Origin: an uncultured delta proteobacterium
GTDB taxonomy: Bacteria; Desulfobacterota; Desulfobaccia; Desulfobaccales; 0-14-0-80-60-11
Direction of reading: 5' to 3'
Length of the DNA stretch: 64,000 bases
Assembly: GCA_963797235.1 (NCBI GenBank)
Contig: CAWCOX010000004.1
Span: forward strand, 635,332-699,331
This document shows positions 1 to 64,000 of this stretch, piece after piece; position 1 is the first letter of the stretch, and each line of letters starts with the position of its first letter. Below the pieces are notes generated by a model. It ran no database searches, was not told where the DNA came from, and saw nothing but the letters and a program-made list of their open reading frames with translations. The translations under genes and the position numbers were made by a program.

Positions 1-381
1 GTGGCCGACCGGGCCTTCATCTCGGCCAACTGTCTCCTGCATCAGTTCATCCGCGTGGGCACCCTGGTGATGATGCGGGGCGGAGCCCGGGCCTCCCGGG
101 ACCTGCCGCCCTACGCCAATATCGATGACACTCACGTCGTCAAAGGCGTCAACCTGGTGGGCCTGCGCCGGGCCGGACTCAGCACCGCCCAGATCGCCCC
201 GCTGCGCCAGGCCTTCCGTCTGCTCTTCGGCCGGCGCACCAACCTGAAACAGGCCCTGGAGCAGGTGGCGGCCGAGGTCCCCCAGACCCCGGAGGTCAAC
301 CATCTGGTGGAATTTATCCGCGCCTCCAAACGGGGCGTGGCCATGGGTCCCCGGCAGGCCCGGCAGGACGATGACTTCTAA
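1..381 (+). CDS. lpxA: UDP-N-acetylglucosamine acyltransferase LpxA, C-terminal part (5-prime end outside window)
   Basis: ORF is open from base 1. The tail ...HVVKGVNLVGLRRAGLSTAQIAPLRQAFRLLFGRRTNLKQALEQV...EVNHLVEFIRASKRGV has the layout of the helical C-terminal domain that follows the hexapeptide-repeat domain of LpxA. Recognised from memory of the family. An LPS-core-type GT9 gene overlaps its end. Confidence 0.75.
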   Translation: MADRAFISANCLLHQFIRVGTLVMMRGGARASRDLPPYANIDDTHVVKGVNLVGLRRAGLSTAQIAPLRQAFRLLFGRRTNLKQALEQVAAEVPQTPEVNHLVEFIRASKRGVAMGPRQARQDDDF

Positions 382-1402
382 ACGCCTCCTGGTCATCAAG
401 CTGAAGCAGCCCGGGGACGTGCTGGTCTCCACCCCGGTGATCGCCGCGCTCAAGGAGGCCTGGCCGAACTGCCACCTCACCTACCTGGTCCCCAAGGGCA
501 CCGAGGACATGGTGGCCGGGCACCCGGGGCTGGACGACCTGATAGTGGTGGACCGGAGGGGCGAGACCTGGAGCCAGGCGCTGCGGTTCGCCCGGGACTT
601 GCGCCGGCGGCGCTTCGACCTGGTGATCGAACTTTCCGGCGGCGACCGCGGCGCCATCTATTCCTGGCTCACCGGGGCCAAGGAGCGCCTGGGTTTCGCG
701 CGGCCCGGGATGCCCTTCTGGCAACGCCGCGTCTTTACCCGCCTGCTGCCCCGGCCGCCGGTCAAGATGCACCTGGTGGACCAAAATCTTGCAGCCGTTC
801 GGGCCCTGGGTATCGAGCCCCAAACCCCGCGGCTCCGGTTTTTTTGGGATCAGGCCGTGGAAGAGCGTATCCAGGACCTGCTCACCGCTCATAAGCTGGC
901 CCCCGGCGGCTTCGTGGTCATGCACCCCGGGGCCGGCTGGCGCTTCAAATGCTGGACCCCCCAGGGCTACGCCCGGGTTTTGGAAGCTCTGCAAAATGAC
1001 TGGCGGCTGCCCGTAATCCTCACCGGCACCAAGGCCGCCCATGAACAAGAGCTGATAGCCGCCATTTTGCAGGAAAGCCGCGTCAAGCCCATCAATCTGG
1101 CCGGCCGCCTCAGCCTGAAGGAACTGGGGGCCCTGATCGCCCAGGCCCGGTTCTTCTTTGGCATGGACAGCGCCCCCATGCACCTGGCTGCGGCGGTGGA
1201 GACGCCGGCGGTGGCCCTCTTCGGTCCCAGCGGCGTCTTCAACTGGGGTCCCTGGGGCGAGGGCCACCTGGTAATTCAGCAGGATTGGGCCTGCGTCCCC
1301 TGCGGCCGGGACGGCTGTGAGGGCTCCAAGATCAGCCGCTGCCTCACGGAGATCGAACCGGAGGAGGTTTTGCAAGCCATGGCGCGGCATTTCGGCAAAT
1401 GA
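371..1402 (+). CDS. glycosyltransferase family 9 (LPS heptosyltransferase-type)
   Basis: 343-aa ORF. The N-terminal LLVIKLKQPGDVLVSTPVIAALKEAWP and the C-terminal FFGMDSAPMHLAAAVETPAVALFGPS are the two signature regions of GT9 ADP-heptose:LPS heptosyltransferases. It overlaps the lpxA stop by 11 nt. Confidence 0.8.
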   Translation: MTSKRLLVIKLKQPGDVLVSTPVIAALKEAWPNCHLTYLVPKGTEDMVAGHPGLDDLIVVDRRGETWSQALRFARDLRRRRFDLVIELSGGDRGAIYSWLTGAKERLGFARPGMPFWQRRVFTRLLPRPPVKMHLVDQNLAAVRALGIEPQTPRLRFFWDQAVEERIQDLLTAHKLAPGGFVVMHPGAGWRFKCWTPQGYARVLEALQNDWRLPVILTGTKAAHEQELIAAILQESRVKPINLAGRLSLKELGALIAQARFFFGMDSAPMHLAAAVETPAVALFGPSGVFNWGPWGEGHLVIQQDWACVPCGRDGCEGSKISRCLTEIEPEEVLQAMARHFGK

Positions 1403-1418
1403 GGTTTTTCGGTTTTAC

Positions 1419-1592
1419 GTAGCCGCAGGCCTTAGCGTGAAAAATTCAAATCCCCCTAAATCCCCCTTTTTCAAAGGGGGACTTTGAACCCCCCTTTGAA
1501 AAAGGGGGGCAGGGGGGATTTGCCTTGCGCGGGGACAAGCCTGCAGGCTTCTTAGGTTGGTCCATTTGACGCAGGCTGAGGCCTGCGGCTAC
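1419..1592. repeat. MITE-like composite repeat, family A copy 1 (forward), bounded by 12-bp perfect inverted repeats
   Basis: GTAGCCGCAGGC (1419-1430) and its exact reverse complement GCCTGCGGCTAC (1581-1592) flank a core at 1447-1521. The core reads AAATCCCCCTAAATCCCCCTTTTTCAAAGGGGGAC..CCCCCCTTTGAAAAAGGGGGGCAGGGGGGATTT and contains two hairpins. Five further copies are in the window. Confidence 0.85.
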
Positions 1593-1613
1593 CAAGTCCG
1601 GAGGGAACACACC

Positions 1614-2118
1614 ATGGCTCGAGTGTTAGGCGACCGTCTCATCGTCAATGTGGCCCGGAAGGCCGGGGAAGAACAGCTCATCGACCTGATGCAGCTTTTT
1701 AACCAGAACCCCAACCGCATCATCGCCGTGGCCGGCACGCGTGGGAGCCGACGGCGCGCCCAACACCTGCCCCATCACGCTGATTTACGCCAAGGATGAG
1801 CAGACCCTGCTGATCGCCACCCTGCGGCACAGCGCCACCGCCGCCAACCTGCGCCGGGACGGCCGGGTCTCCCTGGAAATCATGGGAGCGGGCGATCTGG
1901 TCATGGGCATCCAGGGCACCATGCGGATCATCAAGGAACCCATGGCCATGAGCGACGCCATGGCCCTGTGGGAGATGCGGGTGGAGCGGGTCAAACAGGA
2001 TTCTTCCTCGGCCCAGAAGGTCATCCAGGGTCCGGCGGCCACGCCCCGCTCGGACAAGGCGGTGGAGTTCGAGCAGGCCGCCTGGGCCGAACTCCTGGCC
2101 GCGGCCAAGGGGGAGTGA
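1614..2118 (+). CDS. pyridoxamine-5-phosphate-oxidase-like FMN-binding protein, interrupted by one +1 frameshift near 1739
   Basis: Pieces 1614-1799 and 1741-2118 join as ...NPNRIIAVAGT|VGADGAPNTCPITLIYAKDEQTLLIATLRHSATAANLRRDGRVSLEIM if one base is removed at 1736-1741. The pattern resembles split-barrel flavin-binding proteins. The family call is tentative. Confidence 0.5.
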
Positions 2119-2125
2119 TAATAAA

Positions 2126-2307
2126 TTGGGGGAGGGGGCTAAGGGCCGCGGGGTCTTACCCCATCCCCCACACCCCCTCCCCCAATCCCTGATAATTGAA
2201 ATTTGTAGGCGCAGGCCCTTACAAAAAACCTGCGCCCGCACAGGCGAGACGCCTATGCCACTGTATTTGGGTTTACTGCTCACTGCTAACTGCTCACTGT
2301 TCACTCC
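2126..2307. repeat. mosaic intergenic repeat block (C/G-tract hairpin + REP-like hairpins + ACTG hexamer array)
   Basis: Perfect 13-bp inverted repeat TTGGGGGAGGGGG (2126-2138) / CCCCCTCCCCCAA (2173-2185). TGTAGG-headed hairpin GGCGCAGG..CCTGCGCC (2204-2236). CGCACAGGCGAGACGCC..TGCCAC (2237-2261) is also found at 10321-10345. Array TTACTGCTCACTGCTAACTGCTCACTGTTCACT at 2274-2306. Confidence 0.8.
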
Positions 2308-3450
2308 ATGAAAATCGCCCTCTTGCGACAGCGGGTCGGCGGCCCGGGCGGGGCCGAGACTACCGTGCAGCACCTGGCCCGGGGCCTGGCCGCGGCCGGG
2401 CACGATGTGACGGTGTACGGCAGCCAATCCAAAGACGAAGCCAGGGCCGTCTTAGGCCCGCAAATCGCCTATGTGCCGGTGCCCGTCTGGGGCGGCAAGG
2501 CCGGCCGGGTGCTCACCTATGCCCTGAATACGCGGCGCCTCCTGCGCCGGGCCGGCCCCCAGATGGTCTGCAGCCTGGAGCGCACCCTGGGCCAGCAGGT
2601 TTACCGCGCCGGCGACGGCTGTCATCGGGAATGGCTCAGGCGGCGGGCTCCCTTCCTGGCTCCGGCGGCCCGCACCTTCCAGCGTCTCAGCCCGTTTCAC
2701 CGGGTGCTGCTGGCCCTGGAGCGCCGCCTCTTTGCCGACCCCGGTCTAAAGCGGATCATCGCCAATTCCCCTATGGTCAAGGCAGAGATCATCCAGCATT
2801 ATCAAGTGGAGCCGGAGCGCCTCGCCGTGATTTACAACGGCCTGGACCACCAGGGCTTCCGGCCCCTGGCAGAAGCGGAGCGCTCCGCCTGGCGGTCCAG
2901 GCTGGGCGCCCCGGCCAACGCGGCCATTATGCTTTTCGCCGGCTCCGGCTTTGGCCGGAAGGGTCTGGCTTTTTTGGTCGAGGCCCTGGCTAATCTAAAA
3001 AATCAGTCTGGCGTGCTTTGGGTGGCAGGCAAAGGCAACCCGGCTCCCTATGAGCGCCAGGCCCGGCGGCTGGGAGTGGCGGAGCGCCTCAAGTTTTGGG
3101 GACCCCAGACCGACCTGACCCCCTTTTACCAGGCGGCCACGGTCCTGGCCCTGCCCACCATCTACGACCCGTGCAGCAACGTGGTCCTGGAGGCCCTGGC
3201 CTGCGGCGTCCCGGTGATCACCACCAAGGCCAATGGGGCCGCGGCCTTCCTTACCCCCGGAGCAAACGGCGAGATCCTGACGCGACCGGATGACCTGACC
3301 GGCCTGACTCTTGCCCTGGAGGATTATCTAATCCGAGGCGATGACCCTGAGGTCCGCCGGGCCGCAGCCGCCGCGGTGGCCCACCTGAACTGGGAAACCA
3401 CCGTAGCCCAGACCCTGGCGGTGCTGGAAGAAGCCGGGGCAGCAAGTTAA
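2308..3450 (+). CDS. glycosyltransferase family 4 (WaaG/RfaG-like LPS-core type)
   Basis: 380-aa ORF. The N-terminus MKIALLRQRVGGPGGAETTVQHLARGL and the C-terminal donor-binding region LPTIYDPCSNVVLEALACGVPVITT (E-x7-E region) are typical of GT4 retaining glycosyltransferases. Confidence 0.85.
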   Translation: MKIALLRQRVGGPGGAETTVQHLARGLAAAGHDVTVYGSQSKDEARAVLGPQIAYVPVPVWGGKAGRVLTYALNTRRLLRRAGPQMVCSLERTLGQQVYRAGDGCHREWLRRRAPFLAPAARTFQRLSPFHRVLLALERRLFADPGLKRIIANSPMVKAEIIQHYQVEPERLAVIYNGLDHQGFRPLAEAERSAWRSRLGAPANAAIMLFAGSGFGRKGLAFLVEALANLKNQSGVLWVAGKGNPAPYERQARRLGVAERLKFWGPQTDLTPFYQAATVLALPTIYDPCSNVVLEALACGVPVITTKANGAAAFLTPGANGEILTRPDDLTGLTLALEDYLIRGDDPEVRRAAAAAVAHLNWETTVAQTLAVLEEAGAAS

Positions 3451-3525
3451 GATGTAGAACCCCCGCCCCCGGCGGTTCGTGAGCCGGCGAGGACGCCGGC
3501 TCTACACTATCACCCGGAGCACAAA

Positions 3526-4493
3526 ATGCTTGCCCTGCACCTCGACGGCAACCTTGAACTGAAGGAACTCCCTCAACCCGAACCCGCTCCCGGCGAGGTC
3601 CTCATCCGCGTGTCCCTGGCCGGCATCTGCGGCACCGACTTGCAGATCCTCAAAGGCTACCACAATTTTCGCGGCATCCCGGGCCACGAGTTCGTGGGGG
3701 TGGTGGCCGGACCGGAAGAGTCTCCCTGGCTGGGCCAGCGGGTGGTGGGGGAGATCAATATCGGCTGCCGCACCTGTGATCTCTGTCGAAACGGCCTCTC
3801 GCACCACTGCCGCGGCCCGCCGGGTTTTGGGAATCCGGGAACCATAACGGGGCCTTCGCCCCATATTTGACGCTGCCCGCCGCCAACCTCCATCCGGTGC
3901 CGCCCGAGATCCCGGATGAGGCCGCGGTCTTCACCGAACCTCTGGCCGCCGCTCTGCGGGTGGCGGAAACCGCTCCGATTTCCCCGGAAGACCGTATCCT
4001 GGTGGTGGGGGACGGCTCTTTGGGCCTCCAGACTTCCTGGGTGCTGGCCTTGAACGGGGCCCAGGTCACCCTGACCGGCCACCACCCGGAGCACCTGGCC
4101 CTGGCTGCCCCTTATGGCGTCTCGGCCTGCCTGGAAGCGGACCTGCCCCCCGGCGATTACCACGTGGTGGTGGAGGCCAGCGGCTCCCCCGGCGGCCTGC
4201 AGCTGGCCCTGAGCCGGGTCCGGCCCCTGGGCGCCGTGATTCTGAAAAGCACTTATCTCGACCGGTTTCCCCTGGATCCCGCCGACGTGGTGGTGCCGGA
4301 GGTGCGGCTGCTGGGCTCCCGCTGCGGGCCCTTCCCCCCGGCCCTGCGCCTCCTGCGCCGGGGCTGGGTGGACCCCCGGCCCCTCATCGCCAAGACCTTC
4401 CCCTTATCCGAGGGGCTGGCGGCCCTGGAATGGGCCCAGCGCCCGGGGGTGCTGAAGGTCCTGCTGGACTGCCGCGAACCCGGCACGAGGTAG
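3526..4493 (+). CDS. zinc-dependent MDR alcohol/polyol dehydrogenase, interrupted by two +1 frameshifts (~3810, ~3842)
   Basis: 3526-3870 encodes GICGTDLQILKG..GHEFVGVV..CRTCDLCRNGLSHHC. The middle frame gives AARRVLGIRE. 3867-4493 continues HNGAFAPYLTLPAANLHPVP..ILVVGDGSLGLQ (Rossmann). Removing one C at each site restores one ~320-aa protein. Confidence 0.75.
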
Positions 4494-4710
4494 GGACGGA
4501 CCGCGAGCCGCCCCTAAATGGCCCCCTCCCCCACTGGAAGGTGCGAACTTTCCCTCTCCGCTTTCCCTTCCTGGACTCAAGGGAAAAATGATATATTTAA
4601 TGAACGGAGAACTTCCGCCGTCTAATCTAGAAATTTGCATGGAACCCCTGGTTTCATCATTTGCTGGTCTTATTTTCAGTAAAACCGCAAGGCATATTTT
4701 GGAGGCCAAG

Positions 4711-5496
4711 ATGCGTAAGCGTTTTCCCTTGATATTTCTCTCTCTGGCGCTGCTTCTGGCGGTCAGCGCCGGAAGCTGGCAGCCGGGATTCACGCCGGCC
4801 TATGGCTCCTCCGCGACGGGATTGCAGGCCGACTTCATCCGGGTGGCCCAGACGGTGATGCCCTCGGTGGTCAGTCTGAAGGCCGTCAAGGTGGTCACCC
4901 TGCAGCCGCCGCGAGGGTCCGAGGATTTCTTCCGGGGCACCCCCTTTGAAGGCACTTTTCGGGAGGGCGCCCAGCCCATCCGCCGCCGCCAGGTGGGCCA
5001 GGGCTCCGGGGTGATCATCGACCCCCGGGGCTACATCCTGACCAACAACCACGTGGTGGCCGGCTCCCAAGAGATCCTGGTGCACCTCTATGACGGCCGG
5101 GAGGTGAGAGGCCGGGTCGTCGGCACCGACCCCAACTTTGATGTGGCCCTGGTCTACATCCAGGCGCAGGGCCTGAAAGCCGCGTCCATGGGTGATTCCA
5201 GCCGGCTGCAGGTGGGGCAGGTGGCCATCGCCATCGGCAGCCCCTACGGGCTGGAGCAGACCATGACCTCGGGGATCATCAGCGCCACCGGCCGTAAGGG
5301 CCTGGGCAAAGGCTCCTATGGCGACTTCATCCAAACGGATGCCTCCATCAACCCCGGCAACAGCGGCGGCCCTTTGCTGGACATCGACGGCCGGGTGATC
5401 GGCATCAATTCCATGATTGCCGCCCAGGCCCATGGCATCGGCTTCGCCATCCCCATCAACACGGCCCGGCAGATCATCGGCAGATGGATGAGATAG
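4711..5496 (+). CDS. trypsin-like serine protease, HtrA/DegP (S1C) type without PDZ domain
   Basis: Signal-peptide-like start MRKRFPLIFLSLALLLAVSAG at ATG 4711. Catalytic-triad contexts are TNNHVV (His), DVALV (Asp) and GNSGGPLLD (Ser). The ORF stops right after the protease domain (..AIPINTARQIIGRWMR). Confidence 0.8.
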   Translation: MRKRFPLIFLSLALLLAVSAGSWQPGFTPAYGSSATGLQADFIRVAQTVMPSVVSLKAVKVVTLQPPRGSEDFFRGTPFEGTFREGAQPIRRRQVGQGSGVIIDPRGYILTNNHVVAGSQEILVHLYDGREVRGRVVGTDPNFDVALVYIQAQGLKAASMGDSSRLQVGQVAIAIGSPYGLEQTMTSGIISATGRKGLGKGSYGDFIQTDASINPGNSGGPLLDIDGRVIGINSMIAAQAHGIGFAIPINTARQIIGRWMR

Positions 5497-5774
5497 GCCA
5501 CGACTCCCCGGAGCACCTGGCGCAACTCCGGAGCAATTTTGCCCGGGTAAGCAAGATCATCCGGGCGGAAGACATGTGGGAGCGGGTGCCGGAGTGGGCC
5601 CGGGAATTTTCCCCGGACAACCTGGAGGGTCTGGTGAAGTTCGCCTATTTCGGCGGCTTCATCGATACGGCCGGGGTGCGCCGGCTCCTGCTGGTAAATG
5701 ACAAAGAGGCGATGTCCCGACTCCGGACCAAGTGGTACGAAGAGGTCCGGGAACAGGGTTGCTGGCTCTGTTAA
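5484..5774 (+). CDS. hypothetical protein (96 aa)
   Basis: ATG-initiated ORF overlapping the protease stop by 13 nt. Codon usage is GC3-rich like its neighbours. I recognise no motif. Confidence 0.4.
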   Translation: MDEIGHDSPEHLAQLRSNFARVSKIIRAEDMWERVPEWAREFSPDNLEGLVKFAYFGGFIDTAGVRRLLLVNDKEAMSRLRTKWYEEVREQGCWLC

Positions 5775-5918
5775 TTACGGTTTTCGGTGGTTGTTTTCGG
5801 TAATTTCGCTTAGAGGCCGGGCAATCTCAATCTGCCCTTAAATTTTCCCCCACTCCCCAAAACCTGCAGCATCTTACCAAAACTCATCCTTATTTTTTTA
5901 CCGAAAACCGAAAACCGT
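5775..5918. repeat. inverted-repeat-bounded intergenic element built from CGGTTTT heptamers
   Basis: Left arm TTACGGTTTTCGGTGGTTGTTTTCGGTAA (5775-5803). Right arm TTACCGAAAACCGAAAACCGT (5898-5918). The right arm is the reverse complement of the left apart from a 6-nt insertion. About 95 nt of unique sequence lies between them. Confidence 0.7.
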
Positions 5919-6006
5919 CATTTTTCGCACCATGGTACTTATCAAAATAATTTATCCGGGCATATAATAAATTGTTCCCCCAGCAATCAGAATAAAGGAG
6001 AGTCCG

Positions 6007-6723
6007 ATGCGCCAATATGTCATCCACCCCATGGTGGTCGGGATCAACGAAACGGACCAGGGCGTCATGACTTATCTGAAGGGCTACGGCAAAAGGATTT
6101 ATCTGCCCATCTACGTCTTCTACCTGGAAGGCGGCCCGGAGAAGATCCTGGTGGACACCGGTCTCGAGCAGTTCATGGTGCCGGAGGGGGTCGAAGAACA
6201 GTGCGGCTTCAAGGTCCAGGAGTTTGAGGACGCCCTGGACGGTTTCGGCCTCAAACCCGAGGACATCGACATCATCATCCACACTCATCTGCACAACGAC
6301 CACTGCGAAAACGACTACAAGTGCACCAACGCCAAAGTCTACGTGCAGAAGCGGGAATACGAGTTCTTCCAGAATCCCCACCCCGTTGACCACCGCTACT
6401 TCCCGGACTTATTGGATGAGGTGGAAGTCGTCCAGGTGGACGGCGACACCGAGATCGTCGAGGGGATTCAGGTGCTCCTCACCCCGGGCCACACCGTGGG
6501 CGGACAGAGCATCGTGGTCAACACCCGCCAGGGCAAGGCGGTGATCACCGGCTTTTGCTGCAACGAACAGAACTTTCCCGCCAAGGGCCCGATTGTGCCC
6601 TCCGGGGTGCACATCAACGTCATTGACGCCTACGAGAGCGCCCGCCGGGTGAAGGAACTGGCGGATATCATCATCCCCCTGCACGACCTGTCGGTGGGGC
6701 GTCAGCGCAGCATTCCGGCCTGA
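6007..6723 (+). CDS. MBL-fold metallo-hydrolase (N-acyl-homoserine-lactonase-like)
   Basis: 238-aa ORF with the HxHxDH zinc motif as HTHLHNDH, and a downstream TPGHTVG histidine typical of metallo-beta-lactamase-fold hydrolases. AGGAG-type RBS at 5996-6000. Confidence 0.75.
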   Translation: MRQYVIHPMVVGINETDQGVMTYLKGYGKRIYLPIYVFYLEGGPEKILVDTGLEQFMVPEGVEEQCGFKVQEFEDALDGFGLKPEDIDIIIHTHLHNDHCENDYKCTNAKVYVQKREYEFFQNPHPVDHRYFPDLLDEVEVVQVDGDTEIVEGIQVLLTPGHTVGGQSIVVNTRQGKAVITGFCCNEQNFPAKGPIVPSGVHINVIDAYESARRVKELADIIIPLHDLSVGRQRSIPA

Positions 6724-7009
6724 AGGGCGCCCACCTCGCCCCAGGTATTTTAGGCCCGAAGATCGTGGGACCTTTCCTCTTGCGCAAGAGGTATTATTAT
6801 TATTAAGCTGGCGCCTGGTACCGGAGCAAACACTTGCCGGGGCCGTGGCACCCCATGCGCCGGCCGCACCCGGCGCTTTACCGGGTGAATCGCTCCTTTC
6901 TTTAAGACTCCGCCACCCTGGTGATCACCCTGGCGTGCTCTCCCAGGACCGGCGAGACGGGGTGAGGGTCCCGGCCCGCACCTCGTTGGCAATCTGCGCT
7001 CAGGAGGGT

Positions 7010-7528
7010 ATGCCGATGCCTGTACTCCTTAAGCTCTGGACCGCGGCGGTCCTGGGCCTGGCCCTGGCCGCGGCCCCGGTTGCCGCCCAGGACATCCACA
7101 TCGAACCGATACCGCCCCAGGTCAAGCCCCAATGGACCCCGGTGCCCAATGTCCCCGGGACCTTTTATGCCCCCAATATTCCCACCGACGTCTTCCGCCA
7201 CGGCAGCAGATACTATTTTTACTGGGAAGGCTATCTCTACCGCGGCAGCAAGGCCAGGGGGCCCTGGAAATCCGTGAAGCAGGCGCCCGACTGGTTCTCA
7301 GCCATCGATCCCGCCCTCTTCAAGACGGTGAAAAAGGAGGGGGCTCAAGCCCCGGCGGCCCCAGGGGCACCGGCGCTCCCAGCGGCACCCGCGGCCCCGC
7401 CGGCCGGGGGCATCATCCCCATCCCGTCGGTCCCGGGCTCACCGGAGGCGGCCCCGCCGCCGCCGGCGCCGGCCCCCGAAAAAGAAGGGGCGCCCGCCGC
7501 GCCCGGCCAGGCCCCCAAAGTGATGTAA
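7010..7528 (+). CDS. secreted protein with Pro/Ala-rich low-complexity C-terminus
   Basis: ATG 7010 is preceded by AGGAGGG. Signal peptide MPMPVLLKLWTAAVLGLALAAAPVAAQ. The mature part has an aromatic-rich segment (YYFYWEGYLYRG), then about 70 residues of PAAPGAPALPAAPAAPPAGG..PPPPAPAPEKEGAPAAPG. Confidence 0.6.
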   Translation: MPMPVLLKLWTAAVLGLALAAAPVAAQDIHIEPIPPQVKPQWTPVPNVPGTFYAPNIPTDVFRHGSRYYFYWEGYLYRGSKARGPWKSVKQAPDWFSAIDPALFKTVKKEGAQAPAAPGAPALPAAPAAPPAGGIIPIPSVPGSPEAAPPPPAPAPEKEGAPAAPGQAPKVM

Positions 7529-7530
7529 GG

Positions 7531-7613
7531 GCAGTAGCCAGTTACCAGTTGCCAGTAGTCAGTAAAGACAAGGGTCATTGCAAGCTTAACTTGACTACTG
7601 GCTACTGGCTACT
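7531..7613. repeat. long imperfect hairpin made of ACTG/CAGT hexamer repeats
   Basis: Left arm CAGTAGCCAGTTACCAGTTGCCAGTAGTCAGTAAAG (7531-7566). Right arm CTTAACTTGACTACTGGCTACTGGCTACTG (7584-7613). It lies between convergent genes (7528 + / 7774 -). Confidence 0.8.
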
Positions 7614-7627
7614 GCTCGGCGAGAATG

Positions 7628-7730
7628 AAAATCCCCCCTGCCCCCCTTTTTCAAAGGGGGGTTTTAAAGTCCCCCTTTAGCAAAGGGGATTTAGGGGGAT
7701 TTTGCTTTTCGCGCTAAAGCCTGCGGCTAC
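7628..7730. repeat. MITE-like repeat, family A copy 2 (reverse orientation)
   Basis: AAATCCCCCCTGCCCCCCTTTTTCAAAGGGGGGTTTTAAAGTCCCCCTTTAGCAAAGGGGATTTAGGGGGATTTT followed by GCTTTTCGCGCTAAAGCCTGCGGCTAC. This is the reverse complement of the 1419-1521 arrangement. Confidence 0.85.
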
Positions 7731-7773
7731 CAAACTCTCCCGTGACTCCTAACCTATCCCTGACCCCTGACCG

Positions 7774-9417
7774 CTAAATTTCCAGCCTGGCCGCGATGGG
7801 GATCCTCCGCCCCATGCCAAACGCCTTGGACGTCACCTTCAGGCCCGGGGCGGCCTGTCGCCGTTTGTATTCGTTACGATCGATGGTCCGGATCACCCAG
7901 CGCACCGTCTCGGGGTCGAAGCCCCGGGCGACGATATCCTGGTATGAGCAGCGGTCTTCCAGATACAGATTCATGATCCGGTCCAGGATTTCATAAGGCG
8001 GCAGGGTGTCCTGGTCCTTCTGGTCCGGCCGCAGCTCCGCCGACGGCGCCCGGCGGATGATCTCCGGCGGGATCAACTCCCGGTCCCGGTTGAGATGCCG
8101 GGCCAATTCGTAAACCATGGTCTTGGGAACGTCGGCCAGGACGCTCAGGCCGCCGCTCATATCGCCGTAAAGCGTGCAGTAGCCCACCGCCAGTTCGCTC
8201 TTGTTGCCGGTGGACAGCACCATGTGCCCGAACTTATTGGAGATGGCCATGAGGATATTGCCCCGGATGCGGGCCTGGATATTCTCCAGAGTTATTTCAA
8301 TCTCGCCCAGTTGCAGCGGCTCTTGCAGGAACTCGCGGTAGCACTGGTACATGGGGGTGATGGCGATCAGTTTGGTTTCCACCCCCAGGTTGGCCGCCAG
8401 CTTCTCCGAGTCCACGATGCTGTGCCGGGAGGTGTAGGGTGAGGGCATCAGGACCCCCAGAACGTTGGCCGGCCCCAGGGCCTCGGCCGCCAGGGCGCAG
8501 GTGACCGCGGAATCCACCCCGCCGGAGAGCCCCACCACCACCTTGGTGAAGCCGCACTTCCGGATATAGTCGCGCAGCCCCAGCACCAGGGCCTGGTGCA
8601 CCGCGGCGCTGGGCTCCTGCGGTTTGTAGAGGCCCGGCGTCCCCGGGTGCTGCAAGTCCACCGTGACCACCGCCTCCTGAAAACTGGGGAGCAGGGCGAT
8701 GGCCTCCCCTGCCGCGTCCAGGGCCATGCTGCCGCCGTCGAAGATGAGCTCGTCGTTGCCCCCCACCTGGTTAACGTAGACAAAGGGCAGCCGATAGCGC
8801 CGGGCGTGGTTCTGCACCAGCCGGTGCCGCACGCACTGTTTGCCCACCTGGAAGGGCGACCCCGAGATGTTGATCAGCACCGTGGCGCCCTGGTCCGCCA
8901 GAACCTTGATGGGGTCCAGGGGATAGAGCCGGCGGAACCAGAGCTCCGGCTCGTACCAGGCGTCTTCGCAGACGGAGAGGCCCAGGGATTCCTTTCCTAA
9001 AGCCGCGACCCGCACCGCCGCGGCCGGCTCGAAATGCCGGGTTTCGTCAAAGACGTCGTAGGCCGGCAGCAGCGATTTGTTCTGCTGAAACAACACCTTC
9101 CCCTGGCCGATCAACACCGCGGCGTCGCTCAACGGCTTGCCGGTGTCCCGGCCCGTGGGCAGGGGCGCGCCCACCAGCACCGCGGTGCCGGGATAACGCC
9201 CGGTGACCTCCGCCAGCCGGGCCAGGGCCTGCTGCGCCTGGTCGATCAGGGAGGGCTTCTCCACCAGGTCCCGAGGCGGGTAGCCCACCAGGAACAGCTC
9301 CGAGAAGACGATGAGGTCCGTGGCGCCGCCAAGGCGCTCCAGGGTAGCGATGACCTTCTGCAGATTGCCGCTGACATCTCCCACCGTGGGGTTGAGCTGG
9401 GCCAGGGTGACTTTCAT
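7774..9417 (-). CDS. nadE: glutamine-dependent NAD+ synthetase
   Basis: 547-aa ORF. N-terminal carbon-nitrogen hydrolase domain (MKVTLAQLNPTVGDVSGN..SVCEDAWY). C-terminal NAD synthetase domain with the PP-loop GLSGGVDSAV. Confidence 0.9.
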   Translation of the reverse strand: MKVTLAQLNPTVGDVSGNLQKVIATLERLGGATDLIVFSELFLVGYPPRDLVEKPSLIDQAQQALARLAEVTGRYPGTAVLVGAPLPTGRDTGKPLSDAAVLIGQGKVLFQQNKSLLPAYDVFDETRHFEPAAAVRVAALGKESLGLSVCEDAWYEPELWFRRLYPLDPIKVLADQGATVLINISGSPFQVGKQCVRHRLVQNHARRYRLPFVYVNQVGGNDELIFDGGSMALDAAGEAIALLPSFQEAVVTVDLQHPGTPGLYKPQEPSAAVHQALVLGLRDYIRKCGFTKVVVGLSGGVDSAVTCALAAEALGPANVLGVLMPSPYTSRHSIVDSEKLAANLGVETKLIAITPMYQCYREFLQEPLQLGEIEITLENIQARIRGNILMAISNKFGHMVLSTGNKSELAVGYCTLYGDMSGGLSVLADVPKTMVYELARHLNRDRELIPPEIIRRAPSAELRPDQKDQDTLPPYEILDRIMNLYLEDRCSYQDIVARGFDPETVRWVIRTIDRNEYKRRQAAPGLKVTSKAFGMGRRIPIAARLEI

Positions 9418-9497
9418 GACGCGTGCCGCCGCCTTTCCGTGATGATTGGGATGATCATAGGAATATAGGCCCGGCCGGCCCCGCGGTCAATCGGATT

Positions 9498-9529
9498 CTA
9501 AAGGCGGGAGGCGCGGCGCTTTTCCGCCC
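9498..9529. repeat. REP-like hairpin (GGCGGGA..TCCCGCC type)
   Basis: CTAAAGGCGGGAGGCGCGGCGCTTTTCCGCCC is nearly identical to 10120-10150 (CTAAAGGCGGGAGGCGCGGCGCTTTCCCGCC, followed by CTAC). Confidence 0.75.
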
Positions 9530-10001
9530 GGCGGGCCGGGGCTGGCAGCGAAAAAGGCAATGCCAAGTAGAACTTAGGGATGAGAAAAACTGTCCATCAT
9601 CTAAGTAGCTGAATATTCATAGGTTATCCGGGTGAGTCGCCCAGGTTTGCAGGGACTTCAGGCCGAAAAAAGAGGGTGATCGGGGCCAAATTGTGCCGGC
9701 AGCTGAAAAAATTCCGCAATTTGGTGCGCATAAGTACCTTATTATACTGTCTTTAGTCCGCTGCGGTGGCGCTGACTTAGCGGTCCGGCACCGCCTAAGC
9801 ACCGCTGCTGTACCGCATTGGTGCCGCTTGGAGGCCGGGTGCTGTGGGGGTGGAGCGGTTAGGTTGCACATGTTGGTAAGATAAGGCCAGGTGAGAGAAA
9901 TTGCCAGAACAGGAGAGACAGTTGACCCGGTTGAGAAGTTCAAGGCTCAAAGTTATAGCGATCGCCAAATGAGCCTCTGGCAAAATTGACTTGGAATTAA
10001 T

Positions 10002-10404
10002 GCAGCCGCAGGCTTTAGTGTGAAAGTCAAATCCCCCTTTTTCAAAGGGGGACTTCAAAACCCCACTTTGAAAATTTGAAAAAGGGGGGAGAGGGGGGAT
10101 TTCGGCTCAAAATATCAGCCTAAAGGCGGGAGGCGCGGCGCTTTCCCGCCCTACAGGCTCGAAATAATATTGGTGCGCAGTGCGCACCTTACACTAACTA
10201 CGGGCGGAAGAGGTTGGCGGGCGGGACGCCCGCCCCACGAGAGAAGCAAATTGGCGCAGGTTTTAGAGGAGTTCCCGACATTCTGGGGCGGACACACAGG
10301 TCCGCCCCTACGGTTATCCACGCACAGGCGAGACGCCGGTGCCACCAGATTACTGCATTTACTGACCACTGGCAAAAGACCTGGTGCGCAGTACGCACCC
10401 TACA
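10002..10404. repeat. mosaic repeat block: family A copy 3 plus six REP-like hairpins and an ACTG array
   Basis: Family A copy (forward) at 10002-10102. Hairpins at 10125-10154, 10172-10193 (GGTGCGCAGTGCGCACCTTACA), 10216-10240 (GGCGGGCGGGACGCCCGCCCCACGA), 10285-10311 (GGGGCGGACACACAGGTCCGCCCCTAC), 10321-10345 and 10383-10404. ACTG array at 10346-10376. Confidence 0.85.
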
Positions 10405-13400
10405 TCACTTCCGGCTCGTGGGGAGGCTGAAGAAAATCCTGGTGCCGACGCCGATCTGGCTTTCGAGCTTGAAGGTGCCGCCCAGGGCCCGGACCCGCTC
10501 GGAGATGGCGGCCAGGCCGATGCCTTTCCGTCCCGCCTCTACGTCCTCCAGCCGGCCCACTTCGAAGCCCTGGCCGTTGTCCTCCACCAGGAAATCCACC
10601 CGGTCATCCGTTTTCTTGGCGGACAGGGTCACCTGGGACGCCTGGGCATAACGGCTGACGTTGTCCACGGCCTGCTGGAAGATGCGATAGATGCTGACCT
10701 GATCCTCCAGGCTGAAGACCTGGTTCAGGTCATCCAGGCCCAGGGTGCAGGCGATCTTGTAACCATCACACATGCTTTCCAACCCCGCCGCCAGACCCAG
10801 GTCTGCCAGCATCTGCGGGCTCAAATCCGCGGCCCGGCGTCGCAGGTTTTCCACCATAGCATCGATCTTTCCCAGTACCTGGTGGTAGTCTTGCCGCAGT
10901 TTCCCATGATCTTCGGGCAGCTTCGGCTCAAAGGTCCGTAACTCCAACTTCAGGGCGGTGATATCCTGGGCCAACTCCTCATGCAATTCCCTGGAGAGTT
11001 CCTGGCGCTCCTTATCCTGCAGGGCCAACAGTTGTTGAGTCAGGGTTCGGAGTCTGGTCTCCGACTCTTTCAGCGCCTGCTCCGCCTGCTTGCGCTCGGT
11101 GACGTCTTCGATGGCCAGCAGGATAAGGTTGTGGTCAGGGCCGCCCATGGGCAGGAGGCGGCCGTTCAGGAGCATAGTCCGGCGGCCGACCCCCGGAAAA
11201 TTCTGGACCATCTCGAAATCCTGGAAGACCTGATTGGCAGGCAGGACGTTGCCTAAAAGCTTGCGCAAACCGTGGAGGTTCCACTGGCCTTGGCCCAGAT
11301 CATAAAAGAAAGTGCCTTCCGTCTCTTTGGGGGTGGTCTGGAAGATCCGGTAATAGGACTCGTTGGCCGAGACCACCCGCAGCCTGCCGTCCAGGACGAT
11401 GAGGGGCTCCCGCATGGTGGCGATGATGGCCTGGGCATAGTCCCGGGCCCGCTGCACCTCCTCCAGGCTGCGTTTTCAAGAGGTCGACATCCACCAGGGC
11501 CAGGACGACGCCGTCGATCTTATTGTCTGAAGTGCGATAAGGCCGCAGGCGCAGGGAGTACCAGCGCCCTTCCCGGTCCTGGACTTCCAACTCCTTGATA
11601 TTGAGGGTGTCTATGACCTCCTTGATCACCCGCTCCAGGTCCGGCACCTCCACTTTGAGCCGGATGTCGCCGAGGGGCCTTCCCAAGTCCGCCGGGATCA
11701 GGTTCAGCATCTCCTCGGCCTTGGGGTTGAAACGCCGGATACTAAGGTCCGGCCCCAGCATGACGATGGCGATCTGCACCGCAGTGAGCAGGTTGTTAAG
11801 GTCGTTGTTGGCTTGAAACAGTTCCTGGTTGCGGTTGTCCAGTTCCTCGTTGAGGGTGGCCAGTTCCTCGTTGGTCGACTGGAGTTCCTCCTTGGAGGTC
11901 TCCATCTCTTCGTTGATGCTCTGGAGCTCTTCGTTGGCGCTCATGAGCTCTTCGTTGCTGCTCTTCAACTCCTCAACCGCGGTCTCCTGCTCTTCGATGA
12001 CCGCCTGGAGGTATTCCTTGGTGGCGGCCAGTTCGCTCTTCAGTTCGGCAATCTGCCGGTCCTTGGGCGACGCCTTCCCCTGGGGCTCCTTGGGAACTTC
12101 CTTTACCGGCGGCGGCGTCGGGGTGACATCTTCAAAGATCACCAGGAAATAACGTTCCAGGGCGGCCGCCGGCCGCAGGGGAAAGACCTCCAGGTTGACG
12201 ACGCTGATCCTGCCGTTGAGGCGCAGTCTCAGTCCCTCTTTGCGCACCTGGCTGTTGTTCTTCAGAGCGGCGTACACCGCGGCCCGCAGTTCGACTTGCA
12301 GCCCTTCCCGGGCCATCTTGATGAGATTGAGGCTGGCCTCACCCGGCGCCGGTTCCAGAAAGCGGCCGGTATGCCCCCGGAAGTGGAGGATGCGCAGGTC
12401 GGAGTCGATGACTACCCCGGCCGGGGCGAATCTGGCCAGGATCATGCGGTCCGCTTCCGCCTGCAGGTCCGCCGGAGCAACCACTGCCTCGGCGCCCCGG
12501 ACCACCTTGCCGGGCGCCCCGGGAAACGAGCTAAATTCTGCGGTGAGCGGAGATAGACCCAGGTGCGGCGAGACCGCCGCTTTCTTCAAAAAGATCTTGA
12601 GTTTCTTGTCCACCAGAGTAAAAAGCTCGGGGTAGGCACTCAGGGCCTCGGATTTGCCCAGCAGCAGGAAGCCCGTGGGCTTCAGGGCGAAATGGAAGAC
12701 GGGGATCACCTTCTTTTGCAGCACCGGCCCGAAGTAGATGAGCACGTTGCGGCAACTGATCAGGTCCATCCGGGAGAAGGGCGGGTCCTTGATCAGGTTC
12801 TGCCGGGCGAAGACGCACATGGCCCGGATGGTCTTGCTCACCTGGTAGCCGCCGGGGACCTTGACAAAAAAGCGCCGCAGCCGCTCGGGGGAGACGTCCG
12901 CGCTGATGGCTTCCGGATAGAGGCCCTGGCGGGCCTTATCGATCACCCCGTCTTCGATATCGGTGGCGAAGATCTGAATCTGGACGTCGGAGGCCTGGTC
13001 ACCCAGGAATTCCAGGAGACTGATGGCCAAAGAGTAGGCTTCCTCGCCGCTGGCGCAACCCGGCACCCAGATGCGGATGGCCTCGTCCTCGGCCCGGTTC
13101 CGCAGGATTTCCGGGAAGACCACCTGCTGCAAGGCCTCGAAGGCCTCCGGCTCCCGGAAGAAGCTGGTGACGTTGATCAGGATGTCTTCGTAAAGGTTCT
13201 TGACCTCCTCGGCATTCTCCCGCAGCAGGCGGACATAGTCCTCCAGCTTCTCCATCTGATGCAGCATCATACGCCGGTTGATGCGCCGTTTGATGGTGCT
13301 GTGCTTGTAATGGGTGAAATCCAGGCCGGTAGCCCGCCTTGAGCAGCAGCAGAATCTGGTTGAAGACGCCCTCTTCCTCGGGCAGCTCCGCCTCCCGGGC

Positions 13401-14140
13401 GGGGGGCGACGCCGTGACGAAGGGATGGTGGGCCAGGCGGGCCAACTGGCGGGCGATCTTATCGGGCGAGAGGACGAAATCGACGTGGCCTGCGGCAATG
13501 GCGCTTTCCGGCATGCCGGCGTACTTGGCGGTGGCGACCTCCTGGGCGAAGGTGATGCCGCCTTCGGCCTTGATGGCCTGGAGGCCCAGGACCCCGTCGG
13601 AGGCGGTGCCCGACAGGATCACTCCGATGGCCCGGCTGCCCTGGTCCTGGGCCAGCGAGCGCAGGAAGTCGTCAATGGGCCGCTGCACCCCCCGGGGCTC
13701 GACCCGACTGGTCAGGCGCAGCACGCCTTGCTCCAGACTCATGGTGATGCCCGGGGGCGTAACGTAGATGCAGTTCGGCTCCACCCGCATGCCGTCTTGC
13801 ACCTCGGCGACCGGCATCCGGGTGATCTTGGCCAGGATTTCCGGCAGCATGCTGTGGGTCCGGGGGGCCAGGTGCTGCACCAGGACGAAACCCATGCCGG
13901 TGTCCAGGGGCAGATTCTCCAGAAGCTGGGTAAAAGGCCTCCAGGCCGCCGGCCGAGGCGCCGACCCCGACGATGGGGAAGTGGCCCGGCGAGGCGGTTG
14001 CCGGCTCGGCGGCTTGTGGCCCCGGCCCCGGGCTGGCCGGCGCCGGCAACGTCCGCCTTTTTCAGCCCTGGCCTGCCGGCCTTTTTAGGGGCGGCACTTT
14101 CTGCGGGTTTCTTTACTCCACCTTCCTTGCTCTTGGGCAT
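10405..14140 (-). CDS. CheB methylesterase / CheR methyltransferase / PAS / histidine kinase fusion protein, interrupted by four +1 frameshifts (~14021, ~13933, ~13335, ~11475)
   Basis: Five pieces in successive frames join into ~1245 aa. Lys-rich N-tail, then CheB (FPIVGVGASAGGLEAF|TQLLENLPLDTGMGFVLVQHL..ILSGTASDG). CheR (TGLDFTHYKHSTIKRRINRRM..IWVPGCASGEEAYS). Acidic coiled coil and PAS segments. HisKA_3-like LSRELHEELAQ and HATPase_c (EDNGQGF..GIGL). Two of the four junctions lie in short homopolymer runs. Confidence 0.8.
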
Positions 14141-14354
14141 GACGGTTCCCGTCTACAAGCGACTATTATTTTATATAAAAGTAGCTTAATCACCTTTCCA
14201 GGAATAGCCATAGCACATTTGTGCAAAAAGAGACAATTTAAAATCCGGCAGGTCTATTATTCTCCGGTTCCCAAGCTGGGTTGGGAACGTTATTCCGGAG
14301 AACAGAGGCGCTCGGCAGTTTTTGGCCGGCGAGGGCGGCTGGTCTCCATTTTTC

Positions 14355-14382
14355 TTGACTTTGCTTTTTAAGAAATTATGAT
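14355..14382 (+). promoter_or_regulatory. sigma70-like promoter candidate for the antitoxin/toxin operon
   Basis: TTGACT (14355-14360), 16-nt spacer, TATGAT (14377-14382). Downstream lie two copies of TTTATAA(T/A)TTA (14384-14394, 14400-14410), a possible operator, then AGGAG (14413-14417) before ATG 14424. Confidence 0.5.
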
Positions 14383-14423
14383 ATTTATAATTTACCATTT
14401 TTATAAATTATCAGGAGTCCGAT

Positions 14424-14708
14424 ATGGAACTGGTCAAAGTGAAAAGAAATTATCAAATCACCATTCCCCAAAATCTCCGCAAGCTGATCCGGTTGGCCGA
14501 GGGGGATTACGTGGCAATGGAGATCAAAGACGGCGACCTGGTGCTCAAACCGGTCAAAGTGATCCACCCGGACCAGGAATATTTTTTCACTAAAGAATGG
14601 CAGGAAAAGGAGGCGGCCGCGGATCAGGACCTGGCTCAGAGCAGGGTTGTGGGGCCGTTTGAAAAGGTCAAAGATGCCTTAAAAGCCCTGAAGACCACCA
14701 AGGTATGA
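14424..14708 (+). CDS. AbrB/MazE/SpoVT-family antitoxin
   Basis: 94-aa ORF. The N-terminus MELVKVKRNYQITIPQNLRKLIRLAEGDYVAMEIKDGDLVLKPV is a typical swapped-hairpin AbrB-type DNA-binding domain. Its stop overlaps the toxin start (ATGA). Confidence 0.75.
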   Translation: MELVKVKRNYQITIPQNLRKLIRLAEGDYVAMEIKDGDLVLKPVKVIHPDQEYFFTKEWQEKEAAADQDLAQSRVVGPFEKVKDALKALKTTKV

Positions 14709-14962
14709 AGTTATTCTTCACCCACAGTTTCATCCGGGATTACCAGGCGCTTCCGAACCGCCTGCAACAGACGGTGGATAAAAAGCTGCAACTTTTCCAG
14801 GAAAACCCGCGCCAGCCATCCCTCCGGATCAAGAAGATGCAGGACCCGCGGAACATTTGGGAAGGCAGAATCAGCCGGGGATACCGCTTCACCTTCCAGA
14901 TAGAAGAAGAAGACTGCCTGCTCCGCCGACTCGGCACGCATGATATCTTAAAGACACCTTGA
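14705..14962 (+). CDS. RelE/ParE-superfamily type II toxin
   Basis: 85-aa basic ORF. F..F..DY..LP...Q..V.KKL..F..NP..PSLRIKKM......WEGRIS.GYRFTF.I is the characteristic RelE/ParE layout. It is translationally coupled to the upstream antitoxin. Confidence 0.75.
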   Translation: MKLFFTHSFIRDYQALPNRLQQTVDKKLQLFQENPRQPSLRIKKMQDPRNIWEGRISRGYRFTFQIEEEDCLLRRLGTHDILKTP

Positions 14963-14965
14963 AAA

Positions 14966-15052
14966 TGTAGGACAGCCGCCCCCGGCTGTCCCCGGACAGG
15001 CGAGGGCGCCTGTCCTACACAAAAAAAGGGGCGGTTCGAGAACCGCCCCTAC
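14966..15052. repeat. three tandem REP-like hairpins with GTAG/CTAC heads
   Basis: TGTAGGACAGCCGCCCCCGGCTGTCC (14966-14991). GGACAGGCGAGGGCGCCTGTCCTACA (14994-15019). GGGGCGGTTCGAGAACCGCCCCTAC (15028-15052). They lie between convergent genes. Confidence 0.85.
15021..15052 (-). terminator. intrinsic-terminator-like hairpin for the carbamoyltransferase operon (formed by a REP unit)
   Basis: On the minus strand, GGGGCGGTTCTCGAACCGCCCC is followed directly by TTTTTTT (15027-15021), 33 nt downstream of the stop at 15085. Confidence 0.55.
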
Positions 15053-15084
15053 GTGTTTCTGTTTGCTGATAGCTGACCGCTTGA

Positions 15085-16951
15085 TTAATCCAGCTCGTAC
15101 TCCTGGCGCCAGTCCTGCTTTTCCTCCCACTGGGGCTGTTCTTGCTTGTCGAACAGAAAATCCCCCAGCACCAGGTAGTCCATCTCGGTGCGCATGAAGC
15201 ACTGGTAGGCGTCCTCCGGGGTGCAGACGATGGGCTCGCCCCGGACGTTGAAGCTGGTGTTGACGATGAGGCCGCAGCCGGTCAACTCCTGAAAGGCCTT
15301 GATCAGCCGCCAGTATCTGTCGTTCGTCTCTTTATGCACCGTCTGGATGCGGGCCGAATAGTCCACGTGGGTGATGGCCGGCACCTCCGAGCGCAGGTGG
15401 TAGAGCCGGTCGAACATCTCCAGGTTTTCATAATCCGCCGGCAGGGGGTGGCGCTTTTCCTCCCGCACCGGGGCCACCAGGAGCATATAAGGCGAAGGCG
15501 TGTCCAACTCAAAGTAGGTGTTGCACTCCTCCATCAGCACCGACGGGGCGAAGGGCCGGAAGCCTTCCCGGTATTTGATCTTCAGATTGAGGCGCTTCTG
15601 CATCTCCGGGTGCCGGGGGTCGCCCAGGATGGAGCGGTTCCCCAGGGCCCGGGGCCCGAACTCCATGCGGCCCTGGAACCAGCCCACCACCTGGCCCTGG
15701 GCCAGCAGGGCCGCCACGTCTTTGGCCAGTTCGTCATAATCCTGGTAACGCTTATGGGGCGCCTGATGCCGCCGGGCCAGCCGCACCATCTCGTCGGCCG
15801 CCGAACTCCGGTCCCAGGTAGGCGCCCTGCATATTATCCAGGGCCGGGTTGGGGAGCTGGCGCTCCTGGCCCCGGACGATGTGCCAGGCGGCCAGGGCCG
15901 CGCCCAGGGCGCCGCCGGCGTCGCCGGCCGCGGGCTGGATCCAGATGTTCTTGAAGGTGCCTCGGCGCAGCAGTTTGCCGTTGGCCACGCAGTTCAGGGC
16001 CACGCCGCCGGCCATCACCAGGTTAGCGGAGCCGGTGAGCTTTTGGGCGGTCTCCGCCAGGCGCAGGACGATCTCCTCGGTGACCTGCTGGATGGCCAGG
16101 GCCAGATCCATATGCCGCTGGTCCAGGTTGCTCTCCCGGGGCCGGGGCGGCACCCCGAAGAGCGAGGTCCACTTGTCGTCGCACGCACATCTTCAGCCCG
16201 GTGGCGATAGTCGAAATAGTCCATGTTGAGCAGGAGCGAGCCGTCTTCCCGCAAGTCTACCAGCTCCTCCAGAATCAACTCCTGCCAGCGTTTGACCCGG
16301 TCCGCCTCGGGGTTGCCGTAGGGGGCCAGGCCCATGAGCTTGTATTCGCCGCTGTTGACCTTGAAGCCGCAGTAATAGGTGAAGGCCGAATAGAGCAGGC
16401 CCAGGGAGTGCGGGAATTGCAACTCCCGCAGGATGGAGATCTCCTTGCCCCGGCCGTGACCGATGGTGGAGGTGGCCCATTCGCCCACGCCGTCCAGGGT
16501 GAGGATGGCCGCCTCCTCGAAGGGCGACGGATAGAAGGCGCTGGCCGCATGGGACAGGTGGTGCTCCGGGAACAGCATCGGGGGGTCGCCGTCGCCCACC
16601 TTGGCCAGTTCCTCCCGCGAGCAGCGAGCGCATCATGAGCTTTTCCTTGATCCAGACCGGCATGGCCATGAGGAAGCTCTTCAGGCCCCGGGGCGCGAAG
16701 CCGTGGTAGGTCTCCAGCAGGCGCTCGAACTTGAGATACGGCTTGTCGTAGAAGGCCACGGCGCTCAAGTCGCTGAGCTTGAGCCCCGACTCCGCCATGA
16801 CGTAGGCCAGGGCCTTAGCCGGAAAGTCGGGGTCGTGCTTCTTGCGGGTGAAGCGCTCTTCCTGGGCCGCGGCGACGATCTGGCCGTCCACCAGGATGGC
16901 CGCGGCGCTGTCGTGATAAAAGGCGGAAAGCCCGAGAATGGCGTCAGGCAA
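15085..16951 (-). CDS. NodU/CmcH-family carbamoyltransferase, interrupted by four +1 frameshifts (~16618, ~16206, ~16181, ~15803)
   Basis: The pieces join as ILGLSAFYHDSAAAILVDGQIVAAAQEERFTRKKHD..WIKEKL|..PMLFPEHHLSHAASAFYPSPF..NMDYFDY|ATGLKMC|DKWTSLFGVPPRPRESNLDQRHMDLA..VMAGGVALNCVANG..|..GWFQGRMEFGPRALGNRSILGDPR..VNTSFNVRGEPIV. These are canonical carbamoyltransferase N- and C-domain motifs. Confidence 0.85.
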
Positions 16952-16965
16952 AGCTCAGGCTCCCC

Positions 16966-17115
16966 TTAAAAGATGGTGTAGATGAAGGGGGCGATGGCCG
17001 AACCGCCGGCAAAGATCATCAGCGCCCCAAAGAACAGCAGGGTCAGAATAATGGGCAGCAGCCAGTATTTTTTCCGTACCTTCAAAAAGCCCCACAAATC
17101 TTTCAAAAAATCCAT
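16966..17115 (-). CDS. small membrane protein, DUF5989-like (SxtK-like position)
   Basis: The 49-aa product MDFLKDLWGFLKVRKKYWLLPIILTLLFFGALMIFAGGSAIAPFIYTIF has one TM helix. It ends 15 nt upstream of the carbamoyltransferase start, the usual partner arrangement as I recall it. The listed longer ORF reads through a palindrome and is unlikely. Confidence 0.6.
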   Translation of the reverse strand: MDFLKDLWGFLKVRKKYWLLPIILTLLFFGALMIFAGGSAIAPFIYTIF

Positions 17116-17138
17116 AAAATTCTCCTTAAATTCAACTC

Positions 17139-17190
17139 CGGTAGCGCCGGCTTCCAGCCTGTGCCGGCGCAGGCTGGAAGCCGGCGCTAC
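17139..17190. repeat. 22-bp perfect-stem palindrome (REP-like, GTAG head) inside the sxtJ-like/DUF5989 operon
   Basis: GGTAGCGCCGGCTTCCAGCCTG (17139-17160), 8-nt loop, CAGGCTGGAAGCCGGCGCTACC (17169-17190). The right arm resembles the GCGCAGGCTRAAGCCTGCGGCTAC units at 1571-1592, 7711-7730, 18630-18653, 49032-49055 and 59779-59805. Confidence 0.9.
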
Positions 17191-17199
17191 CATAAATCA

Positions 17200-17619
17200 T
17201 CAATACGGATTCAGCAAATCCTTGTCCGGGATCGCCCCCTGGCGCACCACAAACACTGAGGCGCTCCCTTGTTTCCATTTCTTCAGTTGCAGCGCATCGG
17301 CCCCGGTCCAACGCCGGATCAAGCCGATGGGGGTGACCACCACAAAAAAGATCAGGGTGAGTACGATCTTCGAGACCACCTGGCCCATGACATGGGACAG
17401 TCCGAACCAGAGGACCGCCAGGGGCTTAAAGGCCTTGGGCCAGGTCATGGTGATCAGCAGCAAGACGATGCTGAGGCCCAAAAATTTGGGAAACTTCCCG
17501 AAGTAGCCCAACAGCAGGCAGATCAACACCATGGCCATGCCCGTGTCTTTGGCCTGCTCCAGGGTTGAACTCAGCAAACGGGAGATTATCTTAGAGCCAG
17601 CCGGCTTGTTTGGCGCCAT
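17200..17619 (-). CDS. SxtJ-like small membrane protein
   Basis: 139-aa ORF with three predicted TM helices (MAMVLICLLLGYF.., LGLSIVLLLITMTW.., IVLTLIFFVVVTPIGLI) and the tail RRWTGADALQLKKW. This resembles proteins annotated SxtJ that accompany carbamoyltransferases. Assignment from memory. Confidence 0.6.
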   Translation of the reverse strand: MAPNKPAGSKIISRLLSSTLEQAKDTGMAMVLICLLLGYFGKFPKFLGLSIVLLLITMTWPKAFKPLAVLWFGLSHVMGQVVSKIVLTLIFFVVVTPIGLIRRWTGADALQLKKWKQGSASVFVVRQGAIPDKDLLNPY

Positions 17620-17673
17620 GAAATCCTCGATAAAATGGTTATGAACAAACAGTGTTTCACTGCGGGCGATGAA

Positions 17674-17767
17674 AAATCCCCCCTCCCCCCCTTTTTCAAA
17701 GGGGGGTTTGCAAGTCCCCCTTTGGAAAAGGGGGATTTAGGGGGATTTAATATTTTCACGGTAAAGC
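17674..17767. repeat. MITE-like repeat, family A copy 4 (reverse orientation)
   Basis: AAATCCCCCCTCCCCCCCTTTTTCAAAGGGGGGTTTGCAAGTCCCCCTTTGGAAAAGGGGGATTTAGGGGGATTT followed by AATATTTTCACGGTAAAGC. Confidence 0.85.
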
Positions 17768-17966
17768 AAAAATGTGTAAAAGAGATCCTCGCTGTTCTTC
17801 AATGCTGATTTATGGTGCGGCCAGTGACTCATAGGGGAAATCGGAAATGGTTACCGCCTGATGTTTGCGGGCCTCATTTCGACTTTAGATTTATGGCATT
17901 ATCTTACACGAAATAAAATTTATTTCCAGGGTTTCTCGTCCCGAGCCCTGATCGACGGGAGGTAAC

Positions 17967-18584
17967 ATGAGCGCTATGCAGCCCGATATGGAAAACTACT
18001 TCCGGAACTTCGTCCCCCGGCGCGACTCCCTGCTCCTGGAACTGGAACGCCAGGCCCAGGCCGAAGGCATCCCCATCGTCGGCCCGGTGGTGGGCGAGCT
18101 GCTCTTTATCCTGGCCCGGGTTACCGGGGCGGCCAATCTCCTGGAGCTGGGCACCGCCACCGGCTACTCCGCCATCTACCTGGCCAAGGGGTGCGAACCC
18201 GCCGGCGGCCGCGTCCTCACCCTGGAATGGGATGAGGCCATGGCGGCCCGGGCCCGGGGGAACCTGGCAGCAGCCGGAGTCTCCCAGAGGGTGGAAGTGC
18301 GCCCGGGCGACGCCTTGCAGCTCATGGCCGCCCTGGAAGGCCCCTGCGACTTGATCTTCATGGACCTCGACAAGGAGTCTTATCTCCCGGCCCTGCCCCA
18401 CTGCCGCCGCCTCCTGAAGCCCGGCGGTTTGCTGATCACCGACAACGTCGGTTTTACCGGGGCCGCGCCGTTCAACCAGGAGATCTTCGCTTCCAGGGAC
18501 TGGCGCACCGTCCACCTCCTCAGCTTCCTGCCCAGCCACTCCCCGGAGCACGACGGCCTCTCTTTGGCGGTGCGGGTGAAGTGA
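17967..18584 (+). CDS. class I SAM-dependent O-methyltransferase (caffeoyl-CoA OMT-like, family 3)
   Basis: 205-aa ORF. LLELGTATGYSAIYLA (SAM motif I), RVLTLEWD, DLIFMDLDKESY and LLKPGGLLITDN match cation-dependent O-methyltransferases. GGGAGG RBS before ATG 17967. Confidence 0.85.
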   Translation: MSAMQPDMENYFRNFVPRRDSLLLELERQAQAEGIPIVGPVVGELLFILARVTGAANLLELGTATGYSAIYLAKGCEPAGGRVLTLEWDEAMAARARGNLAAAGVSQRVEVRPGDALQLMAALEGPCDLIFMDLDKESYLPALPHCRRLLKPGGLLITDNVGFTGAAPFNQEIFASRDWRTVHLLSFLPSHSPEHDGLSLAVRVK

Positions 18585-18730
18585 GCAGTGAGCGGTGAGC
18601 AGGGAGCAGGGAAAGCCCAGTCTGAGCCGGCGCAGGCTGAAGCCTGCGGCTACAGGTAATGAGGGCAGGCGAGACGCCTGCCCTACCAATCTAGGTGTTC
18701 GCCCTGGGCGAATACAGGATTCGCCCCTAC
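18581..18730. repeat. mosaic repeat block (CAGT array + three REP-like hairpins)
   Basis: GTGAGCAGTGAGCGGTGAGCAGGGAGCAGGG (18581-18611). GCGCAGGCTGAAGCCTGCGGCTAC (18630-18653). GGGCAGGCGAGACGCCTGCCCTAC (18663-18686). GGCGAATACAGGATTCGCCCCTAC (18707-18730). The last CTA supplies the TAG stop of the SGNH gene on the minus strand. Confidence 0.85.
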
Positions 18731-19875
18731 TGGATCAGCGGCTTTAACCGTGCCGCGATGATCTTGGCCGCGTAAATCGACCCGGCGTCGTTAAAATGCA
18801 CCATGTCATAGAAGTGCTCCTGGTCCGGCGGCACTCCCTTGGCCAGGTCGATGACCAGGACCCCGTTTTTCTGCCCCACCTGCCGAATGGTGTCGTTGAA
18901 CCGATCGTACACCGCCTTAAAATCCTGATAAGCAACCCCGGTGTCCCGGCTATACTGGCCGATGTACGTCGCCACCACCGGATCGGGCTTAGCCGTGATG
19001 CGGTTGCCCTGGGTCATCAGCACCGGCGTGATGGACCGATCCCGGCAGATATCCACGAACATCTGCAGGTTCATGGCGAATTCCCGGGCCAGGCCGTCCC
19101 GATCCAGGGTCAGCTTCTGTTTATGGGCCTGGGCAAACTCGTCTTCCTCTTGCGGCCACAGGGTCCTGGTAAAATTCCGCCAGGCCTCATTGAGATTGGG
19201 AATCAGAACCTCTTTCAACATCTTGCCGATCAGCTTGCCCTTGACCAGGGTCTCGATGGGCGCCCTGACGTTATTTTTGTTCCAGTAAGTCTTCTCGTAC
19301 AGCAGGGTGCTCAGGTCGTTGATGTTCTCCATGAACACCACCACCCGGGGTTGCAGGGGGATCACCTTGTTGACCAGGAGGTCGATGGCGTGCAGGCTGT
19401 TGTTGCCCGACAGGCCGCCGTTATAGGCATTGATCCGCTTGCCGGTCTCCCGCTCCAGAAGCACACCCACCACATAAGGAAAGCGATTCCCCTCCTCCAT
19501 AAACATGCATTCCGTGGTGGAGCCTCCCAGGAAGACGAGGCTCAGGTCCGGGTCGGCGTAGCGTTTGGAGGGCTTGATGAAGCCGTTCTCATCAATGTCC
19601 ACCTTATAGGTCTGGGTGAAGACGTTGTCGGTGTAGGGCAGGTGGTTTTTCGGGAATTGCAGCCGCATCTGCCGCCGGGGCCGCTGCTCCCTGAGCTTGA
19701 TGTAGCGCCGTTCGGTCTCGGCCTCCAGCACGATGCCGCGCCGGTGGTTGATAAACCCCAAAAGCCGTTCCGCCCCGAATACCATGACCAAAAGAAAAAC
19801 CAGCACCACCGTGACCAGGGTCTTCCCGGGATTCTGCTGGAACCAACTGTCTGCCTGAGGCTGGCTTTTTCCCAT
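18727..19875 (-). CDS. SGNH/GDSL-type hydrolase (probable polysaccharide esterase/acyl-modifying enzyme), N-terminally membrane-anchored
   Basis: 382-aa ORF. TM anchor LVTVVLVFLLVMVFGA. SGNH blocks FLGGSTTE (block I Ser), GGLSGNNS (Gly/Asn blocks) and DMVHFNDAG (Asp-x-x-His). Confidence 0.65.
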   Translation of the reverse strand: MGKSQPQADSWFQQNPGKTLVTVVLVFLLVMVFGAERLLGFINHRRGIVLEAETERRYIKLREQRPRRQMRLQFPKNHLPYTDNVFTQTYKVDIDENGFIKPSKRYADPDLSLVFLGGSTTECMFMEEGNRFPYVVGVLLERETGKRINAYNGGLSGNNSLHAIDLLVNKVIPLQPRVVVFMENINDLSTLLYEKTYWNKNNVRAPIETLVKGKLIGKMLKEVLIPNLNEAWRNFTRTLWPQEEDEFAQAHKQKLTLDRDGLAREFAMNLQMFVDICRDRSITPVLMTQGNRITAKPDPVVATYIGQYSRDTGVAYQDFKAVYDRFNDTIRQVGQKNGVLVIDLAKGVPPDQEHFYDMVHFNDAGSIYAAKIIAARLKPLIQ

Positions 19876-20016
19876 GATTTTTGCGCCTTGCCGCCTTCGC
19901 CGGAGAGATTATTCTTCTTACCAGGTTGGGCTATTATCTGGTATAAATGGGGGTGCACCGGCTTGGCCGGATTCCCGTCATGATATTATACCACTCCGAT
20001 CCCGGTTCCGAACCTG

Positions 20017-21429
20017 ATGCCCGCCGCCAGTCCTGACCAGCCCGGCCACTACCGTATTCTCCAGAAATTCGCCTATCTCCTCAGCGCCCGCGGGGTCCGG
20101 GGCCTCATGGAGACCGTCTTTCTCCTCTACCTGGCCCGGCACAGCACCACCACCTTTGGCGAATTCACCCTGGCCCTGGGGCTGGGCAGCATCCTGCTGA
20201 CGGTATCGGAGTTCGGGCTCAACGTGCCGCTGGTGACTCTCCTGTCCCGGCAGGATCGGCAGCCGGGCGAGGCCCTGGGCCAGGTCACCTTCCTGAAGGG
20301 GCTGCTGCTGGCCCTGGCTGCCCTGGGAGCCGTGGTCTTCGTGGAATTGCAGGGCTACCCTGCGCCCCTGCGCCGCCTCATGCTGCTGCTGGCGTGCGCG
20401 GTGGCCCTGGACGCCCTGTCCAAAACCTTTTTCGTGGCCCTCCAGGTGCAGGGCCGCCAGGATCTCCAGGGCAAGCTCTCAGCCCTGGCGGCGGCCCTGG
20501 GATTCGGCTACGGCCTCACCGCCCTGGTGCTCGGGGCCCCACCCCTGGCCGTGGCCGCCTTTAAACTCATCGAGACCCTGGTCAACCTGGCCGGCGGGAT
20601 CTGGCTGGCCCTGGCCCAGCGGCAATTCCGCCCCACCTGGCCGCCCGTCAGGCGCTTGTGGCGCACCCTGCGCCTGGGCGCAGTCTTTGGCCTCATCGAG
20701 GTGACCGCCACCACTTACAACAAGGCCAACATCTTTTTCCTGCAGCACTACGCCGGGTCCGGCGCCGTGGCCCAATACGGCGCCGCCTGGGGCCTGGTGG
20801 ACGGCGTCTCCACCCAGGTCTCCAGCCTGCTGCTCCAGGCCATCCTCTATCCCCTGTTCGTCAAGCTCTGGGAGACGGACCGGGACCGGGTGCCCCGCCT
20901 GGCCCAGAATACCGCCCGCTGGCTCATGGCTGCGGCCCTGGTGGCGATGACGGGCCTGTTCCTGGAGAGCGACCGGCTCATCCCGCTGCTGGTCGGACCC
21001 CGCTACCCGGAGGCCATCTGGCTCCAGAAGGTGATGGTGGTCACGGTGGCCTTCGGCTTCCTCCAGAACCTGGGGGCCTTCCTGATGATCAGTATGGGTT
21101 TGCCCCGGCTGCTCCTGACCTTTTACTTGATCGGGCTGGTGATCAATCTCCTCTGGTGTTCACTGGCCATGCCCCTGAGCCCGCTGCTGGGCTCGGCCCT
21201 GGCCGTGGTGGTCACCAAGGGCGCCGTGGCCGCCCTGGTCGTGGGCTTCTGCCAGTGGCGCCTGGGCCTGCTGCCGAAAAAACCCTTTCTGCACCTGGCT
21301 GCGACAACCCTGACCGGCATGGTTCTGTACCTGCTGGCGATGGCCCGCCTGCCCCGGGAAGTGGCCGAAGCCCTGGCCCTGGCCCCCACCCTGGCCCTGG
21401 CCTTCCACTGGTGGCGCTCAGAGGAATGA
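20017..21429 (+). CDS. MOP-superfamily polysaccharide flippase (Wzx-like)
   Basis: 470-aa ORF. It is hydrophobic throughout (about 12-14 TM segments), with short Arg-rich loops, as in oligosaccharide flippases. It lies inside a glycosyltransferase cluster. Confidence 0.7.
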   Translation: MPAASPDQPGHYRILQKFAYLLSARGVRGLMETVFLLYLARHSTTTFGEFTLALGLGSILLTVSEFGLNVPLVTLLSRQDRQPGEALGQVTFLKGLLLALAALGAVVFVELQGYPAPLRRLMLLLACAVALDALSKTFFVALQVQGRQDLQGKLSALAAALGFGYGLTALVLGAPPLAVAAFKLIETLVNLAGGIWLALAQRQFRPTWPPVRRLWRTLRLGAVFGLIEVTATTYNKANIFFLQHYAGSGAVAQYGAAWGLVDGVSTQVSSLLLQAILYPLFVKLWETDRDRVPRLAQNTARWLMAAALVAMTGLFLESDRLIPLLVGPRYPEAIWLQKVMVVTVAFGFLQNLGAFLMISMGLPRLLLTFYLIGLVINLLWCSLAMPLSPLLGSALAVVVTKGAVAALVVGFCQWRLGLLPKKPFLHLAATTLTGMVLYLLAMARLPREVAEALALAPTLALAFHWWRSEE

Positions 21430-21537
21430 GTTCCCAGTTCCCAGTTTTTAGTTTTTAGTTTTTGTAGTTTTGATTTTGATTTTTCTGATCACTGATCACT
21501 GATCACTGGCTACTGCCTTTACTGCTCACTCCTCACT
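21428..21537. repeat. three-module short-tandem-repeat element (TTCCCAG heptamers / T-rich repeats / ACTG hexamers)
   Basis: GAGTTCCCAGTTCCCAG + TTTTTAGTTTTTAGTTTTTGTAGTTTTGATTTTGATTTTT + CTGATCACTGATCACTGATCACTGGCTACTGCCTTTACTGCTCACTCCTCACT. The same module order occurs at 27690-27772. Confidence 0.85.
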
Positions 21538-22691
21538 ATCTCCACCACCTTGCCTCGCCAGCCCACATGGTAAATAATCCCCCGCCAACGCATCTCCATG
21601 GTTAACAGGGTCTTCAGGTGGCACCAACTGGCCAGGAACAGGGCCGCAAAGAAAGCCGGCAGCCATTTTGCCAGGGGGCCGGGGTGCGGGTGATAGGAGC
21701 GCAAGGCGAGGCCTAATCCCGTGAGTCCCGCCAGAAACAGGGCGCCAGCCAGGGCCGGACCCGCGGCCGCCACCCCCAGGGGCAGCAAGAATAGACGCAC
21801 CCCGGCCAGGAGCACCAGGGCCAGAAATACATGCACCACCAAGCCCCCGGCCAGCCAGGTGGCGGGCATGCAAAACTTCAGGTAGAGCCATTGGCGGAGC
21901 AGCCAGTCCTGCCAGCCCGCCAGGCTCTCGCGGTCGAGTGGAGTGCGGAGGCTGGCCCCAGGGGAGAGCACTACCGGGATGCCGGCCCGCACCAGCCGGG
22001 CCGCCAGGGAGACGTCGTCCACGATATTTTCGGCCCAGAGCCGGGCCACGTTCAGACTTTCAAACAGGCTGCGACGGATGGCGGTGGCGCCGCCCCAGGG
22101 CTGGTTCAGGCGGCGAAAATCCTTGGTCAAGTACAGGGTCAGGACCGAAATGGCCCGGCCCAAAGCGGCTATCCCGGGCTCGGCGGCGATGACATGATGA
22201 AATCCGCAGGAAACCTGGGCCTCTCTCCGGACAATGGGCGCCACCAGTTCCTTGAGCCAGCCGGCCTCGGCCTCCTGATTGCTGTCGCAAAAGACCAGGA
22301 TCTCGGGAGTCCGGCCCACCAGTTGCACCGCGGCCAGCAGGTTCTGATTCTTCTGGCCGCAGGCCCGGGCCGGACCGGCGACCACGTGCCGGGCCCCGGA
22401 AAATTTTGGCAAGAGCGACCGAATGACGGCCGTGGCCGGGTCCGCCGCGTCCCGGGTGGCAAACACCACCTGGTAATCGGGGTAATCCTGGCTGAGCAGC
22501 CGCGCCAGACGCGTCGCCAAGCCCGCCGCCGCGCCGGTCACCGGCACCAGCACCGAGACCTGCGGCCAGGGTCCGGTAATTTGGCCCACCTCCAGCCGGG
22601 CTCCCGGCCGTAAAGGCCGCCCGCCGACGAAGATCAAGACCGCCAGGGCGAGAAGCACCAAAGCCATGGCAGCCACCTGGAAAACCTCCAT
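21519..22691 (-). CDS. membrane-bound glycosyltransferase family 2 (GT21/ceramide-glucosyltransferase-like architecture)
   Basis: Start at ATG 22691 (MEVFQVAAMALV.., GAGGA RBS). N-terminal TM helix. GT-A domain VSVLVPVTGAAAGL..DYQVVFATRD..ILVFCDSNQ (DxD-like). C-terminal TM bundle. The listed TTG start at 22742 is less likely. Confidence 0.75.
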   Translation of the reverse strand: MEVFQVAAMALVLLALAVLIFVGGRPLRPGARLEVGQITGPWPQVSVLVPVTGAAAGLATRLARLLSQDYPDYQVVFATRDAADPATAVIRSLLPKFSGARHVVAGPARACGQKNQNLLAAVQLVGRTPEILVFCDSNQEAEAGWLKELVAPIVRREAQVSCGFHHVIAAEPGIAALGRAISVLTLYLTKDFRRLNQPWGGATAIRRSLFESLNVARLWAENIVDDVSLAARLVRAGIPVVLSPGASLRTPLDRESLAGWQDWLLRQWLYLKFCMPATWLAGGLVVHVFLALVLLAGVRLFLLPLGVAAAGPALAGALFLAGLTGLGLALRSYHPHPGPLAKWLPAFFAALFLASWCHLKTLLTMEMRWRGIIYHVGWRGKVVEIVRSEQ

Positions 22692-22822
22692 CGAATCCTC
22701 ACTTAGGCAGAAAGGCGGTGGTTCGAGGAAAGCCGGGGGCAAACCGTGCCGGCGGCCCTGAGGCCGCCAATCAAGGGATTTAGGCCGGTTAAAGGTCCAC
22801 CCTGAGGCAGCATCTCCGAAAA

Positions 22823-23612
22823 TTAACCCTCATTCGACCACTCATTCAATCCGATGACGCCTTGTTGAACCTCCAGATAATGGATTTTTTCAGAGGTCCA
22901 GGCCCCGGCATTGGCAAAAATCTTGTCGCCCTCCAGAATATGCAGGCCAGGCCGATGCGTATGGCCGAGAATGACGATATCGAAGCCCCGGGTAAAAAGC
23001 TTCAGGGCCGCACCCAGGTTGCCGGGGGCATCTAACAGAGCGTTTTTACACCCCTTGACTTTTTTATTGATTAATTCTTGCAGATACCATTCTATTTTGA
23101 AATAAAGATGAAAAAACTTGGGAGAAAGCTTCAGCAATTTGCCCAGAACCCAGGCCAGGTGCAGGTATAGTCTGGGAAAATACAAAAAGCGTTGGTCATA
23201 AATATGGCCATGTTCAATATGGATCCGCCGATTGCCGGAGATTACCTCCAAACAAGGGATGACCGAGAAAATGCCCAACTCCGCCAGATAGGCTTCCAAG
23301 TGAATGTCATGGTTGCCCCGCACAAAATAGATTTTTTTCCCGCCCTGAGAAAGAAAATCTTTTAAGCTTTGGATAGCTGCTTGCAGATCCCGGACTAATT
23401 TTGGCGCCGAAGATTGCAATAAATCGATGAAGTCGCCATTGATGCACAGGCTGACGCTCTTTCTGGAAAGATATTTCGTGAATGATTTGAGATAGTCGCT
23501 TCTCATAAAGGCAGGGTTGCCTAAATGCAGGTCGGAGATTACACAGAGATGATCTTCGTTAACTAGAATACCGGCTCCTGGCAGCGGTCCAAATAAAAAA
23601 ACTTCTGGGCAT
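22823..23612 (-). CDS. calcineurin-like metallophosphoesterase, LpxH-like; N-terminus needs a one-base correction in an A7/T7 run (23595-23601)
   Basis: Motifs VISDLHLG (encoded upstream of the listed Met at 23506), NGDFIDL, VRGNHD, HGH and LGHTH. The frame stays open upstream. ATG 23612 joins it if one T of the T7 run is removed (MPRSFLFGPLPGAGILVNEDHLCVISDLHLG). The gene is visibly AT-richer than its flanks. Confidence 0.65.
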
Positions 23613-23852
23613 GATAATTCATGGTGGCCGTCTAATCAAGAGGTTTCTATGGCGGCCAGGTCAACCGTGAAACGGCAAAAATTTAGGGCCGGCGATTATG
23701 GCCCTGGGGCTAGCCGCGCCCATTAAGTTTATCGGCTCGTTGCCTCACCGCCATAATTATTTGGGGCATAATGTCTGAGGTGCCTCGATCCACCCTGATC
23801 ACCTGCCGGGGGATTGACCTATCGCCCCGGCTGGTTTACATTCCCTGACCAT

Positions 23853-24911
23853 ATGGCCAAGATTCTCTACGGCGTGCACGGCACCGGCCACGGCCACGCG
23901 GTCCGCGCCCTCACCCTCGCCCGGCACTTCGCCAAGGCGGGCCACGAGTTCCTCTTCGTCAGCCACGGCGCCGGCGCCGACCTCCTGCGCCGGGAATTCC
24001 CGGTGGAGGACGTCCCCAACCCCGCCACCCCCATCCGGGGCCACAAGGTGGCCCTGGCCGCCACCATCTACTCCAACCTGTCGGTGCGCCGCCGCTCCCG
24101 GACCTACCTCGAGCAAATCTCCAGGATCATGGAGCGTTTCCAGCCGGACGTGACCATGAGCGACTACGAGTATTTCGTGCCCCGGGCCGCCCGCTGGGCC
24201 GGCCTGCCCTGCCTGTCGGTGGACCACCAGCACGTCATCACCGCCTGCCGCCATCCGGTCCCCTGGGCTCAAACCTTGGCCTATCTCTCCACCGCCTGGG
24301 CGGTGCAGAAGTTTTTCAGCCGGGCCAGCGACCACCTGGTGATCTCCTTTTTCCGGCCGCAGGTGACGCCTGGGGTCAGGGCCAGGGTCCTGCCGCCCCT
24401 GCTGCGGGAGACGGTGCTGGGGCGTCGCCCCTCAGCGGGCGACCACGTCGTGGCCTACCAGGGGTATGCCACCTTCAAACGCTTCTTACCATTCCTCCGG
24501 GCCATCCCCTCCAGGGTCATGGTCTATGGCTTCGATACCACCGGCGCCGACGGCAACCTGCGCTTCCAGAAAAATTCCGAAACCGGCTTTCTGGACGATC
24601 TCGCCTCCTGCCGCTACGTGGTCTGCGGCGGCAGCCACACCCTCCTCTCCGAGGCCCTCTACTACGGCAAGCCGGTGATCTCCTTCCCCATCCAGGGCGC
24701 GTTCGAGCAGTTCCTCAACGCCTTTTACCTGGAACGCCTGGGCTACGGCCGCTATTTCACCGGATTGAACCCCGACCCCCAGATCATCCCCGCCTTTGAG
24801 GCTAGACTTGCGGATTATCAAAGGAACCTCGGCCAGGAGACCTTCTGCGGCAACCAGGAAATCTTCGCCCTGGTGGAACAGTTCATTCGGGAGAAAAGGC
24901 TGAAATATTAA
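23853..24911 (+). CDS. GT-B glycosyltransferase of the MJ1255/VC2487 (GT28-like) type
   Basis: Start MAKILYGVHGTGHGHAVRALTLARHF (glycine/histidine-rich N-terminus characteristic of this uncharacterised UDP-glycosyltransferase family). C-terminal CGGSHTLLSEALYYGKPVISFP. Confidence 0.7.
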   Translation: MAKILYGVHGTGHGHAVRALTLARHFAKAGHEFLFVSHGAGADLLRREFPVEDVPNPATPIRGHKVALAATIYSNLSVRRRSRTYLEQISRIMERFQPDVTMSDYEYFVPRAARWAGLPCLSVDHQHVITACRHPVPWAQTLAYLSTAWAVQKFFSRASDHLVISFFRPQVTPGVRARVLPPLLRETVLGRRPSAGDHVVAYQGYATFKRFLPFLRAIPSRVMVYGFDTTGADGNLRFQKNSETGFLDDLASCRYVVCGGSHTLLSEALYYGKPVISFPIQGAFEQFLNAFYLERLGYGRYFTGLNPDPQIIPAFEARLADYQRNLGQETFCGNQEIFALVEQFIREKRLKY

Positions 24912-24989
24912 CCGCAGATGAACGCCGATGGACACAGATGAAAAAATCTGATCCAGCGGCGTGCATCTGCGGTTAAATCCCAGGTTCTT

Positions 24990-26210
24990 TTATTTACACA
25001 AGCCCTCAAATAACGCCTTTAAGCGACTATAATTCCTCACGGAGTCGAATTCCCGAGCCACCAGCTCTCGCCCCGCCGAGGCCCGGCGCCGGGCCTCGGC
25101 CTGGTCGGAGCAGGCCTCCCGCACCGCCCGGGCCAGCGCTTCCGGGTCCGAAGGCTTCGCCAGCCAACCGGTTTCCGGGGGCCGGATGACCTCCGGCAGG
25201 CCCGAAACATCGGTAGCCACCACCGGCACCTCCTGGCTCAGGGCCTCCAGGACCACGTTGGGGATACCGTCCCGATCGCCGGAAGGGGTGATGAGGCTGG
25301 GCATGAGGAACAGGTCGGCGCATTTAAGCAGCCGGGGCACCTCCCGATGGGGCACGAAACCGGTTAGGGTGACCTTGGCCTGCAAGCGGTATTGGGCGAT
25401 TAATTGTTGCAGCTTGTGGCGCTCGGGGCCGTCGCCCGCCAGGGTGAGGTGAAAGGCGAAGCCCTCCTGGTCCAGCCGGCGGCAGGCCGCCAAAAGCAGG
25501 TCGTACCCCTTCTTGGGCACCAGGCGGCCCAGGGCCAGGAGCCGAAAAGGGGGCTGCCAGGCTCGCTCCGGGGCGGGCTGCGGCGCCAGGGAGACGCCAT
25601 TGTAAATATTGACGATCTTGGTTGCGTCAAAGGAAGCCAATTCCTTCAAATAGCCTTCATTGGCGCGGGTATTGGTACGCACCAGGCTGGCCGCAGCCAG
25701 CTTCGTAAGCAAGGCCCCGTCCGGGGGGTGCAGGTCCCGGGCCCGGGCGCTGAAGCTGAAGGGGATGCCGGAAAGGTGCGAGGCCACCCAGGCCGCGGTG
25801 GCCGGGCCGTCGGCCCAGGGGGCATGGATATGCCGGATGCCTTCGGCTTGAAACCGCCCGGCTAAATGGACGCCCGCCAGCGCGGCCCAAAAGGCCTCCC
25901 CCGCGGTCTCCAGGCTGCGCCAGCGGCGGCAGAGCACCTGCCGCAGCCAGCGCCCGGCGTCGGGACCCCAGTCCCGGTTCAGATGCATCAAGTCTTTGAT
26001 CAGCCTGCCCGCGGCCGGCAGACCGAGATGGCTGACCGGGGCCAAACCCGGCGCCATCCCGGCGATCCGGGCGGGCGGCCGCGGCCCGTAAAGGGTGTAG
26101 ACCCGCACCTCCAGGCCCAGCCGCACCAGGGTGTTGACCTCTTCCAGGACAAAGGTCTGGGAGGGCTCCGGGAACCAGAGCAGGATGTAGGCCACCCGCG
26201 GGTTGGACAT
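24990..26210 (-). CDS. glycosyltransferase family 4 (WcaL-like)
   Basis: 406-aa ORF. The N-terminus VAYILLWFPEPSQTFVLEEVNTL is typical of WcaL-like GT4 proteins. C-terminal FLMPSLITPSGDRDGIPNVVLEALSQEVPVVATDVSGLPEV. Confidence 0.85.
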   Translation of the reverse strand: MSNPRVAYILLWFPEPSQTFVLEEVNTLVRLGLEVRVYTLYGPRPPARIAGMAPGLAPVSHLGLPAAGRLIKDLMHLNRDWGPDAGRWLRQVLCRRWRSLETAGEAFWAALAGVHLAGRFQAEGIRHIHAPWADGPATAAWVASHLSGIPFSFSARARDLHPPDGALLTKLAAASLVRTNTRANEGYLKELASFDATKIVNIYNGVSLAPQPAPERAWQPPFRLLALGRLVPKKGYDLLLAACRRLDQEGFAFHLTLAGDGPERHKLQQLIAQYRLQAKVTLTGFVPHREVPRLLKCADLFLMPSLITPSGDRDGIPNVVLEALSQEVPVVATDVSGLPEVIRPPETGWLAKPSDPEALARAVREACSDQAEARRRASAGRELVAREFDSVRNYSRLKALFEGLCK

Positions 26211-26278
26211 CTTGGTAGCTTCAGTCTTTATGGCATGGCCCTGCTACGAAAATTTTTGTAGGGTGCGTCCTACGCCAA

Positions 26279-26427
26279 GTTGAAAAATTAGCTCTTCCCA
26301 TACACCTTGTCTCCTAATATAGGGCGGCGTCCCTGTCCCTCACCGATGACGCCACCCCCTCCCCAGCCCTCCCCCCTCAAGGGGGAGGGAGTTAAACCAC
26401 TACAGTTTGACGAGCTGCTATTTCAAC
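26279..26427. repeat. inverted-repeat-bounded element containing a C/G-tract hairpin
   Basis: GTTGAAAAATTAGCTC (26279-26294) pairs with GAGCTGCTATTTCAAC (26412-27), an imperfect reverse complement. Inside is CCACCCCCTCCCCAGCCCTCCCCCCTCAAGGGGGAGGG (hairpin 26367-26389), homologous to 55851-55892. Confidence 0.7.
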
Positions 26428-26497
26428 GAGCGAAATAGGGCGGCCAGTGGCCGACGTAATTTGTTCTTAGCCTAGGCTTCCCGCCTGTGTCATAGCT

Positions 26498-26541
26498 GCG
26501 GCGGGCGGGGACGCCCGCCCCACGACGCCCCGCCCCACGAG
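26498..26541. repeat. REP-like hairpin (GGCGGGCGGGGACGCCCGCCCCACGA type)
   Basis: GCGGCGGGCGGGGACGCCCGCCCCACGACGCCCCGCCCCACGAGG. The first 26 nt match 10216-10240. Confidence 0.75.
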
Positions 26542-26564
26542 GCCGCCCCACCAGCCTCTTTGTT

Positions 26565-27682
26565 CTATAAAACGGCCCGCAAGACCGCTTCGTAACGGCT
26601 CACCATGGCGCCCAGAGAAAAATCCCGGACGACCCGCCGGCGGCCCTCCCGGCCGAAATCCCGGCACTGCTCCGGGTTGGCCAAGAGCCGCCGCAACGCC
26701 GCGGCCAGGGCCGGCGGGTCCCCAGGCTGCGCCAGCCAGCCCGTCCGGGCCGGGGTCACCAGCTCCGGCACGCCCCCCACCGCGGTGGCCGCCACCGGCA
26801 GGCCCGCGGCCATGGCCTCCAGGACCACGTTGGGCAGCGCCTCGGTGCGGGAACTCAGGGCCAGCAGGCCGGACTTATGGAACAGGGGCCGCAGGTCCGC
26901 CTGGGGCGGGAGGAAGCGGCAGGCGCCCGCCGGCAGTAATTCCCCCGCCAATCGCTGCAAATTTCCCAGCAAAGGCCCCTCCCCTACCAGCCACAATTGG
27001 GCCTGGGGAAATTCCGGCGCCACCGCGGCAAAGGCCCGGATCAGGGTGTCGAGGTCTTTGTCCGGCACCATCCGGGCCACCGAGAGCGCCACGGCGGGGT
27101 AAGGTCCCGGCCTCCGGGGCCGGCTGAAAATAATCCACGTCCACCCCGTTGGGGATGACGCTGAGCCTGGCTGCGGGCACGCCGCAGCTTTGGGTGAGCA
27201 CCCGCTTTAAAGCGGCGCTGTTGCAGACGAGATGCTGCGCCAGGGGCCACAGCCAGCGCTCGTGCTGCCGCTTTGGGGCGCCGCCGCCCCGGCAGTTGCC
27301 CACAATGGCCGGCACCCGGGCCAGGCGGCCCAGGATGCGGCCCCAGATATTGGGCACCACGGTAAAAGGCAACAGCAAATCGAGGCCGCCGCGCCGCAGG
27401 CGACGCCAGAGATTCAGGAGGCCTCCGGGGCCCACCTGCACCTGCCGGGACAGCCAGCTGAGCGGCAAGCCCCATTGGCGGGCCAGGGGAACTAAATCGT
27501 CGCCCGCGGCCAGCAGCCAGATCTCCGGCCGAAAGCGCACCGGGTCCAACCTGTCGGGCCAGTTCCAGGGCCTGGCGCTGAGTGCCGCCAAACTTCAAGT
27601 CTTGGAGGAGAAAGACGATCCGGGCCGGGCTGACCAGCCGGGCCGAGTTTGGGCTGAGGGCGGTATTGATCTCGCGGTCCAA
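26565..27682 (-). CDS. glycosyltransferase family 4, interrupted by two +1 frameshifts (~27553, ~27090)
   Basis: The pieces join as IVFLLQDLKFGGTQRQALELAR|RLDPVRFRPEIWLL..VIPNGVDVDYFQPAPEAGTLP|AVALSVARMVPDKDLDTLIRAF..LALSSRTEALPNVVLEAMAAGLPVAATAVGGVPELV. The second site is a G4/C4 run (27088-27091). Confidence 0.8.
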
Positions 27683-27689
27683 TGGAAGA

Positions 27690-27772
27690 GAGTTTTGAGT
27701 TCCCAGTTCCCAGTTCCCAGTTTTTGCTTTTTGCTTCTTCTGACCACTGACTACTGGCTACTGACTACTGCC
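27690..27772. repeat. three-module short-tandem-repeat element (second copy)
   Basis: GAGTTTTGAGTTCCCAGTTCCCAGTTCCCAG + TTTTTGCTTTTTGCTTCTTC + TGACCACTGACTACTGGCTACTGACTACTGCC. Homologous in module order to 21428-21537. Confidence 0.85.
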
Positions 27773-27773
27773 A

Positions 27774-28988
27774 TCAATACCCCATTAATCCGCAGCAGCG
27801 CGAGCAGACGGGCATCAGCCCCTCGGTGGCCAGGCTGTGGCGGAACTTCCGGTAGGCCGGCGAGTTCCACAGCTCCGTGATGCTGGCCTCCTTGAGGTTG
27901 CCCACCACGTAGTCGTGGTAGTCCCGGCAGGGCGAGAGGTCGCCGTTGCTGTTGACCTCCACCGCCTGGTAGATCGAGATGCACTGGTTGTAGCCGAACC
28001 GGGCCTGGTGGTCGGTATAGTAGGTGCGCAGGTTGGCCTCGCCGGTGACGTTGGGAATGATGGTGACCGGCGGGTTCTTGGCTCCCCTGGACCTGGCCAG
28101 GACGCCCTGCAACTGCCGGTCCATTTCGGCATAGTCATCGGGCCGCCAGCCGCCCACCCAGCCCGCCGGCCGCTCGGGCTTAAAACCGAAGCGCCGGGAA
28201 AAATCCGCTTCATGGGCCTGGACGTTTTCGGCGTCGATCCACCAGGAAAGGTAAAAGACGAACAGGTCGACCTTGTCCCGGAAGGCGTCGTAGATGTCGG
28301 TCAGATGGCGGAAATTGTTCCGGGAAATGGTGGTGAGCGAGGCGATCAGCGGCAGGCCGCGGCCCTGGGTCCGGCGGGCCTGGTGCACCGCGGCCAGGCC
28401 GGCCTGGATGTCGGCAAAGTTGTCGGCCCCGCCCAGCCCCGGGCGGGTGGCGTTGTGCAGGGCTGCGTCCGGGCCGTCGATGGAGATCTGCAGGAGGAAC
28501 ATGGGCGCCCGGACCAGGCGCTCGGCCATGGCGGCGATCCGGGTGCCGTTGGTGGCAATCGAGCAAGGCAACCCCAGGCTGGTGGCGTGTTCGATGAGGT
28601 CCACCGAGCCCTCGTAGAGCATGGGCTCACCGCCCCAGAGGTAGAGGAAGGGCCGGTGGCCGTGGGCCACCAGGTCGTCCAGGACCACCCGGTAGCGCTC
28701 CGGGGAGACTTCATTCTGTTTCAGTTCCCGCAGGTTTTTGCCGTGCAGGAACCCCTGGTCGCCCCACTGGCCGCAGGTATGGCAGCGCAGGTTGCACAGG
28801 TCGGTGATGCGTAAGCTGAGCTGGCGAATCTTCCGGGCCCGGCCGGAATCCATCCCGGCGCGGAGCAGGTTGAAGAGCAGCTTCTCCCCTTGCAGAGTGG
28901 CCAATTTGCCGGCGATCCAGGGATGCGCGGCTACCCGGCGAAAATTCTTCAGCACCGCGCCCAAGGCAATCTTACTGCGTGCACCCAT
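27774..28988 (-). CDS. radical SAM enzyme with C-terminal SPASM/twitch-type Cys cluster
   Basis: 404-aa ORF. CxxxCxxC as ITDLCNLRCHTCGQWG, GGEP glycine motif (LWGGEPMLY). C-terminal cysteines NQCISIY..GDLSPCRDY..MPVCSRCCG. Confidence 0.8.
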   Translation of the reverse strand: MGARSKIALGAVLKNFRRVAAHPWIAGKLATLQGEKLLFNLLRAGMDSGRARKIRQLSLRITDLCNLRCHTCGQWGDQGFLHGKNLRELKQNEVSPERYRVVLDDLVAHGHRPFLYLWGGEPMLYEGSVDLIEHATSLGLPCSIATNGTRIAAMAERLVRAPMFLLQISIDGPDAALHNATRPGLGGADNFADIQAGLAAVHQARRTQGRGLPLIASLTTISRNNFRHLTDIYDAFRDKVDLFVFYLSWWIDAENVQAHEADFSRRFGFKPERPAGWVGGWRPDDYAEMDRQLQGVLARSRGAKNPPVTIIPNVTGEANLRTYYTDHQARFGYNQCISIYQAVEVNSNGDLSPCRDYHDYVVGNLKEASITELWNSPAYRKFRHSLATEGLMPVCSRCCGLMGY

Positions 28989-29272
28989 GCAGATACCATT
29001 CCCTCTAAATTTGTTATAATCAGTTTCGACCAGTGATGCGGTTTGAACCTTAATGCGGCATTATACTCCAATTGGCCGCAATCCCCAAGTCCGTGGATAA
29101 AATTGGCTTGACATGGCCATCGCATCCCGGGACAGAGTCTATTATAGCTGTCAGCTCGCCGCAAGCCCCAAGCTTTCGGCCAAAATACGGCTGCAGGCCA
29201 TCACTTCCCGGGACAGCAATGAAAATTCCCGAACACGGAAAACAGCAAACCGGAAGCAGCAAACCGGTTTCC

Positions 29273-30482
29273 ATGCAAGCCCTGGTGTACTATCGCTCCG
29301 TCCTGCGCTACCTGCTGGCCGCCGGGCTGAACCGCCTCTGGCCCCGGCACTTTTTTTCCGGGGTGGCCCCGCTTAAACTGGCTCAGGTGAACCTGACGCC
29401 GCCCGGCCCGGACTGGCTGGTCTTGAAGAGCCGCCTGTGCGGCATCTGCGGCTCCGATTTGAATCTGCTGAAAGGGAGCGAATCGCTTTTACTGGAGCCT
29501 TACGCCTCGTTCCCGGCGGTGCTGGGGCACGAAGTGGTGGCCGAGGTGGTGGAGGCCCCGGCCGGCTCCGACTGGCGGCCCGGGGACCGGGTGGCGGTGG
29601 AGCCGGTCCTGCCCTGCGAAGTCCGCGGCATCACGCCTCCCTGCGCTTTCTGCGCCCGGGGGCAATATAACCTGTGCGAAAACTTCACCCAAGGGAGCCT
29701 CTCTCCCGGCACCATCCTGGGTTTCCATAAAGAGGCCGGGGGCGGGATGGCGGAATTCCTGGCCGCCCATCCCAGCCGCCTGTTCCGCCTGCCGGACTCC
29801 CTGCCGGATGAAGCGGCGGTGCTCACCGATTCCCTGGCCTCGGCCCTGCAACCGGTCCTGGACCATTTTCCCCAGGATGACGATACCGTGATCATTTACG
29901 GCGCCGGGATCATCGGCCAGCATCTGGTAAGATTGCTGCGGGCCCTGGGCTCCAAAGCCCGGGTAATCATGGTGGCCCGCTACACTTTCCAGGAAAATCT
30001 GGCCCAAGCCGGGGGCGCCGACCTGGTCCTGATGTCCCCGGACCGGGCCGAACTGGGCCAGGCCGTGGGCGCCCGGCTGCTGCCCACCACCCTGGGCGGC
30101 GGCAACCTGGAAGGCGGGGCGGACCTCTGCTTCGACTGTGTCGGCAACCGCCGTTCCCTGCAGGAAGGCTTACTGGCCTTACGGGGCAGGGGCGCCTATG
30201 TGCTGGTGGGCACCGCCGGCGAGGTGGGCCCGGTGGACCTCTCCAGCCTCTGGTTCCGGGAAATCCGCATGAGCGGCTCCGCCATGTACGCCTACGGCGC
30301 CTGGCAGGGACAGCGGCTGCGCACCTACCAGCTGGCGGTGGACCTCCTGGCCCGGGGAGATTACCCGGCCCAGGGTCTGGTCTCCCACCTCTTTCCCCTG
30401 AGCGCTTACCGGGAGGCCTTTCAGGCTGGCCTTCGACAAGCGGCGCCACCAGAGCCTCAAGGTGGTCTTCGATCTGAGATGA
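29273..30482 (+). CDS. zinc-dependent MDR dehydrogenase, one +1 frameshift near 30428 restores the C-terminus
   Basis: MQALVYY.., CGICGSDLNLLKG, GHEVVAEVV, CEVRGITPPCAFCARGQYNLC (structural Zn), IYGAGIIGQ (Rossmann). After REAFQA the conserved ending FDKRRHQSLKVVFDLR-stop (stop 30480-30482) lies in the +1 frame. The start could also be ATG 29219. Confidence 0.75.
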
Positions 30483-30496
30483 ACCCCAATGCCTAA

Positions 30497-30572
30497 AAAT
30501 CCCCCTAAATCCCCCTTTTCCAAAGGGGGACTTTGGCACCCCCCCTTTGAAAACGGGGGGCAGGGGGGATTT
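30497..30572. repeat. MITE-like repeat, family A copy 5 (forward)
   Basis: AAATCCCCCTAAATCCCCCTTTTCCAAAGGGGGACTTTGGCACCCCCCCTTTGAAAACGGGGGGCAGGGGGGATTT. It fills most of the 107-nt gap between two + strand genes. Confidence 0.85.
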
Positions 30573-30589
30573 CAATCGGTCGTGAGAAC

Positions 30590-31556
30590 ATGAAACTGGT
30601 CATCAGCCTGGACGTTGAGGAAGAGGGGCTTTTTTCCGGCCGCTACCCCCGGGAATCCGGGGTGACCAACGTGGCCGAACTGCGCCGCCTGGAATTCATT
30701 CCCCGGGAATTCGGCTTGCCCGCTGACCCTGCTGGTGAGTTATCAGGTAGCCCGGGACCCGGCGGCCTGCCAGGTCCTGGCCCGCTGGCGGGACCTCTAC
30801 CGGGCTGAGATCGGGGTGCATCTCCATCCCTGGAGCACCCCGCCCTTTGCCGACCTAACCTGGCCGGAGCCGGTGCCGGCCGAGCAGATGCCCCTGCCGC
30901 TGCTGCGCGACAAATTTGCCCACCTGGTGCAGGCCGTGCAAGATTCCCTGGGGGGCACGCCGGCGTCTTTCCGCATGGGCCGCTTCGATTTCGGCCCCCA
31001 GGTGCTGGGCCTGCTGCCGGAGTTCGGGCTCCAGGTCGACAGCAGCATCGTGCCTCTCACCCTGAAGGGCGCGGGCGCTTATTTTCTGGCCCCGGCCGAG
31101 CCGTTCCCGCTGCTCCCCGACTTATGGGAAGTCCCCCTGACCCTGGTGCCGGTGGTGGCGAGTCTGCCCCGGGTCCTGGCCCGGTTGGCCCCGCTCTTTC
31201 CTCTGGCCTCGGGCCGCCGCCTGCTGAGCCGGTTCAGATACTGGGGCGCCGCCGGTATTCAGCCGGCCTGGTTTCCTTTGGCCTCCATGCGCCTGGCCGC
31301 CGGCCTGCACCGCCGCCGGGGCGGCCGGGTGCTCACCATGTTCTTTCATTCTTCCGAGCTTAAACCCGGGGCGTCCCGGCTGTTCCCCACGGAGCCGGCG
31401 GTGGCGGCCTTCGTCGCCAAGATTCGAGCCTTCCTGACCTGGCTGGTCAAGACCGGCCCGGTGGAGGGGGTGACGCTTTCAGGGCTACTGCAGGAGCGCG
31501 TGAACAAAAGAAAGGGCGGACACATAGGTCCGCCCCTACCAATCACCCAGACATAG
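30590..31556 (+). CDS. polysaccharide-deacetylase-like (glycoside hydrolase/deacetylase fold) protein, one +1 frameshift at the C-run 30719-30721
   Basis: MKLVISLDVEEEGLFSGRYPR..EFGLP|LTLLVSYQVARDPAACQVLARW..EIGVHLHPWSTPP..SFRMGRFDFG. The DVE..LHPW pattern recalls NodB-fold-related deacetylases. The family call is tentative. The last ~15 codons read through a REP hairpin. Confidence 0.5.
31514..31539. repeat. REP-like hairpin
   Basis: GGGCGGACACATAGGTCCGCCCCTAC, a one-mismatch copy of 10286-10311. Confidence 0.8.
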
Positions 31557-31558
31557 GC

Positions 31559-32365
31559 TCAGGTGGTCTCCGGGGCGTCCGCCGGGTGCTCGACGTAATA
31601 GGCGCCCTGGCGCAAACCCAGGCCCTGGGGCGCAAAGATGCGGAACTGGGCCCAGCCCCGCTTCTGCAGAAAAAATTTCACCGCGGTGGCCACGACTCCC
31701 AGGCCATATTTGACGCTGCGGCTGAAATTGATGGAGGAGGCCTCCTCGAAATAGCGGGTCGGACAGGAAACCTCGCCGATGGGGAAGCCGAAATAGACTG
31801 CCTGGGCCAGCATTTCATTGTCAAAGACGAAGTCGTCGGAGTTCTCCCACAGGGGCAGGCTCTCCAGCACCTGACGGGAGAAGGCCCGGAAGCCGGTGTG
31901 GTATTCCGAGAGCTTGGCCCCCAGCAAGAGGTTTTCGAACAGGGTAAGGAAGCGGTTGGCCAGGTATTTGTAGGCCGGCATGCCGCCCTGCTTGGCCCTG
32001 CCCCCCAGGATGCGGGAGCCGAGGGCCACCTCGTATTCGCCGCTGGCCACCAGTCCCGCCAGGGCCGGAATGATCTTGGGGGAGTACTGGTAGTCCGGGT
32101 GCACCATGACCACGATGTCGGCCCCGGTTTGCAGGGCCTCGGTATAACAGGTCTTCTGGTTGCGGCCGTAGCCCAGGTTGCGTTCGTGCAGAAAACAACG
32201 GATCCCCAGCCGCCGGGCCACCTCGAGGGTCTCATCATGGGAGGCGTCGTCCACCAGCAAGACTTCGTCCACCACGTCGAAGGGGATGTCCTGGAAGGTG
32301 CGCTCCAGGGTCCGGGCGGCATTATAGGCTGGCATGACCACCAGTACTTTTTTTCCGGCCAGCAT
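31559..32365 (-). CDS. glycosyltransferase family 2 (polyprenyl-phosphate sugar synthase-like)
   Basis: 268-aa [31 protein letters not shown] (DxD region), NLGYGRNQK and VMVHPDYQY are typical of soluble GT2 Dpm1/ArnC-like enzymes. Confidence 0.85.
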
Positions 32366-32601
32366 TCCTTTTCTTCTCCTGGTTATCTGCTATAATTCAC
32401 GACTTAGAATCAGGCGGGCGAGCCTGGGGCCCGCCACCCTTGAAATATTTTCAGCGTCTGAACCGGTCACGGTCGGCGCCGACTGATGACCGCCCCTGCC
32501 AATGGCTATTTCATATTATTTCATATAAGGATTTGGCGGAAAAAGCAAACGGCTGCACCGACCCAGAGGCTGGGCGCGGTGGCGCACCCAGGAGAACAGG
32601 T

Positions 32602-33798
32602 TTGACCCGGACTGAAAAAATTACCTGGCTCTTTTTTGGCGCCACCTCCCTCCAATTGGCCTTCCTCCAACCCTATATCATCCTGGTGCCGGGGGAGCAC
32701 AGCAACCTGTTTTCCGCGCTCCTCTGTTTCCTGAGCCTGATAGCGGCCCTGATCTTGATGGGGCGAGGCGCCATCAGATTTGGGTCCCCGGAGTTTTTGG
32801 TTTCGGTGGCCCTGGTGGCCCTGGGAGTGGCCAACGCCCTCAACAGTCTGCCTCTCCGCTCCCCGTCTTTCCGGCTGGCCGTCCTGTTGGCCTCGGGACT
32901 GGGAGGCTTCTGGTGTGCCAGATGCTTATTGCGTACCCCGGAAAATCAACGCCGCTTCCAATGGCTCTGCCTGGCGCTCCTGGGCGGCATCCTGGTCCTG
33001 AGCCTGACCGGATACCTGCTGAGGGGAGAAATCCAACCCCTGTTCTTTAAAGGTTCGAATCATCCCCTCACCAATTTGATCTTCCTGCTCTCTTTTGCCC
33101 CGCTGACCCTGTTGAGAGAGAAGTCCCGGCCTCTGGTGCTGTTGGGGGTGACCCTGCTGACCCTGAGCTATGTGGTGCTCTGCCTCAGCCAGCGCCTCTC
33201 GGTAGTCTTGATCCCGGTGGGTTTGGGAGTTGCGGGGCTGTTGTTCGGGACCGTGCGCTGGAAGCATGTGGTCGCGGGACTGCTGGTTCTCGGCCTGATT
33301 ATCGGCCTGTTTTCGCAGCAAATCCTCTGGTTCAAACTGAACAAGGCGTACCCCTCCTACCGCATCGAAAATTACTACTTCTCCTGGGGCATCGCCCGGC
33401 AGCACCCGATCCTGGGTATTGGCCTGAGCTCTCCCCGGGAGCAATTTTTGCAAGACTACCAAATTAGATATCCTTACGAGACCAAAGAAAAATTCGCCGG
33501 CGAACTGGCCGATATCCACACGCCCGACAATCAGCTCCTCACCTTTTTGTCCGGCCTGGGCTTTCCCTTCACGATCATTTATTTCCTGGCGGTCCTCGCC
33601 CTGCTGGTGAAACTCGTCGGTACGGCCTTCCGGCCGCCTCCGGGGCTCTATTTCCCGCCGCTGGCGCTCCTGTTTCCCTTGACCGCGGCCTTAATCCACT
33701 TCCAATTTTATGACGGGTTGCTGTTTCCTCAATCTTGCTGGTTTTTTCATATCCTGCTCGGTTTAATTCCACTGGCAAATGAAAAACGCCAACCATAA
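32602..33798 (+). CDS. O-antigen ligase / O-antigen polymerase (Wzy_C)-family membrane protein
   Basis: Multi-TM ORF with the family-typical periplasmic loop ..ADIHTPDNQLLTFLSGLGFPF. I prefer the in-frame TTG 32602 (AGGAG at 32590-32594) because the first 54 codons of the listed ORF (32440) are hydrophilic and non-membrane. Confidence 0.6.
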   Translation: MTRTEKITWLFFGATSLQLAFLQPYIILVPGEHSNLFSALLCFLSLIAALILMGRGAIRFGSPEFLVSVALVALGVANALNSLPLRSPSFRLAVLLASGLGGFWCARCLLRTPENQRRFQWLCLALLGGILVLSLTGYLLRGEIQPLFFKGSNHPLTNLIFLLSFAPLTLLREKSRPLVLLGVTLLTLSYVVLCLSQRLSVVLIPVGLGVAGLLFGTVRWKHVVAGLLVLGLIIGLFSQQILWFKLNKAYPSYRIENYYFSWGIARQHPILGIGLSSPREQFLQDYQIRYPYETKEKFAGELADIHTPDNQLLTFLSGLGFPFTIIYFLAVLALLVKLVGTAFRPPPGLYFPPLALLFPLTAALIHFQFYDGLLFPQSCWFFHILLGLIPLANEKRQP

Positions 33799-35135
33799 AA
33801 TAGCCGGCCGGCGCGGCAGCCTCACTTCCCCGCTAATGGCGGCCCTCCTCTTGCTGGCGCTCCCGGTCATCATCTTTTGGCGATCGGGCCTTTTTTACAT
33901 CATCGATGACTGGACCACCCTCATCCACATGGTGCAGTACCCTTTCGGGACCTACCTGGTGACGCCGGACGGCGAACAATGGTTCCCCTTTTTCAGCCTG
34001 GTTTATTATGGCCTGGTGCGGCTGGCCGGGGAGCATTACTCTTTTCTGGTCCTGGTCAATTGTCTGGGCACCGGCGCCAGCGCCTTTCTGGTTTACCTCT
34101 TCTACCGGCGCCACTTAGCCGCCGGCCCGGCTCTGACCCTGGCGGCCGTCTATGCCACGGCCGCGGTGCATCATGCCATCGCCTGGAACGCCTTCTACGT
34201 CGGCTACCTCCTCAGTCTGACCTTCTTTTTAGGGGCGCTGCTGCTCACGGATGCTTATCTCCGGGCCGGAGGCCGCGGCCTTTTGGGCGGCGTCGGCCTC
34301 TGCGCCTTGCTCTCGGTGCTGTCCCACAACTATCCGCTGCTGGGTCTCCTGGCCTTGCCTCTCTACGCCCTCCTGGTGCGGGGTGACTCCGGCCGGAAGT
34401 TTTGGGCCCTGGCCGGGACCGTGGCCGCGGTCTATCTCGTATTTGCGGCGGGCTACCTTACCTTTGCCGGGCTCCACGCCGCGGCCAGCCACAATGCCCG
34501 GGTCTTTGGCGGCCTGCCGGGGCCGGGCTACCTGTTACACCTGGTATATGCGGCCTGGCTGGCGCCCTTTTTCTATCTCTTTTGGGGCCATTACCACTTT
34601 CCGGTCTGGGCTTACGCGGCCGGTGTCGCCCTGCTCACCGCCACTCTGACCGGCATCTGGGGTTGGGGCGGGGCCCCCGGCGCGCCGCCTGGCCCTTTGG
34701 ACCCTGCTGGCCAATGCCCTGCCCTTTCTCTTGGTTTCCTTGACCCGCTATCAAATTTCGGTAAATCAGGCCTTTGTGGCCCGCTACGCCATCTTTACCC
34801 TCGTCGGGGCGCTTCTCCTGGTGGGACTGGCCTGGCGCGGGCTTGCGGAACGACTGCCCCCCAGGGATTGGCGGCGCCGGTTGCCCCTGGGCCTCCTGGC
34901 CCTCATGGTGGCTGGACAATTGCTGGCCCTCCCCCGCTGGACCGAGAAATACCGGGAGATGACCCGGGCGGCCCGAGCCTGTTACTATGTCCTGAGCCAG
35001 GAGACCGCCTCGGCCCGGCTGCCCCAGGAGGATTACCGGAAGTTCTGTCCCGGCGCCTACCCGGTCATCACCCCGAGCCAGGCACTGGCCGTTCGGCGCT
35101 TCCTGAACGGCCAGGGCAGGACCCCTGATTTTTAA
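33779..35135 (+). CDS. polytopic membrane protein of unknown function, one +1 frameshift in the C5 run 34674-34678
   Basis: 33779-~34676 (about 9 TM segments) joins ..GIWGWGGAP|ARRLALWTLLANALPFLLVSLTRYQ.. (34731-35135 frame) after removal of one C. The C-terminal soluble tail is ~90 aa. No catalytic motif recognised. Confidence 0.5.
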
Positions 35136-35535
35136 GGGTGCGGTCCCGGCGGCTTCTCGGTTTTTAGGGGTACATTTTGGAGGTTGCTTAACTTTAAAGC
35201 CGCCGACCGGTCTAAAATATTATGGTGGCCCGCCAGAAAAATGGCCTGATCATTAATTTATTTTCGTTTTTCTGCCGAAGAGTGACGAACTAGGCATTTT
35301 CAGGTGTTATTTAATAATGCGCTTAATTTCACTCTTTCTGAACATTTTCGTAAAGAAAATCGGGATATTTGCTTTTTAATGCTGGGTAAACCGAAAAAAA
35401 TCTGCTATACTTGGAGCGGTAAATTTGAGGAGAGGAGGCGTAATCACGGATTCGTAGCCGCAGAGACGATTTATACCTTATACCCGAGATTTAGCGCGAA
35501 AAACTCAAGTTAATTTTCTAAGTACAATGAATACC

Positions 35536-35564
35536 GTTGACTTTTTATCAAGATAGAAATAAAA
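35536..35564 (+). promoter_or_regulatory. weak sigma70-like promoter candidate upstream of the alpha-oxoamine synthase gene
   Basis: TTGACT (35536-35541), 17-nt spacer, TAAAAA (35559-35564). It sits inside a ~470-nt AT-rich gap. The -10 box lacks the final T, so support is modest. Confidence 0.3.
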
Positions 35565-35604
35565 AGGTGTAAATCTACCGGAGGGGGAGGGTAGAATCCT
35601 TATT

Positions 35605-36903
35605 ATGTCACTTAAAAACCGCTGCCAACCTTTTGCTCATATGGTCCGAGACGCCAGGGAACAGGGGATTTACCCTTACTTCCGGCCCATTGACCGATCT
35701 TGGGGCACAGAAGTGGAGGTGTCGGGCCGGCGTCTGATAATGATTGGCTCCAATGATTATCTGGGGTTCACCCATGATCCCCGGATAATCGAAGCGACAG
35801 CCAAGGCGGCGCTGCGCTGGGGGAGTGGACCGGGGGGGTCTCGCTTCCTGTGCGGCAACCTGACCTTGCATGAGAAGCTGGAGGAGCGCCTGGCCGCCTT
35901 TGTGGGCAAGAAAAAGGCGGTCGTCCACGCCACCGGCTTCACCACCAATCTGGGCGCCATCGCCTGCATGCTGACGCCGCAGGATGTCATCGTCTGCGAC
36001 CGGGAGAATCATGCCAGCATTTTCGAAGGCTGCCAGGCCTCCCGGGCCCGGTTGATTCCCTTTGGCCACAATGATGCCGCGGCCGCGGAACGGAAATTGG
36101 CGTCCGCCCGCCAGAAGAATGCCACCGGTTGCCTGTTCCTGATTACCGAAGGCGTCTTCAGCATGTCCGGGGATATGTCTCCCCTGGATGAATTGGTCAA
36201 ATTGAAGGAGACTTACCCGGATCTCCTCATTTATCTGGATGATGCTCACGGTCTGGGAGTGATGGGTGAAGGCGGCCGCGGGACCGCCCATCATTTCGGT
36301 CTCACCTCCCAGGTGGATTTCATCATGGGCACCTTCAGCAAGGCCCTGGCTTCCATCGGCGGCTTCATCGCCGCTGACGACGAAGACGTCCTGGAATACC
36401 TGCGGCACCATTCCAAACCCCTGATCTTTTCGGCGGCCTTGCCCGCCAGCAATGCCGCTACGGTCCTGGCCTGTCTGGATGTCTTGGATGCCGATCCCGG
36501 TCGGGTGACCCGGCTTTGGGATATTACTCGCCGGGTGCACCAGGGATACCAGGAAATCGGGGTGATCACCAAGCATTCCAAAACCCCCATCATTCCCATT
36601 TACGTCGGCGCCGAAGACAAGGCCTTCGTGTTCGCCAAGGACATGTTCGACCATGGCGTCTTCGCCCTGCCGGCTATCTATCCGGCAGTGCCCCGGGGTC
36701 AGGCGGTGATCCGCACCGCGTTCATGAGTACTCATAAAAAGAGCCAGATTGACTACGTTCTGGAAGTCATCGAAAAGCTGGCCAAGAAACATCGTATCCG
36801 GGCCTGCGATCTTGGCCAACCGGAAGCTTTTCTGGAGGGGGAAGGAATCTCCACCCCGGTAGCCGATATTTTGGACCAGACGATGGGCCTCGGCCGCGAG
36901 TAA
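35605..36903 (+). CDS. PLP-dependent alpha-oxoamine synthase, serine-palmitoyltransferase/KBL-like
   Basis: 432-aa ORF. IMIGSNDYLGF, GSGPGGSRFLCGNLTLHEKLEERLAAF, DDAHGLGVMGEGGRG, and the PLP-lysine motif GTFSKALASIGGF. GTFSK..GGF and GSR.L.G resemble Spt/KBL more than BioF (from remembered sequences). It has a ~35-aa acidic C-terminal extension. Confidence 0.85.
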   Translation: MSLKNRCQPFAHMVRDAREQGIYPYFRPIDRSWGTEVEVSGRRLIMIGSNDYLGFTHDPRIIEATAKAALRWGSGPGGSRFLCGNLTLHEKLEERLAAFVGKKKAVVHATGFTTNLGAIACMLTPQDVIVCDRENHASIFEGCQASRARLIPFGHNDAAAAERKLASARQKNATGCLFLITEGVFSMSGDMSPLDELVKLKETYPDLLIYLDDAHGLGVMGEGGRGTAHHFGLTSQVDFIMGTFSKALASIGGFIAADDEDVLEYLRHHSKPLIFSAALPASNAATVLACLDVLDADPGRVTRLWDITRRVHQGYQEIGVITKHSKTPIIPIYVGAEDKAFVFAKDMFDHGVFALPAIYPAVPRGQAVIRTAFMSTHKKSQIDYVLEVIEKLAKKHRIRACDLGQPEAFLEGEGISTPVADILDQTMGLGRE

Positions 36904-37383
36904 AGGGTGCGCTGACCTCAGGATAGAGAGGCCCGGCAGATAGATGGGCCACCGTGCAGAGTTGAGACCTTGCCCGGATTAGGGGGGATGGCCCGGGTAA
37001 GTGTCTCAGCGTCGGCCGGATGAATTAAAGATTTTTTTCGGCTAAACATTGCCGGGTGGTTTCCCATGGGTGATGCCGAGCAGCTCTTTGAGGCGCGATG
37101 ACTGCTCAGACACTATCCTTGGGGGGTTCTGCTGCCACCGGCGATTACCCAAGGGACAGGCCTTCCTCCGGATACATCTTTTCCATTCCAGCGGGACTTG
37201 CCACTCAATCTAGAGAATGGACGATGGATTTGAGGTTCAAGGCTTTGGCTGTTTTTTGAGGCGGCATGATTGCCGGTAGTTTTGCCAGGAATATGAAGGC
37301 CTTTGGGCCGAAGCGGGTGGCGGGCGCCAGTACTGCAAGCCTGCCCAGGGGTGAGGACGAGTTCCTTGAGATTTAATGACCTC

Positions 37384-38541
37384 ATGACGGTTAGTGTACG
37401 CCAGGTGATACGGCACCGCCGCCGCTACATGGGGGTAGTTTTGGCTATAGCCTTAGGCGTGGCCGGTTTCATCAACATCATCACCATGAGCCGGGAAGTC
37501 AAGAAGAACTTCAACGAAAATCTGGACCTGATTGGCGGGGTCACGGTTATCCGGCTATATTTCGACAATAGCCGTTCCTACCGGCCCCAGTGGTTCCGGG
37601 ACGACACCCTGGCAGCCTTGAGCCGCATCAAAGGCTTCAAGGAATTGAGCCTCACCGGTGAGAAGCCGGGCAATACCAACTGGCACGGGCAGCGCTACGG
37701 CTTCCACCTGATCGCGGTGGACGAGGCCTTCTGGGAGGTGCGGAATTTTTGGGCTCAAACCGGCAATCTCTTCGGGGCTGAGGCCGTCACGCAGCGCCGG
37801 CGGGAGTGTGTCCTGGGAGCTGAACTGGCCCGGAGGGTTTTCGGTACTAATGACGTCCGCGGCAGGACCATGGAGATCAATAACGAACTTTTTTGGATCT
37901 CGGGTGTCCTGGGGGGGGTTACCGACAGCAGCATAGCGAACTCAGCCTTCCTGCCCCTGACCACCGCGGCGGACCGCCTGTCTGGCCGGTTGCTCACTGA
38001 CCACGTCTTTCTCCGCGTCCAGACTTGGGATGATGTCGCCCGCGTCGCCGCGGCCATACCCGAGGCCATCAAATCCAGCCAATCTTCCGAAGAACTGCAC
38101 GTGGAGGTTGCCTGGGAGGGACTCAAACGGGTCCAGCAACTGGCCTGGTGGATTCAGTTTATGATCTATCTGGCCATCAGCGCCACTTTCCTGTTGGGGG
38201 GCGTGGGCATCTGGAACGTCATGATGGCCGCCGTGGTCACCCGCACCCGGGAAATCGGCTTGAAGAAGGCCATGGGGGCGGAGGACAAAGATATCCTGGC
38301 CCAGTTTCTGTCCGAGGCCCTCTGTCTCAGTCTGGGAGCCGCGTTGGTGGGCGGCTTGGTGGGGCGGATCGGGACGGAGATCCTGGGCCACGTGATTGGC
38401 AGCCGTCCGGCGGAAAATCTTTTCTTCATGGGTCTGTCCCTGGGATTTCTGTTTGCCGTGATTTTAGGGGTGGGCGCCGGCCTTTATCCCTCTATCCGGG
38501 CCAGCCGCATGGAAGTGGTATCTGCTATACGCTATGAGTAA
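37384..38541 (+). CDS. ABC transporter permease, FtsX/MacB type
   Basis: N-terminal TM (YMGVVLAIALGVAGFINII), ~230-aa periplasmic domain, then three TM helices with the FtsX-domain segment TREIGLKKAMGAEDKDILAQFLSEA. An in-frame TTG at 37366 (GAGGA upstream) is an alternative start. Confidence 0.8.
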   Translation: MTVSVRQVIRHRRRYMGVVLAIALGVAGFINIITMSREVKKNFNENLDLIGGVTVIRLYFDNSRSYRPQWFRDDTLAALSRIKGFKELSLTGEKPGNTNWHGQRYGFHLIAVDEAFWEVRNFWAQTGNLFGAEAVTQRRRECVLGAELARRVFGTNDVRGRTMEINNELFWISGVLGGVTDSSIANSAFLPLTTAADRLSGRLLTDHVFLRVQTWDDVARVAAAIPEAIKSSQSSEELHVEVAWEGLKRVQQLAWWIQFMIYLAISATFLLGGVGIWNVMMAAVVTRTREIGLKKAMGAEDKDILAQFLSEALCLSLGAALVGGLVGRIGTEILGHVIGSRPAENLFFMGLSLGFLFAVILGVGAGLYPSIRASRMEVVSAIRYE

Positions 38542-39244
38542 CTCGATTTCTGTCAGCCCCGCCGCCAATGGGGCCCTGGTCCAGGTCTCCAATCTCACCA
38601 AGACGTACCAAACCGAGGCGGGGACCATCCAGGTTCTTAAAGATATCAACCTGAAGGTCTATGCCGGCGAGATCGTGGCGGTGATGGGGCCTTCCGGTTC
38701 CGGCAAGTCTACTTTTCTCTTCATTCTGGGGATCTTCATCAGTCCTACCATGGGAACCTACATTCTGGCGGGCCAGGACGTGCTGCGTCTGGATCGCAAC
38801 GCCCAGGCCGAATTCCGGCGCAACCGGGTGGGCTTCGTCTTTCAAAGCTGCGATCTATTGGAACATTCCACGGTCTATGAAAACCTGGAATTTCCCCTGA
38901 TCTACGCCGGGGTCGAGCGTCGGGAGCGCCCGGATCGTATTGCCGCAGCCCTCGATTTAGTGAATCTGGGGCACCGCATTCATCATTCCTCTAATCGTCT
39001 GTCCGGCGGTGAACGCCAGCGGGTAGCGGTAGCGCGGGCCCTGGTTAACCAGCCGCAGGTCATCCTGGCGGACGAACCCACCGGTCAGTTGGACCGGAGC
39101 CATGGCCACCAGGTTATGGACCACTTTGCCGAGATCGTCAGCAAGAGCAATACGTCCGTAATCGTGGTAACCCACGACCCCGAAATGGGGGCCAGGTGCA
39201 CCCGGGTTTGCTCAATGCGGGACGGGGTCCTTTATGAGCAATAA
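38534..39244 (+). CDS. ABC transporter ATP-binding protein (MacB/LolD type)
   Basis: Walker A GPSGSGKST, Q-loop, signature LSGGERQRVAVARAL, Walker B VILADEPTGQLD, H-loop VVTHD. Overlaps the permease stop by 8 nt. Confidence 0.9.
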   Translation: MSNSISVSPAANGALVQVSNLTKTYQTEAGTIQVLKDINLKVYAGEIVAVMGPSGSGKSTFLFILGIFISPTMGTYILAGQDVLRLDRNAQAEFRRNRVGFVFQSCDLLEHSTVYENLEFPLIYAGVERRERPDRIAAALDLVNLGHRIHHSSNRLSGGERQRVAVARALVNQPQVILADEPTGQLDRSHGHQVMDHFAEIVSKSNTSVIVVTHDPEMGARCTRVCSMRDGVLYEQ

Positions 39245-39346
39245 CCTCTGGATTTACCAGGACGCCTCTTAACCCGATGGTCATGGCAGAGGCCTTCGCG
39301 CACCCACGGGACCTCCGGGGTCAGCAGTCTGCCGGCGGGCGAGCTT

Positions 39347-40705
39347 GTGTGCCAGAGTAGCCGCGGGCTGCCGGCCATCCTGGCCATAGCCTTTTTGGCT
39401 CTGCTCCTGGGACTGCTGCCGGCGGCCGCTCAGCCCGCCTGGGCTGCCGAAGCCGGCCCCACCGACGCCAAGGCTGCCGTCCCGGGCCTCCTTGACTTTG
39501 ACGGCTGCGTCAGGTTGGCCATCCAGCAGTCGCCCTATTTGACCAAAAGCGCCGTGGAGATCGATATCCGGCGGATGAATGAGAGTGACAGCCGTTACTC
39601 CATGATTCCGCCACCCATGACCTTCCGCACCTTTTACTATGTGGACCGGCCTCAACAGCCCGGCCTCAATCCCAAGCCCTATAGTCTCAGTTTTTCCATG
39701 GACCCCTGGAACCCCGTGGGGTCCTATTTTAGCCTGCAGGCTGAAAAGGTGGCCACCCAGATGGCGATCTTGGCCCATCTCCAAGCGATTAACGCCGGTT
39801 TGGAGCGCCTCGGCAAGATGTTTCTGCACCTGGCCTCCATGAACCGCCTGGTGGTCTTTCAGAGAGACCTGATCAACCTGTGCCGGGAGAAACTGACCTA
39901 CGCTGAAAACCGCCGGACCATCGGCACCGGCACCTCCCTGGAGGTCCAGATGGCTGCCCAGGAGTTGGAGTTGGCCAAGAACGAGCAAGGGCAGCTGGAA
40001 CTCACCCGGAAGCGCACCCTCAGCAACTTGAAAACCTTTTTGGGTCTGAAACCCGAGCAACAGGTGGAATTCGATTTGCGGGACGCCCACCGCCAGGTAT
40101 TGGGCAGCTTCGATCCAACCGCCGCTACCCTGGAGCAGGCGAAAGCGAGATCTTTTGAACTCAAGAGTCTGGAGATGAAGAAGGAGCTGCAGGGATATAA
40201 CGTTACCTTAGCCAAGACCAAAATTCTTCCCGATCTCCTGTTTAATACCCAGACTCCCGACCCCTTAAGCGTCACCAGCGCCAGAGGCCTTTACGTGGGT
40301 CTGGGTCTGCAGGTGCCGGTCTGGGATGGCTTAAAGCGGTTTCGTAATATCTCGCGACAAAAGGCCGTCTTAAAGCAGGTCGGCAATGAAAAAGACATGA
40401 AAGAGATCGATCTGGCCGACAAATGGAGCGAACTCCAGGAAAATATTGGTAACAGCGCGGCCGGCCTGAAGATCACCAAGTCCCAGGAAGAACTGACGCG
40501 CCTGAAGGAGCGCCAGGCCGAAATCTTCTACAATTCCGGAACTGACCAACTTCCCGCCTGGTTGGATGCCCGGAAGGCCAGCCTGGAGGCGCAAAAAAAT
40601 TCCTTCACCAAGGCGTTGGAATATGACGATCTTATCCTGAATTTGCGTCAATTTTCTGGAGATCTGGGTACTAGCTATGTGGATCAGAAATCCTGGCAAA
40701 AGTAG
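39347..40705 (+). CDS. TolC-family outer-membrane efflux protein
   Basis: Signal peptide LPAILAIAFLALLLGLLPAAAQPAWA. Two-repeat OEP-like organisation with long helical segments (..LERLGKMFLHLASMNRLVVFQRDLINL.., ..LEAQKNSFTKALEYDDLILNLRQFSG). Confidence 0.7.
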   Translation: MCQSSRGLPAILAIAFLALLLGLLPAAAQPAWAAEAGPTDAKAAVPGLLDFDGCVRLAIQQSPYLTKSAVEIDIRRMNESDSRYSMIPPPMTFRTFYYVDRPQQPGLNPKPYSLSFSMDPWNPVGSYFSLQAEKVATQMAILAHLQAINAGLERLGKMFLHLASMNRLVVFQRDLINLCREKLTYAENRRTIGTGTSLEVQMAAQELELAKNEQGQLELTRKRTLSNLKTFLGLKPEQQVEFDLRDAHRQVLGSFDPTAATLEQAKARSFELKSLEMKKELQGYNVTLAKTKILPDLLFNTQTPDPLSVTSARGLYVGLGLQVPVWDGLKRFRNISRQKAVLKQVGNEKDMKEIDLADKWSELQENIGNSAAGLKITKSQEELTRLKERQAEIFYNSGTDQLPAWLDARKASLEAQKNSFTKALEYDDLILNLRQFSGDLGTSYVDQKSWQK

Positions 40706-41664
40706 AGCCGCCGCGGTCCTGGGAACATTCCTGGTCCTGGCGATTTTGACCGCCGTCCCGGCCCTGGGCAATCCCAAGGGCGAAGGCAGCCCGGCGGCGC
40801 CGCCCGGCCGCCCCGGCCGCCCCGGCCGCCCCGGCCTCAGAACCCGAGATCAGCTTTAACGGCAAGGTCTTTTGTTCCTTGAAACGCCGGGTGGACCTGC
40901 CTTTCAAAGGCATCATCACCTCGATCCTGGTCCGTTCCGGAGAGCGGGTGGAGGCCGGCCAGGTCCTGGCCAGATATCGCCTGACCCCGGAAGCCCAAAT
41001 CGTGATTCGCCAGCGCCTGTCGCCGCCGGCCCTTTCCGATGGCGAAATTAAATTGGCGGAAACTGAACGGAGTATGGTGCCGCTGCAAAACCGGCAGCGG
41101 GAATTGACCCAACTGGCGCAAAAGAAGTTGGCCCCGCCCCAGAGCCTCGAGCAGGTCAACCAGGATCTCCGCCTGCTTACCCAAGAGCGCAGCGCCCTGC
41201 AAAACCGGCTGCGTCAGGACCGCCAGTCACTCCAGGATGACCGGATAATTTTGAAGCAGCAACTGGGAAAGGGCATCAGCTCCGGACAGATTCCCCAAGA
41301 AGCGGCTTTGATCGCCCCCATCGCCGGATACATTATCTGGATCAGTCCGGACCTGCAGAATGGGGCCGAGTTGCCCCCCACTCCCGGCGTCTTCCAGGTG
41401 GGAGCGATGGATCCCATGGTGGTGCGGGCCCAGGCCTTTGAAATCGAGGCCTTGCAGATTAAGCCCGGGGAAACCGCCGAGGTCACTCTGGAATCCCTCC
41501 CCGGTCGGAAATTCCAGGGACAGGTGAGCCGGATCTCCTGGTCCTCCCTCACCCCCGGTCTGGAACAACCGGCCTACTACGATGTGGAATTAAAGGTGTC
41601 CAACCCTGATCTGTTGCTAAAAGACGGGTTAAAGGCCCAAATCGTCTTTCGTGATCATCAATAA
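40677..41664 (+). CDS. periplasmic adaptor (HlyD/MFP-like), one +1 frameshift near 40800 inside a 9-bp tandem repeat
   Basis: Signal/anchor MWIRNPGKSRAAAVLGTFLVLAILTAVPALG and a Pro/Ala linker. The +1 frame then gives EPEISFNGKVFCSLKRRVDLPFKGIITSILVRSGERVEAGQVLARY (lipoyl-like), a coiled coil (QRELTQLAQKKL..LRLLTQERSALQNRL) and a beta-barrel (AEVTLESLPGRKFQGQVSRIS). Confidence 0.7.
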
Positions 41665-41679
41665 AGAGGTAAGAAATTA

Positions 41680-42816
41680 ATGGCAGCAAACGGGGAGATC
41701 CTCGTATCTCCCGTTCAAGATGAGGCCGGCCTCCAGGAATTTATGCGCTTCCCCTGGCGCCTCTATAGTCAGGACCCTTACTGGGTGCCGCCTTTATTGC
41801 CCGAACAGCGGAAGTTCCTGGACCCCCGCCGGGGTCCTTTCTTTGAAATCGGCGAGGCCCAATATTTCCTGGCCTACCGCCAGGGCGAGCCCGTGGGGCG
41901 GATCTCGGCCCACCTCAACCGGCGCCATGATGAATTTCATGGAGCGGAAACCGGCTTTTGGGGCTTTTTTGAAGCCATCCAGGACCAGGAGGTCGCCAAC
42001 GCCCTGTTCGAGGCGGCAGCCGCCTGGCTGCGCCAACGCGGCCGCAGCCGCCTGGTGGGCCCGCTCAATTTTTCCATCTACGACGAAATGGGCCTGCTGA
42101 TCGAGGGCTTCGACTCCATGCCGGCCATGTTCCAGACCCACAATCCCCCCTACTATGCGGATCTGGTCGCCTCCTGGGGCTTTCGCAAGGCCATGGACTG
42201 GGTGGCCCTCAAGATAACCGACCGCAAGGTCGACGTCCCGGCCATGGAGCGGCGTCTGGATGAGATCCTGACCAAGCAAAAGGTGACGCTGGCCCCTTAC
42301 AATCCTCGGGAGTTGGCGCGGCGGGCCGAGGAGGTCTTCCACCTGTTCAACGAGGCCTGGAGTGTCAACTGGGGCCATGTCCCCCTGAGCCGCCAGCAGT
42401 TCGATCATCTGTTGCACGAAGTCAAACCGTTGCTGCGGCCCGAGTTGGTCCATATGCTGCTGGACGGCGATAAGCTGGTGGGCTTCGGCATCGTCTTGCC
42501 GGACCTGAACCCGGTGGTCCAGCAACTCAACGGCAGCTTAGGCCTTTGGAGCAAACTGCGCCTGCTCTACGCCGCCAAATTCGCCCCCATCCGCAAGGTG
42601 AGGGCCATGGTCATCGGCATCGCCCAGCCCTACCAGCTAAAAAGGCTGAACTATGCCATATTCTTGAGGACTTACATTTACTTGATTAAACACACGCCTT
42701 GCGATTTTGCCGATTTTTCCCTGATCCCTGAAAATCTCCGCCACTGGATCAAGGTGATCCAGGCCTTCGGCGGCCAAACCTATAAGACCTTCCGGGTATT
42801 TGAAAGAGAAATCTGA
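41680..42816 (+). CDS. GNAT-like acyltransferase-fold protein of unknown specificity
   Basis: 378-aa ORF with a good RBS (AAGAGG). N-terminal W..Y..DP.WVPPL..E....LDP..PFF......YFLAY..GEPVGRISAHLN recalls a widespread uncharacterised family usually annotated as N-acetyltransferase. Call from memory; no acceptor can be inferred. Confidence 0.45.
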   Translation: MAANGEILVSPVQDEAGLQEFMRFPWRLYSQDPYWVPPLLPEQRKFLDPRRGPFFEIGEAQYFLAYRQGEPVGRISAHLNRRHDEFHGAETGFWGFFEAIQDQEVANALFEAAAAWLRQRGRSRLVGPLNFSIYDEMGLLIEGFDSMPAMFQTHNPPYYADLVASWGFRKAMDWVALKITDRKVDVPAMERRLDEILTKQKVTLAPYNPRELARRAEEVFHLFNEAWSVNWGHVPLSRQQFDHLLHEVKPLLRPELVHMLLDGDKLVGFGIVLPDLNPVVQQLNGSLGLWSKLRLLYAAKFAPIRKVRAMVIGIAQPYQLKRLNYAIFLRTYIYLIKHTPCDFADFSLIPENLRHWIKVIQAFGGQTYKTFRVFEREI

Positions 42817-42833
42817 TTTTTTGCCTCCAGGGC

Positions 42834-44636
42834 TTGAAACCGCTTTGCTCCCCGATGCCGCCACATATGACTTTGCCTATTATGCCGCATGAGCTCGAAT
42901 CCCCGCAGCGTGAGAGATGGCCGGGGTATGCCGCGGTATTCGATCTGCTGATAGTCCTGATCCTCTCGGACATCATCTTTCTCCTGGCCCATCTCTCGGC
43001 CCTGTCCAGCCCCTACGTCGTCAACGACGACGTCCGCCAGCAGCTCTTCTGGATGCAGCAATGGCTGGACCCGGCACTGTTTCAGGGCGATTTGCTGGCT
43101 GAATACGCCCGCCATTACGTCCCCTGGGGCGTCAAGGGCCTTTACTGGTTGGCTTCCTGGATCTCGGACCCCATCGCCTTTTCTAAGTTCATGACCGGTA
43201 TCCTGTTCGTTTTCCTGTCTCTCTGCCTCTATCTGATCGGCTTGAGACTGGGGGGCCGCCGCCTGGCCTGGACCACCCTGGCAGTCTACTGGCTCATGCC
43301 CTTTTTCCTGGACAATATGTCGGGGGGCCTGGCCCGGGCCTTCGCCGCCCCGCTCCTGGCCTGGTTCTGGCTCTCCTGGCAGGAGGACTGGCCCCGGGGT
43401 ATGGCCGCCGCGCTCATCCTCCAGGCCCTGTTCATTCCCTACGTCTTCATGGTCACCGCCCTGGCCGTCGGACTCGCCTGGCTGGCAGGCCGCACCGGCA
43501 GGCTGGCGCCGCCGCCGTTTCCGGCGCGGCCGGTTCATTTTCTCCTGCTGGCCGGCGGCGCCGTCCTGGTGGGGCTGATGAACTTCAGTTACGCCCACGA
43601 CGGCTTCGGCCCCCTGGTGAGCTACGCCGACATGGTGAACCGGCCGGAGTTTTACGCCCGGGGACGCTTTCCCATCCTGCCGGTGCCCACCATCTTCTGG
43701 CAACTTCTCGCCCCCTGGGAATATATTGCCCCCTTCCGGGATTTGGGACCGGTGGCCGCCTACACGGTCTGCGCCATCCTCCCCCTGGCGGCCGTCTGGG
43801 GCCTTTCCCGCACCGACTGGCGCAGCCTGGCGGCCCGGCTCCGACCCCTCTGGTATCTGCTCCTGGCCGGCGCGGTCCTCTATCTCCTGGCCTGGGTCTT
43901 TTTGCTTAAGCTCTTCATTCCGGACCGCTACCTCATCTACACCATTAATCTGGCCTATTGTCTCATCCTGGCCCTGGGCCTGCACGCCGCCCTGAAGGTG
44001 GAAGGGTGGCCCAGGAACCTGGCCGTCCTGGTCCTGGTGGCCGCCGCCGGCCTGGGTTATCTGCGCCTGAAAGACGTGGGTCTGAAGGACTATGGGGTCT
44101 ACCGGCCGCTTTACGCCGCCCTGGCCGATACCCCCAAGGATGCGGTCATTGCCGGGCATCCCAACCTGATGGACAATGTCCCCACCTTTGCCCGGCGTCG
44201 GGCCCTGGTCACCTACAAGCTGGCCCATCCCTGGAGCCAAGGCTACTGGCAACAGATCGAACCCCGGCTGGAGGACCTGTTCGCGGCCTATTACGCGGCC
44301 GACCCCCAGGAAGTGGTCGCTTTTTGCCGCAAGTACCAGGTCTCGTTCCTGGTGGTGGACGACCGCCATTTCACCCCGGAGTTTCTGGCCGGCGGCCGCT
44401 TTTTCGTCCCCCTGGACCGCAAGGTTCCCAGGTTCTGGCGCAAGACCCTGGCCGATCGGGTGGACTGCCCCTTTTTCGCCCCTTTTGACCGGCTGATCGC
44501 CCGGCTGACCCAGGGCCGACATCAATTCGCCCTGCTGGCCTCGCCGCTCTTTGCCGCCGTCAGACTGGACGAGCACCTGCGGCTGCTGGATATGCGCCCC
44601 TGGTTGACCAAAGCCCCGGCGCCTCAACCCGGCTAA
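42834..44636 (+). CDS. large polytopic membrane protein with C-terminal soluble domain (GT-C-like architecture)
   Basis: ~600-aa ORF. About 11 TM segments, then a ~190-aa hydrophilic domain. An acidic pair in the first extracytoplasmic loop (SSPYVVNDDVRQQLFWMQQW) is placed as in GT-C glycosyltransferases. The start is uncertain (TTG 42834 or ATG 42855). Confidence 0.5.
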   Translation: MKPLCSPMPPHMTLPIMPHELESPQRERWPGYAAVFDLLIVLILSDIIFLLAHLSALSSPYVVNDDVRQQLFWMQQWLDPALFQGDLLAEYARHYVPWGVKGLYWLASWISDPIAFSKFMTGILFVFLSLCLYLIGLRLGGRRLAWTTLAVYWLMPFFLDNMSGGLARAFAAPLLAWFWLSWQEDWPRGMAAALILQALFIPYVFMVTALAVGLAWLAGRTGRLAPPPFPARPVHFLLLAGGAVLVGLMNFSYAHDGFGPLVSYADMVNRPEFYARGRFPILPVPTIFWQLLAPWEYIAPFRDLGPVAAYTVCAILPLAAVWGLSRTDWRSLAARLRPLWYLLLAGAVLYLLAWVFLLKLFIPDRYLIYTINLAYCLILALGLHAALKVEGWPRNLAVLVLVAAAGLGYLRLKDVGLKDYGVYRPLYAALADTPKDAVIAGHPNLMDNVPTFARRRALVTYKLAHPWSQGYWQQIEPRLEDLFAAYYAADPQEVVAFCRKYQVSFLVVDDRHFTPEFLAGGRFFVPLDRKVPRFWRKTLADRVDCPFFAPFDRLIARLTQGRHQFALLASPLFAAVRLDEHLRLLDMRPWLTKAPAPQPG

Positions 44637-44654
44637 TTAGATATTGGAGGACCC

Positions 44655-45677
44655 ATGGCCCATAAACATCGGTTTATCTTCGAAGGCTCGGGCCGCTCCC
44701 TGGCCAAGGAAGCCTGGCGCTTCCTGGGCCGGGGCGACCTTCTCGGCCAACTCCACGGAGAGCTGGTGGATCGGTACCTCACCCTGCTCCAGCGGCCGCA
44801 ATCGCGGCTCCAGGCCCGCCTGCGCCTGATTAATATCGAGCCCACCAACTATTGCAATCAACGTTGCCGGTTCTGCGCCACCGGGCTCAATACCAATAAA
44901 CGGCCCAAGGGCAAGATGGACCTGGCCACCTTCCGGAAGATCGTGGCCCACGTGCCCAGGGGCTGCACCATCATGTTGGCGGGGTTCGGGGAGCCCTTTG
45001 TGAATGAAAATATGGAGGCCTTCCTGGAGGAGATCGCCGGCCGGGGACTCGCCGACCGGTTGGAACTCTATTCCAATTTCGGCGTCATGACCGAGTCCCG
45101 GGTCCGCGCTCTACTGGATCATCCCTTCCGGCGCATCATTGTTTCCCTGGATTCCATGAGCCGGCAGACGTTTATCGAGCAGAAAGGAGTGGATGAGTTC
45201 GACCGGGTGTGGGACAACCTCAAAGTTCTGGCGGATGAAGTGAAACAGCGGGGCAGTGTCCCGCAAAAGCTCATCGTCCAGATGATCGTCACCAGGAAGA
45301 CCGCCCACGAACGCCAGCGTTTTCTGGACACCATCGGCAGCCTCAACCTGACCCCGAGGCTCAAACTGGTGAACGTCCATAGCCCGCGCTTCAATGAGGC
45401 CCAGATCAAAGAATTTGAGGTCGAGGGCATGTCGCGCTATCGCCGCTCCGGTTATTCCCGGCGCTGCGAATGGGTTTGGGGGGGAATGATGGTCTACTGG
45501 AACGGCGATGTCACCCTGTGCTGCCAGGACCCCACCGGGCTGAGCACCTATGGCAGCGTCCACCAAGACGACGTGCCGTCCCTGCTGAACACCGTCCCGG
45601 GCCGCTGCGAATTCCGCCGGCGCTACTTCGAGGACCCGTCCCAGATCGACATCTGCCGGAACTGCGACATTGCCTGA
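44655..45677 (+). CDS. radical SAM enzyme with SPASM/twitch-like C-terminal Cys motif
   Basis: GGAGG RBS. INIEPTNYCNQRCRFC (CxxxCxxC), AGFGEPF glycine motif. C-terminal WNGDVTLCCQDP..GRCEF..DICRNCDIA. Confidence 0.8.
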   Translation: MAHKHRFIFEGSGRSLAKEAWRFLGRGDLLGQLHGELVDRYLTLLQRPQSRLQARLRLINIEPTNYCNQRCRFCATGLNTNKRPKGKMDLATFRKIVAHVPRGCTIMLAGFGEPFVNENMEAFLEEIAGRGLADRLELYSNFGVMTESRVRALLDHPFRRIIVSLDSMSRQTFIEQKGVDEFDRVWDNLKVLADEVKQRGSVPQKLIVQMIVTRKTAHERQRFLDTIGSLNLTPRLKLVNVHSPRFNEAQIKEFEVEGMSRYRRSGYSRRCEWVWGGMMVYWNGDVTLCCQDPTGLSTYGSVHQDDVPSLLNTVPGRCEFRRRYFEDPSQIDICRNCDIA

Positions 45678-45738
45678 ATCTTTGGGTGGGCCAGCCGATT
45701 TTTCCCATCCCGATCATTAGCCGATAAAGAGAAACCTT

Positions 45739-47313
45739 ATGAAAGTCTTGTTGCTGAACCCTGAAATGCCCGGCGCCTTCTGGTCTTTCAAGGAAACCTG
45801 TAAGATCGCGGGAACCAAGGCGCTCCTGCCCCCTTTAGGGTTGCTTACCGTGGCGGCGCTTTTCCCTCAGGAATGGGAATACCGTTTAGCGGACCTGAAC
45901 ACCGGGAAAAAACTCACCACGGCAGACTGGCAATGGGCTGATCTGGTGATGATCTCCGGGATGATTATCCAGAAGCTGGGGGTTCTGGCCCTGATTCGAG
46001 AAGCCAAGTCCCGGGGCAAGACCGTGCTCGTGGGCGGACCCTACGCCACCTCCCTGCCCGAGGCAGTGCTGGCGGCTGGGGTTGATTTTCTGGTACGCGG
46101 CGAAGGGGAAAATACCATTCCCCTGCTGCTGGCAGCCATGTCGGCAGGCGAGAAGACGGGGGTCTTCCAGGCCGCGGACAAACCGGATATGGCCCTGTCG
46201 CCGGTGCCCCGTTTCGACCTGCTGAACCTGGAGGATTATAATATCTTGGGCATCCAAACCTCCCGGGGCTGCCCCTTCGATTGTGAATTCTGTGATGTGG
46301 TCAATCTCTTCGGCCGGGTGCCTCGCTACAAATCACCGCAGCAGGTCCTGGCGGAGTTGGAGGCATTGTACCGCCTGGGATGGCGGGGCGGGGTCTTTAT
46401 CTGCGACGACAATTTCATCGGCAACAAGGACCATACCCGCGCCATCCTGGGGCAATTAACCCCCTGGATGAAGGAACACGATGATCCCTTCGGCTATTGG
46501 ACCCAGGCCTCGGTCAATCTGGGCCAGAATACGGAAATAATCGATCTGTTGACCGCCGCCAATTTCGGCACCATCTTTCTGGGCGTCGAGACTCCGGATG
46601 AGGAATTGCTGAAACTGAACCGGAAATACCAGAACCTCAGCACTCCCGCAGCCCAATCCCTCACCACCATCACTGCCAATGGCCTGACCCCGATGGCCAG
46701 TTTTGTCATCGGCTTCGACCACGAAAAGCCTGGAGCCGGCGAGCGGATCTGTCAATTCGTCGAAGAAAACCACATCCCCCTGGTGATGCTTAATACCCTG
46801 TATATCCTCCCCAACACCAGTCTGTGGCAGCGGCTCCAGGCAGAGGGCCGTCTCCGGGAAGTCTCGACCTCAGGGGACGTGTACCAACTGGGAGGATTGA
46901 ATTATCTGCCGGATCGCCCCGAAGCGGAGATCCTGAGGGAATACGTGCAAACCGTAGACCGTCTCTATGAACCTTCAAGGTTCCTGGCCCGGGCCTACCA
47001 GCAAATCCTGACCATGCGGCCGACCCGGCGGCAGATGAAAATCCAGGCCGGCCAGAAAAGCCCAGCCCGCAAAAAAGCCCAATTGCCCTGGCGCAAACAG
47101 GTCAAAGATTTGCTGGCGCTGGTAAAGCTCGTCTGGCGCCAGGGGATTTGGGCCGGCTGCCGCGGGCAGTTCTGGCGGCAATTATGGGGGGTATATCGGA
47201 AAAACCCAAGCCGGCTGAGACGTTACATCGTAATTTGCGCCTTGGGCGAATCAGTTTTCGGACTCAGGAGGGAGGTGCTGCGCCAAGCGGCCGGCAAGGG
47301 GATAACCTATTGA
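45739..47313 (+). CDS. B12-binding-domain radical SAM protein (with DUF4070-like C-terminal region)
   Basis: N-terminal cobalamin-binding-type Rossmann segment (MKVLLLNP..PPLGLLTVAALFP..DLVMISGM..VLVGGPYAT). Radical SAM core TSRGCPFDCEFCDV. ~130-aa basic C-terminal extension. Confidence 0.85.
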   Translation: MKVLLLNPEMPGAFWSFKETCKIAGTKALLPPLGLLTVAALFPQEWEYRLADLNTGKKLTTADWQWADLVMISGMIIQKLGVLALIREAKSRGKTVLVGGPYATSLPEAVLAAGVDFLVRGEGENTIPLLLAAMSAGEKTGVFQAADKPDMALSPVPRFDLLNLEDYNILGIQTSRGCPFDCEFCDVVNLFGRVPRYKSPQQVLAELEALYRLGWRGGVFICDDNFIGNKDHTRAILGQLTPWMKEHDDPFGYWTQASVNLGQNTEIIDLLTAANFGTIFLGVETPDEELLKLNRKYQNLSTPAAQSLTTITANGLTPMASFVIGFDHEKPGAGERICQFVEENHIPLVMLNTLYILPNTSLWQRLQAEGRLREVSTSGDVYQLGGLNYLPDRPEAEILREYVQTVDRLYEPSRFLARAYQQILTMRPTRRQMKIQAGQKSPARKKAQLPWRKQVKDLLALVKLVWRQGIWAGCRGQFWRQLWGVYRKNPSRLRRYIVICALGESVFGLRREVLRQAAGKGITY

Positions 47314-48993
47314 TTTGAATTGATCTTAAGCCCGGCCACGGTGTAAAGGCTGACCGGCTCCTGAATGCCCTTGAGGCGGGTCCGGAATTCCCGCTGGACC
47401 GCCAGAAAGGGCCCGGCGTGGCCCCGGACCGCGTCTGAGACTACTACTTCGCCGCCCTGGGCCTGCCCCTGAATACGATGGGTCAGGTTGACCGCGGACC
47501 CTACGATCCCATACTTGGCCCGGCTCTCGGAGCCGATGTTGCCCACCACCACCTCTCCGGCGTGCAGACCGATGCCCATTTGCAAGGGAGGATACTCGGT
47601 GCCCGCGGCGTTGGCCGCGGCCTGGGCCGCCTGCATCTCCAAAGCGCAGGCCACGGCCTGGCGCGCCGCTTCCTCCAGGGAGTGGTCCAGGGGATCGAAG
47701 AAAGCCAGGACTGCGTCCCCCAAAAAATCGACGATAATGCCGTGATGGGCCCGGATGACCTCGATCATCTGGGAAAAATGGCGGTTGATCAGGCGGATGG
47801 TGGCCTCCGGACTCAGACTCTCCGCCAGTGGGGTAAAGCCCCGGATGTCGGAGAACATGATGACCACTTCCCGTTTCTCGCCCCCCAGGCGGCGCGCCGC
47901 CTCCGGCCGGCGCAGCAGCTTTCGGGCCACCTCTTCATCGACGTAGCGCCCGAAGGTGTTGCGAATAAAATCCCGTTCCTTCAGCCCCGCCACCATGTCG
48001 TTGAAGCTGCCGGTCAGCTGGCCGATTTCATCCCGGCTCGTCACCGGCAAGGGCTCGCCGTACTCCCCGGCAGCCACCTGGGAGGCCCGGTTGGAGATGC
48101 GGCGGATGGCCTTGACCATGGGGGTCGTTCCCAGGCGGATGAGCACCAGGATCACGCTCAGACAAAGAAAGCCGCCCCCGAGATAATAGAAGTGGAAGCG
48201 GCGGATGGGGGCCATAATCTGCCTGCCCTCGGCATGGAGCATGATGGCCCAGGGGGCGTCGTGGAGCCGATAGAAGCCGATAACCTTGCCGTGCCCCATG
48301 ATGGTTCCGGAGGTCTTCTCCTTCATCTCCGCCAGCATGGCTATCTCCAAAGGATCGCGGTTCTCCCCCAGGCAATGGCGGCCGGCCATGGCGGGGTCGC
48401 TGTGGGCCAGGTATAGGCCTTCCCGGTTCACCAGGCAAGCCATGTTGCTCTGCAGCCAGCCCGAAGGCAGGACGCCTGCCATGAGATAGTCGAATTTAAC
48501 GAAGACGGTAAGCTGGCCCAGGGGCCGGCCGGCCGCGTCCAGAAGTTGGGACTTGAGGCCCACCACCCCCTGCCCCGGCGGATAAAGATATTCGGGCGGA
48601 GACACCCGGGCGATCTCGGCAGCCGCAATCCGGCCAGGGGCCGCCTGCCTGGGTGAGCCCGTTTCCCGGTCCGCTCCCCCAAGTCAGGTCTACCTGGCTG
48701 ACCCCCGGCAGTTGCCGCAGATGTTTTAAAATCCACTTATGGTTGTCCTCACCCTGTGGACCGCGGCCCGGTTTGGCAAAATTCTGCATCCACTGAATGG
48801 GCTCGCTGAGGCGCATGTCCATGGAATGGGCCGCCCGTTCCAACCGCAGCGTGGCGGCTTCTTGCCATTCCCTGAAGAGGCTGTTCCGGATATATATATA
48901 GCCGACCGCACCCAGGGCGCTAAGAAAGATCACCACCGGCAGCACCAGGAAGATGATCAGCCGTTGCTGTAAGGATTTGATCTGCAACTGCAT
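47307..48993 (-). CDS. membrane sensor class III adenylate/guanylate cyclase (extracytoplasmic sensor + HAMP + cyclase), one +1 frameshift in the C5/G5 run 48676-48680
   Basis: TM1 LIIFLVLPVVIFLSALGAVGYIY and a periplasmic segment ..QVDLTW|GADRETGSPRQ..AAEIARVSPPEYLYPP.. Second TM, then HAMP (SRDEIGQLTGSFNDMVAGL). Cyclase core VVIMFSDIRGFTPLAE..DFLGDAVLAFF..GLHAGEVVVGNIGS..YGIVGSAVNLTHR. Confidence 0.8.
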
Positions 48994-49004
48994 AAATAAG
49001 TTTA

Positions 49005-51182
<2,178 letters not shown>

Positions 51183-51230
51183 GATTAATTTCCTTAATTC
51201 CGTGAATTTTCTTTTAAGCCGAAAGCCGTC

Positions 51231-52658
51231 TCAGTAGGCCTGGCTATCCGTCAGGCTGCGCCAGACGGTGAGCCAGATGATCTTCAAGTCGAACCCCAGA
51301 GACCAGCGGCGTAGATAGTCCAGATCGAATTCCACTCGCTTTTCCATCTTTTCCAGGGTCTCGGTCTCGCCTCGCCAGCCGTTGACCTGGGCCCAGCCGG
51401 TCAGGCCCGGGCGCACCTTATGGCGCAGCATGTAGCCCGGGATGAGGCGACGGTAATACTCGTTGTGGGCCACCGCGTGGGGCCGGGGTCCGACAATGGA
51501 CATAGTCCCCTGAAGCACATTGAAAAACTGGGGCAGTTCGTCCAGGCTGGTACGCCGCAGAAACCGGCCCAAAGCCGTCACCCGCCGGTCGTTCTGGGTG
51601 GCCTGCGGCACCTGCGCCCCATCCTCGCAGACCTTCATGGTGCGGAATTTATAGACCACGATTTCATGGCCGTCCAGGCCGTAACGCCGCTGTTTAAAGA
51701 TGATGGGGCCCGGGGAGGACAATTTCACCCCCAGGGCGATCAAGAGCATGATGGGGGAGACGGATAACAGGATGAGGCTGGCCAGGACCAGGTCCTCCAG
51801 CCGTTTGACCCAGCCGCTGATGCCGAAGAAGGGGGTTTCCCAGAGGGAGATGAGAGGGATGCCCCGGAGATCGGTGAACCCGGCGGTCAGGAGGGAAAAG
51901 GTGAAGACGTCCGGAACGAAATAGACCGAGGCGGTGGTGTCCTGGAGGGTCTCCACCACCTGCCGCAGGCGCTCCTCGGCCCGCAGCGGCAGGGCCAGAT
52001 ATACCATGTGCATCTGGTGGTCCTGGACGAAGGGGACCATTTCGTCCAGATTGCCCAGGATAGGATAAGTTCTGGTCGGTTTGCCCTCGGCTTCCAGTTT
52101 CACCTCACCCGTCATCCCGTCGTCGAAGAAGCCGTGGAGACGCATCCCCAGCCAGGGGGTGTCCACGATGTTCCAGGCCAGCCGCCGCCCCAAATCTCCG
52201 GCCCCGGCGATCACGACGCTGCGGGTGTTGCGGCCCTGCCGCCGGAGCCAGCGCAAGCCCAGGTACACTTCCAGGCGCAGGGCTACCAGGGCTGCCGGCG
52301 CCAGCACCATCCAGGTAAGGACCACCCTCCGGGAGAAGAATATCGAGGTCTTGGTCACATAACCGAGCACGGAGAGGATGGCGATTACCAGGATCCAGCT
52401 CAGAAAGACCCGGCGCACCAGGCCCGTCAGGTTGGCGCCCCGCCAGGGCTGGTGCAGATTGGCGGTCTGGAAGACCAGCACGGTCAGCAGCAGGGTCGCC
52501 AGCCCCAGCATTTGATAGATGAGCCTGAAAGGTTCACCGTAGCATACACAGATGATGAACAGCAGCAAGACCACCACGACGCCATCCAGAATCCACTGAA
52601 CTCGGGAAATGAGCCAGCGGTACTGATCAAAGATGCCTTGTTGGCGGTTACTGAACAC
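51231..52658 (-). CDS. polyprenyl-phosphate hexose-1-phosphate transferase (WcaJ/WbaP-type priming enzyme)
   Basis: 475-aa ORF. N-terminal TM bundle, central Rossmann-like segment (VVIAGAGDLG), C-terminal bacterial sugar-transferase domain (SSPGPIIFKQRRYGLDGHEIVVYKFRTM..SLDELPQFFNVLQGTMSIVGPRP). Confidence 0.85.
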   Translation of the reverse strand: MFSNRQQGIFDQYRWLISRVQWILDGVVVVLLLFIICVCYGEPFRLIYQMLGLATLLLTVLVFQTANLHQPWRGANLTGLVRRVFLSWILVIAILSVLGYVTKTSIFFSRRVVLTWMVLAPAALVALRLEVYLGLRWLRRQGRNTRSVVIAGAGDLGRRLAWNIVDTPWLGMRLHGFFDDGMTGEVKLEAEGKPTRTYPILGNLDEMVPFVQDHQMHMVYLALPLRAEERLRQVVETLQDTTASVYFVPDVFTFSLLTAGFTDLRGIPLISLWETPFFGISGWVKRLEDLVLASLILLSVSPIMLLIALGVKLSSPGPIIFKQRRYGLDGHEIVVYKFRTMKVCEDGAQVPQATQNDRRVTALGRFLRRTSLDELPQFFNVLQGTMSIVGPRPHAVAHNEYYRRLIPGYMLRHKVRPGLTGWAQVNGWRGETETLEKMEKRVEFDLDYLRRWSLGFDLKIIWLTVWRSLTDSQAY

Positions 52659-52719
52659 CTGGTTCTCCGGATACTTTAGAAATTCTGCGCCGGCGCGACC
52701 CTCTGGTTCGCCGGTTATT

Positions 52720-53958
52720 TCAGCCCCGGGCCGCTAAACTCAGGAGCAACTCTTCCCATTGCCCCAAAAGCCGTTCCCGGCCCCAATGGGCCTCGGCATA
52801 TTGCCGGCCCTGGACGGACAATCGCTCCCTGAGGCCGGCATCGGCCGCCAGCCGCCGGATCGCCCGGGCCAGGGAAGCGGCAGCTTCCGGCTGCACCAGC
52901 AGCCCCGCCTGGGAGTCATTGGTGACCCGGCCCAGTTCCGTTCCAGCCGCGGCGGTGGCGATAAAGGCCCGGCCCGCGGCCATGATATTGGGCAGCTTGG
53001 ACGGCATCACCAGGTCCGCGGCCTGCCGCCGTTGCACTACCAGGTGGATATCGGCGGCGGCCAGCAGCGCCGGGAACCGGCTGCTAGATTGTAATGGCAA
53101 AAAGAGTAAATTATCAAGTCCCAGATCTTTGGCCTGCCGCTTTAGCCGCTCCCGGGCCCCCCCCTCCCCTGCCATGAGGTAGCGGATGGACCGGTCTTCC
53201 CGGGTCAGGGCCGCGGTCTGGAGCACCACCTCCAGACCCTGCTTCTCCCCCAGGCTGCCGGCGTAGAGCACCACGATCTCGGAGGTTAGCCCCAGTTCAC
53301 GGCGAATGGCGTTGTGGCGCGGTCCGGGCCGGAGGTTATCCAGGTCCGCCCAGTTGGGCAGCAGATGCAGGCGCGTCGCCGGTACCCCTTTGGTTTCGAG
53401 GCGATCCATCATGGGCCGGGAGATGGCGGTCACCGCCTGCGCCTTGCGAAATAGCCGGCGCTCCACTCCCGCCAGCCCGTGCAGCAGCAATGGCTGGCTC
53501 AAAATCCCCAATTCCCTGGCCATGTCCAACTGCAGATCCTGGACGTGGATCACCAGGGGGATACCCCGGCGCTGGCAGAAGAGGCCGGGGACCAACCCGG
53601 AGGTCATGGGGGGGCAGACGGCCACCACCACGTCCCAGGGTTGGCGCAGCAAACCGGTCAACCACCAATAGAAGCAGCTAATGGTAAAGCTGATCTCCTG
53701 GAGCAGACGCCCCTTCCCGGTGACCCGGGCCGGCACGTACTGGGGGGCCCGGAGCACCTCCACCCCGTCCAGCCATTCCCGCCGCCAGCGCTGGGGCCGG
53801 TAATCTTCCCGCACCCGCCACTGCGGATAATAGGGCGCCGCCGCCAGCACCGTGACCCGATGGCCCCGGGAGGCCAGATAGGCCCCCAGTTCCCCGGTAT
53901 ACCTGCCGATGCCCACCAGCTCGGGGGCATAGTTCATGCCGTGGATCAGCAGGCGCAC
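52720..53958 (-). CDS. glycosyltransferase family 4, WcaI-like
   Basis: I prefer GTG 53958 (V-RLLIHGMNYAPELVGIGRYTGELGAYLASRGHRVTVLAAAPYYPQW), which is the hallmark N-terminus of WcaI-like enzymes. The upstream 103 codons of the listed ORF overlap the methyltransferase gene out of frame. Confidence 0.8.
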   Translation of the reverse strand: MRLLIHGMNYAPELVGIGRYTGELGAYLASRGHRVTVLAAAPYYPQWRVREDYRPQRWRREWLDGVEVLRAPQYVPARVTGKGRLLQEISFTISCFYWWLTGLLRQPWDVVVAVCPPMTSGLVPGLFCQRRGIPLVIHVQDLQLDMARELGILSQPLLLHGLAGVERRLFRKAQAVTAISRPMMDRLETKGVPATRLHLLPNWADLDNLRPGPRHNAIRRELGLTSEIVVLYAGSLGEKQGLEVVLQTAALTREDRSIRYLMAGEGGARERLKRQAKDLGLDNLLFLPLQSSSRFPALLAAADIHLVVQRRQAADLVMPSKLPNIMAAGRAFIATAAAGTELGRVTNDSQAGLLVQPEAAASLARAIRRLAADAGLRERLSVQGRQYAEAHWGRERLLGQWEELLLSLAARG

Positions 53959-54911
53959 GGCGTTTGCTCCGGCCGGGCCGCGGCCACCAGGCAATCGCCC
54001 CGCAGCCGCCGGTTGGCCCCGGAAAAGAACGGCAACACCAGGAGCCGCGCCGTCAGCATCAGGCCGGCCACCACCGGGGCCGAGCGCAGCAGCCGGCTGC
54101 CCCGCCCGCTGCCCGAGCTCCGGCTGATACAGAACGATTGGGCCAGCCACAGGGCCGGGGTGAAGGTCTGTAGTGACGTCAGCCGGAAACCGGCCCGGGC
54201 CAGGACTCCTTCCAGGGTCCGGGGCGCAAAGTGCCAGAGATGATAGGGCACATGCCAGTTGACCCAACCCCGCCCGAAGACCCGGCGCCAGAGGCTCTCG
54301 GCATTGGGACAGGAGATCCAGACCTCGCCCCCGGGCTGCAACAGGCGGCGCACCTGGGCCAACATGGCCACCGGGTCCGTAGAGTGCTCCAGAACATTGC
54401 TCAGGACCACCACCGCATAAGGCGCCACCGGCTGAAAATCTTCCAGAGTCCCGGTGTAGACCGTAAAGCCCCGCTGCCGGGCCAGGGCCGCGGCCGCCTC
54501 ATTGATCTCCAAACCTTCCGCCACAAAGCCGTTGGCGGCATACCGGCTCAATCCCCGACCCTCGTTGCAGCCCAGATCGAGCAACCGGCCCCGGCCCCGG
54601 GGCAGGTGAAAAGAGATATCCCCGTCCCATTGCAGCCAGAGGCGATACACCCCCGAGGCCAGAAACCGCTCCCGCCAGGACTGGTAAGTCCCACCCGGCT
54701 CCACCCCGGCGTTATAAAATCTCTCGTACAGCGCCTTCAGTTCAGGTGCGGCGGGCCGGGGCCAGGTCTGCTCCAGGCCGCAGCCGGGGCATTGCAGGAT
54801 GTCATAAGTCCCGGGCGCCCCGAAGCGGTCGTCAGTCAGACTCGCCAGCACGACCCGGCAGGCCTGCCCGCAGAACCAACATTGCCGGGAAGCCGCCGCC
54901 TTCTCCATCAC
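53946..54911 (-). CDS. class I SAM-dependent methyltransferase with N-terminal zinc-ribbon-like Cys pairs
   Basis: CWFCGQ..QCPGCG (4-Cys), motif I LLDLGCNEGRG, post-I EGLEINE, and VVLSNVLEHSTDP typical of Methyltransf_11/23-type enzymes. Confidence 0.75.
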   Translation of the reverse strand: MMEKAAASRQCWFCGQACRVVLASLTDDRFGAPGTYDILQCPGCGLEQTWPRPAAPELKALYERFYNAGVEPGGTYQSWRERFLASGVYRLWLQWDGDISFHLPRGRGRLLDLGCNEGRGLSRYAANGFVAEGLEINEAAAALARQRGFTVYTGTLEDFQPVAPYAVVVLSNVLEHSTDPVAMLAQVRRLLQPGGEVWISCPNAESLWRRVFGRGWVNWHVPYHLWHFAPRTLEGVLARAGFRLTSLQTFTPALWLAQSFCISRSSGSGRGSRLLRSAPVVAGLMLTARLLVLPFFSGANRRLRGDCLVAAARPEQTPCAC

Positions 54912-55783
54912 AGCAGGTCCCGGTATTTCTGGGAGATGGGCGAGTCGGGGTCCTGCAACTCATTCAGCTTGAGGCTCACCTGATACTCATAAAAGGTGTG
55001 CAGCAGGCAGAAACGGAAGCCCAGGCGCCCATCCAGAAACCCCAGTCTGATGAAGTACATCCAGACGAATTTAAACAGGGAGCGGGCCGGCAGATGGCGG
55101 TAGGCCAGGTTTTTCAAAAAGCGGCGGCGCTCCGGCCCCCTGGCGCCCAGCAGGCCCGGCAGACCCTGGGCCTGGCCCGGCGTCATCTGGGTGCGCCGGG
55201 CTTCCACCGCCTCCAGGCTGGAATAGAGGTTATGGCGGTCGAAGTAGCGCTCGATGCCCTTGTAATCATGATGGATCAGGGGATTTTTCAGGTGGCCGGC
55301 CGGCCCTTGCAGCAGCACGTGCTCGTGGACCAGGCGGGCTTCATAGCGGCCTTGCCCCCTTTTGAGCAGGCGCAGATTATAATCCGGATACCAGCCGCCG
55401 TGGCGGATCCAGGTGCCGCCAAAGTAGTTCTGCCGGGCCAGATAATAGCCGCAAATCTCCCCGGGCCGGGCCACGGCCCCGGCAATCTCCCGGGCCAGGG
55501 CCGGGCTCACCCGTTCGTCGGCGTCGACAATCAGCACCCACTCGTGGGCGAAATCGACGTGATCCAGGGCCCAGTTTTTGTGGGCCGAAAAATTATCGAA
55601 CTGCCGCTGCACTACCCGGGCCCCCATTTGTCCGGCGAGCTTCACGGTGCCGTCGTCGCTAAACGAATCGAAGACCACCACATCATCGGCCCAGGCCACG
55701 CTCTCGAGGCAGCCCGGCAGGTTCAGCGCCTCATTTTTGGTGCAGATGAGCACCGAGACGGATGGTTTAGGCAAATCTGGCAT
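54908..55783 (-). CDS. glycosyltransferase family 2
   Basis: VSVLICTKNEALNLPGCLESV, VVVFDSFSDDGT, VLIVDADE (DxD). 4-nt overlap (ATGA) with the downstream methyltransferase. Confidence 0.85.
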   Translation of the reverse strand: MPDLPKPSVSVLICTKNEALNLPGCLESVAWADDVVVFDSFSDDGTVKLAGQMGARVVQRQFDNFSAHKNWALDHVDFAHEWVLIVDADERVSPALAREIAGAVARPGEICGYYLARQNYFGGTWIRHGGWYPDYNLRLLKRGQGRYEARLVHEHVLLQGPAGHLKNPLIHHDYKGIERYFDRHNLYSSLEAVEARRTQMTPGQAQGLPGLLGARGPERRRFLKNLAYRHLPARSLFKFVWMYFIRLGFLDGRLGFRFCLLHTFYEYQVSLKLNELQDPDSPISQKYRDLL

Positions 55784-55852
55784 AAGTATTCTTTTGCAGC
55801 AGGTGGGTTAACATCTCCCACCAACTGAGGTGGAGTGTCAGCCGACGAAGCC

Positions 55853-56048
55853 ACCCCTCACCCCAACCCTCTCCCCTCGCAGGGGAGAGGGGGTTTTGCT
55901 GCCCCCAGCTTCAACCTGCGCCGAAAGTTCTGCGCCTCCAAAATCCCCCTAAATCCCCCTTTTTCAAAGGGGGACTTAAAAGCCCCTTTTTGAAAGAGAG
56001 GGCAGGGGATTGAAAGAGGAAAATGGTTTCACGGTAAAACCTGCAACG
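55853..56048. repeat. mosaic repeat block (C/G-tract hairpin + family A copy 6 with degenerate second hairpin)
   Basis: CACCCCTCACCCCAACCCTCTCCCCTCGCAGGGGAGAGGG (hairpin 55867-55892). Family A core at 55941-56011 (AAATCCCCCTAAATCCCCCTTTTTCAAAGGGGGAC..), followed by TTTCACGGTAAAACCTGCAACG, a diverged copy of the terminal repeat. Confidence 0.8.
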
Positions 56049-56081
56049 ACAAAATATTGAAAATCTAACCAACATTAATTT

Positions 56082-57264
56082 TTATCCTTTTTTAGGCCTA
56101 TTAGCAATGAGCCGGGCGTACAAATCCTGCAAGGCCAGGGCCACGCCGTCCCACTGAAAGCGCCCGGCCACCAGTGCTTTTCCCCTCCGGCCCATCTCGG
56201 CCCCCCGCTCGGGGTCGGCCAGCAGCGCCTCCAGGTTCTCGGCCAGCCGGGTCGCCTCGCACGGCCCCACCAGGCCGGCGCCGGCTGCCGCCACCTCCCG
56301 CCAGATGTTCACCTGATCGGAGATGACCACCGGCAGGCCGCAGGCCATGGCCTCGACCACCGCCAGGCCGAAATTCTCGGAATACGACGGCAACACGAAC
56401 ATCTGGGCGTCCCGCAGCGCCGCCAGTTTCTCCTCGCCCAGCAGCATCCCGGTGAAAGTGGCGTAATCCGCCAGGCCGGCTGCCTGCAACCAGTCCCGAA
56501 CCCGCCCTCCCCAGCCGTCATTGTCCGGCCCGGCCACCACCAGGTGCACGTCCCGCCGGTGCCGCACCACCTGGGCCAGCGCCTGGACCAGCAGGTCCAG
56601 GCCCTTCTTAAAGTTGATCCGGCCCAAAAAGAGGATGATCTGCCTGGGCCCGATCTCAGGAAACCTCTCCCGGAAGCGCCCCGGTTCGGGCAGGTGCTGA
56701 AATTCCCGCAGATCCACGCCCAGAGGGACCACCACCCCCGGGGTCTCGCCAATATAGGGCCCGGCCAGCCGCATCTCCTCCTCGCTGGTAAAATGGACGG
56801 CCGCGGCCTCGGCGGATATTCCGCTGCTCGAACCAGGCCTCCATGATGGTCTTCCGCCAGCGGTGCCGCTGATACAGATAAGGGTCCAGGGTGCCGTGGG
56901 GCCGCATCAGGTAGGGAACCCCGTATTTCCGGCAGTAATGCCCGGCCACCAGGTCGTGGAACAGGTAGAGGGAGTGGATATGGCAGAGATCATAATCCCC
57001 GATGCCGCGGGCCAGGGACCGGGCCAGGGGCCAGGAGGTCCCCCAAAACCGGGGCGGCTGGATGGGAAAATAGCGGATTTCCACGCCCTCTTGCCGAACC
57101 GGCCGGTCCAGCGGCACCGCCAGTTCCCCGGGGCCGTCCTGGTTGGTGGTGTAGATGCTGACCTGATGGCCCAGACGGGCCACGGCCTGGGCCATGGCCA
57201 CGCAGGCCTTGGCCGGACCGCCGTAGCGGGGCGCCAGGTTGGCGATGACGTGGAGGATTTTCAT
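56082..57264 (-). CDS. glycosyltransferase family 4, one +1 frameshift near 56809
   Basis: MKILHVIANLAPRYGGPAKACVAMAQAV..WFEQRNIRR|AAAVHFTSEEEMRLAG..ILFLGRINFKKGLDLL..VLPSYSENFGLAVVEAMACGLPVVISD. Removing one G of CGAGGCC rejoins the halves. Confidence 0.8.
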
Positions 57265-57344
57265 ATTTATTCAGGGAACCGGAGAGCAGGCGCCCTCCCC
57301 TGCCGGGCACAGCCGAGGGCGGCTATTCTCCATGAAGCTCCAAT

Positions 57345-58814
57345 TTATAGCCGACGGCTACCCCCAAACGCCGCCAGTCTCTGCCAGGAAAGGCCCGATC
57401 CCGCCAGGCAGCCGGTCCACCACCAGATGAGCCCGGCGATAACCACCGGGGCGCTCCAGGGCAGGCTGATCAAGACCGCCAGACTGAGGGCCATCGGCCC
57501 AATCTCCCGGGCAAAGAACCACCCGGAAAAACGCGGCTGATACCGGCTGAGGAGGTACGGCACAAACCAGCAGGGCAGCAGCAGGTCCCCGGCGATCATC
57601 CCCAGGATCACCCCGGGCAGCCCCAGGCGTCGCCCCCCCCAATAGGCCAGCCCCAGACCCAGTAAGGAAGAGACCACCAGCATCTTGGCCAGGGCCCGGT
57701 GCCGGTTGGTGGCCATCAAGGGATGGCTGCAGGTGAGCCAGATCAGGAACTGTCCCAGGTAGAGGAGGAAAAGGTCCATCACCGTCTGCTGGTAAGCCAC
57801 CGCTTTTCTAAGCCAAAAATGATAGAGGGCCTCACCCCAAAAATGAAAGATCGCCATGAACATGACGGCGGCCACCAGGGTGGAACGAAAGATGGCCCGA
57901 AATAGCCGAAAGAACTTTTCCTCGTCGCTCTGGGTATCCAGGCGGGTCAGCTCCGGCCAGGCGGCGTGGGAGATCTGCTCGAAGAATGACCGGACCAGAT
58001 TAATGATCGTGCGCATGGTGGCAAAGAGCACCACCTGGACCGAACCCAGGACCAGGCCCACCACCAGGATGGTCCCCTGAATGGTGAAGGCCTGGGCCAT
58101 TTGGATGCCGAAAAAATGGAGGCTGGGCTTGATGAAACTCAGGCCGAAGGCGGGGTCGGCCTCCCGCAGCGAGAATAATTGGAACTGCGGGAAGCGCCGG
58201 TTCAGGTCCCGGCCGGCCACCAGGGCGCCTCCCAGGAGAGGCAGCAGTTGCAAAGCGGCGATGGCCACCAGGCCGACCCGCAGCCAGAGCCCCAGGGCCA
58301 GCAAAACTACGGTAACCAACTGCATGGTGTTGGTGAGCATCACCCCCCGGGGCAACAGCCCCACGGCCCGATAAACCCCCAGTAAGATGCCCTGGGGCAG
58401 GGAAAAGACGAACTGGAAGGACAGGATAATCAGGACCAGAAAGACTACCCGCGGGCTGGTGACGGTGATTTGCAGCAGCGCGCCGGGAGGAAACAGGAGA
58501 ATAGATCCGACAAATATGACAAAGACCAGCACGGGGATGGTCAGGAACAGGGCGAGTCCGGTGTGCAAAATCTTGCGGAACAAAGGGATATCAGCCTGGG
58601 CATAGGCCTGGGTGAGGCGGTTGACGATATAAAGCTGGCCCCCCAGGTCCGTGAGCGACAGGTAGGCGACGACGGAGGAGAGGATAAGCCATTCTCCGTA
58701 AACCTGGGCGTCCCAGGCGGCCAGGAACAGCGGCACCAACAGCACCCGGGAGGCCACGTTGATCACCTGGCCCAGAAAGTTGACACCTATCCCCTGAATC
58801 AAGCGCTTCAGCAT
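57345..58814 (-). CDS. MOP-superfamily polysaccharide flippase (second Wzx-like gene)
   Basis: Start at MLKRLIQGIGVNFLGQVINVASRVLLVPLFL (ATG 58814, abutting the upstream gene's stop codon at 58817-58819). About 14 TM segments. Flippase-typical N-terminus. Confidence 0.7.
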   Translation of the reverse strand: MLKRLIQGIGVNFLGQVINVASRVLLVPLFLAAWDAQVYGEWLILSSVVAYLSLTDLGGQLYIVNRLTQAYAQADIPLFRKILHTGLALFLTIPVLVFVIFVGSILLFPPGALLQITVTSPRVVFLVLIILSFQFVFSLPQGILLGVYRAVGLLPRGVMLTNTMQLVTVVLLALGLWLRVGLVAIAALQLLPLLGGALVAGRDLNRRFPQFQLFSLREADPAFGLSFIKPSLHFFGIQMAQAFTIQGTILVVGLVLGSVQVVLFATMRTIINLVRSFFEQISHAAWPELTRLDTQSDEEKFFRLFRAIFRSTLVAAVMFMAIFHFWGEALYHFWLRKAVAYQQTVMDLFLLYLGQFLIWLTCSHPLMATNRHRALAKMLVVSSLLGLGLAYWGGRRLGLPGVILGMIAGDLLLPCWFVPYLLSRYQPRFSGWFFAREIGPMALSLAVLISLPWSAPVVIAGLIWWWTGCLAGSGLSWQRLAAFGGSRRL

Positions 58815-58816
58815 GG

Positions 58817-59764
58817 TCAGCGGGGACCTTCCGGTTTCTGTAAAATCAGTAAATGGGCCTTGATCAAGCAATCATCCCTGGTTAGGCGGCCGGGATATTT
58901 CCCCAAGATCTCTTGAAACTCCTTGGGAAACTGCTGCTCATAGGCCAGGGCCTGGTCGGAGACCTCCAGGATCAACTCTTTGACGACCAGACCGGCCTCC
59001 CGGTAAATCTCCAGATACTCCCCGGTGGTCAGGCGAGAGAACAGACCCAGATCCAGATAGCGCACCCCGTCCTGGAAATCCTCCAGGGCGGCCCGCTGGG
59101 CCTCCAGATATTGCCGGTAGGCCTCGGGCTCCAGTCGCAGGTGGTTGTAAGAGTGCTCCAATCCCCCCCGGCCGGAAAAATGGTCCCCCCCGGCGCAGAA
59201 ATAGAGGGGACCGTAGGAGGCATACAGCGAGCCACCGGGCCGCAAGAGGCGCTGGGACTCCCGCATCACCCGGGGGAGATCCCGGCAATGTTCGTAGACC
59301 GCATCCGAGCCGATGAGGTCGATGCTGCCGGAGTCCAGAAAGCTATGATCCTCCAGGGCCGCAGTGCGAAACTCCACCGGCACCCGGTAGTGTTGATGAC
59401 AATACCCGGCAATCTCCTGCCAGGAGTCCTCGAAAGAAAACAGGTCGGTGGCGATAATGCGCCGGGGACGGAGCCGCGCCCAACTAATGACGTCCCAGCC
59501 GGTGCCGGTGCCCTGCACCAGCAGGGTGGCCTCCCGCAGGTTCCGGAGATATTTGGCCCCCCAGCGGCGCCGGCTCTCCAGGGGCAAGCCCCGGGGGCCC
59601 AGCACCCACCTGGGCCGCACCCTGGCAATGGTTTCGGGAGTCAGGCAGCGGGAGTAGCGGCGGGAAAGCCACGGGCGTAGAAGAAAGTAGAGGCCGCGCT
59701 TCAGCCAGCCTCGACTCTGCTGGCGGTGTTGGTTCAGCCAATCCTGCTTGGCGAATTTCACCAT
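58817..59764 (-). CDS. class I SAM-dependent methyltransferase
   Basis: 315-aa ORF. Motif I LLVQGTGTGWD, IIATDL, IGSDAVYEHCRD and LLRPGGSLY. The basic N-terminal ~70 aa are not assignable. Confidence 0.65.
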   Translation of the reverse strand: MVKFAKQDWLNQHRQQSRGWLKRGLYFLLRPWLSRRYSRCLTPETIARVRPRWVLGPRGLPLESRRRWGAKYLRNLREATLLVQGTGTGWDVISWARLRPRRIIATDLFSFEDSWQEIAGYCHQHYRVPVEFRTAALEDHSFLDSGSIDLIGSDAVYEHCRDLPRVMRESQRLLRPGGSLYASYGPLYFCAGGDHFSGRGGLEHSYNHLRLEPEAYRQYLEAQRAALEDFQDGVRYLDLGLFSRLTTGEYLEIYREAGLVVKELILEVSDQALAYEQQFPKEFQEILGKYPGRLTRDDCLIKAHLLILQKPEGPR

Positions 59765-59778
59765 CGGCCCCTACGCCC

Positions 59779-59805
59779 CGTAGCCCAGGCTAAAGCCTGC
59801 GGCTC
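59779..59805. repeat. REP-like near-complete palindrome
   Basis: GTAGCCCAGGCTAAAGCCTGCGGCTCC, the full GTAGCC-stem-loop-stem-GGCTAC form of the unit seen as half-sites elsewhere. Confidence 0.8.
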
Positions 59806-59811
59806 CATTTT

Positions 59812-60984
59812 TCATAATGCACCACTGCCGGGACCGCCCAGGACCCGCCGGTAGCCGGCGATGATCTTGGCGCCATAATCCGCCCAGGTGAACCCGGCCT
59901 GCACCCGCTCCCGGGCCGCCTCCCCCATGCTGCGGCCCGCTTCCGGATTTTCGTAAAAATAGAGGAGTCTTGCTTTCAGCGCCGCCACGTCCCGGATGGG
60001 GATGATGAAGCCGTCCCGGCCCTCCCGGACCGCGTCGGCCGCACCGGTGTTGGTGGTGGTGATCACCGGCAGGCCGCAGGCCATGGCCTGCACCAGAACC
60101 ATCCCAAAGCCGTCCTCAATGGAATTGAGGCAGAAGACCGACCCCTGGGAATAGTATTTATGCAGCTCCGGCTCCGGGAAGGGCCCCAGATGCCGGATGT
60201 TGGCTGAGGCGAACCGCTGCAGCAAGGGGCGGAACTCTTCGGTGAGGCTGCCGATGAGCCATAATTCCGCCCCCGGCAGCTGCAGTTCCGTAAAGGCCTG
60301 CAGCAGATAATGGACCCCCTTGCGCAAGCTGATCTGGCCGCAATGGATGACCCGGAAGGTTTTGTCCGGTTTGCCCACCGGATAAAAATTGGACAGGTTC
60401 ACCCCGTATGGCGCCAGTACCAGCTTGGCCGCCGGCACTCCCCGGCTGACGAAGGTTTCCCGGGAGAATTGGGACGGGAGGACGATGGCCTCGGCCTCCC
60501 GGTACTCCTGGAGTTCCTTGTCGATGATTTTCGGGTGGGTGAACTCCCGGCCCCGCCAGCCCAGCCGGGAGTATTCCTCCCGCAGAATTTCGTCCTGGGC
60601 CACAATGTGACAGGAGCCGTGATCCAGCACGGTCCTGGCCCCCAATTCCCGCGCCCGGCGCAGGGTGTGGAGGGAGTAGGCGCTCCAACCCACCACCAGC
60701 TCCGGCTGGGGGGGAAGATGACGGGCGGCCCGGCGATCGAAGAGCTCGTGCAACAGATATTGGGCATTATAATGGGCCTTCAGCCAATCCGGCGCCCGGC
60801 GCCAACCGCGATTCAAAATCTCATTTAACAGGAGCGAACAGATGTGCTCCCGGCTGATCCCGTATTTCACCGTCTCGAAGCGCGGATAGCTGGTAATGAG
60901 CCGCTCCAGATATCCCTGGCGCTCCAGCTCATGGGCCAGATTAAAGGCGTGGAAGCGACCCATCAGGGAGATGGTTACTCTCAT
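59812..60984 (-). CDS. glycosyltransferase family 4
   Basis: 390-aa ORF. C-terminal FCLNSIEDGFGMVLVQAMACGLPVITTTNTGAADAV (E-x7-E region). N-terminal domain lacking the usual Gly-rich loop. Confidence 0.8.
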   Translation of the reverse strand: MRVTISLMGRFHAFNLAHELERQGYLERLITSYPRFETVKYGISREHICSLLLNEILNRGWRRAPDWLKAHYNAQYLLHELFDRRAARHLPPQPELVVGWSAYSLHTLRRARELGARTVLDHGSCHIVAQDEILREEYSRLGWRGREFTHPKIIDKELQEYREAEAIVLPSQFSRETFVSRGVPAAKLVLAPYGVNLSNFYPVGKPDKTFRVIHCGQISLRKGVHYLLQAFTELQLPGAELWLIGSLTEEFRPLLQRFASANIRHLGPFPEPELHKYYSQGSVFCLNSIEDGFGMVLVQAMACGLPVITTTNTGAADAVREGRDGFIIPIRDVAALKARLLYFYENPEAGRSMGEAARERVQAGFTWADYGAKIIAGYRRVLGGPGSGAL

Positions 60985-60985
60985 C

Positions 60986-61912
60986 TTAGCGGCGTGCCCG
61001 CTCCCTTTTCAGGATGGCGAAGCTGGCCTGCCATTCGCCCAGTTGGGCCGCCACCTGCTCCACGGCATAGGCATAAAAAAACGGCAGCAGGTCCGCCATC
61101 CCTCTTTCGGAATAACGCACCGCCTCCAGGCAGGCGCCCAGGGCCGGGACCAGCGTCCCGATCCGGAGCAAGGTCCTGATCGTCTTCAAGCTATTCCACA
61201 GGAGGATCCGCCACCAGGGCCAGTGGTCCAGAAAGCGGTGCACCTGGGCCGAACCCGCGCCCCGGCCCTGGCGATTGCGCCAAAATTCCCGGAAGGAGGC
61301 CGGGACGACGTGTTCCACCTGGAGGCTCAGATCGATCCGCTTTTTGGCCTCCAGGGCGCGCAGCCCCTGGCCGAAGAACCCGTCTTCCCCGGCGCAGATG
61401 GCCACCGGGAAGCCGGTGGGAAACAGCCCGGCCTTCAGGGCCGCGTCCCGGCGGCAGGAGAACCCTTCGGTCCACTCCATGTTGTCATAGTTGCACCTGG
61501 CCGCCTGGGCATAGAAGACGTCGCTGACGCCATCCACGTAGCGGCCGAACAGGTCCTGCCGGTTGGCAACCCGGGCGGCCACCAGGACGTAATCCGCGCC
61601 CTGCTGATAATGGTAGGCCAACCTTTGGAGGAAATCGGCCGGCAGGCGGACGTCGGCGTTGAGCAGGACCACGACCTCGCCGGCGGCCTCCCGGATGCCG
61701 ATATTGCGGGCCTCACAACGGCCGCCGCCTCCCGGATGGATCAGGCGCACCCCCCGATCGGCATAGCGCCGGACGATCTCCGGGGTCTGATCGGTGGAAT
61801 CGTCGACGACAATGATCTCCTTATCGTCATAATCGAGGCCCAAGAGGGCTTCCAGGGTGGCGACGATATCACCGGCCTCATTGTACGTCGGGATGATAAT
61901 GCTGAATTTCAT
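60986..61912 (-). CDS. glycosyltransferase family 2
   Basis: MKFSIIIPTYNEAGDIVATLEALL, IIVVDDSTDQT, VVVLLNADV (DxD-equivalent). Its stop codon directly abuts the downstream GT4 start. Confidence 0.85.
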   Translation of the reverse strand: MKFSIIIPTYNEAGDIVATLEALLGLDYDDKEIIVVDDSTDQTPEIVRRYADRGVRLIHPGGGGRCEARNIGIREAAGEVVVLLNADVRLPADFLQRLAYHYQQGADYVLVAARVANRQDLFGRYVDGVSDVFYAQAARCNYDNMEWTEGFSCRRDAALKAGLFPTGFPVAICAGEDGFFGQGLRALEAKKRIDLSLQVEHVVPASFREFWRNRQGRGAGSAQVHRFLDHWPWWRILLWNSLKTIRTLLRIGTLVPALGACLEAVRYSERGMADLLPFFYAYAVEQVAAQLGEWQASFAILKRERARR

Positions 61913-61997
61913 CTTTCCCCTATCACCGTGCGACTATGCCTAATAATGGCTCGAAAGTTATTTATGGCTGGTGCTGTTCCATTCTTTCAGAAGCTGC

Positions 61998-62879
61998 TTA
62001 TGAAGGCTTTAATAGAAGGTTAACATCCTCTTTTTTGGAGAAATCGAACTTCACCAGACTAGGGGATAGCGAAGAAAATAAATATGTTTGATTCAGTCTG
62101 TTGCGTAATTTAAATTCTTGGATGGTGTAACCTTCAGGTAATAAGTCACTTAACTCTTGGGGACTCGCGAAAGACTCCCGGGTAGAATCACCAAATTCCA
62201 TAAAAATCAAAGGGCGGTAACTTGATATTATCCCTTTGAGCCCGGTTAAGGCAAATTTTTCGAACCCTTCTACGTCGATTTTAATCAAATCGATCCGGTC
62301 CAGATTCAAATCGGCCAGAAAATCGTCTCCTTTGACCAATCTTAACTTGCCCAGAAGTCGGTTACTGTTGCTGGCATGCCCGGCCAGAAAAGACCCGGTC
62401 CCGGTATTTACTCCGGTGGGAGCATAATAATCCAGATACTCATCCCTTTCCCCCAAGCCCACGTCGTGTACGATGATATTATCAATATGATTGAGGGCAA
62501 TTTTTTCTAATAATTGATTTCTGACTTTTTCATAAGGTTCAAAGGCATGGACCTGGTGGCAGAATTTCGACATAAATAAGGAATGCTGGCCAACATTGGC
62601 TCCTACATCCAAAAAAACCGGATCTACTTTGTCGCGCAGCAAGTCCCGCAAAAAAAATAACACCTCTTTTTCATACGCCCCATAAAAGTAAACAAACCAA
62701 TCCAAAAAGGTATTCAGGTTGCCTTTATATCTGAATCCAAAGAAATCCGTCTCATATTCCCAGGAGTTAATCGTGTCGGGGTTGACAAAATATCTGATTA
62801 TCCGGTCCCGGATGCCAAATCTGAGCCAATTTTGGTGACCTAAGCATCTCATAACCTTGAAGCGGGTTTGATTAACCAT
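61998..62879 (-). CDS. FkbM-family methyltransferase
   Basis: FLDVGANVGQHSLFMSK, AFEPYEK, IDLIKIDVEGFEKFALTGL are the FkbM signature. A hand count of one 60-nt sample gives ~35% G+C, against roughly two-thirds in the flanks. Confidence 0.8.
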   Translation of the reverse strand: MVNQTRFKVMRCLGHQNWLRFGIRDRIIRYFVNPDTINSWEYETDFFGFRYKGNLNTFLDWFVYFYGAYEKEVLFFLRDLLRDKVDPVFLDVGANVGQHSLFMSKFCHQVHAFEPYEKVRNQLLEKIALNHIDNIIVHDVGLGERDEYLDYYAPTGVNTGTGSFLAGHASNSNRLLGKLRLVKGDDFLADLNLDRIDLIKIDVEGFEKFALTGLKGIISSYRPLIFMEFGDSTRESFASPQELSDLLPEGYTIQEFKLRNRLNQTYLFSSLSPSLVKFDFSKKEDVNLLLKPS

Positions 62880-62898
62880 AACACTCTCTACTCCCTGA

Positions 62899-64000
62899 TC
62901 ATCCCAGCACCGCGGCTAAGGCTTTTTTCAAACCCTGCAGGTCCTCTGCGTAGCTCCATTGCTTGATGATTTCAAGGCTTTTTTGCCCCATCCGGCGGCA
63001 GTTGGCTCGATCTTGCAGAACCAGGCGCAAGGCCTGGCAAAGACCGGAGATATCCCCCGCCGCAAAGATCCGGCCGTTTTCCCCGTTTCTCACCAAGTCC
63101 GGACCGCAGCCCACCTGATCGCTGATGATCACGGCCCGGCCGGCGTTCATCACTTCGTTGACCGCCAGGCCCCAGGGCTCAAACACCGAGGGCAGGACAA
63201 AGACCTCGCACAGATCATAATAAGCGGGCAGTTCAGATTGATTTTTGAAACCCAGAAATCTCACCGCCTCGAGCTGCATTGCCCCGGCGACCTCTTCCAG
63301 GGGGCCTCGCTGGTCGCCGTCGCCCACGAAGAGCAGATAGGGAGGCCCGGCCACGGCCCCGCTGCGGATCAATTTGATATAGGCCGCCAGCAGGTCGTTG
63401 GGGCGCTTCCGGGGTTCGATCTTGCCGGCGAACAGGATGACCGGTCTGCCGGGCTCCAGCCTCAATTCCCGGCGCAACTCCTCCCGGCGGACCGCGGCCC
63501 GCTCGGCTCCGGCCTGAAAAAAGGCGTTATCCACCGCGTAGGGGACCGAAAAAATTCTCTGCGCGGCGATGCCATACCGGCGATAGTAGGCCCTGTTCAA
63601 GCTGCCAATGGCCAGGAAGCCGTCGACCAGGCGCCTGAGCCCCGCAAAAAAAACCTGCTTCAACAGCCGCTTGCCGAAATTCCGCGGGGCGCTGATCAGG
63701 GTGGCCTCATCCCGGATCAAGACCTTGAGGCCCAGCCGCTTGGCGGACCACATGGCCAGCCAATGGAACCAGCGGTTATAGCCGTGGATCCACAAGACCT
63801 GAAATCCGCCCTCCCGGAGCCGTTGGGCCAGGCCGTAGTTAAAAGGGCGAAAAAAAGAGAGCCGGCCCCGGCCTCCCAGCGCCGGCAAGACTTCGTAACG
63901 GTAGCCCTCCAGCAGGGGCACGTCCCACTCGATGACCCGGCCGAAAGTGGGGTCCAGGAATTTTCTGGCGCTGAAATCACTGCAAAAAAACACCGTCAGG
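62899..64000 (-). CDS. glycosyltransferase family 4 (N-terminus outside window)
   Basis: The frame stays open to base 64000 (..LTVFFCSDFSARKFLDPTFGRVIEWDVPLLEGY). C-terminal VFVLPSVFEPWGLAVNEVMNAGRAVIISDQVGCGPDLV. Confidence 0.75.
   Translation of the reverse strand, partial: LTVFFCSDFSARKFLDPTFGRVIEWDVPLLEGYRYEVLPALGGRGRLSFFRPFNYGLAQRLREGGFQVLWIHGYNRWFHWLAMWSAKRLGLKVLIRDEATLISAPRNFGKRLLKQVFFAGLRRLVDGFLAIGSLNRAYYRRYGIAAQRIFSVPYAVDNAFFQAGAERAAVRREELRRELRLEPGRPVILFAGKIEPRKRPNDLLAAYIKLIRSGAVAGPPYLLFVGDGDQRGPLEEVAGAMQLEAVRFLGFKNQSELPAYYDLCEVFVLPSVFEPWGLAVNEVMNAGRAVIISDQVGCGPDLVRNGENGRIFAAGDISGLCQALRLVLQDRANCRRMGQKSLEIIKQWSYAEDLQGLKKALAAVLG

Follow-up and report, generated by a model that had tools for sequence, protein, structure and literature searches.

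An operon of an uncultured Desulfobaccales bacterium that may couple ceramide-type lipid synthesis to periplasmic modification and tripartite-pump export

The window analysed here, a 64-kb stretch of DNA from an uncultured member of the Desulfobaccales related to sulfate reducers, carries an operon that probably couples ceramide-type lipid synthesis to periplasmic modification and to export by a tripartite pump; judging from sequence and gene order, we put the probability of this reading at roughly 0.6. The preliminary description had proposed that the genes build a sphingolipid-like lipid for the envelope, tailor it and export it, which fits the Spt-like α-oxoamine synthase (AOS), the bacterial ceramide synthase (bCerS) homologue, the pump and the syntenic GT-C gene. 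Its suggestion that the system is undescribed stands only in part. The chemistry of the Spt and bCerS core belongs to a characterized pathway, and the system is therefore not wholly undescribed, whereas its coupling to a pump and a GT-C protein is new.

The open reading frames previously listed for the cluster were found at their positions on the + strand, where all parts of the operon lie, and were assigned to Pfam families; we count nine + strand genes rather than ten. When the junctions were re-measured, the permease stop and ATPase start overlapped by 8 nt (38534/38541), about 102 nt separated the ATPase gene from the outer-membrane factor (OEP) gene, and the other gaps were 15, 17, 18 and 61 nt. 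The same-strand layout with short junctions thus holds, with one correction: a non-coding spacer of about 480 nt (36904–37383) splits the AOS gene from the permease gene. This spacer occurs only in the subclade of the window, being patchily conserved, with 1-nt indels, in loci L004, L087 and L088; in L001 and L002 it is missing, and just 8–25 nt separate the two genes. An Rfam search of the spacer found nothing, and a Pfam search with its minus-strand 90-aa open reading frame gave no match. The AT-rich gap noted ahead of the cluster is real (35129–35604, about 476 nt) and is presumed to hold the promoter or leader of the operon. GC content is about 0.52 in the 35–36 kb bin, compared with about 0.63 elsewhere in the window, and a terminator-like hairpin (35112–35127) closes the upstream gene. 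A long 5′ gap of about 472 nt is also present in L004, L087 and L088; Rfam gave no match for 35129–35604. As described before, glycan genes lie on both flanks, with GT4, GT2 and Wzy_C upstream and an epimerase/dehydratase, Bac_transf, GT4 and GT2 downstream.

The first gene (35605–36903) encodes a 432-aa protein of the Pfam family Aminotran_1_2 (6e-48), and several comparisons support the earlier assignment as Spt-like, closest to the serine palmitoyltransferase of the CFB type. Among NCBIfam models NF047600 (serine palmitoyltransferase, CFB type) scores highest, with 442 bits where the cut-off is 640, above the BioF/Kbl subfamily (362 bits), BioF (345) and KBL (337); the protein reaches the curated cut-off of none of the Spt equivalog models. 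The top PDB match is Sphingobacterium multivorum Spt (334 bits), with KBL at about 217, BioF at about 194 and CqsA a distant match at 111 bits. Its PLP-lysine motif, FSK, is kept, as are DDAH and HASI. A neighbour-joining tree, with weak deep nodes (18–66%), places the protein inside a Desulfobacterota clade with 100% support, nested among bCerS-adjacent AOS proteins, S. multivorum Spt and a plasmid Spt, and leaves Escherichia coli Kbl and BioF outside.

The second biosynthetic gene (41680–42816; Pfam GNAT) encodes a 378-aa tandem-GNAT N-acyltransferase. Its homologue on a Klebsiella michiganensis plasmid, an N-acetyltransferase (31% identity over 377 aa, E 3e-66), adjoins spt-acp-cerR-aasR and is oriented divergently from this spt-acp-epimerase-acylAMP ligase set, and a 35% identical Roseomonas gene follows two LptF/LptG genes. 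These full-length plasmid homologues (31–35% identity) hold the cerS position of Caulobacter-type sphingolipid clusters, and both layouts agree with the published Caulobacter locus (PMC11324152; bioRxiv 10.64898/2026.04.12.717747); the link to Caulobacter CCNA_01212 runs through these syntenic plasmid orthologues rather than through direct alignment. An AF2 model (pLDDT 75) has the tandem-GNAT fold. What had been a hint at ceramide synthase from a ‘GNAT-like’ protein is thus supported as membership of the bCerS family. An AOS gene is near the GNAT homologue in 53 of 84 loci; an epimerase-family gene, whose product is 24% identical over its full length to the plasmid CerR, is found in 42 of the 84 and a PAP2_3 gene in 24. 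In about 40 loci, drawn from many phyla, the homologue directly adjoins an AOS, often together with the CerR-like reductase and PAP2_3 genes, which makes the known Spt and bCerS pathway the most likely identity of the biosynthetic core.

Between the two biosynthetic genes lie the parts of a pump, and Pfam and NCBIfam bear out the earlier reading of a split MacB-type exporter with TolC and adaptor. The FtsX-type permease with a periplasmic core domain (37384–38541; MacB_PCD 2.5e-21, FtsX 1e-16; NCBIfam MacB 2e-25) has an open reading frame that opens at 37303; we take 37384 as the start, with TTG 37366 a possible alternative, and orthologues are 391–407 aa long. The ATPase (38534–39244; ABC_tran 1.3e-33) matches MacB, LolD, DarD and DevA-type models at 176–227 bits. 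The TolC-like outer-membrane factor (39347–40705; OEP 7e-27, in two stretches) is followed by a periplasmic adaptor, or membrane fusion protein (40677–41664; HlyD_D23 7.9e-16, HlyD_3). Alignment with intact orthologues of 323–326 aa shows that it is frameshifted in the window. It is divided into a signal-peptide frame (40677–40859) and a body frame (40879–41664, whose first start codon is TTG 40879), and the shift falls inside a 9-nt repeat, GCCGCCCCG, present 4.3 times at 40799–40836 (Tandem Repeats Finder); within it the window carries 16 nt more than L088 and L004 and 7 nt more than L087, resulting in a net frameshift. As to the reported 40677/40705 overlap, the ATG at 40677 does overlap the OEP stop at 40705, but the adaptor body is in another frame.

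The next gene (42834–44636; 593 aa if counted from the database start at 42855) encodes a 600-aa integral membrane protein that matched no Pfam or NCBIfam model. Its AF2 model (pLDDT 81.5, pTM 0.84) retrieved STT3, AglB, PglB, DPY19, AftA and ArnT with Foldseek (E 8e-8 to 1e-3, at TM-scores of only 0.4–0.5), which agrees with the earlier ‘GT-C-like’ label and supports a predicted GT-C fold and a putative glycosyltransferase. Close homologues all share N57-D58-D59, which follows TM1; D59 and D79 are kept throughout the family, some members of which carry fused GT2 or GT4 domains. The two radical-SAM genes beyond it had been counted in the unit, which the comparison does not uphold. The Radical SAM/SPASM gene (44655–45677; Radical_SAM 1.1e-13, SPASM 1.2e-07; no NCBIfam model close to cut-off) is confined to the window and L087, a 96% relative, and the B12-binding radical-SAM gene (45739–47313; DUF4070 1e-36, B12-binding 1.2e-14, Radical_SAM 2.2e-12) is found in 5 of 15 loci. 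Homologues of the latter lie directly 3′ of the GT-C gene in L087, L088, L002 and L009, the last with three copies, and the remaining loci have none. The slot varies from 0 to 3 copies per locus, and these genomes hold many such paralogues; the radical-SAM genes are accessory and outside the conserved unit.

The permease, ATPase and TolC-like genes stand between spt and bcerS in 15 Desulfobacterota loci, the TolC-like gene at the same position in all of them, and in most the adaptor and GT-C genes (the latter in 13) complete a tight seven-gene operon. The order AOS-permease-ATPase-OMF-adaptor-bCerS-GT-C, with junctions that overlap or nearly abut, is found in L001, L002, L004–L009, L012, L013, L087 and L088; it is partial in L003, L010 and L011, and L011 lacks both adaptor and GT-C gene. 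Because the same order recurs in 15 loci from the Desulfobaccales and Desulfovibrionales, counted as independent, it is beyond chance. AOS, pump, GNAT and GT-C genes are thus syntenic across two orders of Desulfobacterota, with bCerS identity among the pump loci down to 43%.

In loci beyond this clade the pump is absent and spt lies right next to bcerS, so the pump genes are an insertion. It might be an efflux or envelope-glycan cassette that entered in an ancestor and has been passively inherited, its pump and GT-C protein having no functional tie to the lipid genes and the pump serving detoxification or polysaccharide or protein export. That the locus lies within a glycan-biosynthesis island in several lineages, and that L011 has lost the adaptor and GT-C gene, would suit this explanation, which we nevertheless consider unlikely. 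An unrelated cassette that parted the two genes of one pathway should have decayed or moved, but the order persists with overlapping stop and start codons across two orders and down to 43% bCerS identity, and sphingolipid loci of other taxa also have dedicated transporters, LptF2G2 and the Myxococcus MmpL (bioRxiv 10.64898/2026.04.12.717747).

Alternatively, the AOS and N-acyltransferase might make a small amino-lipid or N-acyl amino-ketone, a signal or antibiotic-like compound comparable to CAI-1 or N-acyl amino acids, that the pump expels with no outer-membrane insertion. Secreted peptides, toxins and siderophore-like compounds are common cargo of MacB-type pumps, the models matched by the ATPase include those of darobactin and bacteriocin exporters, and the window has neither CerR nor a head-group transferase. 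AOS enzymes do produce CAI-1-type signals, but this one is far nearer Spt than CqsA (334 versus 111 bits), genuine sphingolipid clusters have a member of the acyltransferase family at the cerS position, and an envelope glycolipid is the product suggested by the co-conserved GT-C protein and by the glycan genes on the flanks; we regard a secreted product as improbable. Least credible, and very improbable, is a housekeeping KBL- or BioF-type AOS in a cluster unconnected with long-chain bases. Scores under every Spt cut-off, the 337–362 bits on KBL and BioF models and the chance that the AOS-adjacent epimerase-family gene of other phyla is an SDR-type threonine dehydrogenase speak for it. However, tdh and bio genes are absent from the window, Spt models and structures give the top scores, E. 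coli Kbl and BioF lie outside the clade in the tree, and the AOS consistently has a bCerS-family partner, to which a PAP2_3 gene resembling head-group transferases is often added.

Like the Spt/bCerS/CerR pathway of Caulobacter crescentus (CCNA_01220/01212/01222), Bacteroides and others, the window unites an Spt-like AOS with an acyltransferase of the bCerS family in one operon, a pairing that many phyla show near CerR-like and PAP2_3 genes. It differs in that its AOS scores under the curated Spt cut-offs, four pump genes split the two biosynthetic genes, and CerR, the specialized ACP (AcpR) and the acyl-ACP synthetase (AasR) are missing; a search of the 64 kb for CerR, ACP, acyl-ACP synthetase and PAP2 homologues found none, in keeping with the earlier statement that ACP, ketoreductase, bio gene and peptide precursor are absent. 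MacAB-TolC, LolCDE and DevBCA-HgdD are MacB-superfamily ABC systems with periplasmic or outer-leaflet substrates, including heterocyst glycolipids. The window pump shares with them the FtsX four-helix permease with MacB periplasmic core, ATPase, HlyD-type adaptor and OEP channel, and DevA and DevB models are among its NCBIfam matches. Yet its equivalog scores are all far under the cut-offs (for MacB, for example, 89 versus 966), it divides permease and ATPase between two polypeptides, which E. coli MacB does not, its adaptor is frameshifted and its genomic partner is a sphingolipid pathway. ArnT, PglB/STT3, DPY19 and AftA are GT-C glycosyltransferases that work on the periplasmic or luminal side of the membrane and use polyprenyl-phosphate donors. 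The window protein matches their fold in prediction, with conserved acidic residues after TM1 and a C-terminal soluble domain, and in L013 a GtrB/ArnC-sized GT2 gene (320 aa) lies directly 3′ of the GT-C gene; by sequence it is in no Pfam or NCBIfam family.

We propose that the Spt-like PLP enzyme would, by homology, condense an amino acid (serine, or alanine if 1-deoxy bases are made) with an acyl thioester to a 3-keto long-chain base, which the bCerS homologue, given its family and conserved pairing, would N-acylate in the cytoplasm to 3-keto-dihydroceramide. A ceramide reductase may be encoded elsewhere in the genome, or the product may remain in the keto form. Some flippase would carry the lipid to the periplasmic leaflet, where the GT-C protein, going by its fold, may modify the head group from a polyprenyl-phosphate-linked donor, with a lipid acceptor as for ArnT. 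Permease/ATPase, adaptor and TolC-like channel would then take the lipid out of the inner membrane and pass it on to the outer membrane or the cell surface, as operon position and analogy with LolCDE and DevBCA-HgdD suggest. The alkyl chains might conceivably be tailored in some strains, by B12-radical-SAM enzymes numbering one to three and, where it is present, a SPASM enzyme.

MacB-type pumps are usually tied to peptides, toxins, lipoproteins or glycolipids, and we know of none for which sphingolipid transport has been demonstrated. The Desulfobacterota count among the candidate producers of sphingolipids (PMC11334938), and sphingolipid transport is expected to vary by taxon; LptF2/LptG2, whose deletion phenotype is synthetic-lethal or spt-dependent, is the transporter in Caulobacter, and MmpL, next to spt, is proposed in Myxococcus (bioRxiv 10.64898/2026.04.12.717747). 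Those loci likewise include a dedicated membrane transporter, beside bcerS, whereas the permease in the window is of the type VII (MacB/FtsX) ABC kind and comes with an ATPase, an adaptor and a TolC-like channel of its own, and LptF/G homologues are absent from it and from all 84 loci. How sphingolipids get to the bacterial outer membrane is still largely unknown, hence the interest of this operon, whose pump is a candidate for a third route of bacterial sphingolipid transport.

Nine consecutive open reading frames occupy the plus strand between 35.6 and 47.3 kb, one fewer than the ten genes counted in the preliminary description. Pfam searches identified them, in order, as a class I/II aminotransferase-fold alpha-oxoamine synthase (AOS; 35605-36903, Aminotran_1_2 6e-48), a MacB_PCD and FtsX permease (37303/37384-38541; MacB_PCD 2.5e-21, FtsX 1e-16), an ABC ATPase (38534-39244; ABC_tran 1.3e-33), an OEP outer-membrane factor (39347-40705), the body of an HlyD-type adaptor (40879-41664), a GNAT protein with a weak N-terminal match (41680-42816), a 600-aa membrane protein without a Pfam match (42834-44636), a radical SAM protein with a SPASM domain (44655-45677) and a B12-binding radical SAM protein with DUF4070 (45739-47313). 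Those homologues that carry a name are from metagenome-assembled genomes (MAGs) of Desulfobaccales. A convergent HAMP-cyclase gene ends the cluster, and glycan-biosynthesis genes flank it on both sides, as had been reported; the gene junctions had also been quoted correctly. The AT-rich gap noted 5' of the cluster measures ~476 nt and lies downstream of a terminator-like hairpin (35112-35127). Hairpin and gap set the operon apart from two plus-strand genes just 5' of it, a Wzy_C (O-antigen-ligase-like) gene (32440-33798) and a 449-aa T-rich ORF without a Pfam family (33779-35128), whose position is kept in Desulfobaccales loci and not in Desulfovibrionales loci.

Homologues of the GNAT-like protein (378 aa) number more than 1,700. 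Structure prediction gave a tandem GNAT fold (pLDDT 75), which would be compatible with an N-acyltransferase and does not in itself indicate a substrate. PDB sequence searches with this protein, with the 600-aa membrane protein and with both radical-SAM proteins returned no informative match. A scan of species-representative genomes gave at least 572 relatives of the GNAT-like protein in many phyla, and we compared gene order in 84 loci (80 fetched from the scan and four from contig look-ups; individual loci carry L numbers below). An AOS lies within the locus of the GNAT homologue in 53 of the 84, an NAD-epimerase-family gene in 42 and a PAP2_3 gene, encoding a PAP2-superfamily membrane protein, in 24; outside Desulfobacterota, the homologue directly adjoins the AOS in ~40 of these loci. 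On a Roseomonas plasmid, a homologue with 35% identity over its full length is found immediately 3' of two LptF/LptG genes, with an AOS, an acyl-AMP ligase and an epimerase-family gene close by. A Klebsiella michiganensis plasmid carries a homologue (31% identity over 377 aa, E 3e-66) transcribed divergently from an spt-ACP-epimerase-acylAMP-ligase operon, equivalent to spt-acp-cerR-aasR. In Caulobacter, cerS (CC_1154 / CCNA_01212) adjoins lptG2 and lptF2, and spt-acpR-cerR-aasR are the ceramide genes (PMC11324152; bioRxiv 10.64898/2026.04.12.717747). The two plasmid layouts reproduce this arrangement, with the Roseomonas homologue at the position of CCNA_01212. We therefore assign the GNAT protein, through its plasmid homologues, to the bacterial ceramide synthase (bCerS) family and class the AOS as Spt-like, both assignments being predictions from sequence and gene order. 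In six Cloacimonadota loci (L033, L038, L045, L046, L056 and L079) the bCerS homologue is followed by a PAP2_3 gene and there is no AOS within 10 kb, in agreement with a published remark that the Spt-like genes of Cloacimonadota lie apart from bCerS.

The AOS is a fold-type I PLP enzyme in which the catalytic Lys, His and Asp motifs of the AOS family are kept, and its FSK (Lys246), DDAH and HASI motifs align with those of S. multivorum Spt. Its best NCBIfam family is the CFB-type serine palmitoyltransferase NF047600 (442 bits, with a cut-off of 640); the other Spt models gave 339 bits (NF047599, cut-off 500) and 256 bits (NF047603, cut-off 670), and the cut-off was reached for none of these three equivalog models. 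Against PDB sequences, S. multivorum Spt scored 334 bits and other types 111-275 (Thermus-type AOS 275, cysteate acyltransferase 223, KBL ~217, BioF ~194, CqsA 111). In a bootstrapped neighbour-joining tree, built with a fast distance method, the enzyme falls in a Desulfobacterota clade with 100% support, which is itself placed among bCerS-adjacent AOS, S. multivorum Spt and the plasmid Spt, with E. coli Kbl and BioF outside; the deep nodes are weak (18-66%). Judging by the HMM and PDB rankings, by the lack of any tdh or bio gene in the window and by the tree, we set aside BioF or KBL as an unlikely identity; the NCBIfam models for these gave 362 bits (BioF/Kbl subfamily), 345 bits (BioF) and 337 bits (KBL).

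The association of AOS and pump put forward in the preliminary description recurs in 15 loci, where spt and bcerS are separated by the four pump genes and bcerS is followed by the gene for the 600-aa protein. These loci belong to Desulfobaccales, Desulfovibrionaceae or Desulfovibrionales, plus one other deltaproteobacterial MAG; their junctions are overlapping or near-abutting, and bCerS identity among them extends down to 43%. More distant bCerS loci, including those of other Desulfobacterota, are without the pump, and its insertion therefore marks one clade. In one locus, L011, neither the adaptor nor the 600-aa gene is present. The permease and ATPase are of MacB type (type VII ABC), as judged from their MacB_PCD, FtsX and ABC_tran matches.

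The OEP gene is intact in the window. The preliminary description gave an overlap at 40677/40705; the adaptor body is intact but is cut off from its signal peptide, which is encoded in another frame (ATG at 40677, stop at 40859). Alignment with intact orthologues (321-326 aa in the relatives) places the frameshift at 40799-40836, inside a 9-nt tandem repeat, GCCGCCCCG x4.3, that codes for a Pro/Ala-rich linker. The copy number of this repeat varies among relatives (2, 3 or ~4), and the window version, with 16 nt more than L088 and L004 and 7 nt more than L087, all close relatives of the window locus, carries a net frameshift. Either the gene is a true pseudogene or the assembly contains an indel. 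In L004 (an 88% relative), the Spt-like gene at 3881-5180 is called as two halves of 212 and 213 aa, which is likely to be another assembly frameshift. On the minus strand of the window, the epimerase or GDP-mannose-dehydratase-like genes of the downstream glycan block, at 49005-49952, 50099-50734 and ~50784-51158, look N-terminally truncated or fragmented, and this suggests further indels in the window assembly. Because other genes (the L004 AOS and a dehydratase-like gene split at 50.1-51.2 kb) are also fragmented, we consider a true pseudogene no more likely than an assembly indel.

A spacer of ~480 nt (36904-37383) separates the AOS and permease genes, and it is found only in the subclade of the window (L004, L087 and L088). 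Its conservation is patchy, with 1-nt indels, and it is therefore probably non-coding; a 90-aa minus-strand ORF (37113-37385) has no Pfam match. A riboswitch or small RNA in the leader or in this spacer was rejected, with no Rfam match at E<=1, and promoter and terminator scans gave nothing above shuffled expectation.

The 600-aa protein belongs to no Pfam or NCBIfam family, the sole match being to Dpy19 (E 0.077), and the membrane domain of 25 distant members is likewise without a family match. Its AF2 model, a confident one (pLDDT 81.5, pTM 0.84), gave Foldseek matches to STT3, AglB, PglB, DPY19, AftA and ArnT (E 8e-8 to 1e-3, TM-scores 0.38-0.51), and the protein is thus predicted to have a GT-C fold, with a multi-helix membrane domain and a periplasmic C-terminal domain. 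The residues N57-D58-D59, after the first helix, are invariant in close homologues; across distant members there is no variation at D79, and D59 is kept in at least 90%. These residues are candidates for the acidic catalytic motif that GT-C enzymes carry in their first extracytoplasmic loop. The family is large (2,527 representative clusters at E<=1e-3; 738 at E<=1e-30), and a few relatives are fused to GT2 or GT4 domains. In L013, from a Desulfovibrionales MAG, a 320-aa GT2 gene (12951-13913) lies directly 3' of the GT-C gene and is followed by two asparagine-synthase-like genes and then a GT4 gene, and a PMT_2-like GT-C gene (1408-3057) lies 5' of the seven-gene core. Donor synthases of the GtrB/ArnC type pair with GT-C enzymes, and the placing of the L013 GT2 gene recalls such a pairing.

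What follows the GT-C gene is variable. The window and L087 have a SPASM and a B12 radical-SAM gene in this slot, L088 and L002 have one B12 gene, and L009 has three tandem B12-binding radical SAM/DUF4070 paralogues (12959-17783) directly 3' of the GT-C gene, 53-59% identical to the window gene; in the other ten of the 15 loci the slot is empty. Between L088 and the window the core is ~93% identical and the B12 gene 63%. Given this variable content (0-3 B12 copies) and lower identity, the radical-SAM genes, which the preliminary description included in the cluster, are accessory. Both window enzymes carry the expected domains in Pfam (B12-binding and radical SAM; radical SAM and SPASM), and NCBIfam placed neither in a functional subfamily (best scores 76-89 bits, cut-offs 251-400). 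We rejected a role of the SPASM gene as a RiPP or peptide maturase, as there is no precursor ORF, its junctions are 18 and 61 nt, and the gene is present in two loci only. A class B radical-SAM gene without DUF4070 is found directly 5' of bcerS in a Syntrophaceae MAG (L018 3989-5299), and another near bcerS in a second deltaproteobacterial MAG (L011 12909-14351), which hints at a recurrent link between B12 radical-SAM genes and bcerS in anaerobes. The radical-SAM enzymes might conceivably tailor the lipid. A second radical SAM and SPASM gene lies on the minus strand within the upstream glycan block (27774-28988); the two SPASM genes of the window share only 21% identity, and a recent paralogy between them was therefore rejected.

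Homologues of CerR, ACP, AasR, PAP2 and LptF/G are absent from the 64-kb window, and tblastn with the Roseomonas LptF and LptG gave no significant match in the window or the 84 loci. The epimerase genes at 49-51 kb form part of the glycan block and do not resemble CerR. Beyond the homology and synteny that we observe, we infer the transport and modification steps. Spt-like condensation would take place in the cytoplasm, bCerS would then N-acylate the product, and a flippase would move the lipid to the periplasmic leaflet, where the GT-C protein would modify its head group at the periplasmic face before the MacB-type tripartite pump extracts and exports it. LolCDE and DevBCA-HgdD are examples of MacB-family systems, whose substrates lie in the periplasm or the outer leaflet. 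Taken jointly, the permease, ATPase, adaptor and TolC-like channel may form a dedicated, Lpt-independent exporter of sphingolipids to the outer membrane, the GT-C family may glycosylate ceramide on the periplasmic side ahead of its export, and the B12/SPASM slot may contribute unusual alkyl-chain chemistry; we give this combined reading roughly one chance in three. If so, the pump would add a third route in bacteria to LptF2G2 and the proposed MmpL, and the slot chemistry could include the acyl groups, methylated or very-long-chain, of the 1-deoxyceramides that have been ascribed to Desulfobacterota in euxinic waters. The finding is real and its core, including the core chemistry, is a known pathway; what is new is its conserved coupling to a tripartite pump, together with a GT-C family that is itself new.

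Bacterial sphingolipid synthesis by Spt, bCerS and CerR has only recently been worked out, and how the products cross the envelope is a standing question. On the strength of Spt-like genes and of correlations with lipid abundance, Desulfobacterota have been named as likely producers of sphingolipids (PMC11334938); as of 2024, no transporter for such lipids had been identified (PMC11087976). A 2026 preprint has since implicated LptF2/G2 with LptB in Caulobacter, and predicts alternatives that differ by taxon, for example an MmpL adjoining spt in Myxococcus (bioRxiv 10.64898/2026.04.12.717747). These LptF/G paralogues are the sole studied case of transport, and the preprint anticipates differences in other taxa. 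Our limited literature search turned up no publication in which a MacB-type pump or a GT-C protein is associated with spt and bcerS. The operon is a conserved, testable candidate for another route in anaerobic Desulfobacterota, one that relies on a MacB-type tripartite pump. Through this operon a large GT-C-fold family without a Pfam model is linked to lipid modification, and genome data are connected with the abundant, structurally odd sphingolipids reported from anoxic waters.
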